Positions 1 to 64,000 of a stretch of 64,000 bases of DNA are shown here, one piece after another. Under the pieces are notes generated by a model. The model was given only the letters and a program-made list of their open reading frames with translations, was not told the origin of the DNA and ran no database searches. Source of the DNA: Macrostomum hystrix (Eukaryota > Animalia > Platyhelminthes). Made by a program: the position numbers and the translations under genes. Numbering within the stretch: position 1 is the stretch's first letter; each line of letters begins with the position of its first letter. The stretch lies in assembly GCA_950097015.1 (NCBI GenBank), contig CATNEN010000007.1:8246001-8310000 (forward strand). The letters run 5' to 3'.

Positions 1-2606
1 CCTGAAATCTAGTTACTTTCCACCCTGAAATCTAACCACTTTCCACCCTGAAATCTAGCTTCTTTCCACCCTGAAATTTAACCACTTTCCACCCTGAAAT
101 CTAGTCCCTTTCTACCCTGAAATCTAGTTACAATCCACCCTGAAATCTAGTTACTTTCCACCCTGAAATCTAGTTACTTTCCACCCTGAAATCTAACCAC
201 TTTCCACCCTGAAATCTAGCTTCTTTCCACCCTGAAATTTAACCACTTTCCACCCTGAAATCTAGTCCCTTTCCACCCTGAAATCTAGTTACTTTCCACC
301 CTGAAATCTAGCTACTTTCCACCCTGAAATCTAGTTACTTTCCACCCTGAAATCTAGCTTCTTTCCACCCTGAAATCTAACCACTTTCCACCCTGAAATC
401 TAGTCCCTTTCCACACTGAAATCTAGCTACTTTCCACCCTGAAATCTAGTTACTTTCCACCCTGAAATCTAGCTACTTTCCACCCTGAAATCTAGTTACT
501 TTCCACCCTGAAATCTAGTTACTTTCCACCCTGAAATCTAGCTTCTTTCCACCCTGAAATCTAGTTACTTTCCACCCTGAAATCTAGCTACTTTCCACCC
601 TGAAATCTAACCACTTTCCACCCTGAAATCTAGTCCCTTTCCACACTGAAATCTAGCTACTTTCCTCCCTGAAATCTAGTTACTTTCCACCCTGAAATCT
701 AGTTTCTTTCCACCCTGAAATCTTGCTACTTTCCACCCTGAAATCTAGTTACTTTCCACCCTGAAGTCTTGCTACTTTCCACCCTGAAATCTAGTTACTT
801 TCCACCCTGAAATCTAGTCCCTTTCCACCCTGAAATCTAGCTACTTTCCACCCTGAAATCTAGTTACTTTCCACCCTGAAATCTAGCTTCTTTCCACCCT
901 GAAATCTAGTTACTTTCCACCCTGAAATCTAGTCCCTTTCCACCCTGAAATCTAGTTACTTTCCACCCTGAAATCTAGTCCCTTTCCACCCTGAAATCTA
1001 GCTTCTTTCCACCCTGAAATCTAGTTACTTTCCACCCTGAAATCTAGTTACTTTCCACCCTGAAATCTAGCTACTTTCCACCCTGAAATCTAGTTACTTT
1101 CCACCCTGAAATCTAGCTACTTTCCACCCTGAAATCTAGTTACCTTCCACCCTGAAATCTAGCTTCTTTCCACCCTGAAATCTAGTTACTTTCCACCCTG
1201 AAATCTAGTCCCTTTCCACCCTGAAATCTAGTTACTTTCCACCCTGAAATCTAGCTTCTTTCCACCCTGAAATCTAACCACTTTCCACCCTGAAATCTAG
1301 TCCCTTTCCACACTGAAATCTAGCTACTTTCCACCCTGAAATCTAGTTACTTTCCACCCTGAAATCTAGCTACTTTCCACCCTGAAATCTAGTTACTTTC
1401 CACCCTGAAATCTAGTTACTTTCCACCCTGAAATCTAGCTTCTTTCCACCCTGAAATCTAGTTACTTTCCACCCTGAAATCTAGCTACTTTCCACCCTGA
1501 AATCTAACCACTTTCCACCCTGAAATCTAGTCCCTTTCCACACTGAAATCTAGCTACTTTCCTCCCTGAAATCTAGTTACTTTCCACCCTGAAATCTAGT
1601 TTCTTTCCACCCTGAAATCTTGCTACTTTCCACCCTGAAATCTAGTTACTTTCCACCCTGAAATCTAGTTACTTTCCACCCTGAAATCTAGCTACTTTCC
1701 ACCCTGAAATCTAGTTACTTTCCACCCTGAAATCTAGCTACTTTCCTCCCTGAAATCTAGTTACTTTCCACCCTGAAATCTAGTTTCTTTCCACCCTGAA
1801 ATCTTGCTACTTTCCACCCTGAAATCTAGTTACTTTCCACCCTGAAATCTAGCTACTTTCCACCCTGAAATCTAGTTACTTTCCACCCTGAAATCTAGCT
1901 TCTTTCCACCCTGAAATCTAGTTACTTTCCACCCTGAAATCTAGTCCCTTTCCACCCTGAAATCTAGTTACTTTCCACCCTGAAATCTAGTCCCTTTCCA
2001 CCCTGAAATCTAGCTTCTTTCCACCCTGAAATCTAGTTACTTTCCACCCTGAAATCTAGTTACTTTCCACCCTGAAATCTAGCTACTTTCCACCCTGAAA
2101 TCTAGTTACTTTCCACCCTGAAATCTAGCTACTTTCCACCCTGAAATCTAGTTACCTTCCACCCTGAAATCTAGCTTCTTTCCACCCTGAAATCTAGTTA
2201 CTTTCCACCCTGAAATCTAGTCCCTTTCCACCCTGAAATCTAGTTACTTTCCACCCTGAAATCTAGTCCCTTTCCACCCTGAAATCTAGCTTCTTTCCAC
2301 CCTGAAATCTAGTTACTTTCCACCCTGAAATCTAGTTACTTTCCACCCTGAAATCTAGCTACTTTCCACCCTGAAATCTAGTTACTTTCCACCCTGAAAT
2401 CTAGCTACTTTCCACCCTGAAATCTAGTTACTTTCCACCCTGAAATCTAGCTTCTTTCCACCCTGAAATCTAGTTACTTTCCACCCTGAAATCTAGTCCC
2501 TTTCCACCCTGAAATCTAGTTACTTTCCACCCTGAAATCTAGTCCCTTTCCACCCTGAAATCTAGCTTCTTTCCACCCTGAAATCTAGTTACTTTCCACC
2601 CTGAAA
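1..2606. repeat. 23-bp minisatellite (CCCTGAAATCTAGTTACTTTCCA), about 113 units, runs off the window start
   Basis: Direct tandem repeat with variation concentrated in a 3-4 nt window; diagnostic variants recur at 230-bp and 897-bp spacing. Confidence 0.97.
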
Positions 2607-3052
2607 TTCAGTGATAAGCAGCTCCACCAGGCCAGTTTCTCACTGGGATATTTCAATGCAAAGATCGTGTTGGTCATAGGGCCGCCGCACATCTGTAAAG
2701 AATCGGCTGCACAGGCCATGTGGCAGGCGCTCGGGCCGGTCGCGCCGTGAGCTCCGTAAGAGTTGCCGCAGAAGCAGTAGGTGCCGTGCTGCAGCCCCAT
2801 GTACCGGAAGCCTCCCAGAGCGCAGATGCTGGCGCAGAACTGGTGGGTCTGGCCGATGTTGTTGACCGTGGCTTCCGACTCAACTGCAATCCCGCCGATA
2901 CTGCTCACTCCCACTAGCCCCGTCAGGTCCCGGTTGGGTGTCAGGGCGTCTCTGAAGCAGCCGAGGTAGGTGCGCTCGGTCACTCGGAGACTGGCGCTGG
3001 CGGTTGAGGCTATGGCAGCTGTTGCTATTGCAACTAGAAGCAAGGCGGGCAT
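2585..3052 (-). CDS. Secreted WSC-domain protein (possibly spliced at a donor near 2643 into the satellite-filled region)
   Basis: Signal peptide MPALLLVAIATAAIASTASA, then WSC signature YLGCFRD...C...C...YMGLQHGTYCFCGN...C.MACAAD..QMCGG; CCCA|GTGAGA donor-like site at 2644/2643. Confidence 0.85.
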   Translation of the reverse strand: MPALLLVAIATAAIASTASASLRVTERTYLGCFRDALTPNRDLTGLVGVSSIGGIAVESEATVNNIGQTHQFCASICALGGFRYMGLQHGTYCFCGNSYGAHGATGPSACHMACAADSLQMCGGPMTNTIFALKYPSEKLAWWSCLSLNFRVESN

Positions 3053-3235
3053 TGTGAGAGTGGCAAAATTTGTTCAAATCTTTTTTGAGGAGTCATTTGG
3101 CTCGAACTATGAGTATAAATGTAGAGACAGTTTCAACATTGATAAGGGGATCGCATAGCAACCAGGAAGCTAGCCAATGCGCTTGGATTGGGAGACGAGA
3201 AACTGGAACAGGGAATTTGGTTCTGCACATGCAAA

Positions 3236-3900
3236 TTTTAGGTTTATGAATAGATTTAGGTTTATGAATAGATTTAGGTTTATCATTCGATTTAGGTTTA
3301 TCATTCGATTTAGGTTTATCATTCGATTTAGGTTTATCATTCGATTTAGGCTTATCATTCGATTTAGGTTTATCATTCGATTTAGGTTTATCATTCGATT
3401 TAGGTTTATCATTCGATTTAGGTTTATCATTCGATTTAGGTTTATGAATAGATTTAGGTTGACGAATAGATTTAGGTTTATCATTCGATTTAGTTTTACG
3501 AATAGATTTAGGTTTGTGAATAGATTTAGGTTTATCATTCGATTTAGTTTTACGAATAGATTTATGCTTGTGAATAGATTTAGGTTTGTGAATAGATTTA
3601 GGTTTATCATTCGATTTAGTTTTACGAATAGATTTAGGTTTGTGAATAGATTTAGGTTTATCATTCGATTTAGTTTTACGAATAGATTTAGGTTTGTGAA
3701 TAGATTTAGGTTTGTGAATAGATTTTGGTTTGTGAATAGATTTAGGTTTATCATTCGATTTAGGTTTATTAATAGATTTAGGTTTATCATTCGATTTAGG
3801 TTTATTGTAAGATTTTGGTTTATCGTTAGATATATGTTTATCATTAGATTTAGGTTTATCATTAGATTTAGGTTTATTGTAATATTTAGGTTTATGAAAA
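3236..3900. repeat. 18-bp AT-rich minisatellite (TTTAGGTTTATCATTCGA / TTTAGGTTTGTGAATAGA)
   Basis: Tandem repeat; accounts for the KPKSND, MINLNR and FRFIIR pseudo-ORFs. Confidence 0.95.
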
Positions 3901-4272
3901 TATTTTTGGTTTTTTAATATATTTAGGTTATTCAATAGATTCAGGTCTGTGAAGGATTTAGGTTTTACGAGACTAAATAGACTTAATATTTAGTCGTAAT
4001 TTGTTACTAATAGTCGTTATAATATTCGTAGACTCGGGTTTTTACTCTTAGTTTGTGCTCGTACATATTATTAATATTGATAATATCGGTTATAATATAG
4101 GTTTATAGATAAATTGGTTCAAAATATTTATGAGTTTATTCAGATTGAAAGCTCGTTGTAAATTTACTTCATTGCCACATTCAGGTTTAAAATAGTCTAA
4201 AAGGGGCGCACGATAGCTTTCAATAAATTTAGCAACCGGTTTCAAAAGCTGTCAGAAAATCGCCTCCCGTTC

Positions 4273-4397
4273 TGAACCAGCAATTATCCCAGCACTCCAA
4301 ACTTGAACCAGCAATTATCCCAGCACTCCAAACTTGAACCAGCAATTATCCCAGCACTCCAAACTTGAACCAGCAATTATCCCAGCACTCCAAACTT
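4273..4397. repeat. 31-bp tandem repeat x4 (GAACCAGCAATTATCCCAGCACTCCAAACTT)
   Basis: Four near-perfect copies. Confidence 0.93.
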
Positions 4398-5270
4398 AGC
4401 TAGAATATAGCTAGAATCGAGGCAAGAACCATAGCTAGAATCGAGGCAAGAACCATAGCTAGAATCGAAGCAAGAACCATAGCTAGAATCGAAGCAAGAA
4501 CCGTAGCTAGAATCGAGGCAAGAAACATAGCTAGAATCGAGGCAAGAACCGTAGCTAGAATCGAGGCAAGAACCATAGCTAGAATCGAGGCAAGAACCAT
4601 AGCTAGAATCGAGGCAAGAACCGTAGCTAGAATCGAGGCAAGAACCATAGCTAGAATCGAGGCAAGAACCATAGCTAGAATCGAGGCAAGAACCGTAGCT
4701 AGAATCGAGGCAAGAACCATAGCTAGAATCGAGGCAAGAACCATAGCTAGAATCGAGGCAAGAACCATAGCTAGAATCGAGGCAAGAACCGTAGCTAGAA
4801 TCGAGGCAAGAACCATAGCTAGAATCGAGGCAAGAACCATAGCTAGAATCGAGGCAAGAACCGTAGCTAGAATCGAGGCAAGAACCATAGCTAGAATCGA
4901 GGCAAGAACCGTAGCTAGAATCGAGGCAAGAACCATAGCTAGAATCGAGGCAAGAACCGTAGCTAGAATCGAGGCAAGAACCATAGCTAGAATCGAGGCA
5001 AGAACCGTAGCTGGAATCGTAGCAAGAAACATAGCTGGAATCGTAGCAAGAAACATAGCTGGAATCGTAGCAAGAAACATAGCTGGAATAGAAGCAATAG
5101 CAATAAGTGTATTCGTAGCAAGAACTATAGCTAGAATCGAAGCAAGAACCGTAGGAAGAACCATTGCTAGAATCGTAACATGAACCGTAGCTAGAATCGT
5201 AACAAGAACGTAGCTAGAATCGTAGCAAGAACAGTAGCTAGAGTCGTAGCAAGAACCGTAGCTAGAATCC
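4398..5270. repeat. 24-bp minisatellite (ATAGCTAGAATCGAGGCAAGAACC), degenerating toward the right
   Basis: Tandem repeat; accounts for the LASILAMV pseudo-ORF. Confidence 0.95.
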
Positions 5271-5701
5271 AGCTGTACTGCGACCTGCTGTGCCCCGAAA
5301 AAACACAAGTCTAACATGCTATTTGTGATATATTATAATTATAATAGTAAAGATGCATTCATAGCGATATATGTAGCCACATTCTTCTGTCACAGAAAAA
5401 TATCTCTCAGAGTTATTTTGCAGTTACATACAATGCCTTCGGAGGAGTTAGAGAGGCCAGAGCACCAGCCCGCCCGCTCGGTGGCACAATTGTATTTTTA
5501 CAGTTGTTGCCCAAACGGGGTCTTAGAGACCGAGAGGGAAGAAAGACGGCCAGACAGCCAGACACAGTAGCAGCCAGTTGCTGCAGAAGGCGCAGCGGCT
5601 GTACTTAAGCTTGCCGCTGAGATCCAGAAAAAGAATTTCATTCGGTGGAGTTGAGAGCAGAGCTCAGAGCGGTCAGTCAGTGCCAGTGAAACAGTGCAAG
5701 C

Positions 5702-8700
5702 ATGGCAGCGCCAGACGCAGAGGGTCCGTACAATTATGACGGCATCGACAAACGCTTCGTCCGCCGGGCCGAAAAGGAGCTGAACGAGAAGCCGGAGCAG
5801 ATTGGCGCCCACATCGCCAGCCTCCGGCGCTGGCTGAGCAGCATGCCGCATCTCAAGTGCAGGAGCGGTGAGATGGGGAGCGGGATTGGGGAAGGAATGC
5901 CTGACAATACGCTCGCATGAGCAGTGGGGATCGGAAAAGAATGAGAAATTCTAAGAAGTGGAGATTGGGGAAGAATGTGAAATTCTAAGAAGTGGGGATC
6001 GGAGAAGAATGAGAAATTCTAAGAAGTGGGGATCGGAGAAGAATGAGAAATTCTAAGAAGTGGGGATCGGAGAAGAATGAGAAATTCTAAGAAGTGGGGA
6101 TCGGAGAAGAATAAGAAACTCTAAGAAGTGGGGATTGGGGAAGAATGAGAAACTCTAAGAAGTGGGGGATTGGGGAAGAATGAGAAATTCTAAGAAGTGG
6201 GGATCGGAGAAGAATGAGAAATTCTAAGAAGTGGGGGATTGGGGAAGAATGAGAAACTCTAAGAAGTGGGGGATCGGAGAAGAATGAGAAATTCTAAGAA
6301 GTGGGGATCGGAGAAGAATAAGAAACTCTAAGAAGTGGGGATTGGGGAAGAATGAGAAACTCTAAGAAGTGGGGGATTGGGGAAGAATGAGAAATTCTAA
6401 GAAGTGGGGATCGGAGAAGAATGAGAAACTCTAAGAAGTGGGGGATTGGGGAAGAATGAGAAATTCTAAGAAGTGGGGGATTGGGGAAGAATGAGAAACT
6501 CTAAGAAGTGGGGGATTGGGGAAGAATGAGAAACTCTAAGAAGTGGGGGATTGGGGAAGAATGAGAAATTCTAAGAAGTGGGGATCGGAGAAGAATGAGA
6601 AATTCTAAGAAGTGGGGATCGGAGAAGAATGAGAAATTCTAAGAAGTGGGGATCGGAGAAGAATAAGAAACTCTAAGAAGTGGGGATTGGGGAAGAATGA
6701 GAAATTCTAAGAAGTGGGGATCGGAGAAGAATGAGAAACTCTAAGAAGTGGGGGATTGGGGAAGAATGAGAAATTCTAAGAAGTGGGGATCGGAGAAGAA
6801 TGAGAAACTCTAAGAAGTGGGGGATTGGGGAAGAATGAGAAATTCTAAGAAGTGGGGATCGGAGAAGAATGAGAAACTCTAAGAAGTGGGGGATTGGGGA
6901 AGAATGAGAAACTCTAAGAAGTGGGGGATTGGGGAAGAATGAGAAACTCTAAGAAGTGGGGAATGGGGAAGAAGGGGAGATAATTATGAAGCTACTAAGC
7001 AGAAAGAACGCATAAGTAGAGAGGACTGTGAAAGACTTGTAGTAATTTAAAAAAAATGTTTTTATAGTATTTTTTTACAGCCATAGTGGGGCCACTTAAT
7101 ATAGTGCGTGCGGTAAAAAGCCATCACAATTCACAAACTGTCACGATGCCATGAAAGATGAGTTTTATAGCGATTTATTTATTGATTTTCTCTCAAACTG
7201 TCTCAAAAAGCCTAGATAGGGACGAGTCTGTGACGCAGAATCAGTAGCGAATTTACACGATAAAATAAGCGGGTAACTATGGAGTGCCCAGTGCCATCTC
7301 GCATGGCAAAAACTATATAAAAACTGGCTTAAAGCAAAACTAACACAAACTGAAATACTCGTACACAGAAACACACACACACACACACACACAATCTTAA
7401 ACCTCAACAACCAACCAGTGAGACAATAAACACACGACAATAGACCTGAATAAAATTGGTTTTAAAAACAGCAAAATAATGAAACTGACTGAAAACGAGA
7501 CGTGAAAAACATAGATTAAAAGGGTGCCGAGAACAAGGCGTTTTAACAAAGTGAACATAAAAGACCATGTTTGAGACATGGTGACTGCTATGCTGGTAGA
7601 GAGGGATGACCATGCGCTGACAGCAATGGAACTTTCAGATTTGGGATTAGAATCTGAAAAATGAGGAAGATGCCCTGTCTTGGGATTAGACAACCGAAAA
7701 TTACTTGAAGAGGGATTAGGCTCCCGGAAATCCCAAAACTGGGATTTGGCTCCCGGAAATCCCAAAACTAGGATTAGGCTCCCGGAAATCCCAAAACTAG
7801 GATTAGGCTCCCAAAAATCCGAAAACTGGGATTTGGCTCCCGGAAATCCCAAAACTGGGATTAGGCTCCCGGAAATCCTAAAACTGGGATTTGGCTCCCG
7901 GAAATCCCAAAACTGGGATTAGGCTCCCGGAAATCCCAAAACTGGGATTAGGCTCCCGGAAATCCCAAAACTGGGATTTGGCTCCCGGAAATCCCAAAAC
8001 TGGGATTAGGCTCCCGGAAATCCCAAAACTGGGATTAGGCTCCCGGAAATCCCAAAACTGGGATTAGGCTCCCGGAAATCCCAAAACTGGGATTTGGCTC
8101 CCGGAAATCCCAAAACTGGGATTAGGCTCCCGGAAATCCCAAAACTGGGATTAGGCTCCCGGAAATCCCAAAACTGGGATTAGGCTCCCGGAAATCCCAA
8201 AACTGGGATTAGGCTCCCGGAAATCCCAAAACTGGGATTAGGCTCCCGGAAATCCCAAAACTGGGATTAGGCTCCCGGAAATCCCAAAACTGGGATTAGG
8301 CTCCCGGAAATCCCAAAACTGGGATTTGGCTCCCGGAAATCCCAAAACTGGGATTAGGCTCCCGGAAATCCCAAAACTGGGATTTGGCTCCCGGAAATCC
8401 CAAAACTGGGATTTGGCTACCGGAAATCCCAAAACTGGGATTTGGCTCCCGGAAATCCCAAAACTGGGATTTGGCTCCCGGAAATCCCAAAACTGGGATT
8501 TACCTCCCGAAAATCGAAATACTGGGATTAGGCTCTAGAAAATTAGGAAAATATGTGAAATTGCAGCCGTCGCACAGCAAGCCCTCAAACCCAGAGTAAA
8601 AACTGAATAATTGAAAAGACAAAACGCAGAAGTCCGGCTAAAAAATCGTACAATCAAAGTTGTCAAAGCGTCATTCAGCTTTACTGCAGCCGGCGTTCAG

Positions 8701-11667
8701 TCGATTCGACTCAAACGATTCGGCGGATTCGGATTCGGCGAGGGCGAGGAGGCGATTCTCCAGATCGAACGGATCGAAAAGGAACTGCTCTGGCTTGTAG
8801 GCGGACTGAGGGGAGAAAATTGCAGGTGAATGGAATGACTCAGTAGCAAATTGCACTACTTATGAGTAGGGTACAAAGTAAATTATGCTTGAAAGGCAGG
8901 TGAATAGGCAACCAACCAGCCAGCCAACCATGCGGCCAGCAATGGGCAGCGACTCCAGATCAGGCAGGCGGGCCGCGGCGAACTCGACGCCGGCCAGCGA
9001 GGCCTCGCGGGCGCGTCGCCTGGCAGCAGCCGCGGCGGCCAACGCTGCTAGCCGGACAGCGGCAGCTGCGTCGTCATTGGCGCGTTGCTGGCGTCGATCT
9101 TGCGCAGCGACGTCATCGTTGCCGTCATCCAGGCGGGTGGCGAGATCATTGACGCGGCTCAGCAGCCGACGCCGGAGCTTGCGACCGACGCCTTCCTGCG
9201 GCGCCGAAAAAGCTTCTTCATCGTCATCCGCCGGAGCTGAAGCCCTGGCGGCCTGAGCCTCCGGCAGGTAGTGATCCACGCAGCGGTCCACCCAGGTCAC
9301 CACAAGGTCGCCGCTGTCAGCCGACAGCCGACGGCACCTTTCCAGGCTGTAGGCCTTCGCCGATTGAGCCTGCAAGATCAATTCGGAGATTGGCGATCGG
9401 CACTGTTACACATGGGGTCATGATCCCTACCAAATATCAGGAATGGGGATAATAACATCCAAAACCCTTTGGTACAGGATGGGGGGGTGAGTGGCAGAGC
9501 GTCTAACGCGTTTGCTTCTCGTACCAAAGTTTCTGAGCTTGATGCCTTCAAGAGAAGGCTTTGAGGCTTGTCGAGCAATCCGTAAAAGGCCAACCCCCCG
9601 ACGATGAGAGAGTCAGGTCAGATGTACACACCTGTGTGCGTGTGTGATCAGGAGTCAGCGGAATGGGCAGAATTGCCTCCTGGCTGTCAGCGGGTCTACT
9701 GTCACCAGATGATGTGCCATTGCCCACAGCTACACAGAAACTCAAGCATTTCCCACCTTGGCCACGGCGTTGTTAACTGGCGCCATGAGAGCCGCGGCTG
9801 CCTCCATCGTCGGCCTGACAGCGCCACGAGCCGACGCTATCAGGTCCTCGGCAGTGGCCTCCCGGACGGCCGGACAGCGGGCCTCCAGTCGATCAAGCAG
9901 CTGGGCGCAGGCTAGCCGGTCCAGGCGGGACAGGCCGGGCTCGAAGCGGGCCAGCAGGGGGCCGGCGGTGGCGGCGGCCCGTCGCAGGCCGTCCTCGGTG
10001 AAGCCGGCGGCGGCGCGGACAGAGCCGGGGCTGGCAGCCAGGGCCCAGTCGTAGTAGCTGGCGGCCCGCTGCCAGGCGGAAGCGACGGCCGGATAGGCGG
10101 CGACGCGCTGAACAAAATCGGCTACCATTTTCTCTTTGCCTTGTCTTGGCTTTGTTATAGCAATCAAGTGCGAGAGGCACGAATTTGAATTTTATAGCTG
10201 GAGTGAAAAAACGGGGGAAATTCTTGACGACTTTTAGACGAGACACGAGAGATCTCGGGTTCGAATCTGTTGAGGATGAATGAAAATGTATTGCCAAACG
10301 CGCACTAATGAGCTAATCAGCTAATAACTGCTGTCTGCGGTTGTCCTGCATATTTAAAATACCTCAGCCAGCCAGACAGATAAGAAGGGCCGGAAAATGG
10401 GGCAAAGTTAAAAGTCCCATATAGTAGCTATCCGAAAGGTTGAGTCATATATTTCGGGACTAATATCGACGCATGCGAGATATTAATAGACTCAAAGAGA
10501 AAAGTCTGAAGTCTAAAGTCGATGTTGTGTCACAACCAAATGCAAGGAGAATGACCAAATTAATTGCTAATGCACTTGTTGTAGATTAAAAAACAAATAA
10601 AAGCTACAACATGTGGCTTTTCGAGGCACTTTTCCGAATAAACAGACAAGGGTTATTTGAAGGACACTCACAAATCAGTATACGTTGGATATTCTTTAAT
10701 GGATCATAGTCATAAACTAGAGTTCTAGCCTCCAATAGGTCATGATCCCTACCAGAGTACTAGCAATATTTTGTCTAATGTACTCGTATCACAAATCCCA
10801 TTCGAAACCATAATTTTCCTAGACGATCGCTTCCTGCTGCGGTTCCTGCGAGTGGCCAAATTCGACCAGAGCCGCGCCCAGATGCTGCTGGACAACTACG
10901 TGACGATCCGCAAGTCCGACAAGGGCACGCCCCAGTGGTTCGAGTACCCGAGCCTGGACAGCCCTGAGGTTCAGGAATACCTCGGCCATCCCTACCACGT
11001 GTTCCTCGGACACACCAGCGAAGGCGAAGGCGTCTTCGTGTCTTCCATGACGCACTGGGATCCGGACAAGATGAGCTTTGACCAGCTGGTCCGCTGCCTC
11101 TACATGTCCATGGACGCGGTGCAGCTAGACCAGTACAACCAGATCAACGGCGTGAAGGTGCTGGTGAACATGAGCCGAGCCGATAAGCGCCAGCTCAGCT
11201 TCTTCGAGAATCGCAAGAATTTCTTCGCCCTGATGCGCAACTGGCAGGACGCATTTCCGGTGCGCATCCGCGCCGTCATCTACGTAAACGAGCCCGTCTT
11301 CTTCGATGTGATCTTCGCGCTGATCAAGAGCGCGCCTTTCCTCAAGGACAAGTTCAAGAAGAAGCTGCACAAAGTCGGCAAAGACTATGACCGGCTCAAG
11401 CGGATCATCGGCGAGCAGGACGCCGACCGGCTGCTGCCCAAGGAGTTCGGCGGCAGCAACGGCTCGCTGCAGGACCGGACGCAGTGGACGAGGGACATGT
11501 TCTACAGCGACCGGCTCAAGCGGGAATGGAGCCTGTTGCGCGAGGACATGGCCGTAGACGAGGCCAAGCGGCTGCCAACAACCCGCGACTATCTGCGCAC
11601 CGATGACAGCGCCGCCGACCCGACCACCGGCATCCGGGGCACCTTCACCAAGCTCAACGTTGACTGA
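5702..11667 (+). CDS. CRAL-TRIO (Sec14-like) lipid-binding protein, alpha-tocopherol transfer protein/clavesin/CRALBP family; exons 5702-5867 and 10823-11667
   Basis: Exon 1 AEKELNEKPE...LRRWL...PHL joins in phase 1 (AGC G|GTGAGA ... CCTAG|AC) to DDRFLLRFLRVAKFD; QINGV, QDAFPVRIRA..YVNEP and LLPKEFGG motifs. Confidence 0.93.
5923..6975. repeat. 34/35-bp purine-rich minisatellite (AAGAATGAGAAATTCTAAGAAGTGGGGATCGGAG) in the CRAL-TRIO intron
   Basis: Tandem array starting about 55 bp after the exon-1 donor. Confidence 0.95.
7712..8535. repeat. 29-bp minisatellite (GGGATTAGGCTCCCGGAAATCCCAAAACT) with an internal hairpin
   Basis: Tandem array; GGGATT(T)...(A)AATCCC inverted pair inside each unit. 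Confidence 0.95.
8671..10128 (-). CDS. Perilipin (PAT-domain lipid-droplet protein) nested antisense in the CRAL-TRIO intron; exons 10128-9757, 9369-~8929, 8805-8671
   Basis: PAT-like N-terminus MVADFVQRVAAYPAVASAW...YY...A..LLARFEPGLSRLDRLACAQLLDRLEARCPAV, downstream VDRCVDHYLPE motif; phase-0 GT-AG junctions; last exon less certain. Confidence 0.85.
9480..9735 (+). mobile_element. Degenerate copy of tRNA-derived SINE family A (in perilipin intron 1)
   Basis: GTGGCAGAGCG head and the CAGATGTACACACCTGTGTG...CAGGAGTCAGCG..GGGCAGAATTGCCTCCT body shared with the copies at 22.8k, 40.7k and 44.7k. Confidence 0.75.
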
Positions 11668-12548
11668 GGACAGCCGCTAAGTACCGCTTGCCGTCCTAGA
11701 CACCTCCCATGCTGATCAAAGACACCCGCTTAACTATAACCTTACACCCCTATAATCACCAGACAACAACTTTAAAACAATAACATAGTGAATAAAAAAT
11801 ATAAACCCAAGTTTACATCTGGCCTTAAAGAGCCAGTAAATAAAAACGCTGATCTGCAAGCCTATCCTATCTAACAAAATACTGAGATGAAAAAAGCAAG
11901 AACAACAAAGCCATTTTGGTGACGCGGTGAACTACAGTAAGCTTTATATGTATTTTTATTCATTAGCAAATATTGACAAATAATATAGTACGAGTAGAAA
12001 ACTGTGACAATGTGCCAGCCGAGATACATTTTTTCAGACAGAAGACAAAGACAGTCAGGTGAAACTACTAATTGCATTCCTTATCAAGCATATTCTATCA
12101 ATCCTACTAACAGAAGCACAGGATAAGATAGAAAATCTAACAACAGATTGCACGTGAGCTAGCTCTTGTACTGAAATGATAATAAAAATTCAACTGATAA
12201 AAAGGTAACACTTGCAAGCAAAGTATAATTTATTGATCAATAATAAAAACTCTCTTTGATTCCGAGTGGTGTTTCACGCGAGTTGCTAAGCAACCAGTCC
12301 GTTGTGTGCAAAGTGAGACCAGTGTTCAAGACAGTCTTAAAAGTACCTGCTCCGTGAGAAAAAATGTGCAAAAAATGGAATGCAAATTCTCAATAGACCA
12401 CTCAAGATAGTAGTGAGGGACTATAGACACCGAAATACACAATTTAACCAATTCAGTCAATAACAAGCTAAGCAATAGTCGACCCGAAGTCACCTGACCC
12501 ATACGTTCTGATGTTCAGACTATACTCTACTCAAGCCGTCTCTACACA

Positions 12549-12625
12549 TGAATGTGGCCACGCCGCGGATTCGAGCTCAGGACCTTGTTGCAAGAGTCGG
12601 AGGTGGGTTACCGCTCTGCCGCCAT
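12549..12625 (-). mobile_element. SINE family A 5' head fragment
   Basis: GAATGTGGCC.CGCCGCGGATTCGAGCTCAGGACCTT...ACCGCTCTGCC matches the reverse complement of the family head. Confidence 0.65.
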
Positions 12626-13215
12626 AGGCACTTGCTAGCCCTAGCAACTATTCCTTGCACAGGTGAAAGCTGAGAACAGCAGAACTGGGAATGCTTTCGG
12701 CATCAGAAGAAGAAGACAAAGCAGCAGCTGCCAAAGTGAGCAAACTGAATTTGTTTTAGTTCAGAAATCAGGCACAATGATCCAAGCTGAACAGATCAGA
12801 TTAACACGGACTGAATTCATAAACTAATGTGAAACAAAATACAAAGAAAATTTGATTAAAAAAACTGATGATAAATGAGAAAAGTGATAGGGGGTCAGCG
12901 CGAGCTAAGCATTTATTTTTTTACTATTATTGAAAAAAAAACTATTTAAGAGACAGCTGCGGTCATGGGCTACTGACAGTAGCGTTCGCTAGATTTTTTA
13001 TTGCTTGAAGAGCTCAAAAATGCATTCGCTACGCAGTTTGTTTTAAAAGATTTGAATTATTGCTGGTCGATGACTGTTGATTTGTTCACAATGGTCAGCG
13101 CCTAGAACAGGCCCCGGCTACGGCTGCAGTGCCGGCACACAGCGGTGTACACATTGGCGCCGCGACACACTCTGTCAACACAGAGAGGGGTGGCACATCT
13201 ACCTTATTTTGCATA

Positions 13216-13585
13216 AAATGTGGCCTATACTGCGGATTCGAACTCAGGACCGATAATCAACGATATGAAATATAGCTTATAACAGAGGAATCAAACTCAG
13301 GACGGATAACCTACAATATGAAATACGGCTTATAGCTGAGGAATCGAACTCAGGACGGATAATCAACAATATGAAATATGGCTTATAACTGAGGAATCGA
13401 ACCGATAATAATAACATAATAACAATGAATGTGGCCTCGCCGCTGAATCAATAGACTTAGGGACCTTGGCGCGAGCGGCGAACGCGTTAAACTCTTTGCC
13501 ACCGACCCCATCTCAGGACCGATAGTCTGTCTGTGCTCTACTATATTAAATACGGCTTATAACTGTGGATTCGAACTCAGGACGT
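13216..13585 (-). repeat. Tandem ~55-60-bp units containing the SINE B-box segment (GGATTCGAACTCAGGAC), plus a SINE head at 13426-13510
   Basis: Repeated GGA(A/T)TCGAACTCAGGAC...GATAAT...AATATGAAATA.GGCTTATA. Confidence 0.7.
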
Positions 13586-13695
13586 ACCGATTCACATTAA
13601 ATCTAACCCGAGTTCGAGACGACTTCACATAATTTTATTTCGCTTTAAGGACATCATAACAGGGGCTGAAATCGAAGCGATAGAAAGTGAACAGC

Positions 13696-16600
13696 TTACT
13701 TGCACACCCACGGCCCCATCAGTATCTGGGCTGCGGCTGCAGATCTGCTGTAGCCAAGGGATCCCATCCGCATGGCCATGGCGGCAGCTGGAGTCAGGTG
13801 CTGCTGCTGCCTGGCTGAATATGCCGCGGCAGCGGCGGCTGCCGCAGCAGCAGCAGCAGCCGTCGCCGCAGCCATCGATCGGCTCTGCGGCGCCATCATG
13901 CGCAGCGGGGCGCCGGTGACACCGGAGACAGGGACGCGGAGAAAGCCATATGGCACAGACAGGACGGCGGCTGCTGGCCGGGGCGCGCTGGCCACAGCGG
14001 CTGCAGCTCTGGCAGCTGAGGCTGCAGCAGCTGCCGAGGCGGCGGCTGACGCGGCGGCGGAAGCGGCGGCTGCCAACGGTTGCGGCGATGGTGAGTCCCG
14101 TAACTGGCGCTGCTGCTGTTGCTGGTTGTCCCTGCTGGCAGCTGAGGTCACAGGAACCAGCTCTCGGCAGCTGTTGACCAGCGACTGAGGCGCCGGGGTT
14201 GTCGGGTTGCTGGAGCCGCCAGTGCCCAGAGAGGAAAGATCGAGGCGCGGCTGCTTGGCCGTTGCAGCTGCAGCGGCGGCAGCGGCAGTAGCGGCGGTAG
14301 CCCCGGAGCCGAGCACAGGCGCCGTAGGCGGACGCGGCGGGTTCGAGTCCTGCGATGCGCAGCGGCGGCGCTTTCTGGCTGCGGCCGCTGCGACGCCATC
14401 CGGCATGGCTGTGGCGGCGGCTGCGGCCACAGCAGCCGCGGCAGCTGTGGCAGCGTCGTCTGAGAAGCTGGCGGCGGCAGAGCTAGCGGCTATCGAGAGT
14501 AGCACCACCTCAGGCCAGTCGGAGCGCTGCTGAGCCGGTGAGGCGTCGACGCACACTATGTCGATGTCGGGGACGAAGTACGCGGCGAGGTCGGCCGTCG
14601 GCTGGAGGCGAGCTTGCACCAGAGTGCCCGGGTGGGTGGCCTTCACTGCGCGGGCGGCGGCCTCGCAGGCCTGGGGGAGTTTAGAAAAGGACAGGAGTGG
14701 CTATTAGCACTTGACAGGGCTAGCGAAATGAGCGGTCCCTCCGCCTCCGTTCTGCATCCTATTGGGCCGGTGCACCCTACAGCAAAGTCAAAGGCTATGA
14801 CCCCAGTCATAATACACCAGGAGTGGCCGTGGACACAGTCATGATACACCAGGAGTGCCCATGACCCCAGTCATGATATACCAGGAGTGCCCATGACATC
14901 GGTCATGATACACAAGGAGTGGCCATGACACCAGTCATACACCAGGAGTGGCTAAACCCCCAGATATTGCATGCCGAGACTCACCACAGCACCAGGGCAC
15001 TCCAGCAGGACCAGATCGGCGCCCAGACGGCAGGCTCGCAGCGCCTCTGATTCGCTGGCGCACACGGCGCCAACCCGGCCGAAGGGGGCCGCGCAGCGTC
15101 TGGCGGCGGCCAGGGCGGACGCAGCGCCGGCTCCGGCGGTGTTGACAATGACGACGCCGCCAACACTGGACGAAGCCGACGAGTGCATCGATGAAGGAGA
15201 AGACACCGCCGGGCGAACACCGCCTACCAGTAGGGCGTGGCGCTCCAGCAGGCGCTGGCCAGGCGTGCAACGGCTGCCACCGTCGACCGCGTCGGTGCAG
15301 ACGGTGCCAGGCCAGTCGCACAGAGCGGCCTTTTCTACTAGCCTGAATAAGTATGTTTCATTTAAGGAGCGGTACTTAACAGTGTTCCCTAATCTGCTTC
15401 TCAGGCGAGTCACTATGGGAGGAGAGAAAGGATGTCTCGTGTTTAGACTAACTAAATTTAGACCAAGTCACTCTCACCTGTTAGCATAGGTGGCCAAGCC
15501 TGAAGCTCTGGAGAGCACAGCCGGCAGGATTCGCCTTGCCCTTGCCAGGCAGTCCGGGCTGCCACTGATGGTGGCAACTCGCTGAGGCACGGCAGCAATG
15601 TAGGCACCCTCAGCCACAGACCAAGTGGCCTCGCAGCGCAGATGAGTTAGCAGGGCGTCAGCAAATGGCACACCAGCCAGGACACCTGAGATTGAGCAGT
15701 GATACTTTATTGCCAGAGCCAGAACAAACATGACATGATAAAAAATTAAATTTATGGAGATTCGAAGGTAAAAAAGGTGGTAAAAAACAGGCAGGAAAAT
15801 ATTAAATATATAAAAACCCAAATATAACACTAGTTAAGAAGTACTCATAAGAAGCTTATTTAATTCCTGAAGCTGTATCTGTGAGGCAGAAACCAACATT
15901 ATTACAAGAGGATAAGAAGATTTCTGGCAAAAAGCCCAACTAATAAGCAAAAAAATGTTTTTTCTATACCCAATATAATAGATGTAAGAGTCTAGACTCT
16001 TATCAAATCAGGTGTAGTTCAGATTTTGATCTTAAAAATCTCTATTGGCCAATGAAAGAAGTCAAAAATTAAATATTAAATTATCAAATTTTAATTTTCA
16101 AAATGAAACTTCGAGAGCCAGTCTTAATTGTAGAACAGTGCAAACAGAAAATAGCACAATAACAGATTGTCTAGTAGTATTGTTTTGGCTTAAGGCACAT
16201 GAAATGGAAAAGTTGCATTGAAGGCCCTATAAACCCAAATTTGGTCCAATAAGAAGTTAGTTAATTACAGTTTATGATCATTTTGTCTGCCCCTTTTCAT
16301 CTGCTACCTTTTTGTCTACTAATATATGATATAGTCCCCATTAATCTGCTAACGTAGGCATTTGTTGGAATAACTAATTATGTCATCAAGCTTTGCATTG
16401 AAATTTTATGCGAATGTCTGATAATTTATAATTTGTTAGAATGCTAGGATTTCTCTGAAAGTTTTGGAGCTAAGAAGTAAAAAAAAGTAGACACAAAGCC
16501 AGAACCAAACATTTTCATTTCCAATTATTGCCATTGGTCACATCTGTCACACTGAAGGGCATGCTGCCTAGCTATAACAACAGTATGGCAAACAATATAA

Positions 16601-18117
16601 TCATCCATGAAAGCTATAGCTAAAGCCATCATGAGAGCCAGTTTCTTCTAAAATTTTCTTCTTAAAATACTGTTACAAAATTTATATAGGCATAATATTT
16701 CTATAAATGATGCTACTAAACAAAAATTAAATATTTATTAAATTTGTGTAAAGATTTATCATCACAAATACACTTTCTATAATAAAAGAAATGTTTTAGA
16801 ATAATAGGGCCTATGTCCTTACAGTTCTCATCCTTTTTTAAATAGCCATTTTGTCTGCCAGAAGACAAAATGACCGCGCATTGTTATTACTGCTGATATT
16901 AGTGCTGATGTTGTACACTGATGGTTTGCTAATACTTGGGCTAATACTTAGTTGTCCCCAAATCGAAAACTAAAAGAATGCTAAAAACGAATCCGGTCCA
17001 TTTTGGCGACAAGTCATTTTGGCAACAAACATTGAAACCGCAGTAATAATGGATCTGATAGTGTTTGCTTATTGAGTATGTAATGTATTTGATTGTTCTA
17101 CTTGTTAATGTATTCCTGTTATAATATTTGTTTTAACATGTAATATAAATAGCGAGTTTGGATCAGTTTGGTCCTCGCTCTATGTGCGTCAACCCCACCT
17201 GTCTTACTTATAAGTAGCATCGTTTGCTGTCACCAATATTTTATAACTAACATGTTCGTTATCTACTTCGTTATTCTACACAGGTAGAAGTGCTGTCGCG
17301 ACTTTCGTCTCTGCCTTCTGTCCTCTATTCACTCTTTTGTTCTCTGCACTTTTCTTGTTTACATTGTCCAGTTCAGTCTAGTTCTTTCTCTCTCGTTATC
17401 TCTGCTGCTGATCTCTCATTCTCTCATTATAGATCTAATCGAGATCACAGTGCATTTGTTGCCGATTTGTTCCGCGCTTCTGCCGATTTGACGGATTTGT
17501 GACTTCTTTCATACGATTTAAATAAAAGTAAAAAATATATATAAATAAAATAAATTTGTTCCACGGCTTCAAAAGTATTGTCGCCGAAATGGTTGTCGCC
17601 GAAATGACTTGTCGCCGAAATGGTTGTCGCCGAAATGGACTGTTTCCCTAAAAACAATATGAATCAGTTAAAAGTCAGCTTTACAACTAATTTTACTATT
17701 TAGCTAACTATCTAACCATTATTAAGTTATACTTCTAAATACAGAATGGCAAAACAAAGAAAAAATAAACGATTTTCCTAATAGAATAAATGTTCAACTT
17801 AGTGCACTTGAATTTTTATAAAAGTTTAAATTATTATGTTAATACATGAAGTAACCATCTTTCAAATATTTTATAAGCTTACCTTTTGATTCAAAAACTA
17901 TTGCATAAAATACAGTATTGTGATTAAATCCATGAACTTCATCCACGTCCTCATCAAAAGCTTGGCCGTTTTCTACAGAGCAATGCGAATTTGCTTTGCT
18001 AGAAATGTCTGGTTCAATATGGACATGAAATCCACCTGCATCACATAGGATCTCATCTTCCTCAATCCACAATTTCACTATTCTTTTTATAGACGTAAGG
18101 GATGTGAAGTTCGTCAT
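13696..18117 (-). CDS. Quinolinate phosphoribosyltransferase (QPRT/NadC)-like protein with degenerate active site and long Ala/Gln-rich C-terminal extension; exons 18117-17883, 15685-15478, 15342-14985, 14670-13696
   Basis: Colinear similarity to animal QPRT (recalled): IVKLWIEED, GVLAGVPFADALLTHLRCEATWSVAEG, RVATISGSPDCL..ARR....LSRASGLAT, SRCTPGQRLLERHALLVGG, EALRACRLGADLVLLE, VKATHPGTLVQA, IDIVC; all three GT-AG junctions are phase-compatible. Confidence 0.85.
14797..14952. repeat. ~31-bp tandem repeat (ATGACCCCAGTCATGATACACCAGGAGTGCCC) in QPRT-like intron 3
   Basis: About five degenerate copies. Confidence 0.85.
16989..17647 (-). mobile_element. Non-autonomous DNA transposon (MITE, Mutator/foldback-like), copy 1
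   Basis: Termini GAATCCGGTCCATTT.GGCGACAA and TTGTCGCCGAAATGGACTGTTTCC with tandem subterminal CATTTCGGCGACAA units; flanking direct repeat CTAAAAAC (16981-16988 and 17648-17655); reverse-complement homolog at 18933-19548. Confidence 0.88.
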
Positions 18118-18127
18118 TGTGGAATAC

Positions 18128-18727
18128 CTTGAAAATGTAATACTTTGACGAGATAGATGAAACAAGAACGAAAGTTATGTCTTCTGTGTTAAAAACTTTA
18201 AGTCTGTTACAGAAATATGCCTTTTAAGTAACAGTCTTGTAATACAGCTATTGTGTGTTTTAAAAGTATATATATTTAACAATATATAATTTTTAAGTCA
18301 CTACCTATTAATTATTTAACAAAAAAGCTCCAGAATATGTTGCTAACGTTAAACGGTTTCGAAGAAAAATGTAGGAAAATATAAATCCAAACGACGTTGT
18401 TACTAAGTGAAACAAAATACTTTCTTCTGTTATATATAATTTTGAATTTCACAGGCCTTTTATTCAGAAACATATTATCAGATTTACGTTTAACAATATT
18501 GGACCCTATAAGGTCTTAGAATATATATAATCTATTCAATTTCTTTGCAGCTGACTGACACCGTTTTTACAGATCATTAGTGTGTGGCCAACTGCCTCAT
18601 GTGTTATCTAGCCTGTGTGTGCAGTGTAAGCGCAGCCATTAATACTGAATAATATTTTTATCCGTTTTTATCGTATATCAGCTTTCTGGACTAATTAGAC
18701 ATTACAAAAAACATCATTTTCTACCAC
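18128..18727. promoter_or_regulatory. Putative AT-rich bidirectional promoter between the QPRT-like and LMF2 genes
   Basis: Divergent ATGs at 18117(-) and 18728(+), about 610 bp apart; acceptor-like sites TTTTCAAG (18128,-) and TTCTTTGCAG (18550,+) upstream of each ATG. Confidence 0.55.
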
Positions 18728-21700
18728 ATGGCGCAAGTTATTGTATTCAACTGGTTTATTCTTTCTCTCATTTTAATTTATCTGATGGCCTTTGTGTCTA
18801 TTTATGTTCAACTACCTGGTAAGTCAACCCATTGAGCATCGATTAACTTTAACTCAATAACCAAGTAGATTAAAATCTGTACTATAGTATAGCTAAGATA
18901 ATTGACAAAGCCTTTGTAAGGTAGGTTAAGAAGGAAACAGTCCATTTCGGCGACATACCATTTCGGCGACAACCATTTCGGCGACAAGTCATTTCGGCGA
19001 CAACCATTTTGGCGACAATACTTTTGAAGCTGTGGAACAAATTTATTTTATTTATATATTTTTTACTTTTATTTAAATCGAATAAAAGAAGCCACAAATC
19101 AGCAGTTCTAAGCGCGGAACAAATCGGCAACAAATGCACTGTGATCTCGATTAGATCTATAAGTTCGATTAAAAGTAAAAGACCTTACTGTCCCACAGGG
19201 GCATTCATGCGGCTGCAATCAAGTCAGCAAAATATTTGCCGTCGCCAAAATATTGGTGACGGCAAACAATGCTATACTTATAAGTAAGACAGGTGAGGTT
19301 GATGCACATAGAGCGCGGACCAAACTGATCCAAACTCGCTATTTATATTACATGTTAAAACAAATATTATAACAGGAATACATTAACAAGTAGAAGAATC
19401 AAATACATTACATACTCAATAAGAAAACACTATCAGATCCATTATAACTGCGGTTTCGATGTTTGTCGCCAAAGTGGTTGTTGCTGAAATGACTTGTCGC
19501 CAAAATGGTTGTCGCCGAAATGACTTGTCGCCGAAATGGACCGGATTCGGTTAAGAAATGTATTATCAAACTGAAAATTTCTTTCCATATAAAGTGTGAA
19601 TCGCAATGGCTGGCAAGGTCTAGCAAATATTTTCATTGCCATCTTTACAAAAGAGCAAATTGGTTAATCATTGTGAATACCTAATCTATAGTTTCTAGCA
19701 AACAATGTTGTAAAACTGACTTGGGTTTTTTCATACTAGGCCTACATAATTAAGAATCAAGAGTCCCTTGTTATGCCACTTTTCTGATACTATGCACATA
19801 TTTCTGCTAGGGCCTTTGCATAGTACCTCTTTAAAATATTACTGTGTAGAGGTTTAGTGGTCGCAAGTTTGCGAGTAATTAAGAGCTAGGCAGTGGTTTT
19901 TTGTATTATCTGTTGAGTCTCGTATGAGATCAGAAAGGTTTGATTAACTTTTTGATTGCTGGATCGGGTGCAGTATATTTATAGTGTATTTTAGTGTTTC
20001 CGGAAGTTTCTAGAAATATGCTGTACAGTAAAAAAAATTAAATAAGCTATTTATTATTAGATGCAAGCACATGAGGAGTTTGTGTTAGATATAATAATTT
20101 CTGGTGAATTATGCAATTATTGTACTAAAGGAATATTCTGAGAAAAAATGACAAAGTTTAATTTGTACTAGGCCTATATCAAAGAATTTTCTAGAAATCA
20201 ATATTTTCGTACTGTATAGAATGTTCTTAAAGGTCAATTGAATTTCCTACAGAAGTTTCGCGAGTTAAGGTCACTACAACTGCATTATATATACAGTTGT
20301 TTGTGTTTATCTCCCATTTAAATTACTTCTTACGGGGTATTTGTGCCCTAACTATATTAAAATATAAGCTTGAATAAAACATTCACAAACACAATTTTCA
20401 GGTTTATATGGAGAGAAGGGCATACTGCCTATCTATGCTAGCATTTCAAAAGAAGGTAAGCATTTATTCATCATGAATGATACATTTCTTTTAAACTATA
20501 GCTAATACTTATGTATAAAATATACAAGTCATATTTTAGATGACCTTCCAAATTTACTGACCCAACTTTCATGCCTTTACAATGTCCCCAACTATTCCTC
20601 ACCCCAAACAGAGGAGACAGATTTTAAGGTGGGTTTTTTTCTGACTGCTCATAGAATCAACCAAGATAAATAATTTGCAGAGGTGCACTCAGTGCAGCAG
20701 CTGTTCAGTGGCCAGGCCACTCTGCTCCGCCTGGCGCCCCAGCTGGGTCTCAGCTACGCGCAGGCCGCTGAGCTGGTCGCAGGCCTCGGCTGCCTGATCG
20801 CATTCGTTGCCTGCACCTTCCCAAAGCTTCGCTGCATGCCGACCTACCTGCTGCTCTGGCTGCTTTACCTGTCTCTGTTCAGTGTCGGCCAGACCTTCAT
20901 GTGGTTCCAATGGGACATACTACTGCTGGAAGCTGGCTTCCTTGCCATCGGCCTCTCTATCCGGTTCCCGATTAATGGCGCCGATCGCATCTCCAGCGGC
21001 CTGGGCATGTTCGCCGTCAAGTGGCTGCTGTTCCGCCTCATGCTAGCCTCCGGTGTGGTGAAACTCACCAGCGGCTGCCCCACCTGGTGGGGTCTGACTG
21101 CTCTGGACTGGCACTACGAGTCTCAGGTGCGAGCCAGGGCTTCTGTGCTAAATAAAGTTAGCCTAAAATAGAGCCTTATTAGTAGTCAAGACAAGAATCA
21201 AGTTTTTTTCAGGCGCGGAGGATACCGCCACCATAGATCCCCTTTCGTTTCGATAGCTAGGGAAGGCCAGCATTTGACAATCATCGCCAATCCGTTCCCC
21301 ATATCACTGCCTACTCTTTTAGTGCCTGCCGACACCTGTCGCCTGGTTCTCGCACCAGCTGCCGCCCTGGTTTCAAGCGCTCTGCGTTGTAGCCACATTC
21401 GTTATCGAAATTGGCGTCCCGTTTCTGTTCTTTGTGCCAATCCGTGCCGTCAGAAAGTTCAGCTTCTTTTCACAGGTAACTCTTGCTTTTAAATTAGTAT
21501 AAAGCACTTTTATTGTGATCTTCTGCATCTGAGGCCAGTTTCCCTCAGGGATGGTTCGTAACTCCCATCTGCCCCATTCCGCCTCTTCTTCAGGTCTCAC
21601 TAACTCCCTTCTGCCCCATTCCGCCTCTTCTTCAGGTCTCACTAACTCCCTTCTGCCCCATTCCGCCTCTTCCTCAGGCCTCACTGACTCCCTTCTGCCC

Positions 21701-24639
21701 CGTTCCGCCTCTTTCTCAGGTCTCACTGACTCCCTTACAGCACAGGGCCGCTCTTTAGGGAGTCTTGTTTGTTGCTATGCGGAGTTTATGCATGGCTGTT
21801 ATTGCTTTTGTCAATCTTATGCAAAATTCCAGTTGCTGCTACAATTTTCCATCATTGTGTCTGGCAACTACAACTTCTTCAACCTGCTCACTATCTGTCT
21901 GTGCCTCTCGCTGCTTCACGATGACGATTTTGCCGCTAGTAGAAAACTTGGATCTACAGGTGCGTGTGATTGCTTTGATGTCAATTACTTCAAGTACTTT
22001 GCAGGCTATTAATAAATGTTTCTAAAACTGCATTCGCTCAGTATGCGAGTTAAATCATTTAGAGAGGTTTTAGTTCTTGGTTGGCGGTCTGATCCGAGAC
22101 GTCCGGAGTTTAAATATAAGGCACAGTGTAATTTGAGTGGGTTTCGTGGCCCTCCAGTCCATGGACTGTGCAGATTTACGCATAATAGCTGCAGCGGAGC
22201 CACTGGCTGTGCATCTGACTCCACTGAGTTAAGTGAGATTTAATTGCCTATTGTATTTGCAGGAATCCACCTACTGGAGCTGGCCATCACTGCCACCCTG
22301 CTGGGAGGCCTGTTCTTCCTCACCGTCCGCCTGTTCAGCCTGTCGGTTGGTCCCGGATTGCGAGTTAACAGCAAGATTGGTAATGAGGCCTGAAAATATT
22401 CAGCTTGAAAGCTTGGGACGCTCGTGAAACTTAGTCAGAAATTGAAGCTTTAGTGCATGCGGTGTCTTTGCATTTTAACCCTCGCCAATCCCGTAGCTGT
22501 AGTAATTATTACTCATAAAGAAGCGGGGTTCCGCTTCCGTTGTGTTCCGCTGACTCCTGAGCACGCGCTCACACAGATGTGTACATCTGCCCTGACTTTC
22601 TGATCGTCAGGAAGTGTACACTTTCACTGTGCCTCGGAGCTTGGAGTGAAATACACGACAAGCTCCAAGGTCTACTCTCCGTTAACCAGTTTCACACATT
22701 CAGGCACCAGTGACCAGTGAGGGTCATATAGAGATAGGGTTATCTCTTCCTTTTTGGTGCTGGAGTACATTCCTGAGTCAGGGGGGGTCGGTGGCAGAGC
22801 GGTTAACGCGTTTGCCTCTCGCGCCAGCGTCCCTGAGCTCGATTCCGCGGCGAGGCCACATTTATATTTCGGGCCCTTGTCGTGCAATTTACGCCATTGA
22901 GGGCCAACCTCCAAGGCACAGAGGATGAGAAAGTCAGGGCAGATGTACACACCTGTGTGAGCGTAAGCGTGCGTACGGTATCTGTGCTCAGGAGTCAGCG
23001 AATTGGGCAGAATCGCATCCTCGCTGGCTCCTCGTGTCGCCAAATAATGTCATTGCTTACAGCTCTCCTGCCATTATTAATATTATTCGTATATTATTGA
23101 GTCTCCTGGAGGGCCGCAGGACTGCCGCTCTTAATTAACGGCAGTTGGGGGGTGTTAGCTCACACGATCCCTGTGCATGCAGGTAGCCTAGTCGTTATTC
23201 TGATTATTTCTGACGGTTGTGAAGGGACTGGTGGGTCCCCATGAGAGTGCTGCAGCTTCCTTACTGGCAAGGCAGTCTGCCAGATCATTCCCACGGGCGC
23301 AGGAGCTGATGGCAAGGATCTCATGATATTCTGCTATTGAAAAGAACACACTTCCGCTGCATTTTGACATTTAAACTCGGCAGCCTTCACAATGGACGAC
23401 CTGGTGAAGTTCAATCACAGCGGCCTGATATTCTCTGTGTACGCTGGCCTGGCCTGCCTGCTCTACGAGACGCTGATGGCTATTGTCCGGTGAGTTACAT
23501 TAGCCGCTCCCGAATCAGCCTCATTGTCTTTGTGTCTGCAGGTAGAAAAAAGATAAATTGAAGCCCTGCTGTATTTTTTCACTCTGCTCAGCGCTGTGCT
23601 CAACTGCCGCGGCCCGTTAGGCAAACTTCTGGGCCTAGCCCAGGCTCTGCTCCTGTCTGCTTTTGTTGCTTTCATCTTCACCGCCAGCCTGGTGCCGCTG
23701 TCCGAGACTGACAAATCACTGCAGGCCGCCCTGCCACCTGTTGTGCGCGCCCTGCACAGCCGCACCCGGGGCCTGGAGATTGTGAACAGCTACGGACTGT
23801 TCAGGCGGTGAGTGGGGCCCGGAGATTGTGAACAGCTACGGACTGTTCAGGCGTCAACAAAATCCCAACATCTTTTCCAAATCCTATGATCACATTTTTT
23901 CTTAAGAAAATTGACACCTAGATTTTCTCCTGGGGTAAACGGATAAAATTAGTGCATCAAATTTCTAGTGGTAACAAGTAAGCATTCCACCTGCTCCCCG
24001 CGCAGCATGACCGGCGTTGGCGGACGTCCTGAGCTGGTGCTGGAAGGCTCAGCCGAGTCCACCTCCGGTCCCTGGCTGGAGTACAACTTCCAGCACAAGC
24101 CCGGCAACCTGAGCCGGCCGCCCAGCTTTGCCGCGCCGCATCAGCCCCGCCTGGACTGGCAAATGTGGTTCGCCGCCCTGGGCAGCTACCAGCAGAATCC
24201 CTGGCTGTTGCACCTGGTGCACCGCTTGCTTAGCAACGAGCCCAGCGTCCTGGCCCTGCTAGGCGACAATCCGTTTGAGAACTTGCCGACCGGTCCTCGG
24301 TACATTCGCGGGCAGCTGTACATCTACCGGTACACCCGGCGGGGCGACCCGCACAGCCGGCGCGGGCATTGGTGGAGCCGGCAGCTACAGGCCGAATACC
24401 TGCCACCAGTGAACCTGGCCAGCCTGGCTCGCTTCGTTGAATCGCAGGGCGTAACGGTATCGCCCCCGAAGCCGCCTTTGCGGACCTCTCTGGCTGCCAC
24501 CGTAGCAGCTGCGGCTGCTCGAGCTGCGACGGCCGTCCGGTCGGCTGTCGGTCAGCCGGAGGGCCTGCGCTCCGTGGCCGCCGCTGTGGCGACTGCGGTC
24601 TGTGCTAGACTGGCCACCCGAGCCGTCTGGTACGACTAG
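18728..24639 (+). CDS. LMF2: Lipase maturation factor 2-like ER membrane protein; exons 18728-18818, 20402-20455, 20681-21126, 21323-21475, 21833-21959, 22263-22379, 23384-23489, 23592-23807, 24006-24639
   Basis: [130 protein letters not shown]; GT-AG junctions are phase-consistent. Confidence 0.95.
18933..19548 (+). mobile_element. Non-autonomous DNA transposon (MITE), copy 2, inverted relative to copy 1
   Basis: Starts GGAAACAGTCCATTTCGGCGAC and ends GCCGAAATGGACCGGATTC; 9-bp direct repeat GGTTAAGAA at 18924-18932 and 19549-19557. Confidence 0.9.
21558..21737. repeat. 39-bp tandem repeat (ACTCCCTTCTGCCCCATTCCGCCTCTTCTTCAGGTCTCACTA-like) in an LMF2 intron
   Basis: About 4.5 copies. Confidence 0.88.
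22505..22670 (-). mobile_element. SINE family A fragment
   Basis: CGCTGACTCCTGAGCAC...GTGTACATCTGCCCTGACTTTCT...CACTGTGCCT. Confidence 0.7.
22781..23100 (+). mobile_element. SINE family A, near full-length
   Basis: tRNA-like head GGTGGCAGAGCGGTTAACGCG...GAGCTCGATTCCGCGGCGAGGCCACATT, family body and ATT-rich tail. Confidence 0.85.
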
Positions 24640-25404
24640 GCCAAGTTGAATATTCTTTTGTGAACGAGTCAGTTTTTAGGAGGGTTGGTGCTACAGTAGA
24701 AAGACTGCTATTTTTTCCCCTGGGAAAAGACCTCGGGGTATTTCGAATACCCACTTTCTACTTTACGACAGCTCCCAAACCGAATGACCGATTTTCGTAA
24801 ACGTCCACCATATGGATCAAAAGACCTGGGGTATATCTGAAATATCCCCCAGGTCTTTCTGTTGAAGAAGATTTTAGCCCATGGTGCCAGAAGACCAGAG
24901 CCTGCCCAAAGGCAATTATTGCATATCGTCATATCGTTTCATTTTTTTACTTTTAATCTTTAGATAGTCAAATGTTTTCTGTTCTTATAGTTTCTTAACG
25001 AATTGAGTCCGTTACTTTTTGGTCAATGAGTTTTCTTAAGTATAGTGTGAGCATTGCTACCCTTGCATTTTAGGTAGATTCCGGTTTTGCTTGTTTCCCC
25101 CCCCTGTTAGCTTTCTTGGGCCCAGCTTTGTCCTGCGGGACATTGTCCTGTTGCTTGACCCTGATGTTGCTTCTTGTCATTAGTAAAGTTTATATTTTGT
25201 TCTCGACAAACTAGTGTCTTAGCTATTTTATTATCATTGCGCTGACATACACAAAATAAATCAGTCTATTTACTCATAATAATCTCATTGTGCAGCGAAG
25301 TGCCATGTTTTCTTGATCAACGACAATTCTGGAATTGGGTACATAAAGAATGGCCTTTTTAGAAAGCTTTTATTTAAAAACGCTACTTTTAGTAGTAACT
25401 TGGG

Positions 25405-25640
25405 CATCACCGTATCACAGCATGACAGTATCACCGTATCACAGCATGACAGTATCACCATATCACCGCTACACAATGTCACCGTATCACAATAATACCA
25501 TACCACGTACGGTGCAACAATAATGTATTAATACTGTATCATGGTATCGCCGCGTCACTGTATCCCGGTATCAACGTTTCACTGTATCAGGTTATCACGG
25601 TATCACCGCAACACAATATCACTGTATCACCATGTCACAA
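25405..25640. repeat. Degenerate GTATCAC-rich tandem repeat
   Basis: Repeated GTATCACCGTATCAC units. Confidence 0.7.
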
Positions 25641-28020
25641 ACAAGCCCGCATTTTTGGCTGGTTCTGCAGCGTTCTTTTGCTCCTAAGCTGGTTAGAAAG
25701 CTTTTTGGGAGTGACTTTCTCTCCCGGGTGTTCGTTGTCTTTAATCAACCGAGCTAGCTTTCCACATTGTTCTCAGGGGTAATACCTTCTAAGTGGACTT
25801 TCACAGTTCTTACTTATACAATGTCTCAATTTAAAATGAATTTACATTTTTTAGGTAGAAGCGTATGACGCCAGCAAAACTACGACTTACACAGCAGCTC
25901 TTGCAGATTGTGCATGCCAAGTCACTGTCAGGCCTAAAATTTCGGTTCCACGTCTAAATGCACTTCTAGCTGTGCCCTGTTAGCATTAGATTAGTATCTA
26001 CTAGTGCTGTAGTTACATAAACTGTGGCCTCTAGCACAGACCACTGTGACCCCGCAGACAGCCCGCCTACCTTGAAATTCGTTCAAGCGCACGTGTGACG
26101 TGCGGCAGGTAGCTAATACTCGTAGCTACTCAGCTTTTTGTTACTTAACTCTGGTGAATAAACGGCATACAAATGTCCAACTCATACAGCGTGTGACAGA
26201 ACAGAACAAGAGCCTACAAGCTGCAGGCTCTCATCGAGGGTTCGTGACCGCAGAAACAATACCCCCGAGTTTCTATTTAATACGAAACTGATGTGACCAA
26301 AGGAAAAGCTTCGTCGTGGGTTATCAACAACTGGATCTCACAGCTGCTACCGAGCTAGCACTTTATTTAGTCAGTCAAGCCTCGAGCATAAAGAGAGCTC
26401 TAGAACACATTAACGGCGCGCACACAGGAACGACTGCTGGGAATGAGACAGAATAAGACAGACATAAGTGTGGACTTGAAATAAGAAATGGGAGAGGCTC
26501 TGCCAAACCATCGAAGAAAGACAATAATATGTAGTACAAAACGGTTATGGGACGAAGCTTGTGTACATTTCCAAATGCACAACAGAAACAATTAAGATCT
26601 ACGAGTTCGAGACTTAACAGACTTATTTGGACTTTAGCCGCGGCAACTAGAAAATGCGCTAGACTTATGGGAAACCCATCTGTGCTGCAGTCTATAGACT
26701 GCTAACTTTCGCAGAAATACTTGAGCACAAAATTCCCGCGAAGAGTACAGAGCGAGCTGGAGTATGGACTGACCCGGCAAATCGAGCTTGGATATCGAGC
26801 GGACGGACACAAGACTGACTGGCTGGCGGATCGAGTGCTCATTTGCATGCAGCTCCGTTTTCTTTTTTGATATCTGAAGCCGAGATGCGGGATCGAAAAA
26901 GCATCCAATAAACCGCACGGAAAAGCTAGGCAAACGGGTAAACTGAGAGCGCAGGCGGTAGAAGCTTGTTTAGCCAAACTGTTTGATGAGCAAGAAATCC
27001 GAATTGATTATTGACGTGTCACGAAAGTCCGCAGAGCTCTCAAAAATATGATATTCTGCATGTCTAATGAGCTGATCAGCGAGTCAGCCTCGAGAAGAAG
27101 CATTAAAAGTACAAAGTGTACGTGAACACGCCCTCTTATGTGGACAGTTTTAATTATATACTAATTTTGCTTCTTAAGGGCGTTGATCACAAGGTCAAAT
27201 TACAAATATTGACCAGACAAGAAAAGAATCAGAAATAAGCATTAAGTTGTATTTATGAATTCTAGAATTTAGTCTGTCGTCAGCTTGATAATGGACTAGC
27301 GACAACGGCCCCGCCACAATGCAAAAAATAATTGGAAAGGCCGAATTCCCACCCATCAGGCCAACCGCCTACGGCCATGGAAAAGTCAATTTTCTATGAA
27401 AGCAGCTCTGCACTGCCTGCCAATGCCTCTCTCCCCTGTTCTGGGTACGCATTGCTAAGCCTTCAGTCCGCTTAGCAGGCACTTCATCACGCACAGCCTG
27501 CATAGCCGGAATAAAGTAGGTCAAATAAAGTGCACAAATCGCATATAGTGTTCTGGCCCGCCTGCAGGCTGTCAGTCTCGGCTAGAAGCTGCAACCATGG
27601 CGACACAAGTTTGGGAGTTTAAGCTTGTGGGGTACAGTTCGGGAATCTGACCCGAGAGCTTGAAGCAGGATTAATCGGAGTATTTCCGCATGAGTCGATA
27701 GGAGAAAATACCATTTGCGAAACTCGTGGTTACGAGTAACATAGAGGGGAAAATGTTTATAAGGAAGTTTGTGAAATTCAGGAAAGGACAGGTAATCAAT
27801 GATTTATTTAGCAGGAGTGTACCTGTATCTAAATTAATAGCACCGAATGGTCTTTGATCCTAGAAAAATGGGTCAAAATCGAATAGATAATCGCTAACAG
27901 GCCATGATTATTGCCAAGAGGGGCTGCACTATTAATTATTATGCACGGATGTACTCAGGATTTGTTATTGTGAATGTAATGACTGTGTTAGGACGGACAC
28001 ACGAGTGGACTACGAGTGGA

Positions 28021-29672
28021 TCAAAGCTTCCTGGCGTTTGGCTCCGTCTCCCTGGCAACGCTGATGATAAAGTCGGCCCACTTCGCCGGCGCCTCCATCA
28101 TGAGGAAGTGGCCAACGCCGGTAAGAAAGTGCAGCCGGCACTGCGCCAGGTGGCGGCTGTGCAGCGCGCGCGGAATCGCCTGCGGGCTGACGGCGTCGGA
28201 GTCGCCCCAGAGCAGACGGCAGGGCAGCCGCAGGGTGCTCAGAGCGTCCAGCCAGCGCTGCTCAAAAAGAAACCGGTCGTCCAGGTAGCGGATGGTTCGG
28301 TGCAGGTTCCAGGCGGCGCCAAACTCCCGGTTGAGGTCCAGCATGTCGGCGATGTCGGCATTCCGTTCGGCCACGTCGGCGCCAGGGCCCCAGATGGAGC
28401 GCAGCTGTTGCTGGGCGAGGCCGGGTGGCTGATAGCCGCTGGCGCCCAGCCAGGCCAGGGCGGGGCCGAGCAGCGGCAGGCGGAGGAGGCGCTGGCTGAT
28501 GCGCAGGCTGGCCAGGCCGATGATCATGCCGCCGTTGGTGAAGGTGACGGACTGGAAGAAGCCGTCCTGGAAGCGGTCGGGCAGCAGGCCGCGCGAGTGC
28601 CGGGTGAGAATCTCAGCCAGCACTGAGTCGCCCATGTCGTGAGCGACCACGTGGCACCTGGCAATTGGCGGGTCCCGAACTGATGCAAATTCTCCTATAT
28701 AAGATTGCAACTTTCCTTGGGGGTGAGTGGCAGAGTTTGCCTCCCGCACCAAGGTCCCTGAGCTCGATTCCGCGGCGAGCCCGCATTCATTTTAGCGCAG
28801 CCCCGGAAAGAAGGCCTGCAGGCTTTTCGCGCAATTTACGCACTTAAGGGTCAGCCTCAAAGGCACAGTGAGAGTGTACACTGCCTGGCGATGAGAAAGT
28901 CAGGGCAGATTTACACCTGAGTGGACGGAATGGCCTCCTCGCTGGCTGCGCGTCTACTTTCACCAAATGTACCTTTGCCCGCAGCCCTCCTGCAATCACA
29001 ATTCTTATTACAACTGTCCTGCTGGAGTTCAACTTTCTGTTTCCATCCGAATTACAACTTTCTTTCTGGACTGCAGCTTTCCCATCTGGATTGAAACTAT
29101 ATTCAGTCCTGATTACAATATTTATTTTAATCTGCCGCATAAATTATTCAGTCGGCTTGCGAGCTTCCGACAGAATTGTAACTTTAACTCAAGGAAACTC
29201 CATTTCTCAAGCCGACTCACTTCTTAACATCGAGCGCCGTCCATACAGACAGGGTGACATCGGCGTGGTCCTGTATAGAGTAGGAGTAGTTGCTAGGCAA
29301 CTGGTCTGAGAAGCCGAAACCGACGTGGTCGAACATGACCACCCGATGGAAGCCGGTCAGCAGCCGCGGCAGCGCCTTACGATAATCGAAGCTGGACGAG
29401 GGAAAGCCGTGGATGAGGCACAGCTGCCTGGCGTCGGGTCCGCCCGGATCGCCGGAATAGTTCGGCCTGTCCACCACCACGGAGAACACCCGGTAGCCTG
29501 AGAGCAGCTCCAGCATGCGGCCCGCCGAGTGCCACTGCTGCAGCGCTGGGGACAGGCTGGCCAGGTCGGCTGAGGGCCGCTCTGGCGGCTCCGGGACGTT
29601 CAGCAGCAGGCCAAGAGCCAGGGCCACGATAGCGATGAGTAAGGTGACGAGCCAGCGAAAATAACCTGACAT
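28021..29672 (-). CDS. MEST: MEST-like (mesoderm-specific transcript) alpha/beta hydrolase of the epoxide-hydrolase family; exons 29672-29221, 28657-28021
   Basis: N-terminal hydrophobic anchor; IHGFPSSSFDY oxyanion motif, DHVGFGFSD, YSIQDHAD, nucleophile elbow AHDMGDSV, TNGG, LLWGDSDAVS, VGHFLMME; AA|GTGAGT...GCCAG|G junction. Confidence 0.88.
28719..29010 (+). mobile_element. SINE family A copy in the MEST intron
   Basis: GAGTGGCAGAG...GTCCCTGAGCTCGATTCCGCGGCGAG...GATGAGAAAGTCAGGGCAGAT...GCAGCCCTCCTGCAAT. Confidence 0.8.
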
Positions 29673-29698
29673 GGCTGCGGGTCTGAGGCGAGGTGGGT

Positions 29699-30006
29699 CT
29701 GACACCCTCTGACCAAGTGAGAGACGGTGGGGTGGATGCGGCCTGACACCCTCTGACCAACTGAGAGACGGTGGGGTAGATGCGGCCTGACACCCTCTGA
29801 CCAACTGAGAGACGGTGGGGTAGATGCGGCCTGACACCCTCTGACCAACTGAGAGACGATGGGGTAGATGCGGCCTAACACCCTCTGACCAACTGAGAGA
29901 CGGTGGGGTGGATGTGGCCTGACGCTCTCTGACCAACTGAGAGACGGTGAGGTGGATGTGGCCTGACGCTCTCTGACCAACTGAGAGAGGGTGGGGTGGA
30001 TGCGGC
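29699..30006. repeat. 44-bp minisatellite x7 (CTGACACCCTCTGACCAACTGAGAGACGGTGGGGTAGATGCGGC) immediately upstream of the MEST ATG
   Basis: Tandem copies; followed by a ~28-bp CCAAGACTAGTT..CCCAGTTTGAGAA repeat to about 30100. Confidence 0.93.
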
Positions 30007-30749
30007 CAAGACTAGTTAACCCAGTTTGAGAACCAAGACTAGTTTAACCCAGTTTGAGAACCAAGACTAGTTTTACCCACTGTGAGAACCAAGACTAGTT
30101 AGCTTAACCAAATAGGAGAATAGTTTGTTAATAAATCAAGAGAAAAATAACAAAGAGTAAAAGCAACAGGACTTTTTAATCTCCGACCGCCACGCCGACT
30201 CGTGTATTTTGCTGAGCCGCTAAAAGCAGCAACAGCAGAAATGAGGGAGGAGGAAAGCAGCAAGAATGTCTTGATCCATATGTTTAAACAGTTCGTAACA
30301 ATGTCGAAAAACACAAAGGCAGAATAGGAATCTGCTTTGATTTCCTGTAATCAATAGTCTATTGATTAAGATTATTGAATAAATCAAAACCAATAATCAT
30401 TTTCCTGTGCGACTAATTTGGCCAGCCTAATCGAGAAGAATAATTATTGAAAATCGATTTTATGGCCATCGAAGTTACAAAGATTTTCCAACACAATTCT
30501 CTAACAAACGTCGACTAAGTTGGCCCTTTCAAATACCAGCAGTGTAACAAAAATAATTCACGCAGTACAAAACAAAAACTGTTCTCTTCGTTGAAACAAA
30601 ATTAATACATTAGACCTGAACTTTAAGATATTAAGCATAAAAATTGACTTCGTGGTGTTCCTAAGGGTCTTCTAAGTGCCATTCCAGCTTAAAAGTGCTA
30701 TTTCTAGCTATAAAACAAACTTCCATACAGTAAGTTAAATAAAAAAACG

Positions 30750-31012
30750 TATCGTTACAATAACTTACGTTACAGTAACTTTCGTTATAGTTATTTCCGT
30801 GATAGTAACTTCCGCTACAATAACTTTTGTTACAATAGCTTTCGTTACAATAACTTTCGTTACAATAACTATCGTTACAGTAACTTTCGTTATTGTTATT
30901 TCCGTGATAGTAACTTCCGTTACAATAACTTTCGTTACAATAACTTTCGTTACAATAACTTTCGTTATAGTAATTTGCGTTATAGTAACTTCCGTTACAA
31001 TATCTTCCGTTA
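30750..31012. repeat. 15-bp tandem repeat (TAACTTTCGTTACAA)
   Basis: Tandem array; accounts for the NESYC and TKVIV pseudo-ORFs. Confidence 0.9.
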
Positions 31013-32274
31013 GTCGGTACAATACTTTTAAAAGCTGAACAATGCCACACTTTCTAAACAAGCACGATAACTCTTTATCGATCCAAAAGGAAAAAATTTA
31101 ACTGTAATGCCTTTTTCACAAAAAACTGGTTGAAGAGATCGGATAAAAAGCCAAAAACAAACAGAAAAAAACTGTAGAACGAAAAACAACAGACGGCAGT
31201 TGTTGGATGCGGAAGCGGTAGCCAATACAACTGAATCATAGCCACTGTCCTGCATGCGATCGCGCATCACGGTTTGAAAGTCCGAACGAATCAAAAAGTC
31301 GAAAAGTACTTCCATTGGGAAAAACACACAAATAATTGTGTAAAAATATGTAATGCCCTGACACACAAATAGTCGAAAAGCGAAGTGAACAAAAGTTTGT
31401 ATAAATTTATTAAATGACCGATAGAGATACTATGAGTAAAACTGATATTAATAGGTACTAGAGAATAGGTGGTGCGTGGCGGCAGCGGTGGCAGAGGCTT
31501 CGGCTAGCAGCTCTGATTTCCGTATAAGCATAGCCTTAGAGTAACACAGGTTAGGCCACAGGTTAGGCCATAGACATAAGAAATATCTGGCCACTTACCA
31601 AAGGCTTACTGGCCCCACAAGCCGCTGGCAGTTTAGAAAGACGATAAAAAATCTATTTAAAAAATAGGCTTAAGAATAATAAATTAGCAATGCAAAATTG
31701 AATGCGGGTGCGACACTACAGGGAGTTGTGGACAGTTTGCTGTAGCAAGTGCTATAACTGCTCTGAATATTGATTGGAAAGATAATCCAGAGACACTACA
31801 ACACTGGGTCCAGTGATCATTCAAACTAAAAATATAGAAAATACAAAACAAGCAGCAAAAAATCGAAGAAATTATTCACCTCAGAATGAAATATTTCGCT
31901 TTATTATATTCGAAAATGAACTAGAAAAACTAAAAAAGTAATTGGCTAAAATAATTTAAACTGGTTAATAAGCGAGTCACAAGAGCAGCTTAGCAATATT
32001 GCTTAAAGTGCATGACGGCCAAGCGCCACAGCTTCCGCCGGCTGCGAGACGACAGCCAGAGCAACACTGGGCGAGGGCAGCAGCGACGGTGAGGGGAGGC
32101 GGCGTAGGCGAGGGCGGCGGCGGATTTCGGGTGCACGAGCTGCAGACGGCGGCGAGTCAACTGGCTGCAGCGGGAGCAGCGGCGCACGCAGCTCAGGCGG
32201 GCTGCAGCGCAGCAGTCAGAGCTGAGGGGTGGAGCAGTTGGGAGCGGGGGCCCAGCCACTCCACCCCCGAGTCC

Positions 32275-35200
32275 CTAAAAGTATGGCCCCTCGCCCTGGC
32301 ACCAGACGTCGCGAGCGTCCGGTTCGCGCGGCTCGCCAGCGTCGGCGTCGGTCTCGGCGCAGCCATTGCTGCGGTGTCTCTGGAAGCGCGCGAAGGTGGC
32401 GCTCTGGTTGCAGAACATGGAGAACTGGAACTCGCACCGGTCATAGCCCGGCGCCAGGCCGGCGCCCTTCAACTGGCCGTGAACATCCGCGTGGCTGCTC
32501 TGCAACGGCGGGGGAAACTGTTCTTTAGTGATAGCGGCTGAGTGCGACTGAAACTACAGTAACTGGGCTGAAGGGATTCAACTGAAGTCATTCAACTGAA
32601 GTCATTCAACTGAAGTCATTCAACTGAAGTCATTCAACTGAAGTCATTCAACTGAAGTCATTCAACTGAAGCGATGGAGCTGAAGAGATTGAGCTGAAGT
32701 GATTCAACTAAATCGGCAGAACTCGAAGCAACAAAACCTGAAACTGCGGCAAATGAAGCTCAAGCGAGCCGCCAATAGTTGGTAAACAAGCCAGCGACTC
32801 ACCTCTCCACTGATTAGGGTGATAATGAAGCGACTTGGCCGGAAAATATTCACCACCTTGGCGACGAGGTCGGCCGCGTTGTCGCAATGGTCAGTCTCAA
32901 AGCTGGCATAGGAGGCGCACTTCTCTGGTGTCACGTGGACAGTGAAGTAGTGGCGCTGCGGTGCATTGTGGGTGGGGTTGGCGCAAGATGCAGAGCACCA
33001 CACTGACCTGAGTAATGTCTAAAAATAACTGCTGCACAGAATCGCTGGTAATTTTAAGAAAATAATGGCTGACAATTTAAAAGCAATTGCCATCAGGCCC
33101 TCACAAGTTGAGAAAATAGTGCAGTATTGTTGATGCAGATGCACTGCCAGTTTGCGCTAGCCCTAAAACCATTGACAAGCGGCCTGAACAGAACACTCCT
33201 TTAGACAGTACTCAAAGTCCAGGTTGAGTAGACAATGGAGAGATAAAATGTAGTCATAAAAAGAGAGAGGGGAGAGATAAAACAACTAGAATGCATCAGG
33301 ACGCCAGGGGTTAAGACAGGCCAGAGATCGGTGAACAGGGCTGGTGACAGATGAAGCTAGGCCGAATTGGCAGACACGTAAGAGCCTAACACTTGCTTGA
33401 ACTAACACTAAAATTCTAATAATTTTGTTACTAGGGCAAAATAACTAGGGCCTGATAGCCGAGACAATGTCCTTTAAACGCAGTCCGTACCAGCGCGGGC
33501 CGTGACCGAAAGATAAAGTTAGTCCGCTGGCGAATGGCCTAGGCCGTGTCTAGGCTAAAGGAACCGGCTAGAACCGGATCGGCTGGTGAGAGGAAGACAG
33601 CTGGTTCTTTTAAGAACTCTTTTCGACGCGGGCAAGGCTTCAAAAAGCCGCTTGTTAAAAAACTTAGGTAAATCCCAGCTAATTAGGCACGAAATCGATC
33701 ATTATGAGATCAGCTTACCTGATCAATGATGCCATTGACTGAGTAGCCGCATGGCTCAAACAGATAGTCGTCAATCATCACACTCGCGGTGGGGCCGAAC
33801 AGGTCGGCAAAGCCGGCGGCCTGTTGTAGAAGCAAGGTGAAGAATTTTCATTTGCAAACACAATGCCACATTTAACAAAGTTAAGAGAAATGGCTGACAG
33901 ATGCTTGGGGCAGTTATTCAGTCCTCTAGTTATTTAGCCCAGTGTCGCCTAGTAATTACTTTTTGTCTATGGCCAATGTCAGCTGTTACTCCTAGGGTCA
34001 GTATCGGTTGTCCCCTAGTCAGTGTCAGTGGTCCCCTAGGGTCAGTATTGGTTGCCCCTAGGGTCAGTACTGGTTGCCCCTAGGGTCAGTATTGGTTGCC
34101 CCAAGGGTCAGTACTGGTTGCCCCTAGGGTCAGTATTGGTTGGCCCTAGGGTCATTATTGGTTGCCAATAGGGTCAGTATTGGTTGCCCCTAGGGTCAGT
34201 ATTGGTTGCCCCAAGGGTCAGTATTGGTTGCCCCTAGGGTCAGTATTGGTTGCCAATAGGGTCAGTATTGGTTGCCCCTAGGGTCAGTATTGGTTGTCCC
34301 CTAGGGTCAGTATTGGTTGCCCCCTAGGGTCAGTATTGGTTGCCCCCTAGGGTCAGTATTGGTTGTCCTCTAGTGTCAGTATTGGTTGCCCCCTAGGGTC
34401 AGTATGGTTGCCCCTAGGGTCAGTATTGGTTGTCCCCTAGGGTCAGTATTGGTTGCCCCCTAGGGTCAGTATTGGTTGCCCCCTAGTGTCAGTATTGGTT
34501 GTCCTCTAGTGTCAGTATTGATTGTCCCCTAGGGTCAGTATTGGTTGCCCCCTAGGGTCAGTATTGGTTGTCCTCTAGTGTCAGTATTGATTGTCCCCTA
34601 GGGTCAGTATTGGTTGTCCTCTAGTGTCAGTATTGGTTGTCCTCTAGTGTCAGCTGTCCGACCGACTGACTGAAAGGGCACAGAAATAAAGAAAAAGGGA
34701 AAAGCACAAAGGGAAAACCTTGGTAATGTCGGCGGCGGTCCTGTCGCCCTCTTTGAAGTAGAGCATGCGACTCTCATCAGCCAGCGAGTTCATGATCACC
34801 TGGAAAGAGAAACAGTTGAAGCTATTGGTAAATATTTGATAATGATCACCGTAGTTTATTATTAATGAGTGGGCAAAATCCAAATGTTCTCAAATAAGCA
34901 CATCTTAAATAGTGATGATTTTCCAATGACAGACGAGCATTACCAGATGCTAACTACTAAATAGCAAACTATCAGAAAACTGACCTCCAATGTGCAGTGG
35001 GATCGGCGCGAGTTGATGTGCGAGAAGCAGAACAGGTGGTAGCAATCCGAGTTGGTGCTGCCCAGGACGCGAGCCAGGCCTTTGTCAAAGTGGTTCAGCA
35101 GCGTCTCTGTCTCCCGTTTGAACTTCTGATGCATGAACGGCTGCTCCTCCGGGTTGAGAAATTTCGGGCGCGAGTAGAACACCTCCTGTCAGGTGGGCGA

Positions 35201-37303
35201 GGAAAAAATTCAATCTTCCAACAAACTAGCATATGTTGTAGCCATAGAAAAGACAGGGCAGGAGAGGATAGAACGGACAGGAAAGGGGATAGAACTAACA
35301 GGAAAAGGGATAGAACGGTCAGGAATTCGGATATGACGGACAGGAAAGGGGATAGAACGAAAAGGAAGGGGATAGAACGGACTCGAAGGGGATAGAACGG
35401 ACTGGAAAGGGGATAGAACAAACAGGAAAGGGATAGAACGGACAGAAAAGGGGATAGAAATAACAGGAAAGGGGATATAACTGACAGGAGAGGGGATAGA
35501 ACGGACAGGAAAGGGGATAGAACTAACAGGAAAGGGGATAGAACTAACAGGAAAAGGGATAGAACGGTCAGGAATTGGGATATGACGGACAGGAAAGGGG
35601 ATAGAACGAACAGGAAAGGGGATAGAACTGACAGGAGAGGGGATAGAACGATCGGTAAAGGGAATAGAACGGTCAGAAAAGGGGGGAAAACGGACAGGAA
35701 GGAATCAGGTAGGAGTGGTTGATCATCATGAAGAGAATATGAGCACGAGTCTCACAGCCACTGAGTCGAAGCCGACACTCTTTCCAAGGCCGATGAAGTC
35801 GGCGATGGCATTCAGCAGGTTTGTTTGGCCGCAGGTCTTGATGATCATCTTGTCCTCAAACAGGAAGAGGCTGCTTTCACTGAAAAAACGCAAAAAGCTG
35901 TATTTTACATTCCATACAGAAATGTATGTTCATTATTCTTAGTAATCAATTGTTTCAAAAATATTTACCTAAGCAGGTAAGCGGTCACTTGATCAGAGTG
36001 GCACTCATTCAATATGCTGCAGTTAACTTTGTCCAAGATCTTCTCAACATCGACTCTAAATTTGTGATTGGGTAAAAGCAGCTATTTTTGGCATTTTAAA
36101 GGAACAAATTTACTTGTATTCAGACGATAATAAAGTTTCACAAACATACAGAAATTAAGATTAAACAAAACATAGTTTGATCCACTTTGGATATTAAGCT
36201 ATAGAAAATTGAGCATTGATGAGCTCAGAATTAAAAAATAAAATTAAAATATTTGATATCCTAATTATCAATGTGATCAACATGTCAAAAATTATATAAT
36301 AATCCACAATTTTAGCCTATAGGCTTTAATAAACAATGATCAAAATACATTATTGAAATAAATAGCAAAGATGGCTAGTTTATTAAAATAATATAATTGT
36401 GCCATTTATAATGAATAATGAAGTACTTTATAGTTGAGTAAAAACCTTAATCACAATAAACATTTTGTCAGTTAAGTAAAACTAAGTAAGACTAATAAAA
36501 TTATGCTATTAGGATATATTAAAACCAGATAATATCTAGAAATATGAATACATAAAGGTTTGTTTACTAATACTTGTGCTAAAATTTGTTAAATAGCTAG
36601 TTACTGTATTTCATTTAATTAATTTCAATTAAATAAAATTACAACACTTGTAAATACAACATTACCTGTTTGTCTTTAATAATTCTAACAGTTGAATAGG
36701 AGGAAAAAGCTAAAATTACTATTTTTATTAGCTTCAGACTGGTTTACAATTATAATATTTGTATATTCAGAATTTTACTTTTGTGATAATCTTGGATATA
36801 AAACTGATGTATCTCTAATTACTGTTTCAATAGAACTGCAAATTTAGCAAAGGCCATAATATGAAATAGATAATAAGCATTTTACTGCGAGTTTTATAAG
36901 ATTGAGATTCACGCTTAGTAGCTTTGTATAATTTCAATGTTAAGTAAGTTAAGAGGGCCCTCTTAAATATAGGTATACAATATTGTTGATAATAAACCAT
37001 TTCATACAGATTACGAAATAGTCGGTTAGCTTAAAAACAAGACCATAATTACCTTTTAAGTCGCAACAAGTTTGTTTCCAGACGAGAATCACACTCGACT
37101 AGTTTCAACCCTGGGGTTGAAAACTGTAACTCACTGTCAGTAGTAATCTTTCCGTTTTGAATGGATTGTTGGTTGCGCCTTTGAAAAGATATTTCCAACA
37201 GCTTTTCGGCCCCTTCAAAAGGCTTATCCAGTAATGGATTCACAATCGATCCCATCTCCAAGCTCTGGTAGGAGTTTACGGTAACTTCTTTGACCCGTAC
37301 CAT
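32275..37303 (-). CDS. AMD1: S-adenosylmethionine decarboxylase proenzyme; exons 37303-37053, 36055-35969, 35879-35756, 35185-34985, 34799-34719, 33820-33719, 32955-32803, 32499-32275
   Basis: FEGAEKLLEI, AYLLSESSLF autocleavage site, IIKTCG.T, FYSR..F..P..QP..H, TLEVIM, DDYLFEPCGYSVNG, YFTVHVTPE...SYASFET, VVNIFRPSRF; GT-AG junctions are in phase; the start may be the second Met (MGSIV). Confidence 0.95.
32576..32710. repeat. 14-bp tandem repeat (CAACTGAAGTCATT) in an AMD1 intron
   Basis: About six exact copies plus degenerate copies. Confidence 0.9.
33990..34653. repeat. 23/24-bp minisatellite (CTAGGGTCAGTATTGGTTGCCCC) in an AMD1 intron
   Basis: Tandem array. Confidence 0.93.
35258..35702. 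repeat. ~21-bp purine-rich minisatellite (ACAGGAAAGGGGATAGAACGG) in an AMD1 intron
   Basis: Degenerate tandem array. Confidence 0.9.
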
Positions 37304-37357
37304 TCAGATTAGTAGCTACCGAATACATGCATCGTGCTCCCGCACTGTATTCAACAT
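37224..37357 (-). promoter_or_regulatory. Three candidate upstream ORFs in the AMD1 leader
   Basis: ATG 37357 MLNTVREHDACIR*, ATG 37332 MHVFGSY*, ATG 37328 34-codon ORF overlapping the main CDS, one in each frame. Confidence 0.45.
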
Positions 37358-38479
37358 TCGATTTCTTAGAGAAAGTGTAATTTATACTTTGTATTTTTCG
37401 GATTATGTTCAGTCTAACAAAACTTGACTAATTTCTATTACTTTAACAGCTATATCTAGAAAACCAAGATAATTACTTTACATATAATGAGTCTCAAGAC
37501 CTAGCTTAAGAATTTTACTGTATTTGATTGGAAAACTATTCTACTCTTGACGTAGACATCAAAGCAATTTGTTGCTTTGTCGAACTTGTTATTTCTTTGT
37601 AATGTCAATAAAATAGAGTTTTGGTAAGTGACCCGAGTATAGCTATTTTCTGCCTACGTTTTAGCATATTTCAGGCATCTAAGAAAAACTTAGAAGCAAA
37701 ATGATGCAAAAGGATGAGTGCTCATCATGGCATTGGATTACTGTGAAAAGCGATAAACATATTGTTTTTAGCATTTAAGTTATATATTGTTAACAGAGTT
37801 CTTCAATCAAATAGTGCTTGTTATTTCACTTATCAAACTGTCAAAAAATAAATGTATTCATTGTTATCATTAATTAATTGATAGGCCACAGCAAAACATT
37901 CCTAATTGTTACGATCAATGATCACACCTAACAATCACCGATCACCCTATACCAAAGCCCATCTCTCACTAACTCCGGTTAGTGCTAGTGCTCACAAATG
38001 TCGCAGAAACCGCTCTAATAAAAATGTAAATGAAAATACAAAAACTAAGCATATCACAACAAAGAAAAAACGAAAGAGGAAAAAAAATTAAAATACGTCA
38101 GTGCGAGAGTTCAGACTAATATGTTGTGCCGAGCTTTGGACTACAAATATTTTCTATTCACAGCTCACAATCAATATGTGATTAGCATATTGGATAGCGA
38201 CGCACAGACGGACTGATTAGCAAACAAAAATTGAAGTGCATAGTAAAGCGGATACTTTGATCTGAGCGATAAAGTTGCTGCTTGCTGCTTTACAATTGTC
38301 TGTTCTACGGATAGTAGACACATTCTCTACTGCCAAGTCAAGCTTAGCAACTGCATCAGCCATGCTGGAGCCGGCTCGGACTGGCCACAGCGAGTGCTTG
38401 CAGTTCTAGCTGGTCTTCTCGGCTCCCGATACGCCAGCACTACCCGCAGCAGCAGTTCCAGGAATGACGTAAACCATTT

Positions 38480-40091
38480 TCAGTTCATCAGTCCATCATT
38501 TGTCGGTCGGCGCCTCAACATATCTTGAATCTGGGCCCGGAAACTCTCGCTGAACTTGAAGAAAATGGCAAAGCTGATTGCGCTATCCAAAGTCACCAGA
38601 AGGTCGTTGAGTGGCACCACCCAGTCGGGGGAATCCTTGTACAAATCGAAGAGGATGAAGATAGCACCCGGTGACTCGAAGATTGTAAAGAAAATAGACA
38701 GCAGCATTACGATCCAGGTCACACTGCGCCAGAATCTAGCAGCTGCTACAGCTGGGTTGCAGTTAGCTTCATTTGCACCGCCGGCAGGTTCGCGAACCAT
38801 CACAGGTTCATTTGCCTCAATATGTTCAACAGCTATTTGGTTTTCCTCATTTTCATTGGCGTCATTGACATCGGCAGCAGCTTCGTGGGCTTCATTGACC
38901 TCAGCAGCAGTATCGTTGACCTCGTTAGCTCCAGCAGCTGCTGCGACGTCACCTGCGGCTGCATTGAGTCTGCTCCTCACTAGATGAACTGCGCTGCAGA
39001 TGGAAGCCAGAATAATTACTGGCACCGGTACGTACGTCTGCAGAGTTCTCAATAGCCGCAGCAGGTTGACCGCCAGATTGTTGTCCGTTTCTTCAACCGG
39101 GACGTCCAAAGCCACAAAAACGCCGAAGGTTGCGGATGCTGAGACCAGCATCAGGATCGCGAAGGCGAACAGCTGAATGCGGCGAGTCAGCCAGCTGCGG
39201 AATCGAATCGGCCGCAGGATCGCCACGCAGCGGAACCCGGTCAGGCAGGCCGTCCACAGGTTCTTGAGGGTCAGACTGAATGTCATCCAGTAGTAGTAGA
39301 ACTGCGGGTTTGGGTTTAGTTTTGGGTTAGTAGCAGAGCGGTTTCCCTCTCGCACCGAGGTCCCTGAGCTCAAATCCGCGATGAAAATTTCAGGGCAGAT
39401 GTACACCTTGTGTCCTGCTGGCTGCGGGTCTAGTGTCAAGATGTGCCAGCGTCCACAGCCCTTTTTCAAATAAGTACGCTCGGGATACGCATAGCAGTTT
39501 TTTTAAGTAAAATCCGGTACGGCTTTTGCTTGTATTATTGTCAGTATACAGTATTGTTTCCGATTAAGAAAGTATTTTACTGGAAGTCTTAGTGAGCCAT
39601 TTGTACTCAAACTTTCAAATTTTTCTCCAGAACTTGCGAAACATTAAAGACAGTCTTTATCTGCAACTGCATTTAGAGTGAAAACAGTACAAAAGCGTTA
39701 GTGACCCGAACAATTCTTGCCCTTTGCGTGCACTCACGCGAAACACCTTGCTGGCCACGGAGTCCTTCACCTCAAACTGGCTCCGCGCGAGCAGTGCCAA
39801 GTCGAGTGAAATGTAGCCGACCAGAGACATGCAGTAGTTCACCTGCGTCGCCTGCCAGATGATGAGGCCGACGTCGAAGGCCTGCCGATTGCGGCGGTAC
39901 TTGCGGATCAGAGCAGCGAGCGACAGGCAGCCGAGCAGCAGGCCCGCCACGGCCACGGGAAGAGTGCACAGCCGCATGCTGACGTACGCGACGGTTGTCT
40001 CATGCGGAGCGACCGTGCCGTTGCCAGTGACATTAGAGCAATTGTCCATGGTAAAGTTTAGCAGCTGGCTATTGCTAGTGCTCTCGGACAT
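38480..40091 (-). CDS. Divergent rhodopsin-like (class A) GPCR, peptide-receptor-like; exons 40091-39738, 39301-38480
   Basis: N-glycosylation sequons in the N-terminus (NFT, NCS, NVT, NGT), seven hydrophobic segments, FRCVAILRP at the DRY position, FFTIFESP in TM6, LDSAISFAIF.....FR for TM7/H8; CGC|GTGAGT...CGCAG|TTC. Confidence 0.85.
39330..39440 (+). mobile_element. Internally deleted SINE family A remnant in the GPCR intron
   Basis: GCAGAGCGGTTT..CTCTCGCACCGAGGTCCCTGAGCTC...CAGGGCAGATGTACAC...GCTGGCTGCGGGTCTAGTGTC. Confidence 0.65.
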
Positions 40092-40748
40092 GACTCGGAA
40101 AAGTGTTGATTGTGCAGACTCTCACAGGTTGCATGGGCAAGAATTTTGTCCCTGAATTTAGCTCCAGAGTCGAAGTGGAGAGTGCTGCGCTCATTGGCTC
40201 GAGTTGCTGCTGCTGTTCTGCAGTCTGCAGAAACTCCTCCAGCTGGTGACGAATGCTAGCCGCTAATTTTGCCGCTGCGGCCCGCATCAATCAGACTTGA
40301 AAAAAAGTCAACGGGACCCAGAAACTGGAGCCTACGCCCACGGGCTCTCTGAAGACATGGTGGCAAAATACACGGAGAAGGAAGGGCGATTCCCTGGGCT
40401 CAGCGGGGGGGGTCAATTATAATCTTGTCGACTTCTCCGACAATGCAATTCGAAGCTTACATTAAAGGGGCGGATTTTTAGGTGACAGAAAATTCTAGAA
40501 ATAAAAAAATTGTTTTTACTCCTTCAGATTTAAACCCAATCGGAAACAGATCTTTCCTTGCTTTTGAAACTACAAGACTTGAATGGAGAAACTCTGGGAA
40601 AACATGGGAGCAAGTGGTGGCCCAACTACGAGCTAGTTGCATTAGATTAGATCAGGAAGGGTCCATGGACTTGCAAGTCGGCCATCAGCGTGTCATTCAG
40701 GGAAACAGCTTGTCTTTGTCGCACCGTTTGTCGCCCAGGAGGACAGTT

Positions 40749-41103
40749 GTAATAATAATAATTGCAGGAGGGCTGCAAGCAGTGGCAATTCATTTGGTGA
40801 CACTAGACCCGCAGCCAGCGAGGAGGCAATTCTGCCCATTTCGCTGACTCCTGAGCACACACGCTCACAGATACTGTACGCAGGCACATGCTCACACAGG
40901 TGTGTACATCTGCCCTGACTTTCTCATCTTCAGGCAGTGTACACTTCACTGTGCCTTGAAGGTTGGCCCTCAAGGCTGTAAATTGCACGACAAGCCCACA
41001 AGCCTTCTCTCCGCGGCTGCGCCTCCAATGAATGTGGCCTCGCCGTGGAATCGAACTTAGGGACCTTGGTGCGACAGGCAAACGTGCTAACCGCTGTGCC
41101 GCT
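40749..41103 (-). mobile_element. SINE family A, full-length copy
   Basis: Nearly identical to 44698-45074; (AAT)n tail at the left, tRNA-like head at the right. Confidence 0.9.
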
Positions 41104-42079
41104 ATTGTAAAAATTACTGCGTTACTTAGAGTTTCTAGTTTTTGTTTATTCAGGCTCAAAGTTTGCCCATATGCCTCAGAATTACCTTTGCAGTTATTGC
41201 TTCTTAACAGTCCATCATGACCTCACTATTAGCAGCAGAACCAACAAGCCATTTTGCCGCCTGACAATTATTTTTGCTGCACCCGAACCGAGAGACGCAA
41301 GCACTCGAAACTCAAGAACGCGGGCCAACTTTTTTTGCGATAGGCTTTCAGACGGTCGAGATATTCCAAAGTTCTGGCCATTGCATAATACAACCCCATA
41401 CACGAATTAGCACCGCGCCTCGGTGCGGCCTTGCCAGACCATCAAACTTAATCAGCATGTCAGTGCCAAGTGATTGTGACTGCATCATCTCCGACTTCGG
41501 CGGTCACCGAATGAATCTACTGCAACCGAAAGTGTTTGGCGCGCACTCGTTACTAGTTACCGATTTGGTAAAGATCGTTACTTTTTTTGACATTACTTTT
41601 TTCCCGTTACCACGGGCTGGTAACGAAAATGATGGTAACGAGTCGTTACCAACAGTATGGTAAAAGTGCAAAAGAACAGAAATAACGATTAAATGTAACG
41701 AACGGTATTTTTTTCGTTACCCATTTTTTTCGTTCCAAAATGGTCAGTAACGATCGGTACCGTTACTTTTTTTAGTGACACATTTCCTTATTTGGATAGA
41801 TCGAATTCTTCTACTGCGAACACCAGAGAGACTGCATTGCACAGAGATCAGACGATTAGAATGCCAAGAGGTCGCATTTGATGCCATTTGGCGTGTCAGT
41901 TTTGCTCGCACGGCAACCAAATTTGGCATGTAAAGTAAACAAACGAAAGCTTCTTTAGGGTGACTATTCTGGACCCTGTGATGCATTGGTTCAAGAGCGT
42001 GTGTGCATACATGTGCTGGAAAGCAGACCCCGCAAAACTTACTAACCCGCTTGCATCGGAAACACCAGATCTTTTCATC

Positions 42080-43903
42080 ATGCCATCGCCAAGATTGGGT
42101 TCAGCGCTGCTTTCAGTGGCCTGCAGCCTGATGCTCCTGGCTGCCCGGGCGCAGCACGCTGCTGCGAGGCTCAACAGAACACAGCGGACTGGCGGTCTCA
42201 GCCGCGAAATAGCCATTGTCGCAACACCCGATAACAATCCCATGCACCGAGAGGCCCTGCGCGTGCTCGAACTTGACAATTGCCAGGTGGCGGTGCACAA
42301 GACGCCGCAGAGCAAGGCCAGCTTCCTGCTGGAACCGCTGCTCTGCTGGCGGCCAGGCATGGAGCGGCTGCTGTGTCCCGGCTTTGATTACACGCGGTCC
42401 AGACACTTCCTGCGGGTCCCGGTGCTGCTCACCGCACCTGGGCTGGCAGACAAGGCCAAGCGGCTGCTTCACAGCCTCTTCCCGAAATCTGTCAGCTTCA
42501 TGAACCCTGGCGCCGTTCACTTTCAACTGTCGACAACCAGCGCGGAGGTGGCAGTTGAACTGGAGAAGCAGCTGGGTGACAATGGAGGCAGCACCTACCT
42601 TCTGTTGAGGACCTACTGTACCTCGGAGCACCACTGCCGAGACGTGCAGTGAGTGTCCTGCTCTGAAACTTATTCCTTAATAAAGCTCTCCTGCAGAGAA
42701 ATATAACTTTACTAATTCTCCTGTCACTATTTTTCAAGCCAGGGCATTGCCAGGCAGCCCAGTCTATTCTTTGAGAAGCTAAGCCTGTCAATCAGCTCAG
42801 CAGAGTACTCCACACTGAATAGGTCAGTGCGGACAATATCGGCTGGCGAGTTTGCCTGTCACAATGAGCTGCGGCTGCAGCAGGGCGACCCGGTGTCAAA
42901 GACGTCAGGACTGGGTGCAGCATCGCAGCTGGAATCTGCCGCCGATAATCACACGAAGGTGGTTGAGATCAACGGTGAGTTGTACTTTTTAGTGCAGCAG
43001 CGATCCAGCGGTCGACTCAGCTTCCAGCGCAGCTGGTCTGACTATGAGAACGGCTTCGGCCAGCCCGGCGACGACTACTGGATGGGTGAGTAGCATCCTG
43101 ACATCCTGGCATCCTGACATCCTGACATCCTGACATCCTGATATCCCGACATCCTGATATCCTGACATCCTGACATCCTGACATCCCGACATCCTGATAT
43201 CCTGACATCCTGGCATCCTGGCAACCTGGCATCCTGAAATCCCGCCAACCTAACATCCTGACAACCTGACATCCCGACATCATGACATCCTGACATCCTG
43301 ACATCCTGACATCCTAACATCCTGATATCCTGAAATCCTGACATCCTGACATCCTGGCATCCTGACATCCTGAAATCCCGCCATTCTAACATCCCGACAT
43401 CCTGATATCCTGACATCCTGACTTCCTGACATCGTGTCGGCAACCCGGATCCCGCAGGTCTCCGCCTGCTGCACTTACTGACGAAACCCAATCGCGTCAT
43501 GCGCGTCGAGATGATCCGACACAGGAGCTCCAGATTCGACAGGGACCTGTTCCACGCCGAGTACACCAACTTCAAGGTCGGGCCGCCTCCCGCCTACGCC
43601 CTGGCCTACACCGCCTTTAACAAGGCCGCGTCCTCGGTAGAGTCGGACGCCTTGGCTGAGAGCCGCGGCCGGGCGTTCTCCACTATGGACCGGGACAACG
43701 ACAGGTGGGATCAGTCCTGCTCCCGGGTCAGCGGCGGCTCCGGTGGCTGGTGGTTCAACAGCTGCGGCAAGTGCAACCCCAACGGACTGTTCTTCGGGGA
43801 CAATGTGCGCAACGAATCCGGCATCCGTTGGGAGTACCTGGACTCCAGAGTCCTCAGCGGCAACGTCACGCTAAAGTACATTCGAATGCTGCTTAAAGTC
43901 TAA
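42080..43903 (+). CDS. Secreted fibrinogen-related domain (FReD) protein; exons 42080-42648, 42823-43085, 43458-43903
   Basis: Signal peptide; VQQRSSGRLSFQRSWSDYENGFGQPGDDYWMGLRLLHLLT, AEYTNFKVG, FSTMDRDND..C....GGWWFNSCGKCNPNG, GIRW; in-phase GT-AG junctions. Confidence 0.88.
43094..43435. repeat. 8-bp tandem repeat (CATCCTGA) filling nearly all of FReD intron 2
   Basis: Array runs from just after GTGAGT almost to the acceptor. Confidence 0.93.
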
Positions 43904-44069
43904 CTGCTGAATGGGAAAATGCTTCCAGGTTGCGGGAGTTCATTTCGTTGAAATCAGGCTTGAATCTAATAAAACATTCTTGCTGGCCATCCATTACTGG
44001 CAACCTGCCGCTAATATTGGATATTGTCTTGCATATTGTTTACAAAGATTGCTTTTGCATGCCTTCCGA

Positions 44070-44540
44070 CACACTCTGAGCACACAGCCCTGAGCACACA
44101 CCTCTGAGCATACAACATTGAGCACACACCCCTGAGTACACACTTCTGAGCACACACCTCTGAGCACCAACGCTGAGAACACACTTCTGAGCACACACCA
44201 CTGGGCACACACCACTGAGCACACACCACTGAGCACACACCTCTGAGCACACACCACTGAGCACACACCACTGAGCACACACCACTGAGCACACACCACT
44301 GAGCACACACCACGGAGAACACAATTCTGAGCACACAACCCTGAGCACACACCATTGGGAACCCAATTCTGAGCACACAACCCTGAGTGTACACTTCGGA
44401 GCACACACCTCTGAGCACACACCACTGAACACACACCCTTAAGCATGCACCTCTGTGCACACACTTCTGAGAACACTGCACTCGCGGAGCATTCATACGA
44501 GTACACCCCTAAACTCACTCACATTTAGAGCACACACCCC
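44070..44540. repeat. 14-16-bp tandem repeat (CTGAGCACACACCA)
   Basis: Degenerate tandem array. Confidence 0.9.
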
Positions 44541-44697
44541 TGGGCGTGAATGGGATACTCATCGAGGGATGGGACGCTCATTATGAGAATGGGATGCTCA
44601 TTGTGTGAAAAAAAACATTAACGTAAAATTGACTCTGAAAAAATGACTGCGTCATTTGATTGATTGAAAAACGATATAATAGAATTAATAGGACTTA

Positions 44698-45074
44698 ATA
44701 ATAATAATAATAATAATTGCAGGAGGGCTGCGGGCAATGGTGACACTTTAGGCACTTCATCTGGTGACACTAGACCCGCAGCCAGCGAGGAGGCAATTCT
44801 GCCCATTTCGCTGACTCCTGAGCACACACGCTCACAGATACTGAACGCAGGCACATGCTCACACAGGTGTGTACATCTGCCCTGACTTTCTCATCGTCAG
44901 GCAGTGTACACTTCACTGTGCCTTGGAGGTTGGCCCTCAAGGCTCTAAATTGCACGACAAGCCCCCAAGCCTTCTCTCCGCGGCTGCGCACCAAATGAAT
45001 GTGGCCTCGCCGTGGAATCGAACTTAGGGACCTTGGTGCGACAGGCAAACGCGTCAACCGCTCTGCCACTCCAA
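44698..45074 (-). mobile_element. SINE family A, full-length copy with target-site duplication
   Basis: A-box-like GTGGCAGAGCGG and B-box-like GTTCGATTCC on the minus strand, (ATT)n tail, 12-bp TSD TAATAGGACTTA at 44686-44697 and 45075-45086. Confidence 0.92.
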
Positions 45075-45346
45075 TAATAGGACTTATTATACTTTACGTA
45101 TTGGGGGACGTATTGTACTTTTACATTGTACCGTCAAAAGTAAATTTGCAATAGATTACACATGCATAGCTACGTTTCTTAGCCAGGCAAAGATTTCCAA
45201 GCTGTGCACAAGACCTGCTCAACCGAGCTCAACAGACCATATCCTCTAGACCTGGTCATAGGCCTGCTCATCCACCTGCTCATCGTCATCGGAGTCATGC
45301 GACAACCCGACGCTTTCCGCAGCCAGGTCCTCCTCCTCCTCATTAC

Positions 45347-45605
45347 ATGAAGGAGTTGCTTCCGCCGCTCCTGCTCTTCGTCGTCCTCCGCTTCGGAGCC
45401 CTCCCTGCCGACATTGTCGACGACTCTATCGCTGCTGGCGTCGCCAATGGTGATCACCGTCGGCTCCTCCTCCTCGAACCTCGACCTGGTCGAGCTCAGG
45501 ATGCGGCACCTGCTCGATCAGCGCCCCTACCATCAGGGCTCAGCCGGGAGGTGTTGTTAAAGTGCCGTCGGGTCAACGACTCCGACACGTTGGCCGGCAG
45601 GTCCG
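45347..45605 (+). CDS. Possible first exon of a small secreted protein (uncharacterised)
   Basis: Signal-peptide-like MKELLPPLLLFVVLRFGALPA, GC-rich codons, donor TCCG|GTACGT followed by a minisatellite; a possible next exon starts near 46662. Confidence 0.35.
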
Positions 45606-45617
45606 GTACGTACTGGA

Positions 45618-46118
45618 CTACTGAACTGTCTCACTGACAATACACTGGCCTACTGAACTGTCTCACTGACAATACACTGGCCTACTGAACTGTCTCACTG
45701 ACAATACACTGGCCTACTGAACTGTCTCACTGACAATACACTGGCCTACTAAACTGTCTCACTGACAATACACTGGCCTACTGAACTGTCTCACTGACAA
45801 TACACTGGCCTACTGAACTGTCTCACTGACAATACACTGGCCTACTGAACTGTCTCACTGACAATACACTGGCCTACTGAACTGTCTCACTGACAATACA
45901 CTGGCCTACTGAACTGTCTCACTGACAATACACTGGCCTACTGAACTGTCTCACTGACAATACACTGGCCTACTGAACTGTCTCACTGACAATACACTGG
46001 CCTACTAAACTGTCTCACTGACAATACACTGGCCTACTGAACTGTCTCACTGACAATACACTGGCCTACTGAACTGTCTCACTGACAATACACTGGCCTA
46101 CTGAACTGTCTCACTGAC
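45618..46118. repeat. 32-bp near-perfect minisatellite (CTACTGAACTGTCTCACTGACAATACACTGGC)
   Basis: About 15.5 copies. Confidence 0.96.
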
Positions 46119-46344
46119 CAGTCCAAGGACCCGAATGCTTGAAGCACCTGCTCAAAACCTTCACCATGAAGTTAAAAGTCTAGTTTAGCTACTGAAAGTA
46201 GCATTCCTGACTTGGCTTCCTAATTACCCGATGGCTTCCAAATTGAATTACCGATTTTCGTGAAAATCCACCATCTGAATCAAGCCTTCACGACCAACTA
46301 ATTTTCAAAGCCGTTCGACTTCGACTTCAGCGATTCTTGTCGGA

Positions 46345-46428
46345 CACCCTGGTGACAAGGACAGCCACCCTGGTGACAAGGACAGCCACCCTGGTGACAA
46401 GGACAGCCACCCTGGTGACAAGGACAGC
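46345..46428. repeat. 21-bp tandem repeat x4 (CACCCTGGTGACAAGGACAGC)
   Basis: Exact copies. Confidence 0.93.
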
Positions 46429-47270
46429 TAGCATTGCTCTGTTTAAACATCTATTGCGAATCCTTATTGGTTTATAAATGAAATTTAGTGAGCGAAAAAG
46501 TGTTGCCAATATTGAATTCGTCTTAGTCTCGTACTTACATACAAACTCCTAAATATAACATTTATGCCCCAGTCACCAGATATTAAAAATGGATCCGTAT
46601 TAAATTTGTGAGCAGAAATAACACTAGTCAATAAACTGCCCCGCTAGCTATCTGCTTTCAGCCCTTGGAGATCTGAAGCTGGTGGAAGTGAAGGGGGGAG
46701 GAACTCGGCCTCGACGAGAGAAGATTAAAAACACTGAACTCGCTTGAGTAGTCATGATGAGGCCATGCGGGTGAGACTGCCTTGTGATTAATCTCCCTTC
46801 GACTCAGCTTAGTGCTCAAACCTGTTTAGAGTAGTTTGAGCACTGAATGGCGTGACGGCAACTGCGCACCTGCCCGCCTCATGGCTCCCGCTTTGTTAGA
46901 GCTGCTGTAGACAGGCCACTTCAGGGGTGGAGTCGCCGGAGGAACTGAGCAGTCTGACCTTGACTACGGAGCCTCGCATGGTCACCTGTTGCTCTCGCCG
47001 CAACTGCTCGACAGGAAATAATTAAAGATCACGAAAGAGAAGAGTTTTGGGAAAACCCACTGAGTCACGAGTGACATGTGAGGGTTCTTCAGTAGAGAGT
47101 TGAAGAATTTTGTAGCCAACTGAAAATATGAGAAACTGACATAGACAGTGCTTGACGTCCAATTGGAGTTGATGAGTTCTCGCCCTTGAATGCGATCTTG
47201 CTTTGCGACTCAACCTAAAAGGGAGCCGCATTAGAATCGGCTAATCGGTTGAGATCAGAATTCAGAAATC

Positions 47271-47859
47271 CTCCCAACCTGACAGAAATACTGTTTCCTA
47301 CTGATACCCGGACAGAAATCATTGTTCCCGTGACTCCCACCTGACAGAAATCATTGTTCCTGTGACTCCCACCTGACAGAAATCATTGTTCCTGTGACTC
47401 CCACCTGACAGAAATCATTGTTCCTGTGACTCCCACCTGACAGAAATCATTGTTCCTGTGACTCCCACCTGACAGAAATCATTGTTCCTGTGACTCCCAC
47501 CTGACAGAAATCATTGTTCCTGTGACTCCCACCTGACAGAAAACATTGTTCCTGTGACTCCCACCTGACAGAAATTATTGTTCTCGCGACTCCCACCTGA
47601 CAGAAATCATTGTTCCCGTGACTCCCACCTGACAGAAAACATTGTTCCTGTGACTCCCACCTGACAGAAATTATTGTTCTCGCGACTCCCACCTGACAGA
47701 AATCATTGTTCCTGTGACTCCCACCTGACAGAAATCATTGTTCCTGTGACTCCCACCTGACAGAAATCATTGTTCCTGTGACTCCCACCTGACAGAAATT
47801 ATTGTTCTCGCGACTCCCACCTGACAGAAATCATTGTTCCTGTGACTCCCACCTGACAG
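47271..47859. repeat. 32-bp minisatellite (CTCCCACCTGACAGAAATCATTGTTCCTGTGA)
   Basis: About 18 copies. Confidence 0.95.
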
Positions 47860-48292
47860 TGAGCCGCAGGAGGAATTTCTCAGCTTTTCTCACTGGTCAA
47901 TCGCTGATCGGCCAATGGCCAATGGTAGCGCCCACAGGTAAAAATGTTTCAGATCAAAAGACACACAGCAAGCAGCCAGTCAGTTTTACAGCCTCCAGCT
48001 CAAAGTAAAATATTAACACTAGTTTACAAAGTAAAACTTCGCCAGGACCCAACAAAGGTAAAAGCGGCACCGCAGCCAGTTCATCCATGCTGCTATCTAA
48101 TCGACGCCTCAGCTGTGACAGGTGAAATGCTTGTTTTATGTAGCTAACCTCAACTTGACCAGGTGTATTCAAATTTGTCAAATATAATATTTGTAATAAG
48201 AACTATTACTATGTAGCTAAACAGGTAAACGCACAAGCTTAGTACTGGTCCGGAAAATGGTGGGGTCTGGTGGGAAGGTGGGGAAGGTGGGG

Positions 48293-48887
<595 letters not shown>

Positions 48888-49375
48888 AATATTAGCTCAC
48901 TAAAATAACGAGCTTTGCATCTTCTTTGCCTTCAATTCTCTAGGCAAGAAAGTAGCTGGTCTGTGTGAGCGGACTCGCTTTCATATCTATCTATCTGTCT
49001 TCTCTGAAGGCCCATCTATCTATAGCGAATTCTCAAGCCATCCATGACGCGATTCCTCACTTTACCTCGCTGCGGTGCCTGCCTGTCTCTCCCTTCCACA
49101 CTCCCAGCCTGGCTGGCTGCGGCTCTCAGCCAATGAGGAGCGGGTCAGCTTGGCGGGGCCCAAGGCCCAGGGGACTGGCCTGGGGTGGCGTCGGGTCTCC
49201 AGCACCCTCACTTGTCAACGAAGGGGGGCAATATAAATATTAACGTCTAGAACCTCGACCGCTCTCCCCCCAATTCTTTGTCTCCTTTATCCTTGCTCCC
49301 AATTAAAAAATCTTGAGCCAAGAAGACAGACCCAGCTTCAGAGAACTCAATCCAAACTGCTAATAAGGAAAGCAA

Positions 49376-52300
49376 ATGTCCAATCCGTTGAGCGCCATTC
49401 GAAAGAAGCTGCCGTTCGGAAAACCGAATCCGAATCCGAAGTGAGTCTCATCCGCATTTCATAGCTAAGCGCTTCTCCTTGATTTAAAAGCCCGCTTTAT
49501 AGATACCTGACTAAATTTCAGTCTTATTTTCCTGATCCATACTCCGTAGCAAGAGGGGCCTTCTATAACATTCACTCATGATCCTTCAATATTTAGGCAT
49601 TGTTTTAACACCATAGTGTACACCCGGTCCCTGGACTCGCTGCCTTACCCCCAATGTACACCGGGTCCCTCGATGGACGACCGCTACCTGCCTTACCCCC
49701 AATGTACACCGGGTCCCTCGACCCGCTACCTGCCTTACCCCCAATGTACACCCGGTCCCTCGACCCGCTACTTGCCTTACCCCCAATGTACACCCGGTTC
49801 CTCCATGGACGAACGCTACCTGCCTTCCTACCCCCAATGTACACCCGGTCCCTCGATGGACGACCGCTACCAAAATACTTCGCAATGTTCATCCAGTCTG
49901 TCGTGAAACCTCAAAATGAAAGCACACCGTCTATCTATGTACATGAACTGTACTTTTCTATACACTCTCTAACAGCGAGGAAGGCAACAATGAGGGGAAA
50001 AACATGGCCAAGGAGCCGATGCTCATCGAGGACGGCGGTCGCACCATCGACCCGAGCGGCGCCGGTGGCAGCGGCGGCGACGGTGGCGGCGACAGCGGCG
50101 GAATGCGTGATCCGCTGATGGTGCGGATTCGCCGCAGACTTCAGGCGAGCCGCAAGTCACTGATGGAGCCGGAGAACCTGCTGGTGACATTGACTGTCCT
50201 AGCCGTCCTTCTCGGCATTGTGGTGGGCCTGACCTCGCGTCTAGCCGAGCCCGGCGAGCGAGCCATCATGATCATCGGCTTCCCGGGAGAATTGCTCATG
50301 AACATGCTCAAGATGCTCATCATTCCGCTGATTGTGTCGTCGCTGATCTCAGGTTAGTTGGGGTAATTGTGGGTTCAATATACCTGAGGTGTGGATGGGT
50401 GTGGGATCAATGCACCTGAGGTTGTGGATGGGTGTGGGATCAATGCACCTGAGGTTGTGGATGGGTGTGGGATCAATGCACCTGAGGTTGTGGATGGGTG
50501 TGGGATCAATGCACCTGAGGTTGTGGATGGGTGTGGGATCAATGCACCTGAGGTTGTGGATGGGTGTGGGATCAATATACCTGAGGTTGTGGATGGGTGT
50601 GGGATCAATATACCTGAGGTTGTGGATGGGTGTGGGATCAATATACCTGAGGTTGTGGATGGGTCTGGGTTCCCACTGAAGTGGATTACCAACCTGTCTG
50701 TTGCGTTTCTCTTTAATTTGCCACGAATTTTCTGCGAACCCTGCGAAACAGTTTTTCACTCATGAAATATTTAGCGCATTCCACAGTACAAGTCCGGATG
50801 AGCCAGTTTTTTTACAGCTTGTGGCTTGTGGCGACAAAGGATAGATTAGCCAGTGACTGGTGAGGATTTTGTGCCGGCGCGTCTTCTAGGAAGAATATTT
50901 TTTCTCCGCTGAAAGAAACGGATGGGACTGAGCAGCGGGAAAATACGCGATTTGAGATGATTGAAGACTTGCTGATTTCCTGGAAGCACAGGTTCTTGTT
51001 GGTGTTTAAAACTCATCACATTCAACCCCCTTACAGAGGTTGTAGACTTGTGGTTAGAGCGTTGGACTCACAACTTAATGGTCGGGGGTTCGATTTCTGA
51101 TTCCACTGCAACAATTTTTGTCCTTTAGCAAGACACTTAACTCTGCATTGCTTTAGTTCACCCCGCTTTTCAATGGGTAACAGCAACAACTGGGATAATT
51201 GAGGGTGGGTGTTGCGTCCCCCCAGTCCATGGACTGAAGAGCTGTACGCAGCCTTCAGATGCGCCGCGCAATAGCTGATGCTGTGCTGTCGGCTGCACAT
51301 CTGTCCAAAATGACACATTTGAATTTTAATGAAACTAATTACATGACGAGGCATTATAGAAACTACTCGCGCCGTTTACCCTCCACGCCAGGCTTGTCCA
51401 GTTTAGACGCCAAGTCCTCCGGCAAGATGGGCTCCTGCGCCCTGCTGTACTACTTCTCCACCACCATCGCCGCCGTCATCCTCGGCATCATCCTGGTGAT
51501 CATCATTCATCCGGGCGATCCATCTATCAAGCTTCACGGCGGCGGCGAGAAGGTGACGGCCAGGCGGATGCCCAGCACCTTGGACTCCTTCCTGGACCTG
51601 TTCAGGTGAGCTCAAACCGGTTGATAATGAAAGAATAGAAACAGCTCCCGCTTGCTTAATGTGACTTAAGCACTGCACTGGAGACCTGATATCGTCAGAT
51701 TTAGTTAACCAGTAAACTAGGCCCCAAGCCAAGTACTCACTGTACCGTGTCTCATCTCCCCCGTGTCCCATCTCCCCCGTGTCTCATCTCCCCCGTGTCT
51801 CATCTCCCCCGTGTCCCATCTCCCCTGTGTTCCATCTCCCCCATGTCTCATCTCCCCCGTGTCTCATCTCCCCCGTGTCTCGTCTCCCCCGTGTCTCATC
51901 TCCCCCGTGTCTGATCTCCCCCGTGTCTGATCTCCCCCGTGTCTGATCTCCCCCGTGTCTCATCTCCCCGTGTCTCATCTCCCCTGTGTCTCATCTCCCC
52001 CGTGTCTGATCTCCCCTGTGTCCCATCTCCCCCGTGTCTTATCTCCCCCGTGTCCCATCTCCCCCGTGTCTCATCTCCCCCGTGTCCCATCTCCCCCGTG
52101 TCTCATCTCCCCCGTGTCTCATCTCCCCCGTGTCCCATCTCCCCCGTGTCTCATCTCCCCTGCGTCTCATCTCCCCCGTGTCTTATCTCCCCCGTGTCTG
52201 ATCTCCCCCGTGTCTCATCTCCCCCGTGTCCCATCTCCCCCGTGTCTCATCTCCCCCGTGTCTCATCTCCCCCGTGTCTCACCCCCTGTGTCTCATCTCC

Positions 52301-55300
52301 CCCCGTGTCTCATCTCCCCCGTGTCTCATCTCCCCCGTGTCTCATCTCCCCCGTGTCTCATCTCCCCCGTGTCTCATCTCCCCCGTGTCCCATCTCCCCT
52401 GTGTCTGATCTCCCCCGTGTCTGATCTCCCCCGTGTCTGATCTCCCCCGTGTCTCATCTCCCCCGTGTCTCATCTCCCCTGTGTCTGATCTCCCCCGTGT
52501 CTGATCTCCCCCGTGTCTTATCTTCCCCGTATCTCATATTCATTCCCTGTCTCATCTCTTGTCTATTCTTTTTTATATATTATTTGAACGGATTCTCAAG
52601 AAAGTGACGTTAAAAATCGATGCAACAACCGGCCATAATTGAAGACGCTGAAACGCTTGCGCTTCAGCTATTTCGCATGGCTGCATAAAAGTTAGCTAAT
52701 TTGTGCAAGAATGGATCACTTGCAACTGCAAAGTGCTTTTACAGTATGAATAGGAGTCAGCGTTGCGCTCGTATAAGTGCTTCGAAGTTAAGCAAGCCAG
52801 TCAATTCTACGGCTCACTTTTAACACTTTCGCACCCAATATTTATTTAAAAGTACTGTCATGGCGCACAAACAATGCATAAGCAGCCTTCCACTGGCTAT
52901 TTATGCAGAGATAGCTTCAGGTGTTCCTGGCCCGCACAAGAATAGTTAAACCATGGAACTCTGAATCTAGAACCTGTGAGTGACAACTCGCCGTATGGGC
53001 TGACTGGCCAATGCCTATAGCTAGCAAAAATACACTGGGCAGATAGGAAATTCTAGCGCATCAAAAACACATAACTTCTGTATCTTGCAACCTATTTTCA
53101 TTATGTTTATTTCATTAGAAAGCTGAATAAATTCTCTACATTTTATCTAAAGCAGGGGTCGGCAACCTCCGGCCCGCGGGCCAGATGCGGCCCTCGAAGC
53201 TCCCAAATCCGGCCCTTAGCTCCTCCTAACACCTACTCTACAGTACACCCTATCTCATCTCTCCCCTGTCTTACCTCTCCCCTGTCTCATCTCTCCCCTG
53301 TCTCATCTCTCCCCTGTCTCATCTCTCCCCTGTCTCATCTCTCCCCTGTCTCATCTCTCCCCTGTCTCATCTCTCCCCTGTCTTATCTCTCTCCTGTCTT
53401 ATCTCTCCCCTGTCTCATCTCTCCCCTATCTCATCTCTCCCCTGTCTCATCTCTCCCCTATCTTATCTCTCTCCTGTCTTATCTCTCCCCTGTCTCATCT
53501 CTCCCCTGTCTCACCTCTCTCCTGTCTTATCTCTCCCCTGTCTCACCTCTCCCCTGTCTCATCTCTCCCCTGTCTTATCTCTCTCCTGTCTTATCTCTCC
53601 CCTGTCTCATCTCTCCCCTGTCTCATCTCTCCCCTGTCTTATCTCTCTCCTGTCTTATCTCTCCCCTGTCTCATCTCTCCCCTATCTCATCTCTCCCCTG
53701 TCTCATCTCTCCCCTATCTTATCTCTCTCCTGTCTTATCTCTCCCCTGTCTCATCTCTCCCCTGTCTCACCTCTCTCCTGTCTCATCTCTCCCCTGTCTC
53801 ATCTCTCCCCTGTCTCACCTCTCCCCTGTCTCATCTCTCCCCTGTCTTATCTCTCTCCTGTCTTATCTCTCCCCTGTCTCATCTCTCCCCTGTCTTATCT
53901 CTCCCCTATCTCATCTCTCCCTGTCTTATTTCTCCCCTGTATTATCTCTCCCCTTTTTAATCTCTCCCCTGTCTCATCTCTCCCTGTCTTATCTCTCCCC
54001 TATCTCATCTCTCCCTGTCTTATCTCTCCCCTATCTCATCTCTCCCTGTCTTATCTCTCCCCTGTCTCATCTCTCCCCTTTTTCATCTCTCCCCTGTCTC
54101 ATCTCTCCCTGTATTATCTCTCCCCTGTCTCATCTCTCCCCTTTTTCATCTCTCCCCTGTCTCATCTCTCTTGCGTCTTATCTCCCCCGTCTCATCTCTC
54201 ACCTGTCTGATCTCTCCTGTGTCTCATCCACAGATACTATAATAACTATAATAACAGTTATTATAGTATCTGTGGTCTCATCTCTCTCTCCCCTTTCTTC
54301 ATGCGGCCCGCCGTCGTCTTTAAGATTCTCTCTTTAGCCCGCGGGGTATATAAGGTTGTCGACCCCTGATCTAAAGCATGGCGTCTACCTGTTTTATCTA
54401 CTGAGCTGTGCTTGAATAAAGTTTAATGAAGGCCAAATTGTCATGTTTAGGACAAAAACTCGCAAAGTTACACTGCAGAAAATTTTCTGCTTTCTCGTCA
54501 TTTCGAAAAGTTGAATCGCTTTTTCGATCGGCATTGATGTTTTCTACAGTTTAAGCTACATTTCGCGAAAATCGGGCAATTAATAAAAAGTTTTCTCAAA
54601 GTGGTGCGGTAGGATTTCCTATCTGCCCAGTGTATTTTCAGGAAAGCCAGTCAGCCCATAGTGGTCCGGATAATGGGGATTTGGCGGGAGTTGTCTCTCC
54701 AGATTCAGAGCTCTATGGTTAAACCCACACAAGCCAGAAATAAGTGGAATGATTTGTCCCTGTACCGAGGTCAACTTTGCTTTAATACGTACCCTGACGT
54801 TCCCTGATGGTGGCGGGTCGGCAAAGACGGTCAGTCCAGAAAATATTCATTTCAAGGTCGTCCCGGGCCCACCTGCTCAGTCACCCGTTTCACGGGATTC
54901 CGCGGGGTCAGGAAGAGGGGCCTGTACTAACTCTGCAAATAATACAGTAGCGCGTAACTTCGGGTCATAGCTGGCTGGGTGTTATTAAAGTCAGAAACTT
55001 GCAAAATCGTGTCGTGTTCATTCATAACCGCTAGAATGCTCCCGTCCCCCATCCCGTCTTCTCCGCTGACTGAAAACCGCCGCGGGACGTTGTTGCACTA
55101 TAGCTAGCTAGAAGGCCATCGAGACTTTGAAGACTCCGAAATTGCCTTTCATAGAGTGCCGCTTCCCTAAGTTTGAGTGTCCCAACTCCCCGACCCAATA
55201 TCTAGATGAGACATCAAAGTGGCACTTCCGTGTCCCCTGCCCAGTAAGATTTGGTGCTCAAATTTCACTTGAGAATTCACTTCACAGCCTGTAGCACTTG

Positions 55301-58300
55301 AGAGAACGAAATGAATTCTACGAATCCCCGCTCGCCAATTCCCCCGCCAGGAACATGTTCCCGGAGAACCTGATCGAGGCGTGCTTCAGGCAGACTGCCA
55401 CGGAGACTGTGGACAAGAATGTCACAGTGTTCAATACCACTGTCAATGAGACAGAGTGGCGCATGGAGGAGAGCAGTCGCCTCACAATGCTCTGGTCCAC
55501 CAACGTGCTAGGTTTGTGCGCTCCACTAGCCACCTCACTCCATCTCCAATGCCAACAGCCACCTCACTCCAATGCCTACAGCCACCTCACTCCATCTACA
55601 ATGCCTACAGCGACCTCAATACAATGCCGATAGCCTCATTACTCCAATGCCTATAGCCACCTCACTCCAATGCCTACAGCCACCTCACTCCAATGCCTAT
55701 AGCCACCTCACTCCAATGCCTATTGCCACCTCACTCCAATGCCTTTTGCCACCTCACTCCAATGCCTACAGCCACCTCACTCCAATGCCTACAGCCACCT
55801 TACTCCAATGCTTGCAGCCACCTCACTCCAATGCCTACAGCCACCTCACTCCAATGCCTACAGCCACCTTACTCCAATGCTTGCAGCCACCTCACTCAAA
55901 TGCCTACAGCCACCTCACTCCAAGTCCTGCACTTACCTCAATAAATTTTTACAAACACCTCACTTTGCTTTCAACAGTCACCTGGCTTCCAACAACAACC
56001 AATGCTAAAATTTACACAGATCCAATTTTATATAAGAGTCATCTAAACTTTACCCTAACCGCGCAGGCCTTGTGTCCTTCTCAATCTTCTTCGGCCTGAT
56101 CATTGGCCAGATGGGCGATCAGGCCATTCTAATGGTACAGTTCTTCAACATTATGAACGAGATTGTCATGCGCATGGTCAAGATCATCATGTGGTAAGTT
56201 GCGCCAGTTCGGTCTTGGCAGGCAGTTGCATTTTCTTAGGATTTAACGCTTGGCTTCGAATGGATAGAAACCTAGCAACTCGTCAATCTCAGGGAATTAG
56301 GCGAACGTGCGAACGTGAAAATTTGGGGATCAATCCTGCACTTCAGCTTTCAGATTTTCTTGAAATCGTGAGAATCAGATTAATGGTTTGGCTGTCCATC
56401 CAAGTCTGCTACAGATACTAGACACAAACTCGTACTTTCGGACAGAAATTCTATTTGTGCAACTCCATATCTGAGGCCTTTCCAAGTCCCTAAATACCTC
56501 CATTTTTAAAGACTGACAATCAACTTCAAGCAGTCCTTCTAAGAAAGTCAAACTTCTACAACTTCATTCACTTTCGTTGGTGTGGCTACTCGTCATTTGA
56601 AGCAGCAATCAGGAGCAATCTGTCAATAATCTTTGTCCGCGGTCACACCTCTGTTTCCTTCCTCAATATACAAACGTGAGGAGTCGGCCTTGTCACCCAC
56701 CTCACTCCGCTTCATTTCCATCCCCAATATATGTACACTGAGAAGTCGGCCTTGTCACCCACCTCACTCCGCTTCATTTCCTTCCCCAATATATGTACAC
56801 TGAGAAGTCGGCCTTGTCACCCACCTCACTCCGCTTCATTTCCTTCCCCAATATATGTACACTGAGAAGTCGGCCTTGTCACCCACCTCACTCCGCTTTA
56901 TTTATTTTCTCGCTGTAGTATTTACTTCAACTTAAAAACTGCTTTATCTTGACTGCAAGAAAATGAGCACTTTCAAACGCCACCGCAGGTACTCGCCCAT
57001 CGGTATCTTCTTCTTAATCGTGAGCAAGATCCTTCTGATCAAGAACCTGATCAGCACAGCTCAGAGCCTCGGCCTGTACATGCTGACCGTGATCCTGGGC
57101 CTCATCATCCACTCCTGCGGCACGCTGGCAATCTCCTTCTTCCTGCTGACCCGGCGCAACCCCATCGTGTTCTTCCGCGGCATCTTCCAGGCCTGGATCA
57201 CCGCGTTGGGCACCGCCTCCTCCGCCGCCACCCTGCCCATCACCTTCCGTTGCCTGGAGGAGAACAACGGCATCGACAAGCGCGTCACCCGCTTCGTGCT
57301 GCCCATTGGAGCCACCGTCAACATGGACGGCACCGCCCTGTACGAGGCCGTGGCTAGCATCTTCATCTCCCAAGTGAATGCCTTCCGGCTCAGCTTCACG
57401 CAGATCGTTGTTGTAAGGTGAGATCCACCCGCATGCATGAAGCGCTGTTTTATAAAAATATTGCCAGGACCTCCTCGACCCAATCCAAATCCATTCCCAA
57501 TCCGCAGCTTCACCGCCACCTTGGCTGCCATCGGAGCCGCCAGCGTGCCCAGCGCCGGCCTCGTCACAATGATCTTGGTTCTGTCCGCTGTGGGCCTGCC
57601 CACTGATGACATCTCGCTAATTCTGGCCGTCGACTGGCTTCTGTGAGTTTCCGTCAGATGCGGGAGTGTTGGTGTCAGATGCGGGAGTGTTGGTGTCAGA
57701 TGCGGGAGTGTTGGTGTCAGATGCGGGAGTGTTGGTGTCAGATACGGGAGTGTTGGTGTCAGATGCGGGAGTGTTGGTGTCAGTTGCGGGAGTGTTGGTG
57801 TCAGTTGCGGGAGTGTTGGTGTCAGTTGCGGGAGTGTTGGTGTCAGATGCGGGAGTGTTGGTATCATCAAAGTTTTCAAGAGACCCTTATGACTAACAGG
57901 TAATGGTATGTCCAGGAGTAGTCTAATTATAGCTAAGTACATCGCGCGGTAAAAGCAGACCCAGCATAGACTGAGCTAAAGTTCAGCAGCTGCTACATCA
58001 TCAAATAAATCACTTCGCAATGATGCCGTTTCCGACGTTGCTACAGCTAGTAGCTCCCCCTTGTTGCGAGGCAACGGAAAATAAAATAAACGCCATTAAG
58101 AATTGCTGCTGCAATGATTGAAGTGCGGTGAGCAGGGCGGATACCATGGAGGGCAGCGCAAGTGAGCAGTGGGTCATTTCCTGACTCAAAGCTCGGCAGC
58201 ATCTGCTCCGGCCTCGGAATTTGGGCTTCAATCATCAGCCCTGTACGAATGCGAAATTTCAAATATTTTTGGCCGGCCGGAGACTATTTTATCTCGCACA

Positions 58301-59351
58301 CAGCCGCCACATTGGACAGCAGGAATGCCCAGGTCATACCTGCAAACACAGGTGCGTGTTCGAGGTCAAGTTTTACGAGCTTGTGCTTCACAAAGAAGCT
58401 TTTCGAACAGTGAAGATCGGGTTAAATGATTGGCAACTGTCTTCTTCCGCTCCAATTGGCGAACCGGGCAGTCTTTGCCAGTCTCTTTGACTCTGCTGAC
58501 ACTCGGGGCAGCAGTTGCGGAAAGGCCTGAGATTGAAGAGAGCTGCAAGCAGATTGGGTGTGGCACAGCCCAGCTGCTGTCGCATTTCATTAGCTATCGC
58601 CAGTTGCTGCCGCGTTGAGTCAGCCTGACATCGGAGAGCTGGTCACAGCCAGCCTGCGGTGGGGGGAGGAACTGCAGCACCTGCTGAGAGAGTCTCGCGG
58701 TGTCAAGGCAAAGGAAGTGCAGCAAATACAGAGAGTGAAATGTGTAAAGCAACTCCGGAGCAAACTCGACAACATCCGCCCAACAGCTCGGGCGGCACCT
58801 CCGGGGACTTTACTGTCGATGTCAATTCTGAGCACTTGTGTGTTTTTTCAGTTTTCTTCTCCATCCTGGCATCCTGAAATGGATTTCGCATGCCACAGTT
58901 TCCTAATTCTAAGAAGCTAGTACAGTTGATTGATTAGATTAGCTGATTTTTACACAGCCTATAAGCGTTTACTGCATGTTTGTGCCTTCACCAGGGGGTG
59001 GTTGGCGCCTAGTTACCTTGGTCCCTTCACCTGCCGCCCTACAGGGACCGGATGCGCACCTCGATCAACGTAGTCGGCGACGCTTTCGGCGCCGGCATTG
59101 TGGACCATTTCTGCAAGCTGGAGCTGCAGAAGCAGGACGCCGAGGCCGCCGCCCAGGCCAAGGAGGCCATGGAGACAGGCGGCGGTGGGGACGGCCGACC
59201 GCGCCGGCTGAGCGTGGCCGCGGCTCTGCAAGTGTCCGACCAGAGAGGTTTGTTCCCGCAGATTCATGTCACCGAGGTGCACACGCACAGCTGCCAGAAT
59301 TCGCCAAGGGGCTCCTGCAATGAACTCAGAGTGGAGACGCCCACCTATTGA
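49376..59351 (+). CDS. SLC1A2: Excitatory amino acid transporter (SLC1A family, EAAT2/GLT-1-like); exons 49376-49440, 49976-50352, 51392-51605, 55351-55511, 56067-56193, 56989-57417, 57508-57642, 59045-59351
   Basis: [131 protein letters not shown] (Arg typical of acidic-substrate EAATs); in-phase junctions; exact paralog uncertain. Confidence 0.95.
49615..49872. repeat. 39-45-bp tandem repeat in EAAT intron 1
   Basis: Repeated CCCCAATGTACACC.GGTCCCTCGA...CCGCTACCTGCCTTA. Confidence 0.88.
50383..50665. repeat. 33-bp minisatellite (CCTGAGGTTGTGGATGGGTGTGGGATCAATGCA) in EAAT intron 2
   Basis: About 8.5 copies starting 30 bp after the donor. Confidence 0.94.
51037..51190 (+). mobile_element. 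Second tRNA-derived SINE with a CORE-like central domain
   Basis: TTGTGGTTAGAGCG...GGGTTCGATT head followed by GTCCTTTAGCAAGACACTTAACTC...AATGGGTA, resembling the CORE motif CCTTGGGCAAGTCACTTAACC. Confidence 0.65.
51745..52560. repeat. 16-bp pyrimidine-rich minisatellite (GTCTCATCTCCCCCGT) in EAAT intron 3
   Basis: Tandem array. Confidence 0.95.
52951..54718. mobile_element. Outer TIR DNA element (non-autonomous, unclassified), interrupted by a hAT MITE
   Basis: Imperfect ~110-bp inverted termini: CCATGGAACTCTGAATCT..TATGGGCTGACTGGC..AAAATACACTGGGCAGATAGGAAAT versus ATTTCCTATCTGCCCAGTGTATTTT..GCCAGTCAGCCCATA..AGATTCAGAGCTCTATGG; TTAAA on both flanks. Confidence 0.8.
53153..54368. mobile_element. 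hAT (Charlie-type) MITE carrying a 16-bp minisatellite (TCTCATCTCTCCCCTG)
   Basis: TIRs CAGGGGTCGGCAACC / GGTTGTCGACCCCTG, subterminal GGCCCGCGGG motifs, 8-bp TSD ATCTAAAG (53145-53152 and 54369-54376). Confidence 0.92.
55528..55925. repeat. 23-bp minisatellite (CCACCTCACTCCAATGCCTACAG) in EAAT intron 4
   Basis: Starts about 15 bp after the donor. Confidence 0.93.
56683..56900. repeat. ~63-bp tandem repeat x3.5 in EAAT intron 5
   Basis: GTCGGCCTTGTCACCCACCTCACTCCGCTTCATTTCC..CCCCAATATATGTACACTGAGAA. Confidence 0.9.
57653..57862. repeat. 21-bp minisatellite x10 (GTCAGATGCGGGAGTGTTGGT) in EAAT intron 7
   Basis: Starts 10 bp after the donor. Confidence 0.95.
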
Positions 59352-61562
59352 AATCAGTGGAATGGCGAAGGAGAAAGTCACGCAGATTGGGAATAGATAG
59401 TGTTTTTTGTTTTAACTATTGAGCGAGCAGTTGAATTCAATAACTTTGTCTAGTCAAGCTTTTTTATCTCTCTTAGACGTCTTAGAATTTCTAGATTCGT
59501 GTGTCATTCGATTTGTGATTGTCTCGCGAAAGAATGTACATTTTAATATGTACATGGCAGTCGACGCGATTTATCTCTAACATTTATTGCCTAAACCAAA
59601 CACCAAACACCCACCTCACGCCGCACCCGGGGCTCCCTAGCTGAAGCTAGAATGTGTGAATGTACATAGCCTCCTCCCCGAGAATGTACGTTTCTATGCC
59701 GTTTCACCTTCACATCCACCTCACGCCACTCTTATCTGTCGCTTCCGCCAGAGTTTTCTTGACAAAGTCCATCGTTCCGATGCACTTCCAGGAAATAATC
59801 CGACTTAGCAATGCCCTTACGTCTCAGAGACCATGCCTTGGGTGATTTTTTAGAAAACCTTAATACACTTTTAAGGGCCTCGCTTGTGTTGGTCGCAACT
59901 TTAAGCTATCAGAATGAGTGTGTGCGAATTGTCAGACCTTGGTATTTGGCCTGACCTCGTGTTTTGACCTGTTTGTCATTGCATAATGCTTTATGGAACC
60001 CTATGCTGTCAGAAACACCCGTGTCTTACACCATACAACAATTCTTTCTGTTGATCCTTCCGAGAGCTGTTCAATCGTGATGCGAATGCTACTGCACTTA
60101 TTCCAGATGACCTCAAGACTACAGCTTTGGGAATTTTCCAAGTCTAAATCTGAATGGAAAAAACCCAGTTCTAGACCTTAATTTAATACACAAGTATTGC
60201 TATCTAGCTTCAATTCAACAATTAGGACACCTCGAACTGACTGACAATGGCCAGTTGCAAATCTTTTATTTTGATCTGGACCAGCTGCGGTCGATTGTTT
60301 ATATTATACTGTTCAATATTGAAGGACTAGGCACGGTTTGACAGCCCAGTCAGTTGACAGCTGCCAGCTCTCTCGCTAGAAGCAGTTTAAAATGAGCGCC
60401 GCTTCTGACAGATCTGATTCAAGTGCCAGCCGGGCGCCCTCATTGCTGTTCGGGCCGAGCAGAAGTCTCAGGTAGCTTGGGCTGTGTAACCAGCTGCCCT
60501 CACCGGTGAACCCCCCGCCCCAACTCCAGGGTCGGCGCATCAGCTGTGGGAAAGGCAGGCAAACAAAAATTTGTGGTTATATCGGCCAGCTCTGGCCTCA
60601 AATTTTGCTGAGGGCTTTTGCGGGGGTCAGCAAACTTGGGAAGGCAATGGGAAATTCGCATGGTTTCCCTACACCTCCCTTGGTTCAAGTAGGTCGCACG
60701 CATATTCTAAGCCCTCGCTTTCAAATGAGCGCGTGAGCTCCCCCCCCTGGACAACTGCAGTCCAACTCACAATGCTTAATTCCTCTGATTCCAGAAAGAT
60801 CCCAGAGCGGAAGAAGAAATGCGAAAGTAAACACCGTTGCTGTCCTCTCGCTTTTCCCCTTATTTTATTCTCTTTTATAAGTCAAAGCTCCCCGTCCTGA
60901 GTAGCTTAGCTGTCAATCAGTCAGTTTGAGTCCTGCCTTCAATCCTCCACTACTCCAGATACTGAAGTGTGAATCATTTCTAACGCGCAGGTGGTTTAAT
61001 GCTAAAATGCAATGAGAGCAAATGACTATGTTATGATTTTTCAGCGCAGCCGCACTTGCAGCCGGATCTATGAAACAATTTCAGAAAGGAACGCAGCAGT
61101 ATCATATGCTCTAGCTTAATATACATTCAGTTGATGATTTATAGGTTTGGCTGGGCCCAGTTCACAAGCTTTCGATACTGCGAGTATACACATGAACTGA
61201 AGGTTAACAGATATTTGGTCTAAAGCAAACTCACCTGATAAGTAATTTTGTTGTGCTCCAAAACATGCCAGCTGTCTTAGTTTGTGTCTCAGGTTTGTGT
61301 ACATTATTTACACCTGTAAATAGCGCAGTTGTTTTGCACTGGAAATGCATATTTAGAGTTTTATACTGTTTCTGCGCATCAGCCACCTGTCCTGTATCAG
61401 CCCCGATTGCTACTGTTGAAAGCTTACGGGACTGAAACTGGGTCCCGAAAATCTGGTTCGCGGAGTTGCTTGTTTCACCGAGAAAGTTTAGTTATCTAGA
61501 ATTGTAATAAGCAGCATGAGCTAGAATCGAATTAAACACTGCAGGATGCAGCAGGAGACGAG

Positions 61563-61975
61563 TGGAGAATCGCAGCAGGAGTAGAATAGAGAATCGCAGC
61601 AGGAGTAGAATAGAGAATCGCAGCAGGAGTAGAATAGAGAATCGCAGCAGGAGTAGAATAGAGAATCGCAGCAGGAGTAGAATAGAGAATCGCAGCAGGA
61701 ATCGAGTAGAGAATCGCAGCAGGAGTAGAATAGAGAACCGCAGCAGGAGTAGAATAGAGAACCGCAGCAGGAGTAGAATAGAGAACCGCAGCAGGAGTAG
61801 AATAGAGAATCGCAGCAGGAGTAGAATAGAGAATCGCAGCAGGAGTAGAATAGAGAACCGCAGCAGGAGTAGAATAGAGAATCGCAGCAGGAGTAGAATA
61901 GAGAACCGCAGCAGGAGTAGAATAGAGAATCGCAGCAGGAGTATAATAGAGAATCGCAGCAGGAGTCAAATATAG
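61563..61975. repeat. 24-bp minisatellite (AGAATAGAGAATCGCAGCAGGAGT)
   Basis: About 17 copies. Confidence 0.95.
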
Positions 61976-62169
61976 AACATTTCAGCTCATATTCTACGAG
62001 CTATAATTTTGTCGCACAGACAATCGGGTTTTTTAACTCGCCAAGTCTTTAACCACATACATTGCGCATCACTAAAGTCCATTTTAAAGCACGTTTACAA
62101 TTATTCGTCTGTGTGTTAGTACTCACCTGTAGCTTTTATGCAAAAAACCTGCGCACAGTTTGCTTAACT

Positions 62170-62455
62170 CCGCTCCACCCGCCCACCCTTCCAACCGCCG
62201 CTTGTCGCGTCACGTGACTCGCTCCTCTCACGCGCACAAACGAACCAAAAAACAGCCGGCCACTACGACGAGGACATCACAAAGAAGTCGCCGCCGCAGT
62301 CGCCGTCGCATTCGCAGATCGCGTGAAAAGTTGTTGAACCTTTCTAAGAAAGCGAGGCGGGGAAGAAAACCCGGAAGAGTGACGACGTCGTAAAGTGACT
62401 GTCCTGATTTTTGTTCATGTGAGCCAACGCTAGCAGCGCAGACAGAGGTAATACA
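62170..62455 (+). promoter_or_regulatory. Candidate promoter and non-coding first exon of a downstream gene
   Basis: GC-box-like CCACCCGCCC, palindromic E-box GTCACGTGAC (62209-62218), CpG-rich leader, donor-like AGAG|GTAATA near 62448 followed by AT-rich DNA. Confidence 0.35.
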
Positions 62456-63652
62456 AATAGTTGCAGGTTTTAGTTTTGCATGAAAGCTGGAAGCCCTCCA
62501 GTCCTGGCACCCGCACTGACTGTTGTCTCATTGAAATGTAGTAATTATTTTTCTGTCGTATTGTGACGCTTCCCATTTGTTATAGCTGTTACTCATTTGA
62601 AAAATGTTTAATTTAGTAACAAACAGGTTCAACATTTAACATTAAGAAAAGGCTATCACACTTCACAGCAGAATCAATAGATGACTAAGAATTTCCTCCA
62701 AACTGAAAAAAACACATAGGACCTGTTTCATAGAGCCGGGCACTGATCAGCGCTTGTTTAGTTGTTTTATTGTTCATTAAAAATAATGTTAATTATAAGA
62801 AAAAGCAAAGCTCTTTTTGTACATATCTTAATAACAACATTTTTTGGCACCCTCAGTAATTAAAAAAAGTTCTTTTTTTCACACGGTGCCCATGCACCGT
62901 AACGAATTATAATCACCTACCTTAATATTCTTATCGTTGCTTTTATATCAACTTTAAAGTACATCGCGTGAAGCCTAACCGCATAGCAAACTCATTGATT
63001 GAGCAGCTTACCCAATCAGGTTCAAAACTTTTATAATGTTGCTTTTTTGCTAGCTTGTAAAGAAGAAAACTTATTGCCTGCTGCATCAATATTCGCATTG
63101 TCATAGCTAGAAAATGCTTGTTTTCTGTAGAACATAAAATTCTGCGGTTGTGGCTCTGCTATTAATTCGCTTTTTTCAATATAAAAGAATTACAAATTCA
63201 GACCACAGATCCAACTTTTTGCGATGCTTTGATTAACAAATATTTTCTATTTTTCGAAAGTAATAAACTCAATTAATTTTCTAATTTTGCTTAACTACTT
63301 TCTGTCGATTATGTTTTCATACTGAGTTTAATCTCCATTAGAACGATACAAATGTTTATCAAAGTCTTTGTCGCTGCATAGTCTATGTAGCTCCGTCATT
63401 TATGTCTAATTTTTTATCTACCACGCATTCGCTATCCCAGCTTTTTACTTCTGTACGTGTTTTGGCATGAAGCCCCATTTTTCCTCCTATAAACGTTGGC
63501 CCACTCTCTCTATTTATAAGTGTTTTTTGTTAGCACACAAACTAAAATTACCGGATTGTCTGCAATAAACCAAATGCACCATTGAAAATTGTCTGCCAAG
63601 ATTTGCATCACTGCTTCATTTTCTAGTAAGGTAAAGGTACTTTAAAGAAATC

Positions 63653-64000
63653 CCAGATCCTCACACACCATCCCTTAAACATTATTCTCAGATGCTCACA
63701 CTGAGACACAATCCCATAAGCATTATTCTCAGATCCTCACACTGAGACACCATCCCTTAAACATTATTCTCAGATCCTCACACACCATCCCATAAACATT
63801 ATTCTCAGATCCTCACACACCATCCCTTAAACATTATTCTCAGATCCTCACACACCATCCCTTAAACATTATTCTCAGATCCTCACACACCATCCCTTAA
63901 ACATTATTCTCAGATCCTCACACTGAGACACCATCCCTTAAACATTATTCTCAGATCCTCACACACCATCCCATAAACATTATTCTCAGATCCTCACACT
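63653..64000. repeat. 34/40-bp minisatellite (CACACCATCCCTTAAACATTATTCTCAGATCCTCA), runs off the window end
   Basis: Tandem array with a 6-bp indel variant. Confidence 0.93.

Follow-up and report, generated by a model that had tools for sequence, protein, structure and literature searches.

The window analysed here, a stretch of 64,000 nucleotides from the flatworm Macrostomum hystrix, carries on its minus strand a gene derived from quinolinate phosphoribosyltransferase (QPRT), which acts last in the synthesis of NAD from tryptophan. The gene is real: it is transcribed, correctly spliced and in frame, and its product has ~600 residues (Table 1). All its introns are of the GT..AG type, and no upstream ATG was found 5' of 18117 in the sequence read.

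Table 1. Features of the QPRT-derived gene (positions in the window)
Feature	Position	Strand	Description and evidence
5' UTR (minimum extent)	18118-18198	minus	X3 contig covering 17881-18198, with 55 letters more beyond
Exon 1	17883-18117	minus	ATG at 18117; 78 codons plus 1 base; spliced contigs
Intron 1	15686-17882	minus	GTAAGC..CAG, 2197 nt; spliced out in contigs
Exon 2	15478-15685	minus	QPRT N-lobe; spliced contigs and QRPTase_N match
Intron 2	15343-15477	minus	GTGAGA..CAG, 135 nt; spliced out in contigs
Exon 3	14985-15342	minus	First two thirds of the alpha/beta barrel; pig QPRT match
Intron 3	14671-14984	minus	GTGAGT..CAG, 314 nt; spliced out in contigs
Exon 4, first 60 codons	14491-14670	minus	Presumed last third of the barrel; weak colinear alignment
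Exon 4, other 263 codons	13700-14490	minus	Low-complexity tail; present in mRNA contigs
Splice donor after exon 4	13694-13699	minus	GTAAGC; contigs of three runs depart here
Candidate exon 5, coding part	13100-13171	minus	Pyrimidine-rich acceptor; GC-rich single-copy island; from sequence only

The original prediction of four exons spliced in phase was borne out by the contigs. In contigs of runs X2, X3 and X4, which belong to one study, introns 1-3 are spliced out at the very positions predicted, and the removal of intron 1 (contig joint 15683/17881, with the cut at +2) was also observed in run X1 of a second study. The run type of X1-X4 is unrecorded, and the spliced state was read from the contigs. 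Since the genome holds no intronless copy that could explain them, the spliced contigs represent the mature mRNA of this gene. The runs differ from one another at two coding positions (17971 and 18112), both differences being synonymous. A contig joint at 14123/14267, in which 38 letters stand in place of 143, was considered as an isoform and rejected, as one of its sides is supported by 21 letters in GCN-repeat sequence.

Repeats lie in intron 1, a young dispersed one at 17290-17430 and a 15-nt tandem one at 17578-17638, and intron 3 contains a 32-nt tandem repeat at 14793-14952. Exon 1 is AT-rich, with a GC content of 0.37 and a GC3 of 0.29, compared with a GC3 of 0.76-0.88 in the well-conserved neighbour genes.

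The long open tail with a basic cluster was also predicted correctly. It is 35% Ala with runs of Gln and Pro, and its basic cluster, RKRRR, is found at 14376-14362. The exon 4 frame stays open for 323 codons without a stop, against 2-9 stops in the other five frames; this openness was equalled by 18 of 5000 shuffles (P about 0.005), which makes it modestly unlikely by chance. The tail is part of the mRNA and is not spliced out, as X2 and X3 contigs are continuous over 13889-14669 and other contigs reach down to 13700. Its GC content is flat over the three codon positions (GC2 0.73, GC3 0.68), without a coding signature. A Pfam search of the tail with E-values up to 10 found no family, and the ESM Atlas gave no usable match, so that these two resources show neither a DNA-binding domain nor another regulator domain. 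The proposal of a transcription factor-like nuclear regulator was based on composition and this single basic cluster. Since Ala-rich, GC-rich coding sequence is ordinary here (unrelated neighbouring ORFs in the window have 10-26% Ala), the tail is not the mark of a transcription factor.

The predicted end of the ORF, a TAA at 13698-13696, had to be abandoned, as this TAA is a part of the GTAAGC donor, and the genomic match of the X2, X3 and X4 contigs ends exactly at 13700, just before that donor. The contigs continue for 741, 228 and 290 letters, respectively. Since the contigs run on past the donor, a fifth exon exists below 13600. The best candidate, listed in Table 1, would add 23 residues followed by TAG. 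Positions 12727 and 12170 are further possible acceptors, and every candidate adds fewer than 56 residues. The intron after exon 4 contains tRNA-like repeats, in which no tRNA genes were found.

QPRT homology and ligand-contact residues

Homology searches were run exon by exon, on unjoined exons. Exon 2 is the best conserved part of the protein: 26 of its 66 residues are identical to mammalian QPRT, where it aligns to residues 53-118, and it matches human QPRT over residues 55-119 with an E-value of 1.6e-9. It also exceeds the gathering score of the Pfam family QRPTase_N (PF02749; 27.3 bits, cut-off 27.0), and the same locus reached 30.5 bits in a six-frame genome search with this model. Exon 3 matches residues 127-222 of pig QPRT (E 2e-7) and a mammalian QPRT in BLASTP (7e-15). 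Scored singly, it reached 13.3 bits with QRPTase_C (PF01729), below the cut-off of 23.1, and exon 4 gave no match to this family, so the Pfam check was positive for the N-terminal domain and negative for the C-terminal one. With the nadC equivalog TIGR00078, exon 2 scored 32.9 bits, exon 3 17.2 bits and the genome search 34.9 bits; the exon scores, even added up, are far under the cut-off of 198.4 bits. Taken together, exons 2 and 3 show 39-45% identity to mammalian QPRT, with 67 of 158 aligned positions (42%) identical, and their sequences clearly point to an origin from QPRT.

The prediction of a protein colinear with QPRT therefore holds well for these two exons, whereas exon 1 and the start of exon 4 show no significant similarity by themselves. 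Searched alone, neither exon 1 nor the fold part of exon 4 had a Pfam, PDB or BLASTP match, and their local alignments to QPRT are weak and colinear (z 2.3-2.5). Exon 1 (hhalign E 0.27, colinear) retains a remnant of the N-terminal helix, VKLWIEED. The predicted acidic insertion is present and follows WIEED, with 8 acidic residues among ~32. The fold part of exon 4 (z 2.26, with 67 of 2000 shuffles as good; hhalign E 0.09, colinear) has diverged almost beyond recognition: VQARLQPT stands in place of VEASGGIT, and the LGML stretch is deleted.

We compared the residues that contact ligands in mammalian QPRT, namely R102, R138, K139, H160, R161, K171, E201, D222, N223, G249, G250, G270 and Q274 (PMC3633916). 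The claim that most active-site residues are replaced proved right, as Arg102 in exon 2 is the only one of the 13 that is identical. The other 12 are changed, 10 of them non-conservatively. Exon 3 carries R138S, K139R, K171N, E201V, D222E and N223C, of which K139R and D222E are conservative. H160 and R161 are replaced by Ala and Ser, and their loop by an 11-residue Ser-rich insert. In exon 4, the changes G249L, G250Q and Q274D and the gap at G270 rest on the weak alignment of this part. Two 4-residue deletions lie at K171-H174 and around G270. Exon 3 has a single Lys in 119 residues.

Two details of the predicted replacements needed adjustment. The change of TRKT to SRCT is there, but it does not turn K139 into Cys, since the ungapped pairing of GTRKTTPG with GGSRCTPG gives R138S and K139R. 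The change of ASGG to ARLQ is plausible, short of proof, for the reason given above for exon 4.

In human QPRT the K171A mutation strongly impairs activity, and K139A makes the enzyme dead (preprint 10.64898/2026.04.01.715697). Since the residues that bind quinolinate, ribose and phosphate are replaced, the flatworm protein would make no nicotinate mononucleotide (NaMN), which QPRT forms from quinolinate and PRPP along with CO2 and PPi. As K139R and D222E are conservative, residual binding is formally possible.

The scaffold kept around a rebuilt pocket could also belong to a neofunctionalised type II phosphoribosyltransferase, an enzyme of the QPRT fold whose substrate or reaction is new. The type II fold has diversified before, into QPRT, NAPRT and NAMPT. 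However, the residues for the ribose and phosphate of PRPP, needed in every reaction of the fold, are gone (E201V, G249L, G250Q and the deleted G270), and we find this explanation barely credible.

Copy number, orthologs and the NAD pathway

Searches of the 220 Mb genome with PF01729, PF02749, TIGR00078 and a mammalian QPRT protein found no second QPRT. The mammalian protein and the nadC model match only this locus, and PF02749 matches this locus and NAPRT. The PF01729 search did not recover the QPRT-derived locus and gave three weak matches, all rejected as QPRT: one, on inspection, is an adenosylhomocysteinase-like gene, and the other two have no mammalian QPRT or nadC match at or near them. 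Exon 3 has no paralogs in the genome. The locus is thus the sole QPRT-derived gene of the species, and it has no active partner.

This result bears on the roles that the original prediction offered, which were those of a dead paralog acting as a poison or regulator of the active QPRT oligomer, of a nuclear regulator, or of a metabolite sensor. The basic cluster and the poly-Ala/Gln of the tail are in line with such roles, and so is the conservation of the N-lobe, the part of QPRT in which the dimer interface lies (PMC3633916). However, the gene is not a paralog, and the idea of an inhibitory subunit fails because the genome has no canonical QPRT to be regulated. A quinolinate/PRPP sensor is not supported by the contact residues, since the replaced ones are those that bind the carboxylates, the ribose hydroxyls and the phosphate, and the nuclear role is not supported by a tail that has no recognisable domain and a composition shared with its neighbours. 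We therefore consider this group of roles highly unlikely.

When exon 3 was compared with 1.84 billion representative proteins, we obtained two low-complexity matches and no ortholog, and residues 1-75 of exon 4 matched nothing in the same set. The open frame around exon 3 found only mammalian-type QPRTs (36-39 bits) among proteins of up to 299 aa, and no flatworm protein. The proteome of M. lignano is part of the database searched, and the CRAL-TRIO gene next to the locus has an ortholog of 78% identity in that species. Since no ortholog was matched in spite of this, the gene is, by these sequence comparisons, not demonstrably conserved even inside the genus Macrostomum.

The genes for TDO and kynureninase are present and appear intact, and 3-HAO was found with 129 bits. 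NAPRT is present as well (TIGR01513, 194 bits), and so is an Amidohydro_2 gene, of the family of ACMSD, so 3-HAO can serve catabolism alone. Tryptophan breakdown as far as 3-HAO would still run, and NAD is probably made from nicotinate by NAPRT, as in nematodes and flies after the loss of QPRT.

The upstream genes and the position of the locus as the only QPRT homolog would also fit an active QPRT with a remodelled site that still closes the de novo pathway, and the retained R102 and the conservative K139R and D222E agree with this. We nevertheless regard it as quite improbable. K171N, E201V and N223C, the loss of the G249-G250 phosphate loop, the deletion of the G270 region and the replacement of H160 and R161 all stand against it, and a change of K171 by itself strongly lowers the activity of the human enzyme. 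The scores with QRPTase_C (13 bits against 23) and nadC (33 and 17 bits against 198) also argue against an active enzyme, and the Amidohydro_2 gene allows a purely catabolic 3-HAO.

Possible retention for a non-catalytic role

Seven of the eight contact residues in exons 2 and 3 are changed although 67 of the 158 aligned positions are identical to the mammalian protein. This contrast favours selection on the scaffold, because neutral decay that replaced the site would also be expected to erase the rest of the sequence and to break the 590-codon frame. The gene has homology to an enzyme family and has lost the catalytic residues, and the spliced contigs of X1-X4 provide a mature in-frame mRNA, as in an expressed pseudoenzyme. 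The reading that we favour, at about an even chance, is that the QPRT scaffold was kept for a non-catalytic role. The lineage would have given up QPRT catalysis while the N-lobe and the first two thirds of the barrel stayed recognisable. By analogy with the caspase-3 binding of human QPRT, the protein may act as a dimer or oligomer scaffold or as a binding protein. The tail most likely arose when the old stop was lost, by read-through into GC-rich sequence and later expansion. A fuller version, in which the fold became purely non-catalytic after the loss of de novo NAD synthesis, perhaps with a caspase-related role, and gained a disordered tail, seems to us possible, though less likely than not. 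The notion of a retained dead QPRT survives as far as a QPRT-derived gene is concerned, transcribed and spliced in frame, with its tail in the mRNA and without the catalytic residues; its description as a paralog does not.

Alternatively, the gene could be a decaying relic, which we consider possible but doubtful. The tryptophan route to NAD would have been abandoned, and the catalytic residues and the stop would have been lost under relaxed selection. The gene would be transcribed and spliced only as no disabling mutation has yet occurred, and the tail would be functionless former 3' sequence. Several observations that speak against the favoured reading fit such a relic: no ortholog is detectable while the neighbour gene is so similar in M. 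lignano, no significant similarity is left at the N-terminus or in the last third of the barrel, and the composition is atypical for local coding sequence, both in the third positions of exon 1 and in the tail, where GC2 is higher than GC3. The open frame of exon 4 is also of limited weight at its P value, since GC-rich sequence is easily open and another frame of this exon has only 2 stops. C. elegans and Drosophila are known to have lost the whole QPRT gene (PMC11965519, PMC11019140). On the other side, neither the 590 codons, 78 of which lie in AT-rich exon 1, nor the four donor/acceptor pairs are disrupted, the uneven distribution of changes in exons 2 and 3 is unlike uniform neutral decay, and both coding polymorphisms are synonymous. 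A drifting gene would offer a dated snapshot of the death of a metabolic gene, with the catalytic site going first and the frame last, and would mean that the flatworm depends on vitamin B3.

We found no paper describing a QPRT pseudoenzyme. If the non-catalytic reading is true, this would be the first one described and a handle on the non-catalytic work of QPRT. If the scaffold is under purifying selection across Macrostomum species, it would be a naturally dead QPRT and independent support for an enzyme-free function, in an animal for which RNAi and in situ studies are standard. Either way, a pipeline that labels the gene 'nicotinate-nucleotide pyrophosphorylase' would attribute de novo NAD synthesis to the species in error.

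Pseudoenzymes in general, dead relatives of enzymes that serve as scaffolds or regulators, share with the flatworm gene a homologous fold, replaced catalytic residues and expression. They are defined by conservation in other species or by a demonstrated function, whereas the flatworm gene is known from one species. With canonical eukaryotic QPRT (human 2JBM and 5AYX-5AYZ, pig 4I9A, yeast 3C2E) the flatworm protein shares the two-lobe family, and the colinear order extends from the WL(Q/E)ED helix at the N-terminus to the IDI(I/V) strand close to the C-terminus. It differs in the acidic and Ser-rich insertions and the two short deletions, and it adds the ~263-residue low-complexity tail and a further short exon.

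The closest parallel for the putative role is human QPRT, for which enzyme-independent binding of caspase-3 was reported (Ishidoh 2010, as cited in PMC4726147), and whose dead K139A mutant still binds caspase-3 (preprint 10.64898/2026.04.01.715697). The likeness would be a scaffold role that outlives catalysis, with the difference that the human protein is still an enzyme and the flatworm one is known from its sequence.

Animals have lost the QPRT step several times. C. elegans and Drosophila, in which it was lost, make NAD by salvage or the Preiss-Handler route, and C. elegans keeps the upstream kynurenine pathway (PMC11965519, PMC11019140). In these known cases the QPRT gene has vanished wholly, whereas in the flatworm a transcribed, in-frame remnant persists.

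Gene model and transcripts

The QPRT-like gene, a homologue of quinolinate phosphoribosyltransferase on the minus strand, had been predicted to have four in-phase exons with intact splice sites. We aligned contigs from four public sequence runs, whose types are not on record, to window positions 13600-18200. In contigs of three runs from one study (X2, X3 and X4) introns 1-3 were skipped precisely as predicted, and intron 1 was also skipped in a contig from a second study (X1). An intronless copy, whether of exon 3 or of other QPRT-like sequence, was not found anywhere in the 220 Mb genome, so the spliced contigs come from RNA. The same contigs are unbroken across 13889-14669, and others extend down to 13700. 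The low-complexity tail of exon 4 is therefore not spliced out but is part of the mRNA.

The 3' end had to be revised. In the X2, X3 and X4 contigs the match to the genome ceases exactly at 13700, beyond which they bear 741, 228 and 290 extra letters, none placing on 13600-13699. Since the boundary at this break reads AA/GTAAGC, the TAA at 13698-13696, originally taken as the stop codon, lies within a splice donor that matches the donor of intron 1 in type. A fifth exon must be located below 13600. Its candidate acceptors were ranked from sequence alone. Every one of them would add fewer than 56 residues, so the predicted length of the flatworm protein is about 600-650 residues.

Features of the QPRT-like gene, neighbouring genes in the window and NAD-pathway genes elsewhere in the M. 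hystrix assembly (G000; C1, C3 and C39 are its contigs)
Feature	Position	Strand	Basis or remark
QPRT-like start codon ATG	18117	minus	sequence
QPRT-like exon 1	18117-17883	minus	sequence and spliced contigs
QPRT-like exon 2	15685-15478	minus	sequence and spliced contigs
QPRT-like exon 3	15342-14985	minus	sequence and spliced contigs
QPRT-like exon 4	14670-13700	minus	sequence and spliced contigs
QPRT-like introns 1, 2, 3		minus	sequence; GTAAGC..CAG, GTGAGA..CAG, GTGAGT..CAG
Best candidate exon 5 acceptor	13171	minus	pyrimidine-rich tract, GC-rich single-copy island; would add 23 residues
Further candidate exon 5 acceptors	12727 and 12170	minus	sequence only
Perilipin-like gene	8860-10167	minus	by eye, ORF translation
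CRAL-TRIO (SEC14-like) gene	10771-11667	plus	single exon; convergent with QPRT-like gene
Lipase maturation factor-like gene	20683-24639	plus	by eye, ORF translation
MEST-type alpha/beta hydrolase-like gene	28021-29936	minus	by eye, ORF translation
GPCR-like gene	38480-40091	minus	by eye, ORF translation
Fibrinogen-related domain protein-like gene	43499-43903	plus	by eye, ORF translation
SLC1 glutamate/neutral amino-acid transporter-like gene	56963-57421	plus	by eye, ORF translation
Tryptophan 2,3-dioxygenase (TDO)	G000 C3:2556870-2560960		exon-level match, open
Kynureninase	G000 C1:22682351-22685133		exon-level match, open
3-Hydroxyanthranilate dioxygenase (3-HAO)	G000 C39:1147158-1147904		exon-level match, open
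Nicotinate phosphoribosyltransferase (NAPRT)	G000 C1:1298792-1298935		exon-level match, open
Amidohydro_2 (ACMSD-family) gene	G000 C1:3409473-3409889		exon-level match, open

Homology to QPRT and the active site

Homology searches were run exon by exon, and the Pfam scores are therefore single-exon scores. Exon 2 reached 27.3 bits with QRPTase_N (cut-off 27), 32.9 bits with the nadC model and E 1.6e-9 against human QPRT over residues 55-119; 26 of 66 residues are identical to mammalian QPRT. Exon 3 matched pig QPRT over residues 127-222 (E 2e-7) and mammalian QPRT by BLASTP (7e-15; 41 of 92 aligned positions identical); its QRPTase_C score, 13.3 bits, was below the cut-off of 23.1. Exon 1 had no match in Pfam or PDB, and the only BLASTP match was the five-residue WIEED (E 0.48). 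For the first 60-70 residues of exon 4 there was no match in Pfam, PDB or BLASTP. The best local alignments of these two ends, VKLWIEED with ANSWLQED at 19-26 (z 2.49; 57/2000 shuffles; hhalign E 0.27) and ARAVKATHPGTLVQARLQPT..IDIVCV with residues 233-278 (z 2.26; 67/2000 shuffles; hhalign E 0.09), sit in the expected colinear register. The colinearity claimed in the original prediction is thus solid over residues 50-222 (exons 2-3) and only suggestive at both ends, in exon 1 and at the start of exon 4. The acidic insertion described in exon 1 was recovered: about 32 residues are added behind WIEED, and 8 of these are acidic.

The extreme start of exon 3 carries the motif RLVEK(AAL) (15342-15319). 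The real counterpart of the QPRT motif FRLVEKYGLL is QRLLERHALL, 30 residues downstream (15252-15229). The two DNA stretches are dissimilar, and the pair may reflect a small internal duplication or chance.

In the pig QPRT-NaMN structure the carboxylate is bound by Arg138, His160, Arg161 and Lys171, the ribose hydroxyls by Glu201 and Asp222, and the phosphate by Lys139, Asn223 and Gln274 as well as by the backbone of Gly249, Gly250 and Gly270 (PMC3633916). We mapped these residues via alignments to mammalian QPRT, which has identical numbering. Arg102 of the partner subunit, also known as a contributor to the ligand contacts, is kept in the flatworm protein. GTRKTTPG aligns gap-free with GGSRCTPG, making Arg138 a serine and Lys139 an arginine, the latter a conservative change; the earlier reading of TRKT to SRCT, with Lys139 lost, was off by one register. 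His160 and Arg161 become Ala and Ser within an 11-residue Ser-rich insert where the exact pairing is uncertain, and there is no Arg or Lys between VRP and AARR. Lys171 becomes Asn, followed by a 4-residue deletion, and Glu201 becomes Val. Where LLDN is changed to LLEC, Asn223 is replaced by Cys, as the sequence itself shows (114 E, 115 C); Asp222 to Glu is conservative. ASGG to ARLQ was seen as Gly249 to Leu and Gly250 to Gln, but on a weak alignment, which also gives a deleted Gly270 and Gln274 to Asp. Exon 3 has one Lys among its 119 residues.

Among human QPRT mutants K139A is dead, K171A strongly impaired and R138Q mild (preprint 10.64898/2026.04.01.715697). Because the flatworm protein combines K171N and E201V with a lost glycine phosphate loop, its QPRT activity would be very unlikely, and we give hardly any credence to a still-active enzyme.

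The tail of exon 4 and surrounding repeats

The tail, 263 codons following 60 presumed to encode the last third of the barrel, is 35% Ala with runs of Gln and Pro. It has a single basic cluster, RKRRR at 14376-14362 (minus strand), and gave no Pfam family even up to E 10 and no usable Atlas match. Neighbouring ORFs in the window are 10-26% Ala. Since GC-rich, Ala-rich coding sequence is ordinary there, the composition of the tail is no pointer to the transcription factor that it had been likened to.

The exon 4 frame has no stops in 323 codons vs 2-9 in the other five frames. An equally open frame arose in 18 of 5000 shuffles, and a first-order Markov model gave P 0.006. The signal is genuine, although a modest one, because GC-rich sequence readily stays open. 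GC1/GC2/GC3 of the tail is flat (0.72/0.73/0.68); well-conserved neighbour genes have GC3 of 0.76-0.88 vs GC2 of 0.34-0.48. The tail is probably former downstream sequence that was pulled into frame once the ancestral stop was lost and then lengthened by GCN repeats, of which TRF shows arrays at 14020-14073 and 14264-14301.

At 14124-14266 the X2, X3 and X4 contigs swap 143 letters for 38 others (net -105, frame kept). Just 21 letters fit on one side, in GCN-repeat sequence, and the swap could mark a shorter-tail allele, or the contigs could come from a different Ala-rich gene.

Intron 1 contains a young dispersed repeat (17290-17430), of which at least 40 copies among 108 candidates were scored genome-wide, at 92-98% identity. 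The copies are often paired about 1.8 kb apart, which suggests transposon terminal repeats. Contigs at depth 50-229 lie on it with 3-4% mismatch, so other copies are strongly expressed. Tandem repeats of 15 nt (4 copies, 17578-17638) and 32 nt (5 copies, 14793-14952) occur in introns 1 and 3. In the intron after exon 4 there are a tandem repeat of 53 nt (3.5 copies) and dispersed tRNA 3'-half-like pieces (GGTCCTGAGTTCGAATCC) at 13216-13402, and also at 12560-12600 and 13440-13560. ARAGORN detected no tRNA gene in them, and they are therefore probably SINE debris. Spurious ORFs, 140-300 aa long and present on both strands in several frames, arise from long minisatellite arrays at 3093-3935, 4400-5317, 48257-48908, 51939-52440 and 61532-61975.

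Sole copy, retention and decay

We queried the whole 220 Mb genome with PF01729, PF02749, the nadC model TIGR00078 and the mammalian QPRT protein, and found no second QPRT-like locus. Another PF02749 match, considered as a further QPRT, is NAPRT (TIGR01513, 194 bits on one exon). The gene is thus not a paralog, as had been supposed, and a role as inhibitory subunit of the QPRT oligomer is removed because there is no active QPRT to inhibit. The proposed quinolinate/PRPP sensor is weakened, since the binding residues are those lost. The upstream enzymes sought are present and look intact: TDO has four exons spanning model positions 22-346, kynureninase covers positions 4-399 and 3-HAO scores 129 bits. 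An Amidohydro_2 gene, of the family of ACMSD, is also in the genome.

The QPRT-like gene has 590 intact codons, including 78 in an AT-rich exon, and four good splice-site pairs. In exons 2-3 seven of the eight contact residues are altered, yet 67 of 158 aligned positions match the mammalian protein. This misfits uniform neutral decay and suggests that selection acted on the scaffold through at least much of the period after the loss of catalysis. Both coding differences between runs (17971 and 18112) are synonymous, although two sites are weak evidence. Human QPRT offers a precedent for an enzyme-independent role, as its caspase-3 binding survives K139A (preprint 10.64898/2026.04.01.715697). 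For these reasons we favour a retained non-catalytic protein, at about an even chance.

A decaying relic is possible, though less likely. No ortholog turned up among 1.84 billion representative proteins, nor did two word-based searches yield one, although the database includes the M. lignano proteome; the CRAL-TRIO gene, whose product has 78% identity to M. lignano A0A1I8I7K9, served as the control for the presence of Macrostomum proteins. Both fold ends have diverged past detection, and GC3 of exon 1 is 0.29, resembling the surrounding intron. The probability left beside retention, decay and an active enzyme goes to the specific roles in the original prediction or to a new activity.

In full-text literature the one match for QPRT and pseudoenzymes was an unrelated review, and for quinolinate phosphoribosyltransferase and flatworms the enzyme name was absent among the matches listed. 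Loss of QPRT is already well known from animals, and so are pseudoenzymes as a class. In C. elegans QPRT is absent and de novo NAD synthesis ineffective (PMC11965519), and Drosophila is without both 3-HAO and QPRT (PMC11019140). Like C. elegans, the flatworm appears to have a kynurenine pathway without a working QPRT. Unlike in C. elegans and Drosophila, the QPRT-derived gene is still present and expressed.
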